64,000 nucleotides of DNA, taken from the NCBI GenBank assembly GCA_045837725.1, contig JBEWZL010000126.1:62001-126000 (forward strand). The letters run 5' to 3'. How positions within the stretch are numbered: position 1 is the first letter of the stretch; each line of letters begins with the position of its first letter. Position numbers and translations under genes: made by a program. This DNA comes from Vermamoeba vermiformis. Taxonomy: Eukaryota. The notes under the pieces were generated by a model. The model saw nothing but the letters and a program-made list of their open reading frames with translations. It ran no database searches and was not told where the DNA came from. This document shows, piece by piece, positions 1 to 64,000 of this stretch.

Positions 1-701
1 AGTTAAAATGGAAGACAAAATGGTTTGGTGTTCCTTGTTGATCTGCAGAATTAAAATTGCAACACTCGATATAAAAACACCATTGTTTACTGCAGGACTG
101 CACCGCAACGAACACAATGAAGTCAAGATTGGGCACTTCAATTTACATTATTCGTAATATAACGGCAGGTCCCGCCAAGTTTGGAATTTATTTATTTATT
201 AATAACAAACAAGGTAACTTCTAATAATAGATCTTAAATTTAAACGGCATCTGCGATCGGATTCAACCAAGGCTATAGCAATATTTTTAATATTAATTAT
301 AATTAAATCCAGCTCGACTCGATTAATTCCGGCGAGTGGCGCATCAACCAGTTGGTAAGTTACATATTTAAGGCAATCTAATACCAGTTTTTAATTAAGT
401 CGATATTTCCATTGACTATTTTAAGGAAATACGACTTGAACCAATGTTATTCCGCTCTGAAATCGAAAATCGTGCCAAGACCCCAGGAATCCCTGCACGA
501 CCCCGAATCAAGGTAAAAACAAGCAAATATATCGTTAAAAGTATAATTTGATTCAAGCGCTTGAATAATTGGATATTGAAGACGAATCGTAGAAAGTTTG
601 ATTATTTTCTCGTTTTTGTTTGGATCGACACAAACGCTCATCGATTTATTTCAAAGACTCGTTTGCATCATCACGTTACCCTTTAATTGTTTTACGCTGC
701 A

Positions 702-3700
702 ATGGATCAAGAGCCTGATATTGTGGCACGAGGTAAGTAGTGTCTCTCTTATTTACGAAGAACGGCATCTAATGGCAATTTTAGCTCTTATGGAGAATGC
801 AGACCGAGATGCATGGGTACAGGAGCAGAAAACAACTGCTGAATTGCTCGAGCACTTGGATTCGAAGCTCATTACCGCCGATCTCCACACGCACTTCATG
901 GGAATGGGAGATCACTCGTTCTGGATCGATCAAATCATGCGAAAGTACTTGTTCTCTAACAACGATAGACCACTGGAGTCATTGGAGTGGTACGGTCCGT
1001 TGTGCTTTCGCGAGTTTCCAACCCTCGAGATTATATTAAAGACTCCGGAAAAAGAAGGAAGCTATATTGCACAGTACGGCGAAGATGCCACAGTAATGGA
1101 GGTAAGAGCAACTACCGTAGGCTTACTGAGCTAATACATGTTTAGCTTCGTGACGGCGTTTATCACGCAAGACTTCATCCGACTTCGGATCCATTTACGT
1201 TCACTGTTCTTCATAACCAAATGGCAAAGGCATTTACAATACGCAACTGGGGCCTTTCTTCTCGCGTCGTGTGTGACTGGGGTGGAAATCAGCATATAGA
1301 TGTGGTATGTATCGGGTAAAATAAATTTAATCGTTTACCATTCTTAATTGTTGATAATAGGGCTCCAAGGACGAGAGTGCAAAAAATAAATGGCTGGATC
1401 TTGATTTGCGAGATCAAGATTGGAACGTCTACACGATGCTGAACTGGAAGGAATTAAAGCCAATACGGTTCTCCGCGCAACTAGTGGGGAACATTCTTCG
1501 AGCGTTCCGTGACAAAGAATGGCTCAATCTACCTTTGTCTACATCGTTATGTAAAAAGCTCTCGCGCACGTCAATGGATGCACCGCAGTGGGAATGGCAA
1601 ACGGCCCTCAATTTCACGACTGACGTAGTGTTCGACATCGACGCCTTGCGTGAATCGATGAATATAAAGCCGAACCTTGGACAAGACAATGTGGTTCACG
1701 AAATAATTGCACGTCTGGCGTTGAACCGAAATGGTAACAGTGCCCGTTACCTCAAAGAGTACATGTTCTTCAACGCGGCAACACAGCAATTCGACTATCA
1801 ATTGGGAATCACCAACACGGATCTGTGTTATCTCATGGAAGCACGCAGTGGGACAGAACTAGAAGCAAAGGCAACATTGGCTCAGATTCGCAACTGCTTC
1901 ACGATGCTCAACGTTGACGGCTCAACACCATCAAACTCTGATTTGGTTCATCGATTCAGACGCCGCTTCACACCCGAGTTCTATCCGATGCGCTTCAAGC
2001 TTCGTGACCCGATCTATGAGCAACATCCGTACACACTCACTCTTCTACTCAAGCATGTGTTGATGAGCTACGCGCAATCAAGAACAAGCTACATAGAATT
2101 TTCTTTGAGCTGGAAAGATATGACTACGCCTTGGATCTATCAATACTTGGTCCATAACTCCGTTTGGAATACGATACCTGCGGGTACCGGCGGCAAGATG
2201 AAATACAGATTTCTGCTAGGAATTTCTCGCACTCTTGTCAAGCTTCCAATTGACGGAGAGTTAAGAAGAGCTACAAGTACCGAAGCACTGGACTTGTTAA
2301 TCAAAGAACCATACACTGCGATGTCACATTCGCTGAATGCTGAAGCCTATTCGGATTTCACGCCCATACTTCATAAGCTGAAGTCCTTATTTCAAATGCT
2401 GCTGCAGAAAGACGACCGTAATCGCGGCGTTCTGTCTACCGTCGTTGGTTTGGATCTGGTTTCTGAAGAGCTTGGATTTCCATACTGCCCGTTCATTCAA
2501 GACGAATGGCTCGATTTGGCATCAAAATTCAAGCTTGGCATTCGCTTGCATTGTGGCGAAGGTGTCATTCGAGAAGAGAAAGGTCGAATTGCAAAGGCAA
2601 TGTACGCACACATGTTCATCATGGCATTGGCAATCCGTCGCATTTGTGCTCGAGGAATCAAGTGCAGAATTGGTCATGGTGTTGCTTTTCAAGACTGCAT
2701 CATCAAAGAACTGACGGAAAAGAAGAAGAACTACGAGCGAGTTCCCTCATCGTTTGACGTGCACATTCCCGATGGCACTAGGTCTCTCACTCCATTCTTG
2801 GCTCTCATCTCCGATCTGTTGGTTGAAGTGAACATCACCAGCAACTCTTACCTTGTTCAACATGCAAACTCACGTACTTTGATCAATTCCATGAAGAGTT
2901 GGCTTCTCTGCACTGATGACGATGGTGTGTGGGCACCTCCGCCTTGTGCGCACGACCACAAACTTCAAGCACGAGAATACTGTCGTGCAATATCAATGGG
3001 CTGCATTGAATTGAAGGACTTAGAGAAGGCGGGAAAAGAACACTGGACGAGGTTTCGCTTCAACCACTCAACTTTCGAACAAAAAGAGATTCTAAAGCTA
3101 GAACACACTTGGACGTGCAAGGTTCAACATCCTCGAGCTTACGCTGCAATAGCGTTGGCATTATGCAGTCACCAAATGCTTTTGAAGTATGACACTCTGA
3201 ACGCTCTTGGTGTGATCGAACTTCTTCATTCGTTTGGCTACTATGATGGCTTTGAGAAATTTGCGGCAACAATTAAATCTGATATATTGTCGCAAATAAT
3301 GAATCCTCGACAACAATTTGCCAGCAGCGACGTCAAAATTCAATACTTCGTCAAACTACTGAACCCTGATGGGACATATTATGGCCTACTGCGCTCGTTG
3401 TTCCTTGGATGCGACGAATGTCTTCACTTAATTTGGTACGAAAGAGCTATTCAAACTCTTTGTGAGCAACGAGCTGAATTTCCTGTGCCACCTCTCATGC
3501 CTGGCGATCCAGTAAACAATATTCACGAAGCTCGAAGAAATCAGGCAGCCAACACAATAGATGCTGCAAATCAAGTGTTGGATAAGATTGTTTCTTGGAT
3601 AACGAGCATTCAACAACACCAAGAAGTGAAGAACAATCAGAATATTGTTGATTGGATGCAGTCACGTGTATCACTTGTTTATCAGCGAGGTCGTTCAGAA

Positions 3701-6498
3701 ATGGAATATGGACAAAAAGTTCAGCTTTCGCACTATGAAGCTCCTCGACGTGCTATTGAAGATCACAATTACGAGAAGGTATTGCAGCAATGGACGAAAA
3801 GGACAAACAGTGACTGGGAAACACTCGTGAAGAACTCCCAAACAATCAAGGAGCTTGAGGGACTGGTTCTCTGCGACGCAAAGTACTTTAAACCAAATTA
3901 TGAGCCGATTGACGAACCGAGCTCATTTTTTAACATCATTTGGAACACCCAAGATTGGTACATCCGTCCCCTGCCACCAAGCTACTCTGGAGACTATGCA
4001 CACGTTGTTTCCGCGGATTTAGAAGGGTTTCATACTATAATTAGAGCAGAGGACCGAGTTCCCGTCGTATGGTACAACGCTGCATTATCCATTGCAAAAC
4101 GCCTCTACAAGAACAATCCCCGAATCATTCGCATCGCAGGTGTTGGCTATTCAGGATCAGCCATTGCAGTTCTTGCTGGAATGATGATTGCAACGGAAAT
4201 GCGTCACCAAGAAGTGGCCGACAAAAGATCAGTGTCGAATGAAGTTATTGTCTGGACTTATGGTGGCAAGCAGTTTGGCTCGAAGTCTTTCCACAACAAA
4301 GTTCACAACTTGTGCCCATACAACTTGGAAATCACTAGGTGGATAAGCTTGCACGATACTGTCGCAAGAGACGAACAGAACAAGGACAACCTTTACGCAG
4401 CACCTTATTGCGTTGACAAAGATCTTGTGGTCTATCCACTTGGACCACCAAGGATTATGTCCTGGGAGCTGCGACCATCATGGCACTACTTCACGTTGAT
4501 GCTTCATCACCTTCCTCCGTGCATGGAATTCCGCCATCAAATAAGAAAACCGAACGAAATGAGCATCTTTTTTGCCGATGACAAGCGAGACCTGAAGTCT
4601 CTGGCCCAGTCTCTCTACTTCCCCAACTACACGCTTGTGTGTACACACGAAGGTGACCACAATGACTATGGTCCGCTTACAACCAAACATACGGTCACCA
4701 CTCCGAGAATTGCTCCATACGCGTGGAAATGGCACCCTCAACAACGCAAGACATGGAAGAATGTCTTTGATTTGGCACCAGTTCAAACAACGATGCGACT
4801 TCTTGGTGATTATCTCCGAGCAATAATGGCCTTACCAAAGAACACTATTATTTCACCTTCGGAGACCCAATGCGACATTGTTAGCTTCATTACGATGTCC
4901 CCGAGAGATTTGAAAGACTTGAACGATGAAATTGCAAAGTTTGCGACGCGTTTGCCAAGCACTGGCACCAAAACGCTACCTTTCTTCATGGACTTGATGA
5001 ACCGACGAGACAGTTTCGAGGAAGAATATTGCTTACTCTTGCTGGACTTCATATCCGTGTCAGAAAGAGATTCGCACGTTTCGACAATCTATCAAAAGCT
5101 GGAGAAGTCATATTCCACAGAGAAGTCGAGTCTGATTAAAAGCTTCCGCCATCCAGAGAACAATTTGATTACCAACCTCGAGATGGTGCTCTTCGTTCTC
5201 CGAAATTGCAACATTAGCAACCCCTTTTTGCACGGCATCCTCGATCAGTTGGACAACATGATTGATGAATTATCAGCACCTATTGACGACAACACAGTCA
5301 AGGCTAAAATACTCAAACTGCTTCTTCGCGGATCGCTGAAAATGCGCGACAAGTGGCAGTCAAACGTCGTCGATGCCAAGTATTATTCGGCGAAATACAA
5401 GAAGCTATTTGCTGCCGCCAAAGTTGGGTCCTACAAGTACTTTGATTTGGCGTTATCTCTTCACTTCCTGGACGGTCAAGACAACACGCAAATGATCGAA
5501 GCGGCACTGCAACGACTTTGGAAAGTAATAGATTGGATGACCAGACGAATGGACCAACGACATTTTGCTGACGTTTCCGATTTGTGGAAGTACAAGCTTG
5601 ATCGCGTTGACCAAGCCATAAGCTTTTTGAGCAAACTTAGCACTCAAGAACCAACTGAACGCAATCGCTTGGATGCAGTTCAATTTGCGAACCCTGAATT
5701 CACATATATCTACCAAGTCGTATACGCGAAGTTCAAACTTTTTTCATCGCCAAATCAATCGAGTCAAATAAGTAAGGCACTCTTTGCTCTTCTAATTCGA
5801 TTTTAATCAAATTTACAGAAGTTTGGACGAAGCTAAAAGAAACTATCGATCAGTGGTGTGCTCTGAACAATAGAACGCATCACGTGCTTTTGGCTGATAC
5901 GATTTTTGAATACATCCAAAATCTTGGTCAATCACTGCCAGCAGAAGAAATGGAGAAGCTACGCACCGTTTGCAAAGACTTGAGCAAAACCTTGAAGCCA
6001 ATGAAGGATGACAGTATGGCCCTGTGGGTGCGAGCAGCGTTGCTTTACCAACTTGGTATGATCAAAAGAAAAGCCAAATACTTTGTGAAGGCTGTGAACA
6101 TCTTCTCAACGCTGTGGGAAACTGGCATGCACCCGAAGGACAGATTTTCCGTCGCTTTAAACGCTGCGTGTTGCTTGGCGAGAATCGGAGATGACGGTCA
6201 CATAGCACAAGCAATCTCTTGGATTGGTAACTTCTTCGACGTGTTGCGAATTGCTGACGACATGGACCGTCGAGTAGCACTCGATTGGTTCAAAAAAGAA
6301 TTGGAAAGTGAAGCGGGCGATTTGAACAACAAACTGCTCAAACAATTAATCAAGCCGTGGTTCGATGAAACAAAGTCACACTTTGACAAATCTTCTCAAG
6401 CTGAAGCTCAGGAAGAGTATGAATTAGCCGAAGTTACTGTCACTCGCGAGTGCGTCGTTAATACTAATTATAAAGTTTGTTCTTTTTTTCCGGAATAA
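702..6498 (+). CDS. Large spliced protein: adenosine/AMP deaminase domain + class-3 lipase-like domain + helical/TPR-like C-terminus
   Basis: ATG 702; in-phase GT-AG introns 733-784, 1102-1145, ~1305-1360 and 5772-5818 join ORFs 598, 1406 and 5884. Deaminase motifs DLHTHxxG, YIEFS, VVGLDLV, LHCGEG, RIGHGV, VEVNITSN, CTDDDG. Lipase-3-like IAGVGYSGSAIA...VWTYGGKQFG...RWISLHDTV. TPR-like ALNAACCLARIG. A further small 3' intron (stop near 6552) is possible. Confidence 0.8.
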
Positions 6499-6700
6499 AT
6501 TGATAAGGTGCAAAGGTTGCATCACTGTTCCTTACGAAAATACGTGACGTAGTTTACCTATTTGTACGACGTTGGAGTGAAACGTTATTTAGCATTAATG
6601 GTGGAATAACAAGGCAAAAAAAGTACCAAAATCAGGCAAGGCACTGTATTTAAAGAGCAGCTACATCATTAATTAGAGCTCTTTGAGCAAGCTAAGCAAC

Positions 6701-9226
6701 TTAAGGCAAGTTGGTAGTGACGTACTTGCGCATAACAGCGAAGTTGGGAGTACCGAGACCAGTCTATGAAAGGTGACATTAATATCAAAATATTACTACA
6801 TTTGACTAGTTTGACTTACAACTGCGTCCCAGCCCTTGGTGGCACCGTAACCATAAGTGCAACATTGATCAATGCTGCAGTGGTTGTCACCCATAGTAAC
6901 GTCTATTCGATCTCGTTAGTAAACACTAGTGATGGAGGTGTCAAGTAGACTCACCGTTGAAAGTAGCAGGGTTGTCGCCATACATCTTGTAGAGCATGGG
7001 ATTCAAGAAACCGAGGGGTGCCTTGTTGTTGATAGCGCGAGCGTCGTTCAACAAAGCGATCAAAGCAGCGGCAATGGGAGTAGCAGCAGAAGTACCAGCA
7101 CCAATGGAAACTGAGCCACCGCTAATGGTCAACAATCTCGAGCCAACAGCAGAGAAGTCAGGGTAGCCTCTGTTGGCAGAGTTGAAGTACTGAGAGGGAG
7201 GAATGAACAAGTTAGGAGTGCGCAAGTATTGTTGCACGAAGGAAGCCTAGAAGAGTATTGCAAGTTAGTACTGTAAGCACAGCATTACAGTCTAAAAGTA
7301 ACGTACTTGATACGCAGGCATTGTGGAGATTTCAGAAAAACCACCGCCAGTAGTCCAAGCGTAGTAACTACACAGAAGAGTTAATGACTATTAATCATCA
7401 CTAAGCACAGAGCTTACGTGTTGTTGGTCATACAAGGCCACTCAGTGACAGATCCACTCACGCAAGGGAAACCTTGTTGGCAGATCGGCAAGTTGTTTTG
7501 AGCAACGCTGCGCTTCAGGTGTTGATCGACAGAAGAAGGAGGAGTCAAAGTGGTACCACTGATGGCAGTGATGTAAGGTGACGATGACGGGTAGATGGCG
7601 AAGACAGGGTGAGCGGTGTTGGAGCAGTCGGAGTTGGTGGGACCAGGAGCACCTTCGTCTTGAGTGGCAGCCAACATACTGACACCTGTCAAGCAGCGTT
7701 AATTCTGACTAAGCTCCGACAAGTTACGCGAGTAGCAACTTACGTCTGAGACCCACTTTGATGAGTTCGACATTGGTTCGGTTGACCCATTGAGCAACAG
7801 ACATGCTGCCGCAGTTAGCACCAGTGACAGCAGAGTCGCAAGAGTCAGATTCGGGCCAACCGTAGGAGATTGAGACAACTTGAGGAGCTTCCTTCAAGTT
7901 GAACAACTCAAGAGCCATTTCGTAGATCCAGCCAGTGGAGACGGTGTAGTACCAGTTGGTGACTGCCGCGACCCGTTAGTCCCTACGCAATGCATTGTGA
8001 CACTTACCCTTAGTGCCGAGACCAGTCAAGAGCTCGACGTCCAAAGTGCTCTCGGTGTCTTCTTGGCCCTCAATAAACGGGCCTATGATCTTAGTGTAGT
8101 TGGTGTAAACTTCGTTAGACATTTGGCAGAACTGTTGAACGTCGGTGTAAAGAGGAGAGCCGACGGGCAAGAACTCCATGGCAACTTGGTTGGTCTTTTG
8201 GCTCTTGGCGGCAGTACCGGCAGGAACGTTGTAGACCGAGCGCAAGTTGGAGATGGAGACGTAAGGGTAGTTGGCGGATTGTCTGTTTGAAGCGTTAATA
8301 CATCGTATAAGAACGCCTCGTAGATATAATATCTAGTTTTAAGCGTATTAAGGATTAAAATACGCGTTAATCTGGTTGACAAAGTCACGTGTCAAACTGA
8401 TCTCGAGTCTTACCTCTTTGCTTGGGCGAGGATTTCTTGCTTCTTTGCAATGTTCAACTTCTCGTTCAACTTGGTGCCAATGTCCTTGCGAACAAACGGG
8501 AACATAGTCAAGCCAGTGATCATGTAGACCTTGTCAGAGATCTCTTCGGGGATCGTGAAGCCTCCAACTTGACGAATGGCGTGGATGTGAGTCTTGCGAG
8601 TGTTTTGGAACTTGTACATGCGAGTTTTGAGCATCTTTTCGACCAAATGCACTGGCGCGGTGATTTTCAAGGCGTCGCCGAAAGATTGGACTTGTACGTT
8701 ACCTGCACAAATTGTTAGACGCCTTTGCTTTTAACAAACAAAAAAAGAAATGCTATACATACCGTGGGCTTTGAACCAGTTAACAACAGCGTCGTGGTCT
8801 TCCTTGGGTGGGGCGATCAAGGTCATGATCTGTTCTTGAGTCATTGCCTCACCTTTAAAATTTTTGTTAATTACACTAACACTTGTCAAGATTAATATTA
8901 TTACCATAGCGAGGGTGGGTGGGGTCGCTCACTTCGAACAAGTGTTTCTATATTAAAGACAGATGAGACACGAATCTGTCAAAGAAGTTTCGTACAGGAC
9001 GTGATTTGGGATTCAATAATTATGATGCTTAACAATAAAATAATATAATTTAATATTAGAAAATTACCTCAAGCAAGTCGGTATTGCGTTGATGAAGAGC
9101 AACGTGGAAAGTAATGGGCTCATCTGCTCTAGCTGAACGAAGCATCTTCCATTCTTTAGGGTCTCTAGAGCACGACACGGCATGCAAGGCCGCAAGGCAA
9201 ATAATCGCTATAATTACGGCTTTCAT
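6701..9226 (-). CDS. Sedolisin / tripeptidyl-peptidase I-like S53 peptidase (secreted, multi-exon)
   Basis: Signal peptide MKAVIIAIICLAALHAVSC, prodomain, then ESTLDVE, SISYGW, RGYPDFSA, catalytic GTSAATP, LGFLNPMLY and C-terminal TGLGTPNF; TAA at 6701-6703. Confidence 0.92.
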
Positions 9227-10003
9227 TGTGGCTGAAAAATATTGTTAGATCTGACATAATATAAGACGTGCAAACACATATTGTACAAGATTAAATATTA
9301 ACAACCTTAACTTACCAGTGGTATTTGTCACAAGATACTTAAAAAAATACCAAAAAAAAGTGAAGTAAATTTTGTCGGGTCAATTGGACCATTTGTCTCC
9401 CAAAAATATCGCTGAGCCCTCCAATGATAATTTAAATAACGCAGTTAATGTATTTGTTTATGGCCACGGAGTGCATGCCTTCTAACTATCCTAAGTGATG
9501 CGTGTTGGGGCACGGGATCTGAGCATCTAGAGTATGCAGGTATCCAATTTTAATATTATCGGATTTTTGTTGCAAATAAATAAACTCTTGCTCGTGCAAC
9601 AATATTAAATTAACGTGTTGATTAAAATACAGATATCGATTATTTTTCAGATCTGAAAAATTACTGCAAAAAATCTATTTTGACCAGTTTGAAATTATTT
9701 AAAAATTACCTGAAATATTAAATAAGCGTTCGTAGTGAATTAACTGGGTTTCTCTTCTAAATTCTTAAGAGAAATATTTTCTTCTTGCTCGAGCCATTCT
9801 TTGCATCGATTTTTGGAATAACATTAGCGCTGATCCTTCTTCAGTAATTTGCACAATAAAGACACCACGCTTTGGCGTTGGAATATTTTTCCGATGAGCG
9901 CTAATCGAAACTGGAACTTTCGTCCAATATTTCGTTACGACAGTACAGAACTTAGTTGAAATACTTTGCTTGGCCTTGCGAACAGTACCTAAAGTGTCTA
10001 AAA

Positions 10004-11604
10004 ATGAAGACAATCATTGTTTTGCTTGCTTTACTTTCATTGGTAAGTGAGAAAAGTTAAAGATCCAAGCGTGGATCCACGGATTTGCCTTTTAGAACCG
10101 TATAACTAGTTTAATATTGACTCCTTATTACGTTTAGGCTATCGCTCAACAGAGGCCAGTGATATTCAGTTCAGCCTACAGTCTCAACGGCAATTATTAC
10201 TGGTTTGTTGGACAGACTGAGATCAGCTCTGGTATCACCAACGAATTGGTTAACACCTTCTATAGTATTGATAGCGCGTATGTATATTACTTTCCGAGAA
10301 TTCTTTTTCGCTCCACAAACTTTTTATCAGATTCGATTTTTACTAATTTTGATCTGTAGCGCTGGTTATCTTGGAATTTCTGCATTTGATACCGACAAGG
10401 GCGTGTATTATTACGTCAGCGATGGTAGTTCTGGGGCTTTGGGCATCCGCGCCGATGTTTTAAGAAGCACCATAAAGGCTCCGATCGGATTTCAAATGGA
10501 CTGGGTCAACCAGTACGTTTTATGCAGGAGCTACGTACTGCATTGATACTAATATTTGTATATAGATTGAATTACGACCCTATCAAAAAGCGTGTGCTTG
10601 GTAAGTTGGTTCCTAAGGTGGATGTGATCAACTCGCGAGATGGGATTAGTGACTTAAGAGTTGATGAAATGAACCAGTTAACTAACATATATAATATTAA
10701 ACAGTTGCTGGTAGTGGCCGGGGAGTTCCGGCCTTAATTTCAGTTCCAACGGACGAATCCATTAAATCCAGTTCCGGTAAGTACATGTGAATACACGTAT
10801 AGTATTTTATGTATACTTACGGTTAATCCCATGCCTAGCGGTAATTACGTTCGATTTTATTGGTAAATTCCGTCTATCTGCTTTGGATTCGGCCAACCAA
10901 CAGTATTATTTCATTACTATGCAGCAAGTCAATAATAGTTATGTAGATTTCTTGATTTATCAGGTGCGTATCCTTTAAAGATCGCATTAGTAGCGATACA
11001 AACTAAAATTTTTTGGTGCAGCTGGATTTGAACAATCCTGGTCGTGGCGCCGGTCCCACTAAATTGAACTGCCAACGAACGGTATTCCCTAGCAAATTGG
11101 TTTGGGACTCTCAGCAACAACAATTAATCATGTTTGGAATTGAACCAGGTACGGATTTTTCTTTTTATTTTAGAGATAATTATGCGAAAACATTTAGCCT
11201 TAAACTTCCTATTAATGTACGATCAACTCTACGATAGTTTATTTTCGGACCAGCTCAATAACAATTTCGCGCACGAGGGGAAATTTCTTCTAATATTAAA
11301 AAAACTTCGAAATACTGATCGCCATAGATATTAACGAGATTTATCCTTATTAGACGTTCCTACTATCAATTATTACACCCACTACATTTCAATAACTGGC
11401 GCGTGCGTTCAAAAGAAACTTGCTATTCCAGGCCCCGACGCACTTTTCACCTATGACCAGTACACGGGACTCGGCTATGCAGTGATGGCACCTGGGGGTA
11501 TTAATACATTATACACTTTCAATGCTAGCTCTGGTGCAATTGAAGATAAGGTAGTTTTGGGATCCACCGCCAAAATTCAATCTATTGAACTCGCTTATGT
11601 TTAA
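10004..11604 (+). CDS. Secreted hypothetical protein, many short exons, possibly beta-propeller-like
   Basis: ATG 10004 with hydrophobic MKTIIVLLALLSL, then a GTAAGT donor. Successive exons carry SAFDxxKGVYYY, SALDSANQQYYF and LVWDSQQQQLI-type blades. TAA at 11602-11604. Confidence 0.6.
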
Positions 11605-11803
11605 TCGCGAGTCCCTAGCCCTCGATACGAGTGACGTAAATAAATAGTGTTTGTTTCAATGGTTATACCCACCATTGCTTAATTTGTTATATTCCAATAT
11701 TATTTTTAATAAAAAACCAGATCCGAAGGTCATGGTGCAATTTAGATTTACATATGCACATTATTGTACGTACAAATTCGTCATTTATTGCTAAATGCTG
11801 GAG

Positions 11804-13841
11804 TTAATTTACCGTGGCCTCGTCACTAATCACTTGCACAGGACCTTGCGGAGTTTTCGTGCGGAGTATAATGATGCATTGGCCGTCGCGCATTTTAATG
11901 TCTTCAGGCCTAATTTTCGTTTTATACAAATTGGCGTTCGGCACTTTGATCGTACGTTCAAATTGCCCTCCGGTCCGTTCTCTTGAGAGCACAGCCAAGC
12001 TATCGGCACCCCCTCCGAATTCCTCAAGAATATTTTGATGGATCAGATTCAGATCTCTTTGGCCTTTTATGAAATTAGAATTGATTTTTTAAAATTCTTC
12101 GTATTACAGCACATACCCCTCAGAACAATCGTTCGAGTGGCATTATCGTACTCAACGCTCAGCTGAGTGCCTGAATTAGGTCTGCTACTGAACCCGGGTA
12201 TATCAACGGCTATAATTAAATTTTGATTCGCTTCGTTTGACTCGGGCTGCAGGACATCGAACTACGACGAGTGTAAGTAGATTGTTATCGACAAATATTA
12301 ATGACTTTTGTACTTACTAAAGGCTCAAAGCCTGGAGCAGTTCTAACCCAAATAAAGTGACCATCAAAGTGTACGTCAGATTTTCGCAATCTTAAGTTGC
12401 CTTGCACAAGAAGCACGTTTTCGTGGTGGATCTCGTCTCGCCTTGGCACATCGTCATTTTTTCTGGTCCAATCTGTACACGTCATATTAATAAACCATAG
12501 GCGATATTATTAACTTAATTTACCATAACCGAATGCACGTCTTGGATTTTCATTGACCGGCGCGTCATTATTATTATTGTTATTATTGTTCATTTCAAGG
12601 TCAATATCAACGCCGCCCACTTCAGCTGGATTAGCGCCAATGTCAATTCTTTGGAACGAGACTGTTTGCACTTCAGCAAGGTACTCCTCGAGGCAGTTCT
12701 TCGCGTTCGTCAGAATCATGTCGGTCAATGATTTTCTGTCGCCTTGTGCTTGCGTCAACAACTTGGAGCGAAGCCAGTCAAACACCTTGTTATTCCAGTT
12801 TGACCCAAATTCCGTGGCGTGATTGGCAAGGCAGACGTGATAAATGTTCGGTTTGACTGCGTGTGAATTGGAGTTTTCTCCTTTAATTCGTAAAGTCATC
12901 ACGGGCACATCCGGCGCTGTTTTTTCGTAACAAGTACGACCGTCGTAACTGCCCAGCACAAATTTCTATAAAAAAGAATTAGAATCAATATATATATAGC
13001 AATGAATTAATGTCTTGCTTACCGACCAGCGCTCATAAGTTTCTTCGGCGGTGTTCGCGTCTTTGTAATTATGAATTACGTAGATCTGCGTCGGCAACTT
13101 GCGAAGCTGTTGAACTCGGTGCAAGATAGTATCGAGCAACTCTTGGTCGTTGAAAGTGAGTTCATTGAACACCAAAAGAATTACGTCGGAGAGCGCGATC
13201 TGAAGGTCGGAGATGAAGTACTCGAGTGCTTTTTTGTTGGCCATGTAGTGCGCCAATCAGGTTGACTTAACAATCCAGCAACAGCTTTAACATCGTTAAT
13301 AATTGGACGAATATATAGTACGAAGTAACTTACATCCTCGAAGCGGACTGTTTGTTCCGGATGTGTCCAAGTAAATCACGTTTGAGTTGTCGTTATCCTT
13401 GGGACATAAGAAGCTCAAGCCTTTCGTTTGAATTTTGCTACCACATGGCAACAATGTTTCCGCGAGCTGATTTATAATAAAAGTTTTTCCGCGATCGAAT
13501 CTGCCCATAATCGAAACAATATTTGGAGGGTCTTTAAAATATTGATCGATTACTCGACATAGCTCTCTATTCGGATTTTGACTCGCTCGTTCACGAAGCC
13601 ACGGCGAAATCGATACAGGCCATTGTAGACTTAGTCCGTCGCAGATGTTGTTAATGTCGATGACCAGATCGTAGTCCGTGGACTTTCTTTCTTCTTCTGA
13701 ACTAGCAGATGATTCTTCTTCGATATCGTCTTGCTCTTGGGCGAGGTTGTTTTCCAGCACAGGTGGGTTTTCATTCTGGACCAACTCGACGTCATTTCGT
13801 ACTGGATTGTCGTTTTGTGCGCGAGTGAGTACGTTGCCCAT
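11804..13841 (-). CDS. P-loop GTPase with C-terminal HSP20/alpha-crystallin-like domain; possible N-myristoylation
   Basis: Start MGNVLT. G1 MGRFDRGKT, G3 YLDTSG, G4-like VIHNYKD. C-terminal IIAVDIPG...GQFERTIKVP...MRDGQCIIIL resembles HSP20. Exons are joined by short GT-AG introns. Confidence 0.72.
12566..12591. repeat. AAT/AAC trinucleotide run encoding poly-Asn in the GTPase gene
   Basis: cattattattattgttattattgttc on the + strand; MNNNNNNNND in ORF 12510-12959. Confidence 0.8.
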
Positions 13842-14112
13842 TTGTGCTGCTATAATAAAGATTTGTTTAGATGTTATGGACAAAAAAATCGTTTTTAAGC
13901 TTTCTTTAAAGAATAGAATCGTAGCAATTCTTAGTTAATGTTATTCTTTTAGATTCACAAAGAATACAATACGCACTTTTTGTGTCTAGATCGAGTCAAA
14001 ATTAAATTTAAATCACTTACTCCGCTAGCGGGCCTTGTACCCAGCCTACATTTTTGACTCTCACTGTTTTCCGCCGTATTGCTTCCGGCGTTTCAGGATA
14101 TTTGCACGGTAA

Positions 14113-14690
14113 GACTCAGCCATAATTGTCGCTAGCAGCTTGTTAAGAATTAATAAAAGTAAGTAAGTTAATAAAAAATTAAGAGATGCGATTTTTGTCA
14201 GGCAATATTACCTTCTTAAAACCCGAATATTATAATTTGGAATAATTGTGCGCTTATAATTAATCAAAAATATTATTTTTCCTTTTTTGTTTTCGAATCA
14301 ACCTACCTCGATCTGGGCAGCTGCGATGCATGCTTGCAAACCCTAATTGGACGAATATATATTATCATTCTTCAAATTGGACTTTTGGGTGTCAGTTGTG
14401 GTGCTGAATACGCAATTTTATCAAACACGCCGAGATGCGAAATTCAGAATTGAAGCTCTCCCTCGTGCGATTATCCTCAAAACCATATCATGATATAGAA
14501 TGCTATCTGTATTGCAGGTCTACGCATTATGAATGAATTTGCACGATGAGGATTTGATAAATTGAGTCAACTCAAACTCGATCTTCTTTCTCGTGCAAAC
14601 TGCTTTATCCGCCACCACTTGTCGTACCATAGGGTATATCGTCTATGGATGCAATTTGGGCGAAATCGCACGATGAGGAGGAGCGTCCAA
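14113..14690. repeat. Diverged ~550-bp non-coding direct repeat, copy 1 (upstream of the GTPase-HSP20 gene)
   Basis: Colinear exact blocks shared with 19549-20100, e.g. TAAGAATTAATAAAAGTA, CGATCTGGGCAGCT, CAGTTGTGGTGCTGAATACGCAA, ATTATGAATGAATTTGCACGATGAGG (copy 1; differs at its first base in copy 2) and TTGATAAATTGAGTCAACTCAA. Confidence 0.9.
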
Positions 14691-14802
14691 ATTTGATCTA
14701 GTCGTAAATAAAGACCCGCGAACAAAAAAAAAACAGTCGTGGCTGTATTTACTATTTACTGTATCCTATTGTTTTCGACATCTCGAACTGCGATCTTTGC
14801 TT

Positions 14803-17800
14803 TCAGTCCAGACTTCCGTCGGTAGTACTAGCAGATTCAATGAGAGATTCATCCTCAGCACCCGCGTCTCTATTAGAAGGCCATACGGACAACCAATGAT
14901 TGTTGTTGACATAGGCCAACACCACAGTCTCGTCGTGCCTTTTTTCGTGAGGACTGAACTTGAGCGGTAACAATTCGCTGAAGTTATTGGCGACGTAGTA
15001 CTCGAGATCCACCCTTTGAACGAACAATTAAAACCTTTGTTTGCGATTGGGACCAAGTCCAACTTACCCAAACATAATGGCAGCAACCATTGCAAACTCG
15101 GATCCGCACCAACTTTTCGGCGTTTTATGCTCCGTTGCCCATTTTCTGGCCTTCTCCTCGTTGTCAAAGTAGGGAGCAAGTTCATCGTACGTAGAAATCA
15201 ACATCCAATTCTTCTTTGCAAATTCACAGATCTCTTCTCTAAGATCGTCCTGGTCGCCGTCAAACAGCAGCATCTCTTTGAGATGATCCAACAAAGCGTA
15301 CATGAGGCAGTCACCGTCAGCTAGATTATCTTGCACTCGGAGATGTCGTCGTTTCAACTCTTGCACGGTACTTTCATAGTTGGAAAAGGCTTGAATTGCT
15401 GGGGTGACGAATGACGATGAAAGAGTGACGAGATTGCCCAACGACATTTGTGAATTGACAGGCTCAACTGAGTCAATCTCCGGAGCACGCTTCATCACCT
15501 CCGTTACTATATTGATCGTTAGTAAGTCACTCATATTACCAAATGGTATGAACGTACTTTGACCTTTCTTAAATCTCGTTTTCGGAGACCAAGTGAACAG
15601 ATAGTTCTGTAACTGAACGAAGCCACAATCACGAAAAATTTTGGCAGCATGTTGCTCGCGCTTCTTGTAGTGATCGATCCACTTTGCTGCTCGTAGCGTC
15701 GTTTTTGGGTTGGCCTTTGAACTACCTTTCTTCGAGCGAACTTCTCCAAGGTTTGTCGGAATTGTCATTCCATTCAAAAAGTCATTGGGCGGGCAAAACG
15801 ACAAGTTGTACAGCGCGTCAGTGCGGTAGATGACAGGTCCTTGAATAGCATAGCCGCCAGGTGGAAGCACGCCCATGTACATCGGCCACTTTTTGAAGTT
15901 GTGGCGGTACGTGTCGATGTTGACCTTGCATGAGATAGCCACTAATGATTGAAGGACTGCAAGTTGATATGCCAGCTGCTTGACAACGTCCTCTAATATC
16001 GGTTGTTGTGCTTGCGGAAAAAAATCAACGAAGTGGGGTTGTTTCTGCAAAAAGTGAACCAACGTCTCCAAGTGCGACACTTCCAACTTTCCTTGATCTT
16101 TTTCGAGCTTGATATTTTTCAAGAAGGCAAGTGCCGTGATATATGGGGTGCTGTCGTCAATGTCCATTCTTCTTACGGCCAACATCAGCAACTTTTCGTT
16201 CTCTTTGATGACCTCTAGCGACTTCTGCCACAGCTCGGTTTCAAGTTCAATCAAGAATGATTGGGTCCACATCAAGGCACGGGCTGGTGTGCATTGACGC
16301 AATCGAAGTACCAATAACTTGAACTCCGAGAAGGCTTCAACATTGTCAGGCACTCGTATGATGTATGGGATCTTGAACTGCGTTGCAATGAGGCGGATGG
16401 ATTCGAAGTAAATGTCGAGTTCACTGTTGTCAGGCACAACGCTGAAAATGATGTCTAACTTGCTTGGGAGACACAACTGGGAAACTTTTGCGTAGTGTGA
16501 ACGATACATGTCAAGCTGTGACTCTTCTACAACAAGCGTGATCAAATGCTCCATGTCACCTTCCAAGCACTCAAAGTCAATTCTTTTCTGTCGTACTAGG
16601 CACCCGTGCTCATCAAAGGCTTTAGAGGGAATGAATAGGCAAAGCCCTCCCTTGCCTTGATGATTGCGCATCTTGTTCGCAATGTTCTCGAGCAAGCCTT
16701 TGACACGAGGTGACAGCACCATAGTGACTTGCTTTGACTTGACATCTCGCTCGAAGGTAATCACATCATTCTCTTTGCTAGTCGTCTTAACTTCTTGGAG
16801 CTAAAAGTCAATTAGTAATGGTTTACCAGGAACATTGTCTACGTACCTGCAGAACTTTGCCTTTAAAAGCAGGTGCTTGGCTGGAAACTTTCTGATAGAT
16901 CTCGCCAATGATAGAGTCCATGACTGTTTGATGCTCATTTCCAAACAGCCCAGTAAGCGGGTTTTCAGCACTTTGGCGACTGATCTTCTTTGCTACCATA
17001 TCAAGTCGGTAATTGGCGTTTTGGAACCACTCCAATAGAATCTTCCTCCATTGGGCAATCAGAGACTTAGTAGTCTCGAGAACACCCTTCGGAAGACTGA
17101 TCTCTTTGGCCAGCGAGTCGGTGATCTGCTGACACACTTGCCTGAACGTATCTTTGCATATTTCAGGAATGCCGTAGCTCTTCACTTTGTCTCGTATCAG
17201 TTGCACAAGTCGATCGAGATGCTCAGCGCTTCGTCGTTTGATCCACGAAGAGATCAGATCTGTGAGCTTCATATCGGACAGCTCGTTTGAATGGATAGGC
17301 ACGACACAGCTTTGAGAGTATATGGCGTCCATTTGAGCAATTGAGAATTCGAGTAAGGGGTTCTCTGTTGCGCCTTTGGTTACACCAAGTTTCTTCATCA
17401 GATCTTGCAAGTAACGCTTTAACAGTGTCTCGCCGTGGCCTCTAATCCGTCTTAGCAATGCCAGCGTCTTTTTCAAGCATAGGTTACTCATGGATTCAAT
17501 GGCAGTTGCACGAGATTGCTGATCCATCGACACTTTGGAGTAGTAGTTCTGAGCCAACTTCTCCAGCCTTGAAACCAAGTCCTGAAGTTCAGAATCTATC
17601 ACAGGATCGAACTCCGCGTTGAGCTTGCCTTCGTACACGTTGACCTTGTCCTTGATGCCCTTGGATGCCTTGCCGTCAGTAGTTCCCATGACGTTGATAG
17701 CGAACAACAAGCTGCAGGCGCCACGAACTATAACACGCACTGAGTTGACACGAACGCCGTCGAGAATCTTGGCAAACAGGCTTTTGCGTGCCTCTGCCGA

Positions 17801-19338
17801 TGTGAGCATGGTCTCAGGATGGATGATGATGACACGTGCTGCAATGTCACCGAGGAGCGAAAGTCGCATGATCGGGTCGTAGTCAGTCAAAAGGTCCGTG
17901 TCGTCCGCTGCAGCCATAATCATTTCCATTTGTCTGTCTTCTTCTTCTTGTAGAGTAAGTTGACTGTCCGCCTTAGTGACCACACCAATCACAGGCAGTC
18001 CACGTGCCGGGTTATCAAACACGCCTTGACGCTCCAAGAACTTCAAAGACTCAGCGGTAAGCAACGTCGACTTGGGCAGCATGATCATGTCAGCAGTGCT
18101 AATCTCCTTCTTGACAAGTCCTGCTTGAAAAGACGATGATTCGGCCAAGCCCATCGTGTCCACCAGCTCCAACTTCTCGGGCATGTCCCACGGTCCGTGG
18201 ATCTCCATGTGGTCGATGGCAAGGACGATGTCAGCTGGCACGGAGGCATAGTTGAAGTATCTGCTCCAGTTACTAACTTCTCCAATTGACTTGAGCCTGC
18301 GGACTACATTTGATTCTCCAAACTTCAACGTGACATTGAGCTGCTCTAAAAACAGTTCATCGCGCGTCCCACCTCTCTCTTGATAGGTCGCCAAAGGACA
18401 AGTCACAGCAAAGATGGTAAACTCTTGTGAATCACTTCGTTTCAGATGGTAGTTGAAACATGTTAGCGAAGTCACTTTGTGTTGCACATCGCGGTTATCG
18501 AGTGGCAGCTTGCCCCAGTCATTGATTCGTTCAGCCCTTGGCAGCAAGGCAATCTTGTTGGCAGCAACACTTTTGCCACTGCCAGGCTCGCCGATCAAGC
18601 AGATCTTTGGTTCGTGATCTTTCATTTCACGAGCGATCTTGATTAAATCTTTGTTTCGCTAGCAAAGAAATACATTAATATAATGAATGTTACATACAGT
18701 GCCTAATTAAGAGCACTTACGCCGTCCAAAAAAGTGCGCTGTGACTGATGCACTTGCGGTGACTCAATAATTGTTTCGCACAATTTGTTGCACTCGTTAA
18801 CCAAGCCATGAACTTCGTCTGCATTAACGAACACACGGTCGCAAAACTTGAAGTCCCGTTGAACTTTTTGCTTCTTTTGCGGCGGAGAATCCAATTCTGC
18901 ACATGAATTTCTTGTAAATATTATTTCTAGGCAATTCGCAACTAAAATCTATTTACCTTGGTCACTCGAGGTCGATCGCCTTTTCTTTTGCTGACTACCT
19001 TCAAAATTCTGAAACGAATCTGGATCTATTTCTTCAAGTACGGCGTGCAGAAACCAATTCTTGAATGCAGAATTATTCTTTGATTTAACAATATCAAGCA
19101 GTTTGAGCACTCCTTGTACGCTAACAAAGGAGCCCTTGTGGCTTGAGATTTTTGTTGAGCAATTTGACGGCAGCGCTTGTAGGTGTTGTCGAATATTCTT
19201 TAGATCGAGGATCTTCTCAAGATCTGGAACGTAGAAGCCAAGGCATTGACCACTCCCCTTAATTTTCAGGAGAGTGTGCTTTGACAGGTTCAACGGCGGC
19301 GTAAGTGTTTCTGAAATGAAGTTGGTGACTGTTGTCAT
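14803..19338 (-). CDS. Multidomain protein: Bro-N-like + NLS + dynamin-like GTPase + GREB1/TAGT-like glycosyltransferase fold + OTU deubiquitinase
   Basis: Five exons joined in phase (introns ~18956-18897, 18720-18659, ~16846-16801, ~15067-15014). Bro-N-like FYVPDLEKILDLKNIR...FVSVQGVLKLL..KSKNNSAFKNWF; NLS PPQKKQKV; GEPGSGKS, LVDTMGL, VVTKAD; LFIPSK...LVVEESQLDMY...YIIRVPDN; OTU ADGDCLMYAL...WCG...NNHWLSV. Confidence 0.78.
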
Positions 19339-19548
19339 CCTCGTGTAAATACGTATCGAATAAAATACGTATTCTCCGCCGCTTTTGTTGCTGATATTTT
19401 GAAATCTCGCGCGACTTTGTTCCCGCTCACAATCTTAAGTTGCATCCGAATCACCAAGTTGCTGCACTCAATCGAATCCATTTTCAGGTGCAGAAAATTG
19501 CTGCAAAATGGATAGTAAGTGATTGAAAATGGAAGTAGGGACAGGAAA

Positions 19549-20100
19549 GAGTCAGCCACAATCGTAAGAATTAATAAAAGTATTGTGGTAAAGAGATGCG
19601 TTATAGTATAATTGCTAATCTACCTTCTTAGAACCAGATATTATAATTGAAATTATTGGGTGCTTATAATAATAATTTAATCACGAATAAATATTTTTTC
19701 CCTCGAATCACTTACTACTTCGATCTGGGCAGCTCCGATGCAGCTTGCAAACCCTGATTGGGTGCACATATATTTAACATTCCTCAAATGGGACATGAGT
19801 GCCAGTTGTGGTGCTGAATACGCAAGTTTGTGAAAACGACTTGATGCGGATTTTTGAAGCTCTCCCTCGTGCAATTGTCCTCAAAAACGTATAATTATAT
19901 AGAATGCTATATGTATTGCAGATTCCCCTATTATGAATGAATTTGCACGATGAGGGATTGATAAATTGAGTCAACTCAATCCGCACTCGATCTCCATTCT
20001 TTCTCGTGCAAATTGCTTTATCCGCTGCCACTCGCCGTATCATATGATAGATTAACTAATTATGAAATTTGGTCAAAATCGCACGATGAGGAGGCGCATG
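19549..20100. repeat. Diverged ~550-bp non-coding direct repeat, copy 2 (upstream of the Bro-N/GTPase/OTU gene)
   Basis: Alignable by eye with 14113-14690 in the same orientation. Confidence 0.9.
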
Positions 20101-20920
20101 TCGCGTCCATCTTTTCATCATTTGATCTGATGACTCGACCACAACTGGTTTGACAATGCGATAGAATTCATTTTTATTTACTTTTTTATATATTAATGAT
20201 TGCACTCTGTGTAAAGACGATAGCTGTTGGAGATGCAAGGCGAGATTTAAAAAGCTCAATGTTAAAGATGAATTCTAAGCCACGCAAATATAATTATCGT
20301 TAAGCAATTAAATATATACCACTATTTTATTCCCTTTTGAGCAGTGCTGCGCTGCAAGACTGGCCAATGGAAGAAAGATAACCTTATGATTCGTCCGCAA
20401 TTTTCTAAAATTATAAGACTGTCGAATTATTGCATGGTATGTTCCAGCATTTCACCGACAAACAACGGCGTAATTTTGAAAATGACTAAAAATTTCCATC
20501 TAGCCGCCGGCGAGAGGAAACTAGCCAGTACAGCTCGATTCGCGACAATAAGGCCAAGTTGCAAGATTCAAACGTAAAATGAAGTAAGTGCACGTGCTTT
20601 GATCAAGTTTTTAATCTCGCGGGTCACGGATGGACTTCAGCAAGAAAATTCCGCGATTGCACTTTTGCAGTTAACTTTGCTTTTCAACGATTAATGATGG
20701 GTGCATATTTAGATCCAGCTTTTGATTCTTTCATTTTTCTGGGTCTCGAGATTGAACCAATTCGCCTTGCACGAGCGGAAATTTTGCTTGCACGCCACCG
20801 AACGTTTGACGAGATTCCCGTAGCATGCCCGGGATTTGCCGCCAATAAAAGCTGCTGGTTTGTATCATTAATGATTTAATTTTATTTACGGTAACACAAC
20901 AGCAGTTCGTCGAAAGCCCA

Positions 20921-22777
20921 ATGGATCGTTACGATTACATTATCGTTGGTGCTGGCGCATCTGGCTGTGCACTGGCCGGGACTCTAGCATTGAATTTGAA
21001 CATTCTCAAAGACTCCAAGATCCTGGTGCTAGAATCTGGTCGAGATATTACTCAAGAGGACTTAATCAAGATGCACAAAAATTCGGGAAATATTCCTGGA
21101 TCTGGCCAAGGATTCGAGTGGAAGGATCAAACAGTTACTCAATCTAAAGTCAACACTCCAGTTGTTATTTTTCCGCAAGGAAAAGGATTTGGCGGAGGCA
21201 GTTCAGTGAACGGCATGCTTTGGGCTCGTGGCCATCCTGATGACTACAACAGCTGGATCCCGAACGACAAGAAAGATGATCCTCAGTGGAGAAGATGGAG
21301 CTCAGAGAACATCACAAATATTTTTGATGCAATCGAGCCAACGAATATTCCTGTTATCAAAGAGCCCTTTCCAACACAGCAAACTTTAACGCCGGCAGAA
21401 GACAAACCTCCATTAATTATTGACGAAGTTTCAATCGTGGTTCGAAACACTGAATTGCAACAACTACAATACGTCCCTGCAAAGAGCTTCGTTAATGAGG
21501 TGTGCACAACAAAACACCCGTTCAAGCAGAACTATTTGAGGGATTTGACAGAGTGCGTGTCATATCCGATCTTCAACATTGCAGGCAATCCCGGCGAGCA
21601 CATCAGATGCGATGCTTATTCGATCTTCTTGAATGGTTTGGCTCAAGTTATTCACACTCCAAACTCGAACAGCACTACACCGAAGCCGGTTGACAACAAG
21701 CCCACTCGTACTGGTCCCATAGTCCATATTCTCGAGCACGCCTTTGTGTTTGACTTCATTTGTGATGACTTGAAGCGTGACACTGCCGACCAGTTTGACC
21801 TGCAGCGCAAAATTACTGGAGTCAAGTTCTTTGATGAACGATCAAGTAGAGAAGTGTATTTGACTGACAGACCAAACGCACAAGTCATTCTTTGTGCCGG
21901 AGCAATTCGCACACCTCAGATATTGTTGCTTGCTGGTGTTGGCGAAGGCAAGAATATGAAGCTGAATGATTCAGAGGTGCGTCTTAGACTGCCAAAAGTT
22001 GGACAGAACCTTCGAGATCACGTTGCAACAACAGTTTTGGCAAAAGTCAACACGGCGAAGTGGATCGATTCGAGGATTCCAGAACTATTCACGTACAAGC
22101 CTACAATGTTGCATCAATATTTGCAGTCTCCGATTCGATTGGTCAACACAACAGCTGTCGTGGTGTTTTTTTCACTGAAGAACCAATCTTCCAAGGACAA
22201 TCGTCCTTCGTTCCAACTTCAATCGAATACGGCACAAATCGTTAGCGTACAACCTGGTAAGGACCAACCTGATGTCGGCAATTACTTTGGATTGGCTGTC
22301 ATCAAACTTCGTCCTGAAAGCAAAGGAAGTGTTACACTCGAATCCCGGTTTGCACTTGATTCTCCCGCAATCAATCCGAACTACTTGGATAATGAAGACG
22401 ATTTTAAGGGCCTCTGTGAAGCAACTAAAGAAGCACTGGAACTCCTGCGACACGAGAATTTCAAAAAGTGGCTCGATGATCCTGAGAACCCCGACATCAC
22501 TCCTGATAAGGACGAGGACTTAGAGCACTACATCCGCTCGAACATTGCATCATACGCACACTTTGTAGGCACGTGTCAGATGGGAGAAGATCCAAAGGAC
22601 AGCGTCGTTGGACCGAACTTGAAGGTTTGGGGCTTTGCCAACTTACGCATTGCCGATGCATCGATCATACCTTCTTTGCCTTCAGCGAACACGAATGCAA
22701 CTGCAATGATGATTGGCATTCAGTGTGCACACTTGATAATTACTGAAGTATGCAGCAAACACGTATCTAAATTGTAG
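20921..22777 (+). CDS. GMC family FAD-dependent oxidoreductase (choline dehydrogenase/alcohol oxidase-like), intronless
   Basis: YDYIIVGAGASG, GKGFGGGSSVNGMLWARG, ILCAGAIRTPQILLLAGVG, VGQNLRDH, HFVGTCQMG, NLRIADASIIP, SANTNATAMMIG. Confidence 0.95.
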   Translation: MDRYDYIIVGAGASGCALAGTLALNLNILKDSKILVLESGRDITQEDLIKMHKNSGNIPGSGQGFEWKDQTVTQSKVNTPVVIFPQGKGFGGGSSVNGMLWARGHPDDYNSWIPNDKKDDPQWRRWSSENITNIFDAIEPTNIPVIKEPFPTQQTLTPAEDKPPLIIDEVSIVVRNTELQQLQYVPAKSFVNEVCTTKHPFKQNYLRDLTECVSYPIFNIAGNPGEHIRCDAYSIFLNGLAQVIHTPNSNSTTPKPVDNKPTRTGPIVHILEHAFVFDFICDDLKRDTADQFDLQRKITGVKFFDERSSREVYLTDRPNAQVILCAGAIRTPQILLLAGVGEGKNMKLNDSEVRLRLPKVGQNLRDHVATTVLAKVNTAKWIDSRIPELFTYKPTMLHQYLQSPIRLVNTTAVVVFFSLKNQSSKDNRPSFQLQSNTAQIVSVQPGKDQPDVGNYFGLAVIKLRPESKGSVTLESRFALDSPAINPNYLDNEDDFKGLCEATKEALELLRHENFKKWLDDPENPDITPDKDEDLEHYIRSNIASYAHFVGTCQMGEDPKDSVVGPNLKVWGFANLRIADASIIPSLPSANTNATAMMIGIQCAHLIITEVCSKHVSKL

Positions 22778-22881
22778 TAAAGGAGTGGTAGAATCCAAAA
22801 TATTGTTAACTCTTGTTTTTGATGGCAATGCAGTGCTAATTGGCGTAAAAGTTGATTTATGGATGCGGACATTAAATGCCG

Positions 22882-24594
22882 CTACTTGCTTGCACAAACC
22901 TGAGTTAAGTCAAAGCAACTAGATAGAGCATTGATAGCTGCCTGAGCAGAGGATGGTCTACCAGCATATTGAACCAATAAGGTCATAAATTTCATAGTGA
23001 AGTGCGGCCGCCCTTGCAATGTCTTAGAAATTCTCTCCAATAATTGCTCAAGTTCCTTTTGTTGCTGTGAGTCACTTTGCTTCCAAACTTCATCTAAAGC
23101 AAGGTTTTCTTGAAGATATTTCATAACTCCATCAGGGCTGAAGACAGGAAAGAGTTGCAAGTACACAACTGATTTGTCTTTCGCTAGTGGGGATTTCAAG
23201 TTTTGAGTGACATTAATTGGTCCAGTTCCTGCTATTATCTTCTTAGTTATATGAAGAGGACAAGAGTACAACACTAATGCACCAAGCAAAGAACGCCTAC
23301 AAATAACATCAGAAAGTTAATAGCAAGTCAAATTCTTACACTTCATATTCCAAGGAAAGAACTTGATTTGCAGCTACAAACTGGGCTTCATCCACAACCA
23401 ACCAAACTTTGCAATTTTGGAGAAGTGGTACCAGAAACAGTCTTTGAATGGAAGCTGGGAGACTGTAGTTTTTAAAACAGTCATTAAGCAGGTATTCTTG
23501 AATGGCTGTGATAATCTTGCTTCCATCATTTGTTGTCCAGTACAACCAGTCACGTGGTGTTAGTGCTTTGTTATGTCCTAGAAGGATCTTTAGAGCAATG
23601 GCTTTGGCTAACCAAAACAATGTGCAACTTTGAATAATGCAGGTGGATTTTTGAACTTTTGACATTTTTTTCTTTAAAATGCCATCAATATGCAATTGTA
23701 GTGAGATGTAAGGATAATCTACCTGCATAAGTCATGTTAAGGATTGGCTATCAATCAATCGAGTACTTACAAAGTCGGCGATCTGCCGTCCACCGCACTC
23801 AGTGTAAAAAAGAAAGGCTCTTTCACTAAGGTTAAAGATCGCTCCTGTTGCACTTTAAGTTAGTGTCGGACTGATAACAAGCTGGCTGTACGTACCTGTT
23901 TTACCAGCTCCCGAAGCTGCTTGTAGAACGTAACAAAAAACAGTAGAGGTGTCATATTTTTCAACTGCTTCGAACAGGTGTGCCATTGCCTTGTCGGGCA
24001 TAGTAGTGCCTGCCCAGCGCGGTTCAAAATAGCTCTCATTTTTGGTCGGATTTGTCGGTAGATTGCACTTGTAAAGAATTCCGAGTTGATTTTTTTGGAA
24101 GTCAGTGACCTCTTGGGCAGTTTTTCGTCGAAGTGTGAAGTCAAACGACGTAAAAAATCTCTGCTTGCAGTCTTTCACTAGTTCCTCCACAGTAAACGGA
24201 AAAGGGTCAGATCCGACGTGTAGTTGCTTCGAGTAGGTGCCTGTAGAGCGCCGTCTGGGATTTGAACTGTTCCAGCAAATTTGCAGCCTGCACGTAATTG
24301 TCGGTTAGCTCCGATAGTAAACTCGACAAAATTAATTGAACGAAAAAATACCTTGGTGCAGAAATATTGTGGCTTATCACTCTACTTCGTTCATTGCGTT
24401 GGCATTTATTCAGTTGCGAGCAAAATCCAATGCAGGTCCGCGCTGGTCGTACTATGCGAACCAGTGTTTGTGCACGATTACACTTGATAATGGTAGTAAA
24501 CATTGGATCCGTGGGCTAGTAGCGTCTACAATAGAATAAAATGAGAACACCTGCAAATTTTACTTCAATACAAATTATCGTTTAACTCACCATG
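22882..24594 (-). pseudogene. P-loop NTPase gene or remnant, Crinkler-associated/STAND-like NTPase type, probably truncated
   Basis: Walker A VLQAASGAGKT, Walker B WLVVDEAQ and downstream LQGRP in successive exons. The 5' exons cannot be put in one clean frame, and the 3' end runs into the GMC gene terminus. Confidence 0.5.
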
Positions 24595-24671
24595 TTTATG
24601 TATCATTGCCCAAAGACGGTAAAACCACACCAAATAGCAGGTAAATCCCGAATTCTAGCACTAAGGATCGG

Positions 24672-27600
24672 TCACTCGTCTGCCCCAAAGTGCATCGATT
24701 TCTTTGCTTCATTGTATCTGTCTTGCGCAGATTGTGAGTGCTTAATGTACTTCATCTCTTCTTCTACAGATATTTTGTGGGAATGAACCTCATTAATTTC
24801 GGAGCAAATGCAAATTACGACCAGTTCTTCGATGAGACCGAGATTCTTGTACGCTGTTATCTATGACGAAAAATTATTATTATTATTAGCCTTTAACAAG
24901 TGTTATTTTTGTAGCTCTTACCTTATGATGTCCGTCAATAATAAATAATTCCTCGTATGATGCGATAGCTAACGCTGCAGGTCGCCGACCTTTTCGGATC
25001 TGCTCCTCATAGTACTTTACACGCTCTTTGTTTAACAAATCAGATGGTTGAGTAAAGTACACGAGAGGATGGATTGGAAAGTCCGCTATAAAAATTTTGT
25101 TAGCTCGATCTGGATTCGACAAGCATTGTTTTTACGTACTATCCCCCTCAGATAGATCACTGTCAGAAGTGTATTCAAACAGCCTGTAGTCTCCTCGTAC
25201 TTGGACAGAAATTTCGTAAAAACCTGAAGAAAGGCATTTCATGAACGGCATCATCGTGTCAACCAGACTTTCAAAATCAAGGTGACCCTTGTTAAGGACA
25301 GTTTCTAAATCACACTATTAGTAACCGCTACTATATACTGAGTGCTATTGTACGCACCTATTTGCTTCACGGCAGATTCAATACTCGTTTGCGAAAGTGA
25401 CCGAGATCTGACCATGCAGCGAAAAATGGATCCATCATATTGTGGCCACGAAGAGATTATGGGCTGTCAAAATCAATCGTTATATATTTTGAATACTACG
25501 CGAACATGACTTACCTCGCCGTTGAGTTTGAGTCCAGTAAGAAAACCATGCTCGAGCACGAGCAGTCCTTCACCGTCATCAACATGCACAGCTTGACGGA
25601 AACATTCTGAGTATCGATTTCTTATGTAGTCATTTGTGAGAGATTTTTGAATTGATCGGAATGGATTTGTTGAATCTGGATCGGCTTTTGGATGCGTGAT
25701 CCAGATTTGCTTTGCTGTGATTTCTTTGAACCAGCTCTTTGATACTGCGACCGTTTGACACGCGTGATTGAAGGTCAAGTAGCTGAATACCAATGAGACA
25801 ATCTCACGAGGGAGATTCAAAAACGTTCCCAAATTGTATTCGGGTTCAGATCTCCACAAAGTATTCGACAAGCGGTAGTCCTATGATAATGGATTATTAT
25901 ATTACATACTTTCTATCGATTTATATTATTCTTACGTCTGGCAACAGAGTTTGACTCTCGACAAAATAGCGCAATTTTTCTCCGTCTCTTGTTTCTGTAT
26001 TTAACAACGTCTCAATCTCTTCTCGCGAAAAATTATTCAACGCGTGTTTCCAAAGAGCACGAATTGTCGATTCTTGACGCATCAAGTCCCATTGGAACCG
26101 ATTGAGAGCGATCTTCTCTTGGATGTGCTTGTAGTCCCTGAACAGCTTCTCAATGGGCTTCAGTTTCTCGCCGTAATTGATTTCATATATTCGCTCAGTT
26201 ATAAGGAACGCGATAATATCGCTCTTAATGAAAAAAGTTAGTATTGGAGGAAAATTACAAATTCGTGACCGTTGCGTGCTGCACTCTTCTTGACCTAACC
26301 GCTCCACACCACTATCACCTAGACCTCTCTTATACAATCTTTATGTAGTAGCCCTCGGGTACTATATTATTACGATCTAAAAATAGGATTTGTTCTTGTG
26401 GAAGGCGGAGGCAGATCGAGTAACGACAGCACTGATCAAGCGACAAAAATGTCCTTCAGATCAAAATGTTAAAACTTACCGTACGCATATAGGGCCACAT
26501 TGTCCATATTATAACGTAATCTCCGTAAAGTATCAGATCCTCAATGATTTGTCGATCCAACTCTGGATCGTATGGCAGAGTTGACTTTAGCCTTTTGTTC
26601 AACATTAGACTACGACCAACTATTGATATTATAAATATTACATACTCTAAAAGCTGTTTCAAAACATTGTACTGAAGGCACAGTGCCGCGACGCCAAACA
26701 CATTTACACCATCCGGCATAAGCGTTTCAAACCGTCTCATCTTGTTGGTCTTAGCACGAAGATTTAGCGTTGGATTGATCAATCGAGCAGTATCGTTGTA
26801 GCCATACGCGCAAGCATAGAAAATTGCTAGGAAAGAGTTAGTGATCCGTGATCTGAAAAAATTGATCTAGATCTTACCTAAATTGCCGTTTTTATCCTGC
26901 ACCGTAATATCTGCGCCACGTGATAATAAATAATCAGCAGCTGGTTTTTTCTGGCCATGAAAGTTCAACGCGTGTTGCAACGGCGTCTTTCCACAAACGA
27001 CGTCACTCACGGACAAGCCTTCGTGCTCAATCAAGTATTGCAATATTTTTGTGCTGTGTCTGCATGCTAATTTTAGAGCTTTGTCCGTTCGAGGGCTCTA
27101 AGCAAGAAAGAAAATTTAACACAAAATTCAAAAAAGATTTGGATCTTACTTTGCTGTGCTTTAACATCTCCTTAAAGTACTCCACGTTCTCCTTTCGAAT
27201 GGCTATTTCAACAGCGCTCTCTTTTTGCCGATAACTGCAGTCCGCTCCTTCTGGATTTGGGGCGAACGGATCTGTTGCTTTGTGGTGTGTCAAAATCATT
27301 CGCAATTGCTCCACCGTTAACTTTTCATTTGTAACTGCTATCGATAGAAAAGATTGCTGGTCTTCGAAGTAATCTACAGCAGTTAGCGTTAGTCATCTGC
27401 AACAAATCAGGTTACAAAACAAGTTTAACCGATATTAAACGTACCAATATCAATACTGTCCATTAAATTAAGTAATATTCGTAAAAGGTCGCCGTTACTC
27501 GGATCTCCGTTCTTGCACAAGGTAGAAATTGGATTATTAATTTTGTCGCTGAGTAAATTCTTCGTATGCTGTATTACTCGTTCTGAGGGATTATTCCAAT

Positions 27601-27772
27601 TATATGATAAGTAGTTCTGAATTTTTTCTTGATCATTCTGATTAATCCAATCAAAGATCTCGTTTTGATTTTGTCCACAAATCCACTCTTCTAGCAGCGC
27701 GTCAAATAATGTATCTGCATTTACATTTGCATCAGTAGAAAGAAAATCGACAACTGGCTTGTTGTCCTCCAT
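24672..27772 (-). CDS. Ankyrin repeats + F-box + ParB/Srx-like (IIDGHHK) protein, paralog A
   Basis: Ankyrin-like ESAVEIAIRKENVEYFKEML; an in-phase intron links ...LLPD to DYRLSNTLW; F-box FLNLPREIVSLVFSYLTF..ACQTVAVSKSW; C-terminal RVKYYEEQIRKGRRPAALAI...FIIDGHHK|ITAYKNLG; TGA at 24672-24674. Confidence 0.75.
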
Positions 27773-27867
27773 TCTGAAGAGCCAAAAAATAATAATTGCT
27801 TGCAAGATCCGGTAGTTATAGTTCATTTATTAAAGACAAGATTGTCTAATAAGGGCAGTGTTGGAAT

Positions 27868-30800
27868 CTAAAGGTCGCCAAACAGTGAATGAAGGTCTGA
27901 ATAGTTGTAGTCACGGATCATGTCACGCAATGTCAACAGACTGTGAAGCAACTTCGACGGCTTGCTGGCGAACAAGCGAAGGTGATTCAGCACTGTGGTG
28001 ATTAATTTGATCATTGAAGCATTATGAGGTCCTGATGGAGGCACCAAATCGTCACGTTCTTCGACGAAACCGTTGTGTTTGTCAAGCACTGTTGCACGAC
28101 ACAACGCGTTCCATGTCTCGTGCCACTTGTCAGGAGACAACTCTATTCCAACAATAGTTTGATCGATGAAGTCCATCTTGTCAGGAACGACACTGAGAAG
28201 CATCATGAGTGCTGTCTTCTCTTGTTTGTAATAGCTCAAGTTGCCGTTGAGCAGTTTGAGCAGTGTGATGCATCGATGCTCGTCGTTGTTCGTGCCATGC
28301 ATGTAGCGTAGATGATGAAACTCCGCTATTGAATTCTTTGACTTGAGGAACGTGATCAATTCATTTGCTTCGAAGAGCGACACGAGAAGAAAGTGCGTCT
28401 TGGTGCCGTTGAATTTGATGACAACATCGATTGGTCGAATGTAGTTGGACAGCATGTGTGACTTAACTGTTGACAAGAAGTTCTTCGTAACATAGATGTT
28501 GTTGATTATATCTGCCCTTTCGAACGCTCTGTTATTGCTCCATTCAGCGTCCAAAATTGTTCCGAAAAATATGTTCTTAATTGGCAAAACTGGCAAAGTA
28601 GACATGGCATCAAAGTGCGTGACTCTATCAAACGGCCAGGATCCCTCCTCGTTAGGTTCGACAAGGGGAGGTAGCTCTCGTTGTCGCTCCTCTTCGACTT
28701 CTTGTTGGAGTTCTCGTTCGTACTCTTCATTCACACTGCCAGAAATACGAGCTATCTTGCCAGTAGGAACAAGTTTGCAAGCGTGATTGATCAGATTGTC
28801 GTACAGAGGACGCGCTTTCTCGGTGAGCTGATATTCTTGACCAATCTCTCGACCCAACAACTCGCTCTTTGTTCTCGTTCCATGTTGATTGATGTGATCT
28901 TTCACGTTCACGGACTTCAACGGAATGCCGTACATGTCTTCTGTTGCAAGTACCTCTTTTAACACCACCGCTTTGATGATATCTGTAGGCGTTATTGATG
29001 GGCTCGAGTGAAGCAAGTCCAATGCCATTGCTGCTGCATAGTGATGGAATCCTTGTGATGCGTATGTAATGATCGCCTCTTCTTGTGCTTTGATTGTGTT
29101 CTCAACGACCCATTCAAGGATATGAACACTCGTTATTGTGTCCTCAGTGAGTCCCTGATTGTGACCCATTTGTTGAATCTTCATCGTGACTTCTGATGTG
29201 CCCCAGAACGTCACATTGTGCAGCCCAACAACAAGCTTTCTCATGCGCATGCACGCTTGCATCAGCTTGTCTTTTGTGATACCCGTTGCAACCGTAACGA
29301 ATGCATGAGACTTTGTTGGGAATGGCAAGTCAGTGCCTCGAGTGTGAATGTCATCCAAGTACGTGAAGCACGAGTGCTCAAGCGGTCGACTGCTGCTCAG
29401 CTGAGTGCTGTTGCCATGTCTGTCGATCAATGCCAATCTGTTGGACTCGTCAAAGAAGATGCCTGTCTGAAAGCGAGGACAGATCTCGAGCACTTTCACA
29501 ACAACTTCACGGTTTGACATGCCCTCGATCAGTGCTCCACTATCAATCAGAACATTCCAGTTGTCGTGACTGCACATCTCTTGCAAGATTCTCTCTGACT
29601 CGAACTCTTTTGGCAATGACTTGTATTGACGATTGTTGAACTTCTCGTTGGTCAGAACGTCAATCATTTTGCCGTTCGTTGACTCCACTGATGGAAGTGC
29701 CACTTGTCTGACGTACAACGGAAGAGTGTGTTTGGTGTCATCGGTTCCCGAGAACCCAACAACCTGTTCGCTAGTAAGTATGTTTCGTGAATGAGCAGCA
29801 ACCTACCTTATCAGCGCTCTTTGCAAGGTCCCAAGAGTTTGCAATGATCTTTTCTGGGAATGACCGCGTGCCCAATGGAAGAACGAAGCTGTCAAGATAG
29901 TATGCAATCACTTCGTAGTTACGACCAAAGTACAGTGTCAAATGCTGTGCAGGTATTAGTAAGTTACTCTTCAATTAGACGGCCTACTTGCCTCCATCAA
30001 GTTTACGTTCTCGACGTTTACCGCTTCGATCTTCTCAAGCAAAGTGACATACTTCGCGTTCATAATTGGCTTCGAGATCATGTACCATGTGCGATAGATC
30101 TCTCGCTGTTCGTTGATTCCTTTCGTTTTCAAGTACACAAAGCATGATTTGACAGCTTCTGAGTCGATTCCAGCGCTATGTGCCAAGATCGTGAGAGTGA
30201 TGGCCATGTCAGGTTGACCGAACTCCACTCCATCTGCTGGCGTGTCTTTGCCTCTGAACGGAACTGCCATTGGTACTGCCCTACGCTTGTCGATACCATA
30301 GTGGATGCGATGACGCTTCATCAGTGATGCCTTGAGCACTTCAAATGATAGCAATCCACGGAGCACGAGCACAGGTACTCTGAGTGACTTGTCAAGCACC
30401 AACTTGTTCTTGAATGCATCGCACTTCTTATCGCCGTCAGGAGTGTCAGGATAGTTGTTCAGCACGAAGTCCTCAACTTGCTTCAGCTCGTCAGGAGACT
30501 TTCCTTTTGCAATCCGTAGCCAAACAGGATCAAGTTGAAAGACACTAAATAGACTTGCTCTGAATGCCTCGAAAAAGTCTTCGTTGATTAAGCGAATGAC
30601 AGGAAGCACGTGCGGCTCCCCTACCACCGGATGAAAGATGAAGTGTGCCGTTGATGCTTTCATTGCGTTGTATAGCTTCTCGAGCTTTGATGGTCTGTCG
30701 CAACTGCTGTCAAGATATCTGCCGGGGACAGCATCCCTGTTCATCTTATACAAGTTGGCCATGAAGATGCATCGAACAAGTGCCAAATGAACATGCCATC

Positions 30801-33800
30801 GCGAGCTGCCTCCTTCAATCAACTGTTGATCACCAAGTGTGTAGATCAGTTGGTACTTGTGACGAAGAATCTCATCGCTCTCATCAAGCAGTTCGAGAAT
30901 TGGTGCATCGATAATGCCTATGTCAAATATAATTAGCCAATATTAGATCAAAATACACCATTACCTTTGAAATTCTCAACTGCCAAGCCATTGCCTTGCT
31001 TCGGGTAAGTGGTCTGCCTTAAGACTTCTCTGTATTTGAGTTGCATGCTCAAGCGATGCTCTGGAGTTGACAATATGATACCACCATGAAGCTTGCATTC
31101 TTCGAATTGCCTTCGCAACTCATCCATTGCTTGAGGCGTTAAAGGCACATTGCGTTGAAATGGAAATAAATAGATTCGCTTTCCAAGCATAGTGCCAAGT
31201 GCAAGTTTAAGATAGTTGTGAACTTCTTGAAATAGTGACGGCAGTACGTTGACTCGAACGAGAGTTTGTCCGTTTGCCAAAACACTGCATAAGATCGGAA
31301 CAATCACTTTCGACTTGCCTTCGCCCATGTTCAACTGAAGAACGATGTTCTTTTCTTCAAGCATCTTTGCTGCAATCTCCACTTGGATCGATCGAATGCA
31401 CACTCGTCGCTCCATCTCGAAGATGAGCCATTCAGGGTGTTGACGCGGACTCCACTCTCGCTTGTCTGACAACTCTGCAAACAGTTGCGATTCAAATCCT
31501 TGGCGATCGCCCTCATCGGTAAGTGAGTTCAAGTCGTTCAAGAGCTCAATAATTCGTGCCAGCTTGACGAAATGAACCTGATGGATTGCGAAACGCAACG
31601 CTAGTTCATGCAAAATATTGGCATCTTGGAGGCAAGGGTTGATCGCATGATATTGATAGCCGTTCTTGAGGAGCGAAGGAATTATGCGAGGATGAGGTCT
31701 TGTAAGTAAATTCGTCATCTTCCATAGGTTTAGCAGTGGAAGGTCAACGCTCGTCAAGACCTGCACTATCTCCGACCAGATTCTGTTGCGCTTTTTAATA
31801 ATTTCATCCTTCAAATTGACGTAATTGTCTAAATTCATGTCAATCTTTGGCGTTGGTTGCTGTGAATAAATGTGCTTTTGGTAGCTATCTTTAAGCTCGT
31901 TGACAATCTTAGACTGAATTTCTGCGCTTCCTTCGATTGACTGAATTTGTAACGGAAAGTCAACTGGCTTCGCTTCTCCTTCGTAAACGTTGAGAAGCTC
32001 TTGAATCTCGTCTAGTTTGTCATTGAGTGCCCTTCTTTCTGCTGCCTTCGTTCTATCTTTTGCTATTGAACTTAGTCGCTCTAAGATCGCCGATTCTTCT
32101 AATTTAAGCGCGTTAATATCTACTGACGGCTTAACCTGTGTACTGGCAAATTCGTAAGACGCTCCAAGCCTTTGCTCGAAGAATTCCACTCCGCTACAGA
32201 ACTTATTCAGCGGTTCTAACTCCAAGTCCATGACATCAAGATTGATTGCTGGCCATGTAAACGTCAATTGCCGAGAAGAGCTGAACGAAACTGTCTCTTT
32301 CAACGTAAAGGACGAAGAATTGACATTGACGGGCTTGGCAAGTTCATCAAGATAGTCCCATAATAACCGCCCGAGTAACCGAGTGTTGTGCAAATTTTTC
32401 AGCCTCTTCAAAAACCTGGTTCGCCACGTAACGTTGAACGAACGGAAGTAGTCCTCTTTCTCTTCAAATGATGACAAAGGGCAACCGTTCTCGTCCAAAT
32501 AATTGCTAGCGTAGATTTTCCAAGCTGCTTCCTTGTTCTGCGATGTGTCATCTCGAGGAATTAGTTGTCTGAAATCCTCCTCATTGACAATTCCATAGCA
32601 GCGAATAGAACTGCTCTCCAGTAAGCGGCGGTCGGGACGCACGAGGTTTGGCGTTGTCATTGTGCAATAGATACACTGCAAAAGCACCAATTCAGTCGAA
32701 TTTTTTAGCAAGGCATTGTGAGCCAAGAAGGTCAAATACGTCAGCACTTCATCGGGTTTTCGGTGCTCCAGCTGCTTGATAAACCAGAAAAACATTTGTT
32801 CGTTGCCAGCCTGTCCCAAAGCCTGCCATTCTGAAGGAAGATTGCCTACAAACGGCGATATCGTTACTTCCTGAATATTGCATTAGTACTCTAAAATGCC
32901 TTGATTTAATTTCCGTTTGAAACCTACCCTATTGAAGAAGTGTCTAATTTTGAATGAGGATGGCAACGTTTCTTTCGAAAAAAATATTGTCGGAACGTTG
33001 GTGAAGTATTTGCCAGGCGAGTAGCTCTTATGGACTAGATATGTCTTAAGATAACGTTCAATGCTCTCATCCAACGTTGCTCCGGCAGGTAAAAGATGCC
33101 TTGTCTTGAAGTACTTCTTCGCTTGGTCGGCAATGAAATCTTCATCTATTTTGATTATCTTGGCTTCACCTTGCGGGGTTAAGAATAACAGCCTCGTTGA
33201 TTCAGAATAGAGATGATATACAAGGAGCTTGATAGAGTAAACCATCGGCGAGTATTCCTTCAAGTTCAGAAGATCTTTCATGGCCTCTACCTCTGCGACA
33301 GAATATAAATTGTTCTGCCAGCATTGATGAAGCAAATAGAGTGCTTGTTGTAGTCCAGTAGTCTGAGTTAAGGGATCTATGGTGTATGAATACTTCGCGT
33401 AAATATTTGCCAAAACTAAGCGCGACAATGTCGTTGATGGTATCAAGCGCTGTTGTACGTCGTCAAATTCGTACGGATATATTTGGTCTTCTCTGGAAAT
33501 CAAGACGATGGGTAACTTCGTGCTGTGGGCGCTTGCAGGTTGAATATACAAGTATCTGGAGAAGAGTGGAAACGTTGGTACCACTTGGACATCAGCGAGT
33601 TTGTAGCCCGGGTAATTGTCTGAAATGATTTCTCCGCTCTCTTTGATCGTAAACGTCAAATTGAACTTCAGATAGGTTACTTGGCACTCTTTCGGTGAAG
33701 ATCTTGTACAGAGTATGTTCTCCACTTTGTCAATTCTGTACAGGACCTTCATTAAGCTGACTAAACGGTCATCTTTGGCATTCAGCAGCTGATTTCTCTT

Positions 33801-36800
33801 GCCCTTGTCATTTACGTAGCACTCGCCCGTGTCAAGCTTCATCCAATAGCTAAAGTCTGTTCGTCTGAAATCTGGTGGACGAAATTCGATGACACCGTTC
33901 TCGAAATCAATCCAGTGTGCCATTTCATTAACGAGTATCGTCGGCAGGCTCGAACGCGCCAAGAAATTTCGTGGTAGCAGTGTGAGCTTTCTTCCATCTT
34001 CGTGCTGTTCTTGAATAAAAGGAAACTGCTCTAAGCTCTTCCAGAAGCCAAACTTGAACGTACGTTGACCAAAGGGCAATGAAACATACTCGTTGTTGAC
34101 GCGTTGCACGATGAAATTTGTGTTCTTCATTACTTCTTGGTATAGAGGTGACTGAACTATAATCGATGGAAGCTCTGATACTGTGAACCCCTCTCGAAGA
34201 ATCAAACCAGATATTGGGTTGACCGAGTACGGGCCGCTCGAATACCAATCTGTAAATCGACCATCCTCGCGTGTCATTCTTCTCCAAGATAAATCTTCTT
34301 GCCCGATATCAACTCCGTCTTTGATTAAATAATAAAGCAGAGCAGGATCTCTTGCTATTTGCTCGTGAATGCGACTTGTATTGTTGAATGCATGAGCGTC
34401 AACTATCATGAGCAAGCCATCAATGTCAGCTGTAATGTTATTTCCAACAACGCTTTTTTGTCGCTGCAATGCTGATCGATAGCTTAAGTATTGTCCTGTA
34501 ACTTCGCGTGATGCAAGGAGCAGGTACGCGTAAAACTGAATGAGTAGCAATCTCCATTTAAGGACGAGCTCCGGTCTAGTGATGAACTCTCTGATCAGCT
34601 CCTCGACTTCTTTGGTCCATTCTATTATTACTGCACGTGCTTTGATTAAAAGATTATCGAACTCTTGTTCCAGTCCAAACTGTGCAACAAATGTCGAAAT
34701 CTCGATGATGAGTCGTAATGTAGCGTGTGATTCCCAGTTCTGGTGGGTGGTGGATAATTTCGCTGACAAAACTTGATAGAGCTCGGTTAGCCAGGTTTCA
34801 TCAAACAAATCCTGCTTCCAGCTCCACTTGCACGCTGCTACGGGTGAGATCGGACCCACTTCATATAACACTCGTTGAGCCAAGATCAGGAAGTCGCTGT
34901 TGTTGATTTGTTTGTCTGACAGTGACTTCAGTGTCATGACGAGTTCTCTGATCTGCAAGTTGGGCACTGCACGGACTCTTCCGAACGATATGAACTCGCT
35001 CTTTGTCATCGTTGCTGGCATTTTGTGTTGAGACGCCAGAACTTGGTTCTCGGTATGGTTTGCGTCGGCCATCCAAGGCAAGTCTGCAAGAGGCCCATTC
35101 AATTGGTATTGGTACTTAGTTACATCAAATTTGAATGGATCCGATTCGTCTAAGCTGCTTCCACCCAGTGAAACCAAAGCATTGAAGTCGGGATAAACTA
35201 TGTCAACGGTGAATGTAGAGTGCTTTTTGAAATGCGAATCCGTCGCCAGTGGCTTTCGTGTGCTGACTAATGATACCTTCGAAGAGTGTCTCTTCAGCTG
35301 AAGCCCGTTGTCTAACGCCCAGTTCACACAGTCGACCGTTGTTAGAGTAGCACTACCAAATTCGCTAGAATGCAACTTGTATGCATTAGTAATAACTGAT
35401 CCATAAGCGATTATGATTTGTGGTTGGGTTGTGAAAAACATGACTTGTTTGGCGAGCTCATCCTTCGCAGGCAGCGGATTAACCACTTGAGTCGATGTTT
35501 GCAACAGCCTCTTCAGTTCGAGGCAACGATCACAATGTTTTATGACACGCTGCTTTTCGTTTTTCTCGCACTTGCACGCCTCATCCTGTAGCGTTGAGTA
35601 CTGTTGTTGGATTTGATCTAACTTGTTTTGGCGCTCAATCTTCCTTTTTCTCTCATTTTCTCGTTCTGTGGCCAAGAGGCTCTTCATGTCCTCATTTGAG
35701 TCGAAATACTTTTGAGCAAAATCTTGCGTTACTGAAGGGCACTCGTAGTCGAATAGACCGTTGTAGCCTAATAACCGCTTGCGCTCAATTAGAGCAGCTG
35801 CTGTCTCCATTAGAAAGCGTTCTCTGAGAGTGAGACTCTCCAAAAGATCAACGGGAAGTGCCATGCCAACATTCGTAAACAACTCCGGCCATCGTACACG
35901 AGCAATGCAATCGACCAAAGAAGTCAAACACCACACTGCCAAGACCTCTCTACTGCGTCGCTCAGCTGACGTCTTCTTCACTTTGGCAACTAATGCTGTG
36001 TAGGCATCTGATAAGCTCCGTAGATTGCTAGCCCAGGCATCAAGATCCCCGTCTACGTGTTGTGTACGCACCAGATTGAAGAGATGATAGATGAAGGACT
36101 CGGTTCCTTGCAGCATTAGAGAGGCCGTGAACATCGCCAACTCGGGCTTCTGTTTTGTAACAATGACCAGCGCCCGTTCTATTTCGTGCGTGGTAGAATT
36201 AAGCAAAGCAAAGGCTGAGCTCGGGTTGATAGATGTTACAAACTCTGCCGGATTGACAATTGAGGAAAACTCCTCTTTCAAGAAGTTGATCTCAACGTTC
36301 GAGCCAGCTTTCAGCGACTGCAGTATTTCTGGGGCCGGAAGAGCAAACCTGCCTAAAACGTAGCGTTAAATTGGCCTATGCTGATTATTTGCCTATTTAC
36401 CAGATATGCCTTGCACATCGATTTTGCTCGGCAATCGCTCCTTCAGCATACGCTGCTTGAGGACTTGCGGATAGAAATCATCAATTCGCTGCTGAATAGG
36501 CTGGCACTTTGTCGTAATGAACGTGATGACTTTCTCTGCCGCACTGTTCAGTGCTAGTAGCTTTCGTGATCTTAGGCCAATACGCTGTAGCATCTCCACC
36601 TGCACTGCCGCACAATCTTGCTCTATCATAACCTCTTTGTGGCTCAACCTGTTGTATTGCAAGGCGAGCCAAGTCTTGAAGCCCAACATCAGGATTTTGT
36701 ATTGCTCCAACGAGAAACCACCCCATCTCTGAGCCAGAGCAGTTGCAAACCGGATGGAGTTCCAGTGGATAGATCTGCGCCAGGGCACACCCTGACCGAC

Positions 36801-37669
36801 GAAGTTCTTGAGGGATCCAACTGTCTTCAGTGCATCGAGCGATGTTTCCACGAGAATGGTTTCCTTTGATAGTTGTGGCAGTAGCCACTCGATAATGTAC
36901 GTGGGTGTCGGTGGTTTTCTATTATCGGGAAGCTGACTTGCGCGGCTTTTCCCCAACGGATACGCACCGGAAAACTCGTTGAGCTGCAGGTCAGCCATAT
37001 AATGTAACCATCTGTCGGTAATTCTGGCCTTCTCCACTCTAAATATTGCTTTAGGCAGAGCGATACGCCACGTGCGTGTGAATCCATCGTCTTCTACAGG
37101 GTAGACCGAGGAATAGTTAGTGCGACGTAGCTCCATGGGCACGAATAGCAAGTGACCTGCCGACTCTTTGTCGGCGAACACCACAATGTCACATGAGTGG
37201 TATGGAAAGTGCAACACGATGAAGCTGCCTAAGAACGCGGTTAGTTGGATCGAGAAGCTATGAGATCTTGATACTTACTCTCTGATAACGAACTTATGGC
37301 ACGTCGAGTTTTAGTGCAGACATCCTTTAACGAATTAGTGGCATTTCGGTAAATGTCCAAAGTGCTCTGCCAGCTGATTCACAAAGAGGTGACAAAAAGT
37401 GGATCTAATCCGGTGATGAAACTGGACGCTAGGTAAGCAATGAATGACTCTATGTATATAGAGAAGCGAGCATCTTTAGCATAGCTTGGTTTGTTGAAGA
37501 GCGGAAATACATTTAAATAGACGTCTGAAAAAATTGAAAAAATTAATCTTCGCCTTCATATTGATCTCCGCACTCGATTACCTTCGAGGTCACCATCCTA
37601 GAATTTTTTAAAATTAAAATAAGCCAAAATTAATTTTTGGATCGTGTTACCAACCTTTGAAGATTCCAT
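27868..37669 (-). pseudogene. DUF3638/DUF3645 giant P-loop NTPase-like protein, copy A (in-frame TGA in exon 3)
   Basis: PWRRS, QLNMGEGKSKVIVP, LLDESDEIL, KRHRIHYG..MAVPFRGKDTP..EFGQPD, GFSGT, LIDSGALI, YLDDIHTRGTDL, QACMRMRKL, EEYERELQQEVEEERQ. 5' micro-exons MESSK|DGDLE|DVYLNVFPLF. TGA at 37379-37381 aligns to Leu in copy B; the rest appears open. Confidence 0.8.
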
Positions 37670-40600
37670 TGCACCATTTGTAGCTCCAATAAATTACCGA
37701 TGCAAAAAATTGTTTTCAAATTAACCACAGTTAACATTATCTGTGGATGCTGTCAGCCTTCGACTAAAATTGATGAAACACGTTTTCGAAAACAAGTTTC
37801 AACAAAATTTAATTTATTTTCACCCTAATTATTCCAACAAATGTTCAGTCGTCAAGAGTTCCAATTGTATTCTTCGTTTGCTCGTGTCTATTTATTAGGA
37901 GCCTCAAGTGACGGATCCGATCCAAAGCTCAAGATCAGGTTTGCTATTAAGTTCGTTTATTTAAAATAAGATAGTCTAATACGGGTACTGTTGAAATCTA
38001 AAGGTCGCCAAACAATGATTGAAGGTCTGAACGGTTGTAGTCACGGATCATGTCACGCAATGTCAACAGATTGTGAAGCAGCTTCGATGGCTTGCTGGCG
38101 AACAAGCGAGAGTGATTCAGCACTGTAGTGATTAATTTGATCATTGATTCGTTGTGAGGTCCTGATGGAGGCACCAGATCGTCACGTTCTTCGACGAAAC
38201 CGTTGTGTTTGTCAAGTACTGTTGCACGACACAACGCGTTCCATGTCTCGTGCCATTTGTCGGGAGACAACTCAAGACCAGTCATGGTTTGATCGATGAA
38301 GTCCATCTTCTCCGGAACGACGCTGAGCAGCATCATGAGCGCCGTCTTCTCTGGTTCAGTGTAATTCAGATTGCCGTTCAGCAGTTTGAGCAGTGTGATG
38401 CATCGATGCTCGTCGTTATTTGTGCCGTGCATGTATCGCAAGTGATGGAACTCTACATGAGCATTACCAGGATTAATGTAGTTGATAACTTCATTGGCCT
38501 CGAAGAGCGACACGAGAAGGTAGTAGGTCTTGCTGGTGTTGAATTTGATGACAACATCGATTGGTCAAATGTAGTCCGACAGTGCGTCTGATTGGACCGT
38601 CGACACGAAGTTCTTTGTGACATAAATGTTGCAAATTACGTCATTTCTTTCGAAAACTCTGCTATCACTCCAATTCGCATGTAATTTTGTATCGCTAAAC
38701 AACTCTTTCAAAGGCACCACTCGTGGCAGTTGGATGGCCGTTGAAGCCAGAACGTCGGATATGAACTGAGGATGATTGATTTTAGCAAATGCCCATGATG
38801 CTTCCTTACAAGGAATTGCACTAGCAGGTAACTCGCGTTGTCGCTCTTCTTCAACTTCTTGTTGCAACTCACGTTCGTACTCTTCATTCACACTGCCACA
38901 CACCGCACCACTTTGCCAGTGGGAACAAGTCGGCGAGAATGCTTGATTAGCTTCTCGTAGGGTGATCGAGCCACTTCTGTAAGACTTTGATCTATCTCGC
39001 GACCCAATAACTCGCCCTTTGTTCTTGTTCCATGGTGAGTGATGAAGTCTTTCAAGTTCACGGACTTAAGCGGAATACCATACATGTCTTCTGTTGCAAG
39101 TATTTCTTTGAGCACCACCGCGTTGATTATATCAGATGGTTTGACCGAAGCGTTTTCTCGTAGAAGATTCAGTGCTACATCAGAGGCGTAGTGATGGAAT
39201 CCTTGTGATGCGTAGGTGATGATCGCTTCTTCTTGTGCTTTGATTGTGTTCTCAACGACCCACTCGAGGATATGAACACTCGTTATTGCGTCCTCAGTGA
39301 GTCCTTGATTGTGACCCATTTGTTGAATCTTCATCGTCACTTCCGATGTGCCCCAGAACGTCACATTGTGCAGTCCAACAACGAGCTTTCTCATGCGCAT
39401 GCACGCTTGCATCAGCTTGTCTTTTGTGATACCCGTTGCAACCGTAACGAATGCATGAGACTTTGTTGGGAATGGCAAGTCAGTGCCTCGAGTGTGAATG
39501 TCATCCAAGTATGTGAAGCACGAGTGCTCCAGCGGTCGACTGCTGCTCAGCTGAGTGCTGTTGCCATGTCTATCGATCAATGCCAATCTGTTGGACTCAT
39601 CAAAGAAGATGCCTGTCTGAAAACGAGGACAGATCTCGAGTACTTTCACAACAACTTCACGGTTTGACATGCCTTCGATCAGTGCTCCGCTATCAATCAG
39701 AACATTCCAGTTGTCGTGACTGCACATCTCTTGTAAGATTCTCTCTGACTCGAACTCTTTTGGCAATGACTTGTATTGAGTATTTCTGAACTGTTCGTTG
39801 GTCAGAATATCAATCATTTTGCCATTGGTTGACTCGACGGACGGAAGTGCGATCTGCTTGACATACAACGGAAGAGTATGCTTTGTATCATCAGTTCCTG
39901 AGAAGCCAATAACCTATTCACTTAGTTAGTACGGAGCATTGAAGTACCGTTGAGAAGCAAACCTTATCAGAGCTCTTTGCAAGGTCCCAAGAGTTTGCAA
40001 TGATCTTCTCTGGGAACGACCGCGTGCCCAATGGAAGCACGAAGTTGTCAAGATAGTATGCAACCACTTCAAAGTTGCGACCGAAATATACTGCCAAATG
40101 CTGCAAGAATGTTTAAGAAATCGTAATATGCAGTCTTAGGACTTGTAGAACATACCTCCATCAAGTTGACGTTCTCTACGTTCACTGCTTCGATTTTCTC
40201 GAGCAAAGTGACGTACTTCGCGTTCATAATTGGCCTCGAGATCTTGTACCATGAGCTATAGATCTCTCGCTGTTCGTTGATACCTTTTGTTTTCAGGAAA
40301 TCAAAGCACTCCTTGACTGCTTCTAAGTCAATGCCCGTACTGTGCGCCAAGATTGTAAGCATAATGGCCATGTCAGGTTGACCGAACTCCACTCCATCTG
40401 CTGGCGTATCTTTGCCCTGAATGGAACTGCCATCTGTATTGTTCTGCTATTGTCAATGCCATAATGAATTCGGTGGCGCTTCATGAGTGACGTCTTAAGC
40501 ACCTCGAATGACAACAGTCCACGCAGTACAAGCACAGGGACCTTCAATGACTGGTCTAACAATAGTTTGTTCTTGAACGTGTCGCACCTCTTGTCACCAT

Positions 40601-43600
40601 CGGTAGTATCACGATAGTTGTTCATCACGAAGTCTTTGAGCTGTTGCAGCTCTTCCGAAGACCTTCCTTTTGCAATCATTCGCCACACTGGATCAAGTTG
40701 AAATACGTTGAAAAGTTCTTCTCTGAAAGTACCAAAAAAGCTTTCGTTGATTAATCGAACAGTCGGTAGGGCTTGCGATTCAAGAGAGTGTATGAAAAAA
40801 TCAGCCTTCCGTGTAGTCATGATGTTGTACAAAGCTTCAAGTTTCGCTGGCCCGTCCAGAGCTTTGTCCATGTACTCCTCCGCTATGGCATCTTTGTTCG
40901 TTTGATATAAGTTGGCCATGAAGATGCACCGAATAAGTGCCAAGTGAACGCTCCATCGTGCGCTACCTCCTTCGATTGACTGTTGATCTCCGAGCGTGTA
41001 GATCAGCTGGTACTTGTGACGAAGAATCTCATCACTCTCGTCAAGGAGCTCAAGTATTGGCACATCTATGATACCTACATAATCTTAGAGTTAATACATA
41101 GTGACGAATATAAATTGTAGTTACCTTCGAAGTCTTTCATTGTCAAACCGTAGTTGTGCTTCGAGTGATTGTACTGCCACAAAACCTCACGATATTTGAG
41201 TTGTAAGCTCAAACGATGCTCAGGAGTGGACAATATAATGCCACCATTGATTTTGCATTCTTCCAACTGATTTCGTAGCGCTGTCATAGCATTCTGACCC
41301 AAGTTAACATTGCGGCGGAAAGGGAAGACGTAGATACGCTTGCCAAGCATGTTTCCGAGTGCAAGCTTCAGATAGCTATGAACCTCGTGGAATAGTGACG
41401 CCAATACGTTGACACGAACAAGAGTTTGTCCATTAGCTAACATACTGCACAAGATCGGGACAATCACTTTTGATTTGCCTTCACCCATGTTGAGCTGAAG
41501 AACGATGTTCTTTTCTTCAAGCATCTTCATGGCAATATCCACTTGAATCGATCGAATGCACACTCGTCGCTCCATCTCGAAGATGAGCCATTCAGGGTGT
41601 TGACGCGGACTCCACTCTCGCTTGTCTGAAAGCTCTGCGTACAGTTGCGATTCGAATCCTTGTCTATCACTCGCGTCACTTGTTGAGCACAAATCGTTCA
41701 CGAGCTCAATAACTCTTCCTAGCTTTATCGAGTGCACATGTAGGACGGCAAAGTGCAAAGCCAATTCAGGCAGAACCGTTGTGTCCAGAATACTGGGGTT
41801 CGCAAGTCGACAGTCGCTATCAAGACACCTAATAAGGGACGGGATAATTCGTTGATGGGGCTTCATAAACAAGTTCGTTTTTTGCCACAGCTTGAGCAAC
41901 GGATGTTCAATACTTGTCAGTAATCTTTCCATCTCCGCCCAAATCTCTGCTCGCTTTTGGTCAATATCCCACTTCAATTCAACGTATTTGGCAATATCTG
42001 TGACAATTGTAGGCGTTGGACGCTGCGAATGAAAGTACTTTTGATAACTCTCTTTAAGTTCGCTGACTATCTTTGACTGTATGTCAGTCCCGCTGGGAAT
42101 CAATTGGTTTTGCAATGGGAAATCGACTGACTGCATGTTTGCGTCGTGCGAATCAAGGATTGCTTGAATCTCCTCCAGTCGAGCATTAAGGGCCTGGCGC
42201 TCTTTGATTTTGCTTCTGTCTTTGATAATGGCGTCCAATCGCTCTTGCAAATCCTTTTCCTCGCTTCGTAATGTATTTAAATCATCCACTGATGCTTGGT
42301 CGATCGCTTCGTAGAATTGAGACATTTGTTTCTCAACGAACTCGAATGCACTGCCTTGCTCATTCAGCAAATCCAATTTGATATTTGGATTAGCCAACTT
42401 CACAACTGGCCACGCATAAGAGGGGGAGTACAACGGCCGGAACACTGTTGATTCGATCAAGACAAAACTTGGCACTTCGTAAGTTCTGTTCTTCTTCAAT
42501 TCGTTGGAAAAATCTTGAAATAATCGGCCAATAAATCGTTTGTTGTGTAAGGTACCAAGATCACGCAGGAACTCGGACTTCCAACCCGCATAAAAAGAAC
42601 GGAAAGCATCTTGATGAAAGAAGGCAGTTGGGCGCTGCTTGCCATCCAAGTAGTTATTTGAATAAATGGTCCAAGCTGATTGCGCCTTTTCCCAAAGTTC
42701 GTCATCGGGTATCAGACCCGTGACGTCGTTACTATGCACAGATCCCGTGACGTAGATTGTTTTGCTGTGAGCAAGCTGACGATCAGGGCAACAAAATCCA
42801 GGCGCCATCAATGCACAATACACGCACTTGAGCAAGTCCAGTGATTCGCTCTTCAGCAGGGTGTTGTGCGCCAAAAAGGTCAGGCGAGTAAGGATCTGAT
42901 CTTGAGACAAATCACCGTCGCTAATTTGCTTCATAAACCAGAAGAATAATTCTGCATTGGTCTTCTTTCCAAACTTCAACCACTCTGAAGGAAGCACACC
43001 AACCAACTTTGAAACAGTCGTGTCCTGGGAACAAGGATTAATACTTGAAACTGTCTAAGCTTGTTAATTACCTCTTGAAAGAACTTAGCAATGTTAAATG
43101 TTGATGGTAGCGTTTCCTTTGAGAAAAATATTGATGACACTCTTGCAAAGTACAATCCGTTGCACGCGACCTTGTCATTGGGAGGACAGCGAGTACGTAG
43201 CGCCATTTCGATCTTATCATCCAAGGTACAACCAACTGGCAATGTATGCTTTGATTTGAAATACTGCTTCACACAACGTTGAATAATATTGTGCCATTCA
43301 TTCGGGATAGAAGTTGTACCAGATCGGTGCAAAAACGATACTCGTATAGAATCTTGTACGAGGTTGAAAATTAGCATCTTGATTGCGCACACTATTGGCG
43401 AATCCTCGGGGAATTTCATGAATGAATGTAGCAAGCTAAACTCTGCACTCGTGAAAGGGCTATTCTGCCAACATTGTTGAAGCAATATGAATGCTTGTTG
43501 CAGCCCGGAAGTCTTCGCTAGTGGGTCTGTAGTGCAAGAAGTCTGCAAATAAATCATTGCAAGAACAAGGCGTGCCAATGTAGTGGGTGGAATAAGACGT

Positions 43601-46600
43601 TGATGTACTTCATCAAATTCGTACGGATATATCTTGCCTTCGTACTGAATCAAGACCAAGGGCAGCTTTGTGCTGAGTGAGCTTTGGGGCTTGATGAAAA
43701 AGTATTCGGAGAACAATGGAAAAGTCGGGACGAGCTGTGTAGGGGCGAGTGCGTAGCCAGGATAATCGTCGGAAACAACTTCGCCATTTTCTTGAAGCGT
43801 AAATGTCAAATTACACTGAAGTTGCACTTTGAACTCGTTGATCGCGGACTTCGAAAAAATCAGGTGTTGAACTGGCGTTATCCTTGTGAGCTGGTTGATT
43901 AATTCTTGCAAGTGGCCATCGTACGCGTTCAATAACTGACTCTTCTTTTGATCATTGATAAAGCACTCTCTTGTATCCATATTCATCTCGTAATGAACTG
44001 CTGTTTCGTGAAAATCTATGAACCTGAATTCAATTATACGCCGATTGAAGTCAACCCAATGCGCCATGCGTGTCACAAGTTGTTCTGGCAAGCCTGAGCT
44101 CTGCAGCAACTCTCTTGGCAGTAGCGTGTATTCTCGATCACCTCGTCGCTCCTGGATTAACGGATATTGATTCCACAAGCCAAATTTGAATTTTCGATCT
44201 CCGTGTGATGTGACGTATTCGTTATCTACGCGCTGAACAATGAAACTGGCGTTCTTCATAACTTGTTGGTAGAGAGGCTTTTGTACGATCGCAGAAGGCA
44301 GCTCTGAGACTGTCAGTCCATCGCAAAGAATTAAGCCAGAGATCGGATTGATCATATAAGGACCACTTGAGTACCAATCTAGGAGTTTGCCATTCTCATC
44401 TACTCTTTCCCACACCATATCTTCCTTAAGGTCAATACCGACCTTTGCAATCATTCGGTGCAGCATCGACGGGTGGCAAGCAATGAGCTTGTGAATGTCA
44501 ATCGAGTGATTGAATATATGAGTGTCTACTAGCGCAAGCAAATTGGTGATTTCCGTTGGAATTCGACTCCCACATACGCTCTTCAATCTTGACAACTCGG
44601 AGCGGTACTGCAAGTCTTTTTCCGTCACTCCTAATGATCCAAGCAATAAATACGAGTAGAACTGAATAAGCAACCATCTCCACTTTGCTAGGTCTTCTGC
44701 CTTCTTTGTAGACTCGATGATTGCTTGCTCTACTTCTTCGATCCACTCGTGAATAGTGTTGCATACTTCATTAAGCAGCTGACTAAACTCGGCACGATAA
44801 CCAAATTGCAGGGTAAACGTTGAAATCTCTATGATTAGCCGCATTATTGCGTGTGACTGCCAATTCGGCCGAATTTCAGCGTGCTTTGCCAACAGTAACT
44901 GGTGAAGTCGATGAAGCCAAGTGTCGGTGAACAAATCACGTTTCCAGCTCCATTTGCATTCTGTGCTGTCTAAAGTTGGGCCCATTTCGAACAGCACTCG
45001 TTGAGTCAAGATCAAGAAGTCATCACTCTTTAACTGTTCGGATGCGGATTCAATCATCATAATAAGCTCTCTAATTTGCAAATTGGGTGGTGCACGGACT
45101 CTTCCAAAGCCAATGAAATCTCTCTTGCCCATAACTGGCATTTCATGTTGTGATGCTAACACCATGTTCTCTGTGTGACACGCGTTGCTCATCCAATTGA
45201 GATTGCGCAGAGAGCCAGTCAGCTCATATTGGTACTTTGCCAGGTCGTATTGGAACGAAGAAATAGAATTGTTGTCAATAGCGATGGAGCGAATATCGAA
45301 ATCAGGATAAATGTCATTGACAGTAAACGCTGAAGTGTTCTTGAAATGTGAATCGGATTCAAGAGTCTTGCGGTGGCTAATCAATGATACGGGCGAATTT
45401 TCCAGCGGTGGCAACTGAATGTCTTTCGCAAATGCCCAGTCAACACAATCTTGGCTGCTCCGGCTAGTCACTGGGTTGAGCTTGATGTCGTGAAGCGTAT
45501 AGGCTTTAAGAACAATAGCTCCATAAGACTTGAGAACCTCGGGTAGACACGCGAAGAAGATCACTTCTTTGGCGATTTGATCGTCAGTGGGCAGTGGGTG
45601 CTTGACTTGAGTAGGAGTAGCCAAAAGTGTCGATCGACGTCTACACCTGCCGCACTTGCCCTTCAAATAACCATTCCGCGTGTAAGTGCAACTACACGGT
45701 TGGTACTTCAAGGCTTTATACTCTTCTTCAGCCTCGTCGAGTTCTTTCTTACGGGCAGCAGTTCGTACTTGCTCTTGCTCTCTCTCTGCCACCAAACAAC
45801 TCTGCATCTCCGTTCCTTCAGTTGAATCAAAGTACTTGACGGCAAAGCGTTGTGTAGCGTCTGGCGCAGTATAATCGAACAAGCCTGGACTGGTTCCGAA
45901 AGAATTCTTGCGGGCAATCAAATTGGCTGCAGTTTGCATCAACGACCGCTCTCTAAAGGTTAAGTTTTCTAACAGGGTGACCGGAAGTGCCATGCCAACA
46001 TTTGCAAACAAGTCAGGCCATCTTCTTCGAGCAACATGATCAATTAATGCGATTAAGCACCATAAAGCCAAGACTTCGCGACTTCTTCTTTCAGGGGATT
46101 GGCTCTTGAATGTCGGAATCAATGTAGCGTACTCTTCTGCTAAAGTTCGAAGATTGGCTGCCCAGTTGTCAAGATCCGCTATATCCTCTTCGCACATGCA
46201 ATTGAATAGTCGATAGATGAAGTTTTCCGTCCCGTGCAACATAGAGCAGGCCGTAAACATTGCTAAGTCATACTTTTGCTTCTTTATGGCAAGTTTCGCT
46301 TGCTTAAGTTGCTCGGAGATAGAGCGCAGTAAATCCAGTGCGGTGCTCGCATCGATTGATTCGACGAATGAAATCGGGCTGACGTGCGCAGAGATATCCT
46401 CCTTGAGAGCCGCGAGCTCCACATTCGATCCCTTTTGCAGCGATTGCAAGTCAGAGTCAGGCAAGTAAAATCGACCTTGATAAACAGTTAGAATGGAATG
46501 TCCGGAAGATAATACCGAATAACAATCTTACCAGACACCTTCTGCAAGCTGAGACTCTTTGGCAAGATGTTCTCAGTCTCTTTTTGCTTTACTATCGACG

Positions 46601-48334
46601 GAAGTAAGCCATCAACCTGCTGCTGGACAGCTTCACACTTTTCGGCGACTAGCGTGACCATCTTCTCCATCGCAGCGCCCATTGCTAGCAACTTGCGTGC
46701 TCTCAAGCTGATTCGTTGAAGCATCTCCACTTGCTTATTGACTATGGTGGCAGTAGGGACACCATTATGCTCGGCGTACTGGCCTAACAGCCACGTTTTG
46801 AACCCGAGCTGCAAGACCTTGTATTGCTCCAATGAGAAGCCATACCATCGCTGAGCTAGTGCAGTAGTGAATCGTATAGAGTTCCAGTGAACGGATCTGC
46901 GCCACGGCACTCCTTGACCGATGAATTTGCTTTGCGAGCTGACGGTCTTCGTTGAGCTGATCGACTCGCCAACGGTTATTGTAGTCTTTGATAGCTCCGG
47001 CAACAACCACTCGATGATATATGTAGGTGTTGGTGGTTTTCGATTATCAGGAAGTTGACTCGCGCGCCCGTTGCCTAATGGAAAGACTCCGGGAAAATCC
47101 GCAACTGATCCGATCTGAAGATCAGCCATCATGGTTAGCCATCTTTTAGTAACACCTGTCCTCGTGACTCGGAATATAGTCTTTGGCAGTGCTATACGCC
47201 ATGAACGGGTGTAGCCACTCTCCTTGATCGGTTCCGCGGAGGAAAAGCTAGTGCGGCGTAGCTCCATCGGCACAAACAGCAGGTCGCTTGAGTCTTCGTC
47301 AGGGAGAACCACAATGTCGCACGAATGGCTGGGAAAATGGAGGACAAGGAAGTTGCCTAGTATGAGAATCAGTACTCCGCAATGTCAATTGTGTTTTACT
47401 GACCACTCTCCAAAGAATCAAGAGCAGCTTGTGTATTTGCAACTACGTCTTCCAAAGATTTGCTCTCGTAAGCTTTGCAAATTTTTAACGAGCTTCCCAA
47501 GCTATTCAGTAGGGAAGAAACATAGGTGGGATCTAATCCGGGTAGTTTTTTGACCAGATCTGAGGTGAGGAACCCAATGTATGTTTCTAAATACAATGAG
47601 AATGGTGCATCTTTTTCGTAGTCAGGTTTGACGAAGAGAGGAAATACATTCAGATAGACGTCTATTAATTTAAAACATATCCCTTTTCAGCCGGCCAATG
47701 TTTTTAGATAAAAATTATACAAAAATTCAGGACCGTTGATTTTTGGTAATCGCCAGAAGAGACTGTAGTACAAAAAAAGGTACAATTTTGTTGGGTGATG
47801 TCCATTGACAGTGCGCCACACCCCTGAGTAGATCCGGATCGGCCCCAGATCCGATCCACTTCCCCCAGCTCATTTCTTTGTATTATTAATAAAAAATGAT
47901 TAATCACAATACAATACTTGGTTGAGCAAGCACATGTATTCATAGGGAGGAATTTGGCCGGGCCCTAACCCATCCAAGTGTCGAAGTCACGTTGAGGTGA
48001 CTGACACGACCAAAACCATGTGATTCATCAATAGAAAGGTCGCAGGCATCAAGGCGACACCCCTCCATAAAGGAGACCGTACAACAAAAGAGTGTCCGCT
48101 ACGGCAAGTGACAAGTCACTTTCTAGCCCATCCAACTCAGTGCCAGTGAGAGTGCTGTTCCGAACCAGTGGTGTTGCCGAGGCAACACGACCTCCAGACC
48201 ATACTCTGACCCACATCGTCGAGAATCAGCGCGTAACTTTCTCATTGTAGCGGCGCTAAGGCTTCACCCTTAGACGCCGGATGTATTACAAACAGTATTT
48301 ATTATACTACCTACAGCAAGTTTGTTAACAAATT

Positions 48335-51300
48335 CTATAGTTTAAGCTTACGACAAACGGGTTTGTGTGTGTTCTTACAAGTACTGCACAGAAAAATTGG
48401 TCTTTTTTTGTCGGAGCTGCATTTCCAACATACTGTGCTAATTTGCTTTCGTTTACGTGGGTTGCACGTTAGGCAAAAACCATTGACTCGTCTTTCAAAG
48501 ACATCTTCGCTCTGAACTCGCACATGAGAAGAGAGACTTTTTGATTTCAGATCTTTTGCGACAATTATTCTTCGGGTTCTGAGAGATCTGTGTCTAGTTA
48601 ACGGAGATGCATTTTTCTTGTTGCGTGCAGACTGCTCTTGACTAAGTTCATCCTTTAAAATTTGCAAGAAATCTCGAAATTGATCTTCGTCATTGTTCTG
48701 AACTTTCTTATAGTAGCGATAGCACTGGTATGAATTCCAAGTGATTATATTTATAATATTTTCCCATACTACTTGTGTCCATTTTGTTAATCTGAACGGC
48801 CAATCAAACGTATGAATTTGTCTTGCCGCCTCGTCGACAAATCCTTTGGTCTTTGTGTATTCTTGGACAATAAGTGGCTTTGTACTCTGCATTTACAACT
48901 AAATTAGTAACTTAATGACGCAAGCATAAGAAGCTTACTGCAGTCGACGGTACTCCTTGACACAGATCTGTTGCGGCTGATGACGCTGCAATGAAATTAG
49001 ATAAACACTTTGATTAATATTGAACTAACCATCGACGTAATTGGAATAGAGATTCATAATTGCATTGTTATCGCGGAAAGAGTGAGCAATAATCGGACCA
49101 GCAGTGCCTTCTTTTTCAAACGTCAAGTGTTGCCCTGGTTCTTGTAGAGGATTTTGCAAAGTACCAAATATATATGAAGGAGCATTTTTCTTTGCCGACA
49201 ACAAGAATTTAATGCCTTGTTCATCCAAAATAGTAGCCGTCTCTTCCGCACCCCATTTGCTATCTGTTATAATCACGTGGCCAGGCTTGTGATTGTTCAA
49301 TTTCTCGGCTAGCTCTAACAGCTGATATTTAGGAGGCAGACATAGACCCAAGAATATATCGAAGTCCCAAATGTAGTAAGATTCATCGGCGGCCAAGTAG
49401 AGTAAGACACCGTTTGGATGTGGCTTGCTTGGAATGAATTGCTGAGTTACGTTAGTTAAAATGTATTATCTAACGATAACAAGTACTTACTCGGGCATAA
49501 AAGCGGCCCAAAAACGGCAAGATGGTTTCATCAAAGGTAATTTTTTGAGATGGAGACCAATTTTTTTGGCATCGTTGAGCTACTTCTTGAGTAACTTTGT
49601 CAATATCAAAGTGGAAATAATGCATAATCTGTTCGAATCGATCTCGGCCCATTTTTGACGATATCCATTCGTTGCCATACAAGGGATCTTTGATAGTCCA
49701 GTAATCTCTGAGGCGACGACCTTTAACACAACGACTTGCGATCCCAATGGCAATGAATATATCAAATTCTGGCAGCGTAAGTGGTTTCCAATTTGTTCTT
49801 TGCTTTTGAAAAGTAACTTTGTCTTCTTCGGAAGGTTCAAACTCGGTACTAAAATATTCTTCCAAATGCTTTACGTTTGAAACCCAACTTGGTACCGTTA
49901 GCAATCCTAATTGTGATCAGAATGTTTGTTTTCTCGTTAGCTTATGTAATATTTACCTTTGTATTTTTGTTGCATTTTCTCGGCCCAAAGTTTGAGCTGT
50001 GCAGTTTTGTTCAAACGCCATGTTTTTCGTTCTTGCATAACTTCAGAAAATGAAAGACTGGCATAACGGTTTATATCTTCGACCATCTGTAAACGGGTTT
50101 GCTCTGCGGTATTCATTAATTCTGAGAATATTCAACGCTCGAATGAATGATACGTACCAGGCAAAAAGCGCGAAAAGATGCTAGTGTTGGTCATAGGCTG
50201 CTTATTGGTGGGCCCGCTATCCAACGTACAAAAGGAGGTACGAACAAAACCTTTACTTGTTTTATCTCGTATTTGCCAACCTTGATTGGATAGTGCATGC
50301 GGAGATTGGAAGTACTTATTCATTATTAATAGTGCATTTGCCCGAATGTCCGACTCGCATATCCAATTTGTTTGCACCTTCTTATTTTTCCAATCGATGA
50401 GCCATTCCCATAGATCCTAGCCAAAATAAGACAACCATTCGATTATCTCGCATACATACATTATGGAAGCGTACTTTGTAAATGCACTTGATTTGCTCAA
50501 GAGCTATTTTGCTTCCCGGTGCCACTTTATCCACCATAAGGAGATCGTCGGTTACAGCCTTAACAACAATATGCGAGTCTGGCAGCTGCCACTCCTTATC
50601 TATCGAAGGTGTCTGAAGCTTTGGTTGGCCTTTTTCCAATTGCTTGGGTTCTTAACGGTGCATTAGAATTAAATTAGCCGCGTTGCACTTACTTTTTTTA
50701 GGAGGAGCAATTAAGTTGTCTTCTGTTTCCAACAGGTCGCAAGCGACACTGATTTTACGTTTCCTTGTTTGCATCGTACAGGAAGCAGGAACGGCAGTCT
50801 TCAACGGAAATTGAATGCCGACTTCGGCTTGTTTAATGTAAACCACTGCACTGGCGGAGCGAACACCACCGCTTAACTGCGAAAGAATAGCAACACGCTC
50901 CTACTTGACATTTAGTCCGAGATCGCTTGTTGGAAAAAACATACCCGTGTAACTTTAGCATCATTATAATTGTTCCAATGTAAAGCACAGCGTTCGTTGA
51001 CAACAACTCCATAATGTCCATTATTGCGAGTTTTTCCATCGTGCCAAATTACACCATAAAGTAGGTACAAAGTTCCTTCAAAGTGAACGGATGTTTCGAT
51101 TGTCAAACGTCGAACTTGCTTGTGTTCATCGAGCTCGGAGAAACGATTGATTCGAATCAATAACAGTTTTGGGTGGTTCAACACCTGTTTGCGTAATTGG
51201 CAATCCTTTTTATCATTAGATCGAGTACTTCGTTAACAAACATTGATAATAATTACCTTTGCTTGATATTCTACCACTTCCGGAGCAAAAAAATCGTCAA

Positions 51301-52211
51301 TTCCTTGTTGAACACTCTGAACGGATGGCTTGAAGTAGATGTCGATCCCTGTACTACATTAGTTATGTGTCGCAAAAACAATACGTACAGTTGATCTGCT
51401 CCACTCTTCCGTCGTTCACTTGGGTAGAATTTTCATCAAATATCGCCGTACTGAATTGGATAGCTAGTTCTCGCCGCGAATCTACCAAATTTAACAAATC
51501 TTGTAACAATAGGGTAGCGTCTTGTTGTCCAGCTTGCACAATTGTTCGTACATTAGAATTGATAGCGAGAGTAGTTGCTAGTCTTTCAAACAGAACTGCA
51601 GCATCGACCGGTTGGCTTTGTTCAATGAATTTGAGTAAATACTCGTTGACTAGCATTGCAATCTCGGTAGTTGACTGTTCAAACAGTTGCCGTAGACACG
51701 GGACCTTTGCAATAAGTACCAAGCATACGTGCAGAAAACAACGAACACTTGGGTTAACAAACCCAAATTTAAACAGCGGAGACTATCGCAGAAAATTAGG
51801 ATTACACTGCACAAGATTATTATTCTTACCTCAAATTCAAATGGATATAATTGTATCTTTCCTATCTTATGCGAAGTAAAATTGCCTCTATTTTTTGGCT
51901 GGCTGTAAATTTGTTAGCACAGAAGACAGATCGACCGTCGAATTTTCTTACTTTAAAATGTTATTAATGATCGCAATAAATTCATCTTTTGCTATATTGC
52001 CGTGATATGCTTCGTAGACCCAGTGAATGTCGCCCATTGAGAGACCACGCTCATTTGTTTCGTGGAAGTGGATCAACGACTGCATGACATTTGGAGAAGC
52101 TATAAAACGTTGTAGATCGGTGTCTGAAGATACGACACATTAAAAATAAATTTTTAATAGCGCAAATAACATAGCCTTACCCGAAAAGACACGAACAAGC
52201 GACATCTGCAT
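48335..52211 (-). CDS. USP (C19) deubiquitinase + chromodomain-like + piggyBac DDD transposase with C-terminal Cys-rich domain (one spliced ORF; start uncertain)
   Basis: USP Cys box GFVNPSVRCFLHVCL..IAKVPCLR, GQQDA, PKLLLIRINRF, His box YGVIWHDG...GHY...WNNYNDAKV. Chromo-like LEQIKCIYK|DLWEWLIDWKNKKVQTNWICESDI. Transposase IFSRFLP..MVEDINRYA, MGRDRFEQI, TFDET..FLGR, IPSKPHPNG, IITDSKW, KPLIVQEY..TKGFVD, CxxC..CxxC..LCxxC..H. All junctions are in phase through GT-AG introns. Confidence 0.82.
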
Positions 52212-52459
52212 CCAAAAAAAATAGTACCTTAGTATTGGCTAAAAAATGTAGTAAATTACTCTAGAACGTCCAAATTTAATTGAGATTTTCGCCGTTTAGG
52301 TAAAATAAAAAATATGAAAATTCGATGACAAATTAGGATCGGGTTCATTTACCCTACTGAAGGCCGGCAATTGGTGGTATCTTGCAACAACATAAGCATC
52401 GAACTGGTTCAAAACAGAAAATGGCGAATTACTGCAGAAAAAGCACGTGAGTATTTATT

Positions 52460-55286
52460 TCAAGGAATTCCATCGAGATCACTCAGCTGGTTGAAAGCGG
52501 CAATGAATGCATTGGGATCGAACTCAGGAACTTCAAAAAGTCCAAGCGAGCAAAGCAACACTTCATAATGGAGCTGTAGGTACTGTAGCACCAGATCCAG
52601 TGGCTGCTCGCCAAATATTGTCGCCATAGCAAGCCCGCCTGCGTCACTTAACTCTAACTCATCCACGACACCGGCAACTCGTTGGTACAATTCGCAAACT
52701 TGGACCAGCAATGGATCTGCGAAACTCAGTGTCAACAAAGTGCATGATAAAAATGACTCCTCTTACTGATCGTTGGTACTGAATGAGCCAAGGGGTGTTC
52801 GCGTAGGAATTTATGACGATTGAATAGCTCAAATGTGTAGAACGGCTCGACGGAGAATTCAGTGTATGCATCCAGGTTCACTCGACGAACAAACCACGTG
52901 CCTAATGAATCATTACACAAATTGACACAGTGCGAAAGTTGCTTACCGATGAATTGGAAGACATCTTCTTGATATTCAACCGCAATTTCGAGAGGAAGAC
53001 AGTGATAACAATTGAGCCGCACCATGTCATTCCTTGCTGAATCTGCCCCGCGATTGACGACAAATGAGCCATCAATCATCGTGCCGCCCGCCCCACCAAC
53101 TGTTATAACCCCCTCGCGCCAATTACTCCAATTATTACCAGGGAAATTTTTCCGAAGTAACATCGACGTACAACCTGGAGTGAATTAATCCATCGCGCCG
53201 TTTAATTTGCAGAATTGGAATTACCTATTTGACTGAGGCCATTAAAGGAGGAGTCTATTGTTAAGCCACCAGTAAATTCTGCTTTGGCCAAATCGAACTT
53301 GGAATACAGCTCCCCAACCTGAGCTTTCGTTATTTTGATTGAAGTGATTAAACGTCAAGATTGTCACTTACTTTAAGATGTTTTCTCGGGCCGAAGATAC
53401 ATGATTTACCAACGGCACATTCATGCAACTGCTCGATGAGCAAAACTTTGCAAGACGCACAATACAACAGTTGATTGTTGTGCAAAAGCAAGTGAGCAAA
53501 CGCCCAACAACCTCCGGTGGGGAAAAATATATCAATCAAAGGCTTAATAGGTTCCGTATTCCGAGCCAGTCCACTGCGCGAGAGTTTTCGTTTCTTGGCA
53601 TTTGTCGAAGGCCGCAGTGCTCGCCTCCACTGCATTAGCTTTTGTTTGTTGGTTGTCCAGGTCGACAAAGAATAACCAAGAGTTGTATTTGCCTCTATAA
53701 AATAATTAGTGGAAGTACAGACCAAATATTAACAGCTTACCACAGTTGCGTTTCTCGGACTCGTAAATGTTTACATCTACATTACGAATTGTCGCCACCC
53801 AACGTATAAATCTGGAATATACACCGACTACTCGATGTTTCAAGTATGATTGCATTCGTTTTGGTTGTAAAAGCATCATATTGTCCACGAGCGGAATGTC
53901 AACATCCCCTAAGCACAATGCATTAGAAATTAATTGTTGCGTAAACGGTAACGCACTCACGAGTCCCAGTCTGCGAACGCTCCTGCACCACAAAGCGCCA
54001 CCCCGGTGGGGCATCACAGTTAGCCACCAATTCATCTGGATCTACGAAACCAGAGACCGTAAACACAACAACGTCTCTTGCATTGCCCAAGTACTTGTCA
54101 TCTAATTGATAAAATAAATACAAATGCAATAACAATAGTTTGTTGCGTACTATCAGCATGCGATCCCATGGCGGGGAATACTTCTCGGTTATTTGCCCGA
54201 GCTAGTTCTATGTCATCCTCCGATAAAGGCGGATAGGCAGTAAACATTACACAAGTTGAGTGACTGCAAAAGTAGCCAAAGTCGCGTAGTTTTCGGAATA
54301 GTAGCTGGATGCACTCGGGTGTTTGATTCGTAGAATCACGGTAGAAATTGCTTCATAGTAGTTGTTAGAATAAATAAAATTGATATATTGAATCATACTT
54401 ATAGGAGATACCGGTGCCTGTATTTCCGTACACTGCATACAGCCGTTTGGTAACTGCAGTCAACCGTTCATTGATCTTGCCCTCTGGTGAGAACAAAATG
54501 TCTTGGAACAGCGAGGATTTAAAGGATGAGTATTCAGACTCGTCAAAAAACTGGTGATAGACCAGAATATCAACGCCGAAAGCTGAGACCATTTCCGTAG
54601 CCCTGTGTCACGAGATCATTATAATTAACCCCACTGACGGTAATCTTACTTACGCAGGTAATTCAGTATGCGTACTCTCCTCAATCAATTGTTCAAAGCA
54701 AGTAATAGGCTCGGAGTCAATAAAGGCGGTATCATTAAGGGTGTCGTAGATCGGTGAATCTAAAATTGTGACATTAGATTTAATTGCTCAATACTATTTA
54801 TCGATAAATACTTACCAATTTCAATTGGTTTTGTACAAATCAGGCTGCAGTTCCAAGTTAAAGAGTAGAACCGCTCTAAAACGCCATCTGAATTTTTCAC
54901 CTTCAAATCGCCAGCAATTATCTGCTTTACGAACTCCTCAAGCTTGCCGTAGGGCATTGTAATATTGGGCTCCTCTGCTAAAAGGGTCGAGATTACCGCC
55001 CTAAAAACTAGCCGTTACTAATTAAGTTAATTTAATTAATTAAAATTTTAATTTACGCAACAAATTCCCAAAACTAATAAGAAATAAATACGTACCTTAG
55101 AGGAATATTTTTCTTATTTTCTGGATCAATTTTGAATAAACGCCGAAAGGCTGCACCAACGATCTTGTTTTGGCTGGTGGCGGACAAGCTAACCACCCTA
55201 TAGTCATGGCGGACGCTAGACCGGTCAACAGAATTGTCCGGTCCGCATTCCACAACTCTAGTGTGCACATGTGTTGTCGCCTCCAT
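52460..55286 (-). CDS. AlkB-family 2OG-Fe(II) dioxygenase fused to a divergent SRA/YDG domain (transposon cargo; start uncertain)
   Basis: Spliced sequence KRLYAVYGNTGTGISY...TPECIQLL...CVMFTAY...MGSHAD (54152-54160)...LG...WRFVV...IPLVDNMMLLQPKRMQSYLKH...RWVATIR gives HxD...H...RxxxxxR. Then NLS KKRK, CxxC..HxC, and SRA-like FGPRKHLKVGELY...GL...GCTSMLL...TVGGAGG...NDMVRLNC..LPLEI...FIGTWFV...YTFEL. TGA at 52460 is followed by AATAAA. Confidence 0.75.
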
Positions 55287-55790
55287 CCAGAAACAGATAA
55301 ATGGAAAAATTCGGGACTGTATTTTTGTCTACAAGATTTTACTCATACACACAACGATGGGTATAAATAATTCAACGTTGCGTATGCCAAATTATGGAAA
55401 ACACCATCTTACAACGGCAGATTTAGTGATCCTCACCCGATCTCCGCACCACCCTTCGCCATAAATTACTGTAAGCTTAGAATAATTAAAATACCCTACC
55501 AAAAAATCAATGTTGCTAATAACCCGCTAAAATAATTGTCCCTTCAATATTTATAAATTTTTTTTCGTGCGCCGGGATCAAAGGGATATTAGAAATCAAA
55601 ATTGCATTGAACGATCTCAGTCCGAAGATACTACCTTCAATATCTTGTTCCTATAATAATAAAACATTGTTAATAAGGTGAACTATTCATTTGATATTAA
55701 GGAACGTACCTTTGAAGACTCCATTTCTTTGATTCTCTTGATCGTCTATTGTTCCTCCAACAAACTGCGAGACCAAATATATATTCAATC

Positions 55791-55840
55791 CAACACGGCG
55801 TTCACAAGTGACCAACACGGCGAAAAGATTCGCAACACGG
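55791..55840. promoter_or_regulatory. Three copies of CAACACGG upstream of the DUF3638 copy B start
   Basis: CAACACGG at 55791, 55813 and 55833, about 70-115 bp upstream of the ATG at 55724. Confidence 0.35.
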
Positions 55841-56230
55841 TCAAAAATTAGCAAGTTTAGTTGTGAACTACGTGGGTTTTTCCGTCCATTAATTTATTTC
55901 TGCAATTATCTTCCGCGCAGTAAGTAATTCAGTGGTAAGATTTATCGAATCTGAAATGTAATGGTTAGACCGAATAGCTGCAAACAGGCATTTTTAAATA
56001 TTCTTTTCTTATACCAGCTGCTGAGCCATCCTTACATTTTTTAATAAAAGAACTCTGAGTTTTTGATTTATTTGTTAAATTGGATGTAAGATGAGATGGC
56101 CTTCTTTGGACAAGTTTGTTGGAATATTCCATAACTAATGTATCAACCTCCTCTGCATGTTGTTGTGTTGCTGAAATAAACATAATAGCATGTTGGCACA
56201 AAACAAGGACCGGGCACGATCAGGACGATT

Positions 56231-59103
56231 TCACCAGTCTTCATGAGAAATGCGCATTGAGTTCTTTGCTTGGTTGTACCGATTTTCTATATTTCTTGAG
56301 TGTTTGATGTACTTCATCTCTTCTTTCAGCGGTATTGTGTGACTCAAGTCGACTTCATTAATACCAATGCTAACGACTACTAGCTCATTGATAAGGCCAA
56401 GATTCTTGTAAGCAGTGATCTATTATCGTGTTAAAAGGTGTAGCAATCGTTCAACGTAACACTTCGTACCTTATGGTGTCCATCAATAATAAACAGCTCT
56501 ACGTTCGAACTGATAGCCAAGGCAGCAGGTCGGCATCCGCTTCGGATCCTCTCCGTGTAGTATTCGACCCGCTCCTCGCTCAACAAGTCAGAGGGTTGTG
56601 TGAAGTACACGAGCGGATAGAACGGAAACTCCGCTGAAAATAATAAGTTAAAACCAACAGGTTGGACAATACAAAGTTTGACGTACTTTCAAGATTTGTA
56701 AAATCCGTAGTAGACGAGTATTCGAACAGCCTATAGTCTCCTCGACTTCGAACTTCAACGTCGTAATACCCTGACGAAAGACACTTCATGAAAGGCAGCA
56801 AGGTGTCGACAAGACTGTCAAATTCGATAATTCCGCTGTTTAGCGTATCCTCTGATCAGTAGTATTAGTATCAATCATAAGAGACGATATTCTACGTACC
56901 AATCTTCTTCACAGCACCTTCTATACTATCTCGTGAAAGCGACTGACACCTCGCGATGCAACGGTAGACTGAACCGCAGAATTGAGGCCAAGTTGACATA
57001 ATTGGCTGCAACAATGTTATTTACGTCACTAGGATGAATGAATGGCCACTACTTACCTCGCCATTGAGCTTGAGTCCAGTTAAAAAGCCATTTTCTAGTA
57101 CGAGCAACCCTTCACCGTCATCCAGACGCACCACTTGCCAGAATTGAGGCCGCTTTTTCAGCCGACCAACAATATGAGACTTTTGAATTGAACGAAATGG
57201 GTTTGAACAATTTGGAACTGCTTGCGGGTGTCCCTGCCACAAAGTCTTTGCTGTTATCACCCTGAACCAACTTTTTGACACCGAAGCAACCTGACACGCC
57301 TCATTGAAGGACAGATATCCGAACGTTAGCTTTACGATTTCTTGAGGGAGATTTGAGAACATTCCCAAATCGTATTCGGCAGTGTTTTTCCGCAGCTGGG
57401 ATGACAGCCGATAATCCTAAAATAATTGGGTTAAAATCGCATAATATGATCGTCTTTTGATTACTTCTGGTAGTAGATTGCAACTCGCGACCAATTTCAT
57501 CAATCGCCCTCCACTTTTAATCGGCGCGTCCAACAGCATACGGACTTCTTCTGATGAGAAATTTTTAACTAAATGTCGCCAGATTGCCCGTATATTCGAC
57601 TCTAGTCTGTAAAAGTCCCATTGATTGTCCTTAATGTCGATTTGTTTTTGCAGGTCCTCGCAACTTCTGAAAAACTTTTCGATTGGCGTCATTGTTTCTT
57701 GTTTGTCCTCGATCTCATATACACGTTCAGTCAACAGAGAAGCGACAACGTCTTGCTAAAATAGAGGTAAATCAATAAAGGAAAATATCAGTAACCCACA
57801 GACCTACCTTCGAAACAAAAGGCCACATCGTCACAACGCCAGCATATTTTTCAGCGCTTAAAACGTCAGCAATGACCCGTCGGTCAAACTCAGAATCAAC
57901 GGGCATTTTTGCCTTGAATCTATTGTACGATTAGAACATGCGTATTCTCGCTGTATTGAACATACTCGAACAGTTTTTTCAAAACATTGGTTTCCTGGCT
58001 AGACGCAGCAATTCCAAACACAGTTATCCCGTCCTGAATTGGTTCTCCGCCCTTCATATTTCGTGTTGTTGCTTTGATATCAAGCTCCGCATTAATCAAC
58101 TTGTCAATGTCGCAGTAGTCATAAACAGCAGCGTAGAAGATAACTAAGCAATGGCCATTAATTAGCGACTCATATCGTCTCTATCGTGCTTACTTGCCTG
58201 GATTGCCATGGATATCTTTTCCGTTAACATCTGCCCCACGTGACAAAAGATAGTCCACACAAGGCTTTTTCTTGTTCCACGATGTGAAAGCACGCTGCAG
58301 TGGCAATTTACTACCAACCCTATCGTTGACCGACATACCTCGATCTTCAATCAAGTATCGCAAAATGTCAACGCTGTATTTGCAAGCTAATTTTAGAACT
58401 TGATCCATTTGAGGATGCTGTGAAAAGGAACTGAGACACATGTAGGTACCAATAATTTCTTACCTTGCTGTGTTGCAACATCTCCTTAAAATAGTTCAAT
58501 GCGTTTTTTCGAATGGCAAGTTCAATGGGACTCTCGTGATGATGGTAATGATAATTAGCGCCTTGCGGATTTGGAGCGAACGGATCTACCGCACTCGGAT
58601 GGGTCAAGAACATTCGCAGCTGCTCTGCTGTCAACTGTTTTGACATTGCAGCTATAGAAATATAAGGCTGCTGTTCTGCAGCGAAATTAGGTCTTTCATT
58701 TTGAAAAAAGATACTTACGAGGATCAAAGGTAGCTTTGAATTTGAGTAGGACACGCAGCAGCGCTCCATCGCTCGGATCTCCTTTTTGACAGAGTGACGA
58801 AATAGGATCGGCATAACCTTGTGGAGTTAATATTGATTTCATATGTTGACAGACGCGCTCGGAAGGATTATTCCAGTCATACAATAAATATTTCTGAATT
58901 TTTTCTTGGGTATTTTTGTTGATCCAATTAATTAGGGTCTTTTGGTTTTGCCTGCAGACCCACTCTTCGATTGTAGGCTCTTCGCATTTTTTTTCTGGCT
59001 TAATTTTTATATCCGAAGGATCAACTAAGTCGTCGCCAAAATCAAACGGGTTGTCTTCTTCCATTGCGGGCTGGCCGAAATTGTTTTTCTTGTCTGTGTT
59101 CAT
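56231..59103 (-). CDS. Ankyrin repeats + F-box + ParB/Srx-like (IIDGHHK) protein, paralog B
   Basis: Ankyrin LACKYSVDILRYLIEDRGMSVN, CVDYLLSRGADVNGKDIHGN; F-box FSNLPQEIVKLTFGYLSF; YFTQPSDLL..RVEYY..IRSGCRPAALAI..FIIDGHHK|ITAYKNLG. Exon structure is colinear with 24672-27772; TGA at 56231-56233. Confidence 0.78.
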
Positions 59104-59237
59104 TTTACTCCTTGATGTTGTTGCGACGCCTCACAACATTATTTTCAAGCGGTAATAGTACTCGGTGTATTACTATTACACGAAAATCAACACAAGCACC
59201 ATCGTTATTTAAGAGAAGTTATAGATACGCTGCTCAC

Positions 59238-61026
59238 ATGGCTCAAACTGGCGTTGCAAGTCTAATTAACGCTCGCTGGGTCATCCCTATAGTGCCTGAG
59301 AATAAGGTGCTCGAGAACCATACCATTGCTGTCGACAATGCAGGTAAAATCACGAACTAATCTCTCAAGATCCATTCCTTTAATTTAGAAAATTCGACTA
59401 TCATTCTATTTATTCTCCAAATAATATTGTATGTTATAGAGTCCGTTGTATTATAATTTTAAATTGCGGCTCTATTTTTAAAAATACGCTATCCGCTTAG
59501 ATCTTTATTTTCGTGCTAATTATCTTCATAATTATTAGGAGATATCGTCGATGTTTTGCCGATCGAAGAAGCTAAAAAGAAGTATTTGAATGTTCCTAAC
59601 ATCGTGGATCGACCACACCACATCATAATGCCTGGTCTCATCAACATGCACTCCCACAGCCCGATGGTAAGAATTGATGAATAGCAATAACGGAATTGAA
59701 AGAAATATTCGGGAATTGTCGAAACACGATCTGATCTCGTTTGTAGGTTTTACTTCGCGGCTTTGCGGACGATATGCAATTGATGGATTGGCTCAATAAC
59801 AAGATCATGCCCGCTGAACAAAAGTGGGTCACACCTGAGTTCACCAAGGACGGCACCACTCTCGCTGCCGCTGAAATGATTCGCAGTGGTACCACGTGCT
59901 TCAATGACATGTATTTCTTCCCCGAAGCCTCGTACGTGATATAATTATCCATTGTCATGACCATTAACGTTAATTTTTTAGCGCTGAGGCCATTGAGCGT
60001 ATTGGCATGCGTGCTGCTTTTGCTACTGTTATCTTGAAGTTCCCGTCAATGTACAGTGACACTCTCGACGGCTACTTCACTAAGGCACGTGACTTAGGGG
60101 TATAATGATTTGACACTAATCACTTGTAAAGGCCCAACAACTGATCAAACAATACAAAAATCACCCACGTATTCAAATTACTTTGGGCCCTCATGCCCCT
60201 TACACCGTCAATGACGCCCAATTTGAACGTGTCGTGAAGATGGCGCACGAAAACAACGTTAAGATTCACTTGCACTTGCACGAAACTGCCGCTGAAGTCG
60301 AAGGCGGATTGAAGGAGAACAACCAACGCCCGTTCGCTCGTATGGAGAAGTTGGGCGTTATTAATCCCAATTTGATTGCTGTACACTGCACTCAATTGAC
60401 TGATGAAGAGATTGCTTCGCTCGCCAAGCACCATTGCTCCGTCGCGCACTGCCCTGAATCAAACGCCAAGTTGGCTAGCGGCTACTGCCCCGTGCCTAAA
60501 TTGACTCAACAAGGCGCCAACGTATGCCTCGGTACTGACGGTGCTGCCTCGAACAACGATTTGGACATGTTTGTAGAGATGCGCACATCTGCCTTGTTCG
60601 GTAAGTTCTAGTTGTTATGACCGAACTATTACTATTACTATTACTACGTCCTATGCATATACAAACGTTTAACATGTTCGTTTAGCCAAGTACTTCACTA
60701 TGGACGCTAAGGCCGCTGACGCGTTCTCTGTGTTGAAGATGGCAACTATTAACGGTGCCAAAGCCTTGGGCCTCGAGAAACGTATTGGCTCACTGGAAGC
60801 TGGCAAAGAAGCCGACATGATCTCCATTAACCTCAACACAATTGAGACCGTGCCGATGTACAACCCCCTCTCACACTTGGTCTACTGCTCTGGTCGCGAA
60901 TCCGTCAACGACGTCTGGGTCGCTGGCAAGCAATTGATGGAACACAGAAAACTGCTAACTATCGATGAAGCACAAGTTATGGCTAATGCTCGTGCCTGGG
61001 CTGAAAAGATCGCTAAAGACCACTAA
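59238..61026 (+). CDS. Amidohydrolase, 5'-methylthioadenosine/S-adenosylhomocysteine deaminase-like (TRZ/ATZ family)
   Basis: MPGLINMHSHSPM, AEMIRSGTTCFNDMYFFP, PHAPYTV, HLHET, AVHCTQL, HCPESNAKLASG, LGTDGAASNNDLDM, MATINGAKALG, GSLEAGKEAD. Confidence 0.92.
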
Positions 61027-61199
61027 ACATTTGTAATAAACTCGTCATTCAAATTTCTCAAAGTATGTCTGACAGATGTGCAACAAGAATTGCGAAAAGA
61101 ATACATTTAAGGCCCTATACTCTTAGTATAGAGTCTGGCTTTATTACATACTATAAATGAACTTAGTTTCACGAACAATAGCAAAATTCTTGAAACATC

Positions 61200-61809
61200 T
61201 TATTTGTTGGCAACGATGGTTTCTTCGAGCTTGGCAGCGTTGGCACCTATTTAATAGTACGATTAATATTTGATCTACCGCAGCAAATAATCAGATCGAA
61301 AATAGAAAAAATTTTCAATTTTCAAGCTGGGCTTATCGCGATAGTCTTTAAGACCTACCCTTGAATTCAGCAACCTTAGCTCCGTTCTTGAAAAATTGGA
61401 AGGTGGGCATAGCAGTGATACCGCAAGCAGCAGCGACGTCTTCAGCCTCATCAACATCAACCTTGAAGCAGGCAATGTCGGTGAATTTCTTGGACATCTC
61501 CTCAAATTTGGGAGAAATCATCTTGCAAGGACCGCACTATAGGACAATTATTAGTACGTATTAACAAAAACAAATCCGATGAAGGAAAACTTTCTACCAA
61601 ATTATTCTATTCGCGCAAAAATATTCGATTTATCCCAGATTATTTTTTCATGTCGGGAGCAAGTTGGTACTGTGCCTAATAGTCACGTAAAGTGACGTAA
61701 ATTTTAAATTACTTACCCAAGTGGCGCTAAAGTCAATGACGACGAGCTTGTCCTTGTTGGCAGCAAGAGCGTTGTCGAATTCGGCCTTGTTCTTAATTTC
61801 GTGGACCAT
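61200..61809 (-). CDS. TRX: Thioredoxin
   Basis: Three exons: MVHEIK...VIDFSATW|CGPCKMISP...KVDVDE...AMPTFQFFKNG|GANAAKLE; WCGPC is split by intron 1. Confidence 0.95.
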
Positions 61810-62237
61810 TGTGGTATGTGTTGTTGTCTTGAGTTTTGATTTTGGACTGAGGAATGGAAAATTGCGCGCTTTTGTTGATCTTCCGACCACGTGCGGCTTC
61901 TAGAAACTTGACTAGTTTTGGTTCTCTTCCCGAGAGCGCCGAGTTATTCTAATTATACCGAAGCACCGAAGAAGCCACGAGAGGGATCTTAAATCACGGT
62001 GGGTGTTCTAGTCGCGCGAGGTTAAACAAATCCAATTTCGGACATCCGCGGCTCGGTTCTATTGCAAACTAGAATACCGAAGACTGTTTTTATTTACAAA
62101 ATATTGCTATTGTATTTGTACATTACTATAAGCGTCTCTAAGAGGAACGTGAAAGCTCCACGAATACCAAAAAATATTTTACAATAATAGGACGATACGG
62201 TCCCGTAGAATAGACGACTGGTTATTACAACATGACA

Positions 62238-63105
62238 CTAATTGTCAATTTTAGTGTAGTGAGGTACGACTCTAAAGACGAAATAAGAATTTAGCTATCG
62301 ATCTAATCGATTGGTTTAGCGTTTCCTGCTTACCGCTTGATACGTGGGTTGATAAGACTTCGTCCTGCCTTCCGTTTAACTCCTTTAGGCTGATTCGCGG
62401 CTCTGTTGTTATCTACAGTCAACGTGTCGACCATCGCAGAGGGCTGTGATTGCATCGAGAATGTTGCAACAGGCAAGCTGGATTTGACCTCAGTCTTGAA
62501 ACCTGTAACGATCTTAGCTTCGTCCGTATATTCATAGCTGCACTTACCGTTATTTCTCGCAGAGCCGCCAGCACGCACTTGATCAACCAACGAGAAGACG
62601 AGTTGAACAAACGCGGAGTCATTATCAGGAGCGCGTCTAAGAACGGTGAGGTAAGCAATTTTGAAGAGCAATCCGACAGAATTCACTTACGCCAACTCGA
62701 AAGTAACCGAGGTCTGTTGTTTATCATCAAAAGAGCACCAAATAGTCATCGTAAGCTGATCTTCATCCATTGAAATGAACAAATCATCGTTTCCAAGCGC
62801 TTCTTTAATTTTCTCGAAAAATATTTGCCAAGAGAGGCTCTCCATATCGAGGGCGCGTTTCTGCACCAACAATTAGCAAATCTACGAATTTCAATGATTT
62901 CCTTAAAATAAATTCAAACTACCTGCTTATCCAATGCATCTAGCGAATAACTTGACGCCCATAGCTCTTTGTCGTCCAAGCAAGCACAGCTGACCTTCAG
63001 CTTGGCTTTTCTTGCCTCGAGCTTACAGATGTAGTTCTTACCCAGCGAGGTGACCTTAGCGTAGGTGCTGTCTACAATTATCAAATAATCCTCTGCTTTT
63101 GACAT
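62238..63105 (-). CDS. PAXX-like (XRCC4 superfamily) NHEJ factor
   Basis: N-terminal head-like region (ELWASSYSLDALDKQ|KRALDMES..FFEKIKEAL) and C-terminal KRKAGRSLINPRIKR, resembling the PAXX Ku-binding GxSLINP motif. Confidence 0.65.
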
Positions 63106-63389
63106 CTACAGCTGTTATTTCATTTGAATATTGAAGGACGATTCAAATTGTGTAACGGATAGATTTGAGATTTCGCGGGCCAACAGTCACATGCCCAGTC
63201 CCGTGCAAAGTAAGGCGAATCAGCTGATGCTAGAGCACGACGTATTAACGAAATCTAATGAAGGTCCGCGGACCTCATAATTGGAATTGGTCCACCCAGG
63301 CAAACTCTTTGAAATCTGCGTTGTGTTTCTATTTTTGTCGAAGATTTTGGTTCAAAGCATTTAGTTTTATCAATTCGCACATTAACAAC

Positions 63390-63964
63390 ATGAGCGGACG
63401 TAAGATTACTCTCGCCGAAGTGGCCCAACACAACAAAGCCGATGACTTGTGGATTGTCGTCGCAGGCAAGGTGTATGATGTGACAAAGTTCTTGTCCGAA
63501 CATCCCGGTAAGTTCGTACTACGATAACGTATTTATAAATGATATATTCACCACAATTTAAACATTTTGGCACGTAATTTCGAAAGTGCAACGTTTCTTC
63601 AAAGAGTTTTTTTGGATTCAAATTACGTATTTAAAAATAATTTCAAGAATGAAGCCTTGTAGAATTAGTTATGAATTTACTACGATGATTTTTCGTAATA
63701 TTTCCAATGGAATCATTTATTTAAATGGATTTGTCTCCACAGGTGGCAAGAAGGTCCTCGTTAATGTCGCTGGCAAAGACGCTACCAATCAATTTAATCA
63801 ATTCCACAAAGCCGATGTATTAGACAAATACGCGCCCAAGCTTTACATTGGAGACGTCACCGAAGGAGATGCGCGTCACTCCAACTTGGATAACAAGAAA
63901 TCTGTTCGTACTAACCCCGAAGGAATGACAGTCGCTCCTATGCAATTTGCTGCTGCTTTAGGAG
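63390..63964 (+). CDS. Cytochrome b5-like heme-binding domain protein (5' part; probably continues past the window)
   Basis: [56 protein letters not shown]; a GTAAGC donor at ~63964 suggests further exons. Confidence 0.9.
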
Positions 63965-64000
63965 GTAAGCTCAACAAATAGTCGACAATTATGCCTTAAA

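What the first reader, a model, noticed from the sequence alone, without database searches (positions are those of the whole stretch)
14803..19338. Bro-N + dynamin-like GTPase + TAGT/GREB1-like glycosyltransferase + OTU in one nuclear-targeted protein
Seen: motifs for four unrelated domains in one in-phase spliced ORF of ~1,440 aa with an SV40-like NLS. The OTU Asp/Cys/His residues look intact; the glycosyltransferase-like DD motif reads PDN and may be inactive. Known: Bro-N is a DNA-binding domain typical of phages and large DNA viruses, TAGT/GREB1-type enzymes include DNA base glycosyltransferases, and dynamin-like GTPases are common antiviral effectors. Inference: a nuclear antiviral or conflict protein that might sense modified or foreign DNA.
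Basis: partly seen in the sequence, partly recalled or inferred. Interest (0 to 1): 0.78.

Follow-up and report, generated by a model that had tools for sequence, protein, structure and literature searches.

The report
Bro-N, GTPase and OTU fusion gene
A real five-exon eukaryotic gene encodes a 1,437-residue protein that joins a virus-type DNA-binding domain, a large GTPase, an unclassified middle domain and a ubiquitin-type protease, but the claimed DNA-glycosyltransferase identity of the middle domain could not be established.

Summary
The gene is real. Five minus-strand exons (19338..14803) are joined by four GT..AG introns of 46-62 nt and give one open 1,437-aa frame. In DNA contigs of another run, 30 of the 32 listed in-CDS differences are synonymous third-position changes. 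Domain calls differ in strength. All four Pfam family matches (Bro-N, GTPase, TAGT, OTU) are below Pfam's curated cut-offs. Bro-N is probable: Pfam E 0.0027, PHROG Ant E 0.0023, and 12 of 30 Atlas hits are Bro-N clusters. The P-loop GTPase with G1/G3/G4 motifs is certain. "Dynamin-like" is only indirect, through the distant homologue P0012, which passes Pfam Dynamin_N and has the same GTPase + middle-domain order. OTU is probable: a family profile finds viral and human OTU structures at E about 0.002, and the Cys and His are present. TAGT/GREB1 is not established. Support is one short sub-threshold Pfam stretch, seen only in close relatives. It was not significant against a phage TAGT profile, the DxD equivalent is not conserved, and both AF2 models were too poor to test the fold. 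No RNA evidence could be obtained. Best reading: a rare, lineage-restricted, GTPase-centred conflict-type protein with an OTU effector. It is a new architecture built on known domain kinds.

The parts
14803..19338 (-). Whole coding gene model: 5 exons, 1,437 aa, about 163 kDa, no transmembrane-like segment
   Evidence: In-phase GT..AG introns. 30 of 32 listed in-CDS variants are synonymous.
18957..19338 (-). Exon 1 (aa 1-127 plus the first base of codon 128). The Bro-N-like domain is at about aa 38-108 (19015-19227). The first basic cluster, KKRR, is at aa 118-121 (18976-18987).
   Evidence: Pfam Bro-N E 0.0027, 18.7 bits (cut-off 25.6), profile 17-95 of 96. PHROG 2899 anti-repressor Ant E 0.0023. 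Atlas: 12 of 30 hits are Bro-N clusters, score 0.93.
18721..18896 (-). Exon 2 (aa 128-186), a linker with PPQKKQKV (KKQK at aa 135-138, 18865-18876). With KKRR it gives a bipartite-NLS-like pattern.
   Evidence: Sequence reading only. No homologue or RNA evidence for this exon.
17849..18658 (-). Exon 3, first part: the GTPase domain. G1 GEPGSGKS at 18569-18592, G3 DTMG at 18149-18160, G4 TKAD at 17966-17977.
   Evidence: Motifs. Pfam MMR_HSR1 E 0.003. hhalign to the Dynamin_N-bearing N-terminus of P0012: E 3e-6, probability 88%, 319 columns. The best PDB profile hits are GTPases, through the P-loop only.
16847..17848 (-). Exon 3, second part: about 330 aa after the G domain, presumed to be a helical stalk.
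   Evidence: No family match. Strongly conserved in P0001 and P0002. That it is helical is inferred, not modelled.
15550..16722 (-). Exon 4, aa 27-417 of the exon (protein aa 817-1207): a family-specific middle domain made of an alpha/beta part, a helical bundle and a beta/alpha tail. The weak TAGT-like stretch lies at 16384-16560.
   Evidence: Homologues are P0003, P0013, P0014, P0005, P0006 and the C-terminus of P0012. Pfam TAGT 16.5-19 bits against a cut-off of 27.5. AF2 pLDDT 52, with only the helical bundle confident.
15068..15402 (-). Exon 4 C-terminal part: the N-terminal half of the OTU domain. The Cys1288 codon is at 15307-15309.
   Evidence: Pfam OTU E 0.017-0.1. Family profile against PDB: nairovirus-type L-protein fragments at E 0.0021 and OTUD3 at E 0.0028, with the Cys aligned. 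AF2 pLDDT 80-95 here.
14803..15013 (-). Exon 5: the C-terminal half of the OTU domain with NNNHW (His1407 codon at 14896-14898), an acidic tail and the stop codon.
   Evidence: Sequence reading. On its own it matches no family or PDB OTU.
19703..20097 (.). Upstream copy of a roughly 400-nt direct repeat, 365 nt 5' of the ATG. Possibly a promoter block.
   Evidence: 81% identical to 14293-14684. Only two copies in the window.
14293..14684 (.). Second copy of the repeat, just 3' of this gene and about 450 nt 5' of the neighbouring GBP-like GTPase gene.

Best explanation
This is a functional, lineage-restricted eukaryotic gene for a 163-kDa soluble multidomain protein. Its conserved core is a large P-loop GTPase with a long C-terminal extension, followed by a family-specific Rossmann-like/helical middle domain. 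This core also exists, fused in the same order, in the distant homologue P0012. In this lineage two accretions were added. One is an N-terminal Bro-N-like domain with a basic NLS-like linker. The other is a C-terminal OTU cysteine peptidase with its catalytic Cys and His. Most likely mechanism (inferred): the Bro-N domain and basic linker take the protein to the nucleus or to DNA or a partner protein. GTP binding and hydrolysis drive a conformational or oligomeric switch, as in dynamin/GBP/Mx-type GTPases. The switch controls or positions the OTU domain, which removes ubiquitin or a ubiquitin-like modifier from local targets. The middle domain is a ligand-binding or regulatory module of unknown specificity and is probably not an active DxD-type glycosyltransferase. 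Overall this is a GTPase-centred conflict or immune-type protein. Shown: the gene model, the selection, the GTPase motifs, the OTU Cys and His, the core architecture in P0012, and the rarity. Inferred: localisation, oligomerisation, deubiquitinase activity and biological role.
For: Gene model and constraint:
- In-phase GT..AG introns give 1,437 aa.
- 30 of 32 listed in-CDS variants are synonymous.

Fusion of GTPase and middle domain:
- P0012 (1,040 aa) passes Pfam Dynamin_N (28.9 bits, cut-off 27).
- Its N-terminus aligns to our GTPase profile (hhalign E 3e-6, 319 columns).
- Its C-terminus aligns to our middle domain (BLASTP 2e-11; whole-library E 5e-4).

Upstream exon: the 11 residues of exon 3 before its first Met are conserved in P0002 (7 of 11 identical). 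In the window an in-frame TAG sits directly upstream. So an upstream coding exon is needed.

Bro-N.

OTU. GDC is invariant in 7 of 7 rows.

Context:
- The adjacent gene is GBP-like (22.8 bits, cut-off 21.1).
- Both genes have a homologous roughly 400-nt upstream block.

Rarity: 10 proteins at E<=0.001 among 1.84 billion representatives for exon 4.
Against: - No transcript evidence. Three RNA runs carrying the same species label laid 1, 0 and 0 reads on 8 kb. This is no test either way.
- Exons 1-2 have no homologues in hand, so the Bro-N fusion rests on splice phase and on the argument for an upstream exon.
- Our own GTPase does not hit Dynamin_N at E<=10, and the PDB profile hits cover the P-loop only.
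- The OTU acidic residue is not at the usual His+2 position (the sequence reads H-W-L), so activity is unproven.
- The function of the middle domain is unknown; both AF2 models have pLDDT about 50.
- Gene neighbourhood means little in eukaryotes.
Confidence: 0.5

Rival explanations
1. The middle domain is a true TAGT/GREB1-type GT-A glycosyltransferase, active or turned into a sensor. The protein then recognises or modifies hydroxymethylated, glycosylated or foreign DNA in the nucleus.
For: - TAGT is the top Pfam hit for the window protein (E 0.0081; 0.0014 for a 160-aa piece), for P0013 (98% identical) and for P0014 (79% identical), always over profile positions 24-58/65.
- hhalign against six phage TAGTs, including T6 beta-glucosyl-HMC-alpha-glucosyltransferase (Pfam TAGT 39.4 bits), picks the same register.
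- By eye, FIPS / HL..VVEESQ..Y / VVPDN resemble VIPS / PHLVVRESQ..Y / TIPDD of phage TAGT. P0003 has PDD at that site.
- The secondary structure of the poor models is beta-alpha-beta.
- Lead only: the His-to-acidic-motif spacing (39 residues) is near GREB1's H1609-D1645 (passage in PMC7968844). No alignment was made.
Against: - All scores are below the cut-off (16.5-19 against 27.5), and only about a fifth of the model is matched.
- 3 of 6 family members (P0003, P0005, the P0012 C-terminus) give no TAGT hit at E<=10.
- hhalign gives E 0.17 and probability 0.4%, and against T6 ggt alone E 0.37 in a different region.
- Local hmmsearch in both directions does not beat 2,000 shuffles.
- In the aligned stretch only about 3 of 12 TAGT-invariant positions are identical. 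TAGT's DDD aligns to V-P-D-N here and to A-P-N and S-Q-S in P0005 and P0012.
- No glycosyltransferase appears among the 43 listed Foldseek hits, although the model is too poor to count.
Confidence: 0.2
2. There are two genes. Exons 1-2 encode a small Bro-N protein. A separate transcript starts in intron 2 or exon 3 and encodes GTPase, middle domain and OTU from Met-12 of exon 3.
For: An ATG lies 11 codons into exon 3, just before the first strand of the G domain. Gene callers started P0001 there. P0012 lacks any Bro-N. No RNA evidence joins the exons.
Against: The 11 codons before that Met are conserved in P0002 and are closed upstream by TAG in the window. The intron 2 borders are canonical and in phase 0. 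Intron 2 carries 3 listed variants in 62 nt, against 32 in 4,314 nt of CDS.
Confidence: 0.2
3. The gene is a captured or endogenised gene of a large DNA virus or mobile element. Bro-N and OTU are common in such viruses. It would then serve that element rather than host defence.
For: The nearest look-alikes of the Bro-N exon are phage and viral clusters. The best PDB matches of the OTU profile are viral L-protein OTUs. P0012 is a long intronless K/N/I-rich ORF. A roughly 400-nt direct repeat flanks the gene. A piggyBac remnant lies at 48338-48892.
Against: The gene has four spliceosomal-type introns and a GC content like its neighbours. No relative was found in IMG/VR with three queries or in phage records. 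The repeat copies are 81% identical, and each sits upstream of a host-like GTPase gene, which fits a promoter duplication better than element ends. No transposase or integrase lies inside.
Confidence: 0.1

Closest known systems
Dynamin-superfamily and other large immune GTPases (Mx, GBP, bacterial dynamin-like LeoA/LeoBC)
   Same: P-loop, DxxG and TKxD motifs. A long region follows the G domain. The distant homologue P0012 passes Pfam Dynamin_N and weakly hits PADLOC LeoBC (E 0.0022). A GBP-like gene lies adjacent.
   Different: Our own sequence does not match Dynamin_N or GBP. It carries Bro-N, an unknown middle domain and OTU, which I found in no described dynamin-type protein (paper searches found none).
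Bro-N / KilA-N-type domains of baculovirus BRO proteins and phage anti-repressors (Ant)
   Same: A sub-threshold but near full-length match to Pfam Bro-N (17-95 of 96) and to PHROG Ant. Atlas look-alikes are Bro-N and P22_AR_N clusters.
   Different: Here the domain is in an intron-containing eukaryotic gene at the N-terminus of a 1,437-aa enzyme. Scores are below the cut-off, and there is no tblastn hit in 50,697 phage records.
TAGT family (phage T6 beta-glucosyl-HMC-alpha-glucosyltransferase; GREB1 C-terminal GT domain)
   Same: A short beta-alpha-beta stretch with similar motifs and the same register in Pfam and hhalign.
   Different: The DDD (DxD) motif and most invariant residues are not conserved. 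The match is not significant against phage TAGT profiles. The domain is about 390 aa with a large helical bundle, against about 205-260 aa for TAGT.
OTU cysteine peptidases (nairovirus-type L-protein OTU, OTUD3, OTUD2)
   Same: The Cys-loop motif GDGDC / GNGDC aligns with the catalytic Cys region of solved OTUs. A His motif lies in the C-terminal strand.
   Different: The domain is split by an intron. The residue two after the His is Leu, not Asp or Asn. It is fused to a GTPase. Whether it cleaves Ub, ISG15 or another substrate is unknown.

Membership tests
Bro-N (PF02498) | Sequence match to the family model at or above the curated cut-off (25.6 bits) | tested here: not met
   18.7 bits, E 0.0027, but covering profile 17-95 of 96.
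Bro-N (PF02498) | Independent recognition by other libraries or methods | tested here: met
   PHROG 2899 Ant E 0.0023 over aa 37-108. 12 of 30 Atlas feature hits are Bro-N clusters at 0.93, and 1 is P22_AR_N.
Bro-N (PF02498) | Bro-N / KilA-N fold | not tested
PDB phmmer found none at E<=10.
Dynamin superfamily | GTPase motifs G1 GxxxxGK[ST], G3 DxxG, G4 [TN]KxD | tested here: met
   GEPGSGKS at 209-216, DTMG at 353-356, TKAD at 414-417. All are invariant in P0001 and P0002.
Dynamin superfamily | Match to Dynamin_N (PF00350) | tested here: not met
   No hit at E<=10 for the window protein. It is met only by the distant homologue P0012 (28.9 bits, cut-off 27), linked by hhalign E 3e-6.
Dynamin superfamily | Helical stalk and nucleotide-dependent G-domain dimerisation | not testable with these tools
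   No structure model of exon 3 was made. This needs SEC-MALS or structure work with GTP analogues.
TAGT / GREB1-type glycosyltransferase (PF20691) | Sequence match at or above the cut-off (27.5 bits) over most of the 205-position model | tested here: not met
   16.5-19 bits over positions 24-58/65 only. Hit in 3 of 6 family members, all at least 79% identical to each other.
TAGT / GREB1-type glycosyltransferase (PF20691) | Conserved acidic DDD/DxD motif after strand 4 and the G-I-A..R motif | tested here: not met
   DDD aligns to V-P-D(N). P0005 has A-P-N and P0012 has S-Q-S. G-I-A is not matched.
TAGT / GREB1-type glycosyltransferase (PF20691) | Profile-profile similarity to bona fide members (T6 ggt and relatives) | tested here: not met
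   hhalign E 0.17, probability 0.4%. Against T6 alone, E 0.37. hmmsearch did not beat 2,000 shuffles.
TAGT / GREB1-type glycosyltransferase (PF20691) | GT-A fold | tested here: inconclusive
   AF2 pLDDT is 50.7 and 52.4, and the alpha/beta part is below 60. Foldseek against PDB gave 0 hits at E<=0.001.
OTU (PF02338) | Sequence match at or above the cut-off (23.3 bits) | tested here: not met
   13.5-16.1 bits for the exon 4 half. The domain is split by intron 4 and the joined sequence was not submitted. Homologues P0007 and P0010 give E 0.011 and 0.061.
OTU (PF02338) | Catalytic Cys in the Cys loop and catalytic His in the C-terminal strand | tested here: met
   GDC is invariant in 7 of 7 rows. 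It aligns to GDGDC of a solved viral OTU. His1407 lies in NNNHW. No third acidic residue sits at His+2.
OTU (PF02338) | Similarity to solved OTU structures | tested here: met
   Family profile against PDB: 7y5m_A E 0.0021, 11ny_A 0.0022, OTUD3 4bou_A 0.0028, and more weakly 6dx2_A, OTUD2 7pl7_A and 11ns_A, of 13 listed. That the L-protein fragments are OTU domains is from my own knowledge.

The most novel reading that the evidence does not exclude
GTPase + stalk + middle domain is a previously undescribed, ancient but very rare eukaryotic or viral sensor module. Its Rossmann-like middle domain would be a degenerate TAGT/GT-A derivative or a CARF-like nucleotide-binding fold. It would bind a nucleotide-sugar, a modified DNA base or a signalling nucleotide. 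In this lineage the module has been wired to a viral-type DNA-binding head (Bro-N) and an OTU effector. The result would be a nuclear, ligand-gated, GTP-driven deubiquitinase that acts against DNA viruses or mobile DNA.
Probability: 0.12. Interest if true: 0.85.

Novelty: new variant of a known kind. Interest (0 to 1): 0.55.

Why it matters
If the model is right, it is a domain combination I did not find described: DNA-binding Bro-N, a large GTPase, an unknown Rossmann-like module and an OTU peptidase on one chain. It belongs to a family with only 10 detectable relatives among 1.84 billion representative proteins. It would add a case in which a large GTPase switch is physically coupled to a ubiquitin-system effector. 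It would also define a new GTPase-associated domain, conserved between this lineage and the distant P0012 protein, whose ligand is unknown.

Tried and rejected
- **Whole genome:** none is held.
- **Protein search, 'longer' class, exon 4:** no hit.
- **PDB by sequence:** exons 1, 3, 4 and 5 and profiles A1 and A4 gave nothing useful. The A7 profile gave P-loop-only hits.
- **Atlas with exon 4:** no usable hit.
- **PADLOC and NCBIfam:** nothing meaningful.
- **Related loci:** none in JGI metagenome contigs (2 scans) or in IMG/VR (3 scans). The genome-contig scan could not be run because the alignments were not conserved enough.
- **tblastn of exon 1 against phage records:** no match.
- **Transcript evidence:** RNA runs X13-X15 (same species label) laid 1, 0 and 0 reads on 12500-20500, so this is no test of transcription. 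Their small shares, and those of the water and soil metagenome runs, are not used as evidence.
- **AF2:** exon 4 (11-row alignment) gave pLDDT 50.7 and the middle domain alone (7 rows) gave 52.4. Foldseek against PDB on both gave 0 hits at E<=0.001. Several CARF proteins (Csx1, Can2, Csm6, VC1899) recur among the weak hits. I treat that only as a lead, because the model is poor.
- **Complex prediction:** G domain x2 with GTP returned 'no answer'. It is not evidence either way.
- **P0005 C-terminus as a degenerate OTU:** not supported (hhalign E 0.6), so it is not used as a fusion witness.
- **Relation of the neighbouring GBP-like GTPase to this G domain:** P-loop only.
- **Rfam and tRNA scans of the window:** none.
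- **Earlier findings of this scan:** none.
- **Literature:** searches for the architecture found no description of it. The Iyer et al. 2013 paper that defined TAGT is not held, so TAGT's defining residues were taken from passages of PMC7968844, from PMC13390438 and from my own alignment A8. I did not ask for supplementary files. fig. S3A of PMC7968844 may hold the GREB1/TAGT alignment.


Full report
**Gene model**

The window is eukaryotic-looking DNA: no whole genome is held for it, it has long ORFs interrupted by short introns, and its GC content is 39-47%. On the minus strand, five open segments join through four canonical GT..AG introns of 60, 62, 46 and 54 nt. The exons are 19338-18957, 18896-18721, 18658-16847, 16800-15068 and 15013-14803. 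Joined, they give 4,314 nt with no internal stop, or 1,437 aa. The protein is about 163 kDa and has no transmembrane-like stretch.

**Evidence that the frame is functional**

I laid DNA contigs of run X1 on 12500-20500. 40 differences were listed and 9 more were not shown.
- 32 of the listed differences fall in my CDS. Of these, 30 are synonymous third-position changes and 2 are non-synonymous.
- Three others lie in the 62-nt intron 2.

This is strong evidence of purifying selection on exactly this frame in exons 1, 3 and 4.

**Transcription could not be tested**

Three RNA runs with the same species label gave 1, 0 and 0 reads over 8 kb that include neighbouring genes. So it is unknown whether the five exons are transcribed as one unit.

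**Relatives**

The family is very small.
- Exon 3 finds P0001 (73% identical) and P0002 (64%).
- Exon 4, scored against 1.84 billion representatives, finds only 10 proteins at E<=0.001. They are P0003 (72%), P0005 (34%, 661 aa), the fragment P0006, six OTU-exon-like pieces (P0004, P0007-P0011), and P0012 (1,040 aa, E 5e-4).
- A profile search added P0013 (98%) and P0014 (79%).
- Nothing was found in JGI metagenome contigs, IMG/VR or phage records.

**P0012 supports the GTPase + middle-domain core**

P0012 is informative for three reasons.
- Its N-terminus passes Pfam Dynamin_N (28.9 bits against a cut-off of 27).
- Its N-terminus aligns to our GTPase profile by hhalign (E 3e-6, probability 88%, 319 columns).
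- Its C-terminus aligns to our middle domain (BLASTP 2e-11).

So GTPase + extension + middle domain is a conserved fused core, and that supports joining exons 3 and 4. P0012 lacks Bro-N and OTU, which therefore look like lineage-specific additions.

**Bro-N**

Exon 1 gives three signals:
- Pfam Bro-N at E 0.0027 (18.7 bits, cut-off 25.6), over profile positions 17-95 of 96.
- PHROG anti-repressor Ant at E 0.0023 over the same residues.
- Atlas look-alikes: 12 of 30 hits are Bro-N clusters at score 0.93, and one is P22_AR_N.

I rate Bro-N-like as probable (about 0.8), but below formal membership, and the fold is untested.

After this domain come KKRR (aa 118-121) and PPQKKQKV (KKQK at 135-138). 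This is a bipartite-like basic pattern, and its NLS function is inference only.

The link of exons 1-2 to exon 3 rests on three points: phase-0 canonical splice sites; an in-frame TAG immediately upstream of exon 3; and conservation in P0002 (7 of 11 identical) of the 11 residues before exon 3's first Met. Together these call for an upstream coding exon.

**GTPase**

GEPGSGKS, DTMG and TKAD are present and invariant in relatives.
- Pfam gives only the generic MMR_HSR1 (E 0.003) and P-loop families.
- A PDB profile search gives GTPases (Der/EngA, GEM, FeoB) through the P-loop alone.

"GTPase" is secure. "Dynamin-like" is plausible through P0012, the TKxD motif and the long C-terminal extension, but it is not shown for this sequence.

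**OTU**

The last 110 aa of exon 4 plus exon 5 carry DGDC and NNNHW.
- Pfam OTU is sub-threshold (E 0.017-0.1). The intron splits the domain, and I did not submit a joined sequence.
- A 7-row family profile finds solved OTUs first: two nairovirus-type L-protein fragments (E 0.0021 and 0.0022), OTUD3 (0.0028), then 6dx2, OTUD2 and 11ns among 13 listed. Our Cys aligns to GDGDC of the viral enzyme.
- GDC is invariant.
- The residue two after the His is Leu.

OTU is probable (about 0.85). Activity is untested.

**Middle domain and TAGT**

Pfam TAGT is the top hit for the window protein (E 0.0081, or 0.0014 for a 160-aa piece), for P0013 and for P0014. It always covers only profile positions 24-58/65 of 205, at 16.5-19 bits against a cut-off of 27.5. 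P0003, P0005 and the P0012 C-terminus give nothing at E<=10.

To test against genuine members I used a paper passage stating that T6 encodes a TAGT (PMC13390438).
- I located T6 ggt, the beta-glucosyl-HMC-alpha-glucosyltransferase, which scores Pfam TAGT 39.4 bits.
- I gathered five further phage homologues at 22-65% identity.
- hhalign of our 7-row profile against this 6-row TAGT profile chooses the same register as Pfam, but with E 0.17 and probability 0.4%. Against T6 alone it gives E 0.37 in a different region.
- Local hmmsearch in both directions does not exceed 2,000 shuffles.

In the aligned stretch the shared features are FIPS/VIPS, HL..VV.ESQ...Y and PD[ND]. TAGT's invariant G-I-A and DDD are not matched: DDD aligns to V-P-D-N here, to A-P-N in P0005 and to S-Q-S in P0012.

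Two AF2 runs gave pLDDT 50.7 and 52.4, with only a helical bundle confident. Foldseek found nothing at E<=0.001, so the GT-A fold is neither shown nor excluded.

I therefore do not file this domain under TAGT/GREB1. I put true but degenerate homology at about 0.35-0.4 and an active DxD-type transferase well below that.

Residues conserved across all lineages of the family point to a real pocket of unknown ligand. They are F846-I-P-S/T, H875, E882, S884, Q885, D887, P913-D/E914, C960 and R964.

**Context**

- Immediately downstream on the same strand lies a GBP-like GTPase gene (13841..12510; Pfam GBP 22.8 bits, cut-off 21.1).
- A roughly 400-nt block (19703-20097 and 14293-14684, 81% identical, only two copies in the window) sits 365-450 nt upstream of each of the two genes. 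This may be a duplicated regulatory region.
- Other genes in the window: a giant Lipase_3-containing ORF, a GMC oxidoreductase, two tandem DUF3638 giant genes and a piggyBac remnant.

**Verdict**

The architecture (Bro-N-like + large GTPase + unknown Rossmann-like module + OTU) is unusual and very narrowly distributed. The best mechanism is a GTPase-switched OTU peptidase targeted to DNA or the nucleus, of conflict or immune type (confidence about 0.5). The rivals and the decisive experiments are listed in their own sections.

Noticed in passing
window 14293-14684 and 19703-20097: A roughly 400-nt direct repeat, 81% identical, with only two copies in the window. On the minus strand each copy lies 365-450 nt upstream of a GTPase gene start (this gene and the GBP-like neighbour). 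It may be a duplicated promoter or regulatory block.
   Followed up: partly
window 12510-13841 (-): A neighbouring three-exon-like gene that starts MGNVLT... (a possible N-myristoylation start). Its P-loop region passes Pfam GBP (22.8 bits, cut-off 21.1). It shares only the P-loop with the target's G domain.
   Followed up: partly
window 19335-19481 (-): An upstream ORF of 48 codons whose TGA overlaps the main ATG (ATGA). An acceptor-like ttttgcag at about 19501 suggests a possible 5'-UTR intron. There is no RNA evidence.
   Followed up: no
window 27868-37274 (-) and 37998-47384 (-): Two tandem copies of a giant gene. One ORF carries DUF3638 (E 1.6e-50). The second copy looks more fragmented in the ORF list.
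   Followed up: no
window 1361-6498 (+): A very long ORF (1,481 aa plus a continuation) with a Lipase_3 domain in the middle (E 5e-6) and large unannotated flanks.
   Followed up: no
window 48338-48892 (-): A short ORF that matches only the C-terminal end of the piggyBac-type transposase model DDE_Tnp_1_7 (20.9 bits, just below the 22.4 cut-off). Probably a transposon remnant or a domesticated fragment.
   Followed up: no
protein P0012 (not in the window): A 1,040-aa K/N/I-rich intronless protein from an unnamed 13.7-kb contig. It has Dynamin_N plus the same middle domain and no Bro-N or OTU. Its organism (AT-rich protist or large virus) is unknown, and it has no relative in IMG/VR.
   Followed up: partly
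model m7c356430c201 (window 15550-16722): Among the weak Foldseek hits of the poor middle-domain model, several CARF-domain proteins recur: Csx1-Crn2 at E 0.009, plus Csx1, Can2, Csm6 and VC1899. None is significant, so this is a lead only.
   Followed up: no

What the first reader, a model, noticed from the sequence alone, without database searches (positions are those of the whole stretch)
48335..52211. Transposase translationally fused to a USP deubiquitinase and a chromodomain-like module
Seen: from the USP Cys box to the transposase stop, every exon junction can be joined in phase with canonical GT-AG introns and no stop. The USP Cys, His and Asn-Asp residues, all three transposase aspartates and the C-terminal Cys-rich domain are present, so the element may be functional. 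Known: chromodomain-integrase fusions guide chromovirus targeting. Inference: this transposase could read histone marks and remove ubiquitin at target or donor chromatin, or protect itself from degradation.
Basis: partly seen in the sequence, partly recalled or inferred. Interest (0 to 1): 0.82.

Follow-up and report, generated by a model that had tools for sequence, protein, structure and literature searches.

The report
piggyBac transposon with deubiquitinase-fused transposase
This is a multi-copy, roughly 7.9-kb piggyBac-type jumping gene whose transposase appears to be made as one protein with a ubiquitin-removing enzyme domain in front of it, an arrangement known from other transposon families but which my searches did not find described for piggyBac.

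Summary
On the minus strand, 52211..48335 can be read as 14 exons with 13 GT-AG introns of 36-57 nt, giving 1090 aa. The order is a leader, a USP (peptidase C19) domain with Asn/Cys, His and Asn-Asp in place, a basic linker, a conserved middle module, then a complete piggyBac transposase (three Asp, 7-Cys tail).

In-phase joining alone is weak: shuffled sequence reaches 1530 nt on average against 3329 real. A metagenome contig (L001) carries the same order at 52% identity. USP and middle module are conserved (dN 0.45-0.49) and the linkers are not.

The gene lies in a larger element, about 47681-55585. It has CCCTTT inverted ends flanked by ATAT rather than TTAA, and a second 665-aa gene upstream. 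DNA depth is about 9-fold that of the flank.

The chromodomain reading is only a lead: one language-model hit, while Pfam, PDB and a fold attempt gave nothing. No RNA evidence was obtainable.

Verdict: a new variant of a known kind, a transposase fused to a deubiquitinase.

The parts
47677..47680 (.). ATAT flanking the left end (candidate 4-bp target-site duplication)
   Evidence: Read directly. Contigs of DNA run X2 diverge at 47674 and 47677. L001 ends in ...AAGGGATAT.
47681..47700 (.). Left terminal inverted repeat (the 3' end in gene orientation), starting CCCTTT
   Evidence: Counted with the ATAT, 17 of 24 positions pair with the right end; the first 10 are identical and a CCGGC block follows. 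It fits the piggyBac TIR motif C[CAT][CAT][TGA][TAG][TGA] quoted in PMC5381638.
47736..47749 (.). Left subterminal repeat TTGATTTTTGGTA
   Evidence: Shared 9-mers with the right end in inverted orientation, at 59-71 nt from the left end against 79-92 nt from the right.
47936..48018 (-). Conserved non-coding block in the 3' untranslated region
   Evidence: 78% identical over 83 nt to L001 3662-3741, although the proteins are only 52% identical. The whole 3' region aligns. No Rfam or tRNA match.
48335..52211 (-). ORF2: 14-exon gene for the 1090-aa USP / middle module / piggyBac transposase protein. Exons: 52211-52181, 52123-51952, 51902-51830, 51782-51389, 51348-51257, 51205-50945, 50900-50693, 50650-50460, 50416-50158, 50121-49957, 49906-49491, 49441-49030, 48985-48939, 48886-48335.
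   Evidence: Gene model. Collinear with L001. No AATAAA on this strand inside the gene; one lies about 35 nt after the stop.
50829..51782 (-). USP (peptidase C19) domain, exons 4-7: Cys box 51764-51729, QQDA 51527-51492, His box 51019-50999, Asn-Asp 50974-50951, last strand AVVYIKQ 50849-50829
   Evidence: Pfam UCH. USP2 and USP21 alignment at E 1e-3. Coordinates.
50643..50768 (-). Basic linker with TRKRK and PPKKKPK (nuclear-localisation-like by eye)
   Evidence: Read from the model. 34% identity to L001, dN 0.78, yet the frame is open in both.
50306..50507 (-). Conserved chromo-like module, split by intron 8 (IALEQIK..VRFHN | DLWEWLIDWKN..TNWICESDI..ALLIMNKYFQ)
   Evidence: 49% identity to L001, dN 0.49. 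Chromo clusters at ranks 2 and 3, score 0.89, in the Atlas. No Pfam or PDB match.
48650..49906 (-). piggyBac DDE transposase core: D1 in ITFDETI 49541-49521, D2 in VIITDSKW 49276-49253, D3 in GFVDEAAR 48844-48821. The 48650 end is approximate.
   Evidence: Pfam DDE_Tnp_1_7. PDB alignments. 67-71% identity to L001.
48338..48478 (-). C-terminal Cys-rich domain (7 Cys: CxxC-x11-CxxC-x10-CxxC-x7-C)
   Evidence: Aligned to the Cys-rich tail of 6x67. Cysteine positions.
52460..54957 (-). ORF1: a second gene inside the element, 11 exons, 10 GT-AG introns of 45-56 nt, 665 aa, stop TGA followed at once by AATAAA; function unknown
   Evidence: Model. No Pfam on the four largest exon ORFs scanned. The Atlas gave nothing. 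One relative cluster (P0151, 48% identity).
55496..55510 (.). Right subterminal repeat (TTGATTTTTTGGTA on the minus strand)
55566..55585 (.). Right terminal inverted repeat (...CCGGGATCAAAGGG)
   Evidence: GGGATAT occurs only once on the + strand in 50000-64000. AAGGGATAT and ATATCCCTT each occur once in the 64-kb window.
55586..55589 (.). ATAT flanking the right end

Best explanation
The locus is an autonomous, recently amplified DNA transposon of the piggyBac superfamily, about 7.9 kb long. It has CCCTTT inverted ends and two genes on the same strand.

The downstream gene is translated as one 1090-aa protein. In order, it holds a short leader, a USP-type deubiquitinase domain with intact catalytic residues, a basic linker that looks like a nuclear-localisation signal, a conserved module of about 65 aa (possibly chromo-like in fold), and a complete piggyBac transposase with its Cys-rich DNA-binding tail.

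Shown here: the domains, their order, the open frame, their conservation in a distant relative, the inverted ends and the raised copy number.

Inferred: the deubiquitinase works in cis at the transpososome. My preferred mechanism is that it strips ubiquitin from the transposase or its partners, so that they escape proteasomal or ubiquitin-dependent shutdown (about 40% of my belief). Second choice is that it removes histone or repair-factor ubiquitin at the excision or insertion site, damping break signalling (about 30%). In both cases the middle module would help hold the enzyme on chromatin or on a partner rather than read methyl-lysine.
For: - Gene model with no stop.
- Pfam UCH and DDE_Tnp_1_7.
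- Catalytic residues aligned to USP2, piggyBat and T. ni piggyBac.
- The real strand gives a 3329-nt chain against at most 2330 nt in 20 shuffles.
- L001 is collinear with residues 140-1073. Its own 10-exon model is open to the stop. Of the 10 window introns in the region L001 covers, 9 have a counterpart in L001 at the same or nearly the same place.
- dN is 0.45 for USP and 0.49 for the middle module, against 0.78-1.15 for the linkers, with synonymous sites saturated. That points to selection on both added modules.
- The largest non-coding gap inside the gene is 57 nt, and there is no AATAAA inside it, while one follows each of the two stops.
- Summed contig depth is 280.6 in the flank and 2231-6225 in all 27 bins from 47651 to 53500. 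Other copies have different left flanks. Only 4 variant sites were listed in 6.5 kb.
- Terminal and subterminal inverted repeats. L001's contig ends at the same terminal 9-mer, and the whole 3' non-coding region aligns.
Against: - There is no transcript evidence. The three RNA runs with the same species label laid 0 reads on the whole 6.5 kb, flank included, so they test nothing.
- Retention of intron 7 would end the frame after the USP and linker, so a USP-only isoform is possible (read).
- I chose L001's splice sites guided by the window model, so the 'conserved introns' are partly built in.
- L001 has an in-frame TGA at 491-493. It is avoided only by taking a later acceptor.
- The N-terminal USP half scores below Pfam's cutoff and finds nothing in the PDB.
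- Only one full comparator exists.
- Depth is a sum over contigs, not a copy count.
- Enzyme activity and any role in transposition are untested.
Confidence: 0.72

Rival explanations
1. There are two products, not one. The USP (with or without the middle module) and the transposase are made separately from the same element, by intron retention, internal polyadenylation or internal initiation. The open frame across the linker would then not be used.
For: - Retaining intron 7 gives a stop 15 codons on in the window. In L001 it gives a stop with an AATAAA inside the intron.
- The linker is poorly conserved: 34% identity, dN 0.78.
- In-phase chains of 1.5 kb arise by chance.
- No RNA data.
Against: - The linker frame is open in both lineages, over 80 or more codons each.
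- Gaps between exons are at most 57 nt, leaving no room for a promoter.
- No AATAAA on the coding strand inside the window gene.
- Conserved coding blocks run without a break from USP to transposase.
Confidence: 0.15
2. The middle module is a true chromodomain that reads histone methyl marks and steers integration, as in chromoviruses, while the USP edits chromatin ubiquitin.
For: - Atlas look-alike search of the exon 9 ORF: Chromo PF00385 clusters at ranks 2 and 3, score 0.89.
- By eye, the conserved residues (LEQI.., EWLIDWK, NWI.E, LL..NKYF) follow the recalled chromodomain pattern. They are also the residues shared with L001.
Against: - No Pfam hit even at E<=10 on 4 exon ORFs.
- No PDB hit to a chromodomain, by phmmer or by profile.
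- AlphaFold on exon 9 alone gave pLDDT 52.5 and helices.
- The Atlas score is below the tool's own 0.9 line, and shared features (155 and 141) are below 170.
- Only 1 of 3 recalled aromatic-cage positions is aromatic.
- These tests are handicapped, because intron 8 splits the module and I could not submit the spliced sequence.
Confidence: 0.12
3. It is a domesticated host gene, a host-transposase fusion like PGBD1 or CSB-PGBD3, and no longer a mobile element.
For: Long multi-domain piggyBac-derived host proteins exist (Table 1 of PMC5381638, passages seen). Relatives are rare in databases.
Against: - About 9-fold depth, with at least two other left flanks starting at the inverted end.
- Intact terminal and subterminal inverted repeats.
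- All catalytic Asp residues kept.
- Degenerate copies occur elsewhere (L002, L003).
Confidence: 0.04
4. It is a chance open chain or a dead pseudogene copy.
For: Shuffles give long chains.
Against: Pfam and PDB homology over most exons. Protein-level conservation with L001. The copies are nearly identical.
Confidence: 0.03

Closest known systems
piggyBac superfamily elements (T. ni piggyBac, PDB 6x67; piggyBat, PDB 9c0f)
   Same: DDE_Tnp_1_7 core with the three Asp, a C-terminal Cys-rich domain, short inverted ends beginning with C (here CCCTTT), subterminal repeats and a 4-bp flank.
   Different: - About 640 extra N-terminal residues, holding a USP domain and a conserved middle module.
- A second 665-aa gene inside the element.
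- 7.9 kb, against a mean of 2.8 kb and a maximum of 8,451 bp in PMC5381638.
- ATAT, not TTAA, next to all 3 ends read directly, and consistent with two further copies seen as loose ends.
- The fourth Asp of the reference (Asp450, recalled) is not kept.
Transposases fused to ubiquitin-like or ubiquitin proteases: Ginger1 (OTU or Ulp1), Mutator-like elements (Ulp1), Helitrons and Helentrons (OTU, VTD)
   Same: A thiol protease of the ubiquitin or SUMO system is carried in the transposition protein of a DNA transposon. The authors likewise propose protection from degradation or a link to repair (PMC2836005 passages; PMC9741609 passages).
   Different: The protease class is different (USP/C19) and so is the transposase superfamily. 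Here the protease is N-terminal, whereas in Ginger1 it is C-terminal.
Trichomonas vaginalis XP_001314237.1 (transposase_11 plus Peptidase C19)
   Same: A USP-class (C19) domain joined to an IS4/IS5-type DDE transposase, noted in the Discussion of PMC2836005.
   Different: A different transposase family (pfam01609, not PF13843). I did not see or compare its sequence. No middle module or second gene is reported in the passage I read.
Chromodomain-bearing integrases of chromoviruses (recalled, no call)
   Same: A small conserved module beside the DDE enzyme, which could tether it to chromatin.
   Different: Membership of the chromodomain family was not shown here, and the module lies N-terminal of the DDE core. 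It also seems to lack two of the three recalled cage aromatics.

Membership tests
piggyBac superfamily | DDE_Tnp_1_7 (PF13843) transposase core | tested here: met
   62.4 and 32.9 bits on the exon 11 and 12 ORFs (cutoff 22.4), and 20.9 bits on exon 14.
piggyBac superfamily | Catalytic Asp triad | tested here: met
   D1 aligned to piggyBat. D3 aligned to Asp447 of 6x67. D2 rests on the Pfam-covered motif VIITDSKW (residue numbering recalled).
piggyBac superfamily | C-terminal Cys-rich domain | tested here: met
   Aligned to 6x67 residues up to 593. 7 Cys. Pfam zf-Tnp_2 was not reported at E<=0.1.
piggyBac superfamily | Short inverted ends beginning with C | tested here: met
   CCCTTT at both ends. 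Matches the motif quoted in PMC5381638.
piggyBac superfamily | TTAA target-site duplication | tested here: not met
   ATAT lies next to both window ends and to L001's end. A TTAA lies 3 nt outside the left end only. This weakens 'typical member', not the superfamily assignment, which rests on the enzyme.
USP / peptidase C19 (PF00443) | Profile match | tested here: met
   C-terminal half 35.3 bits (cutoff 23.9); N-terminal half 15.4 bits, below the cutoff. USP2 and USP21 at E 1e-3 to 4e-3. The domain was tested in pieces only, because of its introns.
USP / peptidase C19 (PF00443) | Cys box with Asn and Cys; His box; Asn/Asp | tested here: met
   GFVNPSVRC read directly. GHY and ND aligned to USP2 GHY and FND. 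L001 keeps GHYGV and YDD; its Cys box lies off the contig.
USP / peptidase C19 (PF00443) | Isopeptidase activity on ubiquitin | not testable with these tools
   Needs an enzyme assay.
Chromodomain (PF00385) | Profile match | tested here: inconclusive
   No hit at E<=10 on the exon 8 and exon 9 ORFs of the window and L001. The module is split by an intron, so only parts were tested.
Chromodomain (PF00385) | Three-stranded sheet plus C-terminal helix | tested here: inconclusive
   AlphaFold of exon 9 alone gave pLDDT 52.5, with helices at 2-10 and 21-36. No fold search was run on it.
Chromodomain (PF00385) | Aromatic cage for methyl-lysine | tested here: inconclusive
   By eye, against recalled positions, 1 of 3 is aromatic in both the window and L001. 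No alignment to a real chromodomain could be made.

The most novel reading that the evidence does not exclude
This would be a currently active piggyBac lineage that has changed the superfamily's hallmark target from TTAA to ATAT. It moves with a transposase-tethered, catalytically active USP deubiquitinase plus a chromatin-binding module, and a helper protein (ORF1). On this reading, removing ubiquitin at the transpososome or on nearby nucleosomes is a required step of cut-and-paste transposition. That would give a direct handle on how ubiquitin signalling restrains DNA transposons, and a new integration specificity for piggyBac tools.
Probability: 0.2. Interest if true: 0.82.

Novelty: new variant of a known kind. 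Interest (0 to 1): 0.6.

Why it matters
Proteases of the ubiquitin and SUMO systems have been picked up repeatedly by DNA transposons: Ulp1 in Mutator-like elements, OTU and Ulp1 in Ginger1, OTU and VTD in Helitrons. Their role in transposition has never been established. A piggyBac element with such a domain would put the question into the best-understood and most easily assayed eukaryotic cut-and-paste system.

If the ATAT flanks prove to be true target duplications, the family would also break the TTAA rule that defines piggyBac. That bears on the excision mechanism and on genome-engineering uses.

If the USP proves inert, or is separately expressed, the finding shrinks to an unusual but ordinary large piggyBac element.

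Tried and rejected
- **RNA.** No RNA holder was listed. The three raw-read RNA runs with the same species label gave 0 reads on 47000-53500, so they are no test.
- **Whole genome.** Not held.
- **Protein word searches.** Exon 11 ORF against longer proteins gave none of 272 candidates. The exon 9 ORF gave no candidate.
- **Other collections.** Genome contigs and viral-contig scans found no relative.
- **Architecture check.** I scanned the 10 proteins, out of the 150 listed, that have the longest N-terminal extensions. 0 of 10 had UCH or Chromo. The other 140 were not scanned.
- **Rfam and tRNA.** Nothing in the whole window. The conserved 3' block is therefore not a known RNA.
- **Finding the right end.** The 27-mer and 13-mer of the left end, with up to 3 and 2 mismatches, found only themselves. 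The right end was found later with shorter words.
- **TTAA as the duplication.** Rejected, because there is no TTAA at the right end.
- **Empty-site proxy.** The flanking gene's paralogue at 36274-37550 stops being similar at the insertion point, so it gives no empty site.
- **Chromodomain.** PDB phmmer gave 0 hits at E<=10. A PDB profile of exon 9 gave 2 unrelated hits at E about 1. Pfam gave nothing. The AlphaFold model was too poor to search with. A Pfam Chromo search of L001's record was not possible because the record is not held.
- **ORF1.** No Pfam on the four largest exon ORFs scanned and no usable Atlas hit.
- **Earlier findings of this scan.** Nothing by place, sequence or words.
- **Literature.** 'piggyBac-like' plus 'ubiquitin carboxyl-terminal hydrolase' gave 0 papers. 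'DDE_Tnp_1_7' plus 'UCH' gave 1 unrelated paper by its title and abstract. 'piggyBac, transposase, ubiquitin-specific protease, fusion' gave 6 papers, none on a transposon-borne USP by title and abstract. Supplements were closed. Supplement S2 of PMC5381638 lists target sites and could hold an ATAT-flanked relative.
- **Not used.** Complex prediction, fold search and the second structure job.
Full report
**What is there**

The window is eukaryotic DNA of about 42% G+C. On the minus strand between 52211 and 48335, stop-to-stop ORFs in changing frames can be joined by 13 GT-AG introns of 36-57 nt into a 14-exon, 1090-codon frame. It starts at ATG 52211 and ends at TAG 48335-48337.

Single-exon translations give these Pfam matches:
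- UCH (USP, peptidase C19): 35.3 bits on the exon 6 ORF, above the 23.9 cutoff, and 15.4 bits on the exon 4 ORF, below it.
- DDE_Tnp_1_7: 62.4, 32.9 and 20.9 bits on exons 11, 12 and 14 (cutoff 22.4).
- Five further pieces (the exon 2, 7, 8, 9 and 10 ORFs) matched nothing.

The catalytic residues are in place:
- The Cys box (GFVNPSVRC) and a QQDA motif are read directly.
- GHY and N-D align to the His box and FND of USP2.
- The first Asp aligns to piggyBat 9c0f.
- The third Asp aligns to Asp447 of T. ni piggyBac 6x67, and the seven tail cysteines align to its Cys-rich domain.

**Is the in-phase chain more than chance?**

I let a dynamic programme choose any GT..AG intron of 35-60 nt. The real strand gives 3329 coding nt out of 3877. 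The opposite strand gives 1321. Twenty dinucleotide shuffles give 1530 on average and 2330 at most. The chain therefore exceeds chance, but 'every junction can be joined in phase' is a weak criterion on its own. The case has to rest on homology and conservation.

**Relatives**

No genome is held for this window. A full HMMER scan of 1.84 billion representatives with the exon 11 ORF found 365 proteins at E<=1e-3. Only 3 reached 1e-30, and the four closest hits are all exon-sized fragments of 100-221 aa. They are singletons from metagenomes.

A metagenome scan returned three loci. L001 (3989 nt) is collinear with residues 140-1073 of my model: USP, linker, middle module, transposase. Its own model has 10 exons and 9 GT-AG introns of 44-63 nt, and is open from the contig start to its stop.

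Ten window introns (4-13) fall in the region L001 covers. Nine have a counterpart in L001 at the same or nearly the same place. Intron 13 is missing there, and the micro-exon is simply continuous.

Two caveats apply. I picked L001's sites guided by the window model. An in-frame TGA at L001 491-493 is avoided only by a later acceptor.

L002 and L003 are degenerate, internally deleted copies.

Identity between the window and L001:

| Region | Identity | dN |
|---|---|---|
| All | 52% | 0.44 |
| USP | 49% | 0.45 |
| Linker | 34% | 0.78 |
| Middle module | 49% | 0.49 |
| DDE core | 67-71% | 0.20-0.26 |
| Tail linker | 30% | 1.06 |
| Cys-rich tail | 45% | 0.55 |

Synonymous sites are saturated. So the USP and the middle module have been kept by selection about as well as the Cys-rich tail, while the linkers drift yet stay open in both lineages.

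**One protein or two?**

For one protein:
- No gap inside the gene exceeds 57 nt.
- There is no AATAAA on the coding strand inside it, whereas one follows each of the two stops in the element.
- Conserved coding blocks run without a break.

Against:
- There is no RNA evidence. The three RNA runs with the same species label laid no read on 6.5 kb that included a flanking gene, so they are no test.
- Retention of intron 7 would make a USP-only product.

I put the single fused protein at about 0.72-0.8.

**The gene is part of a larger mobile element**

In DNA run X2 (probably the source sample), summed contig depth is 280.6 over 47000-47650 and 2231-6225 in all 27 bins from 47651 to 53500. Of the 194 contigs laid, 160 are at least 99% alike. 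Only 4 variant sites were listed. Contigs with other left flanks join at 47674 and 47677.

The left end reads ATAT|CCCTTTTCAGCCGGCC. The only GGGATAT on the + strand to the right is at 55583-55589, in ...GCGCCGGGATCAAAGGG|ATAT. Counted with the ATAT, the two ends pair at 17 of 24 positions, and the first 10 are identical. A subterminal TTGATTTTT(T)GGTA is also shared in inverted orientation.

L001's contig ends exactly in ...AAGGGATAT, and its 619-nt 3' non-coding region aligns along the window's 658 nt. That alignment includes an 83-nt block at 78% identity.

The element is therefore about 47681-55585. CCCTTT fits the piggyBac end motif quoted in PMC5381638.

ATAT lies next to all three ends I could read, and there is no TTAA at the right end. 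Either ATAT is a specific 4-bp target duplication (my estimate 0.65), or it is the tip of the inverted repeat with no visible duplication. PMC5381638 reports non-TTAA flanks, ATAT among them, only for unique copies, and ascribes them to mutation. I could not see its supplement.

**A second gene**

Upstream on the same strand, 54957-52460 forms 11 exons with 10 GT-AG introns, giving 665 aa. Its TGA is followed at once by AATAAA. It has no Pfam match on the four exon ORFs scanned and no Atlas hit. It has one relative cluster at 48% identity.

**The chromodomain claim**

The module is split by intron 8, and I could only submit unspliced pieces.

Negative results:
- No Pfam hit at E<=10.
- No PDB hit by phmmer.
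- Two unrelated hits at E about 1 in a PDB profile search.
- An AlphaFold model of exon 9 with pLDDT 52.5, which I did not search with.

Positive results:
- The Atlas language-model search lists Chromo clusters at ranks 2 and 3, at 0.89. That is below the tool's 0.9 line.
- By eye, the residues shared with L001 follow the recalled chromodomain pattern, but only one of three recalled cage positions is aromatic.

I rate a chromo-like fold at roughly 0.4-0.5, and methyl-lysine reading at about 0.1.

**Comparison with what is known**

Passages of PMC2836005 document three things:
- OTU or Ulp1 domains at the C-terminus of Ginger1 transposases.
- Ulp1 in Mutator-like elements and OTU in Helitrons.
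- A T. vaginalis protein joining transposase_11 to Peptidase C19.

Passages of PMC9741609 document VTD and OTU deubiquitinases in Helentrons. That paper suggests they protect transposition proteins from degradation.

My searches found no paper pairing piggyBac with a USP domain. Of the 150 database relatives listed, I scanned the 10 with the longest N-terminal extensions, and 0 of 10 carry UCH or Chromo.

The finding is thus a new variant of a known kind: a deubiquitinase-bearing transposase, here USP plus piggyBac. The possibly more surprising extra is the non-TTAA flank.

**Mechanism (inferred)**

The DUB most likely acts in cis at the transpososome. It could keep the transposase or its partners free of ubiquitin, or it could remove histone or repair-factor ubiquitin at the break. 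The basic linker would bring the protein into the nucleus. The middle module would tether it to chromatin or to a partner. ORF1 may be a helper. None of this is tested.

Noticed in passing
window 52460-54957 (minus strand): A second multi-exon gene (665 aa, 11 exons) lies inside the element upstream of the transposase gene. It has no recognisable family and one metagenomic relative cluster at 48% identity. piggyBac elements are described as single-gene elements.
   Followed up: partly
window 47677-47680 and 55586-55589; L001 3986-3989: ATAT rather than TTAA adjoins the CCC ends at all three termini read. Run X2 shows two more copies joining at or just outside ATAT. It is a possible change of piggyBac target specificity.
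   Followed up: partly
window 47936-48018; L001 3662-3741: A non-coding block in the 3' untranslated region is 78% identical between elements whose proteins are 52% identical. It has no Rfam match. It may be a transposase-binding or regulatory site.
   Followed up: partly
L001 491-493: An in-frame TGA sits in the USP region of the relative, unless a downstream acceptor at 496 is used. That copy's USP may be broken.
   Followed up: partly
window 46400-47686 and 36274-37550: The gene left of the element (weak DUF6606 match, E 7e-4, below the cutoff) has a paralogue about 10 kb away, at 69-74% DNA identity. The element sits just upstream of its 5' end.
   Followed up: partly
runs X20-X22 on window 47000-53500: RNA-seq runs carrying the same species label as the source laid no read at all, not even on the flanking gene. 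The label may cover a different strain or species, or the genes may be silent in those samples.
   Followed up: no
window 57021-57416 (minus strand): An F-box domain ORF lies right of the element (Pfam F-box-like, E 7e-8).
   Followed up: no
L002 1597-2408; L003 119-930: Two metagenome contigs hold a decayed copy of a related element. In it the end of the USP region abuts the transposase part, residues about 392-602 are missing and the frame shifts.
   Followed up: partly
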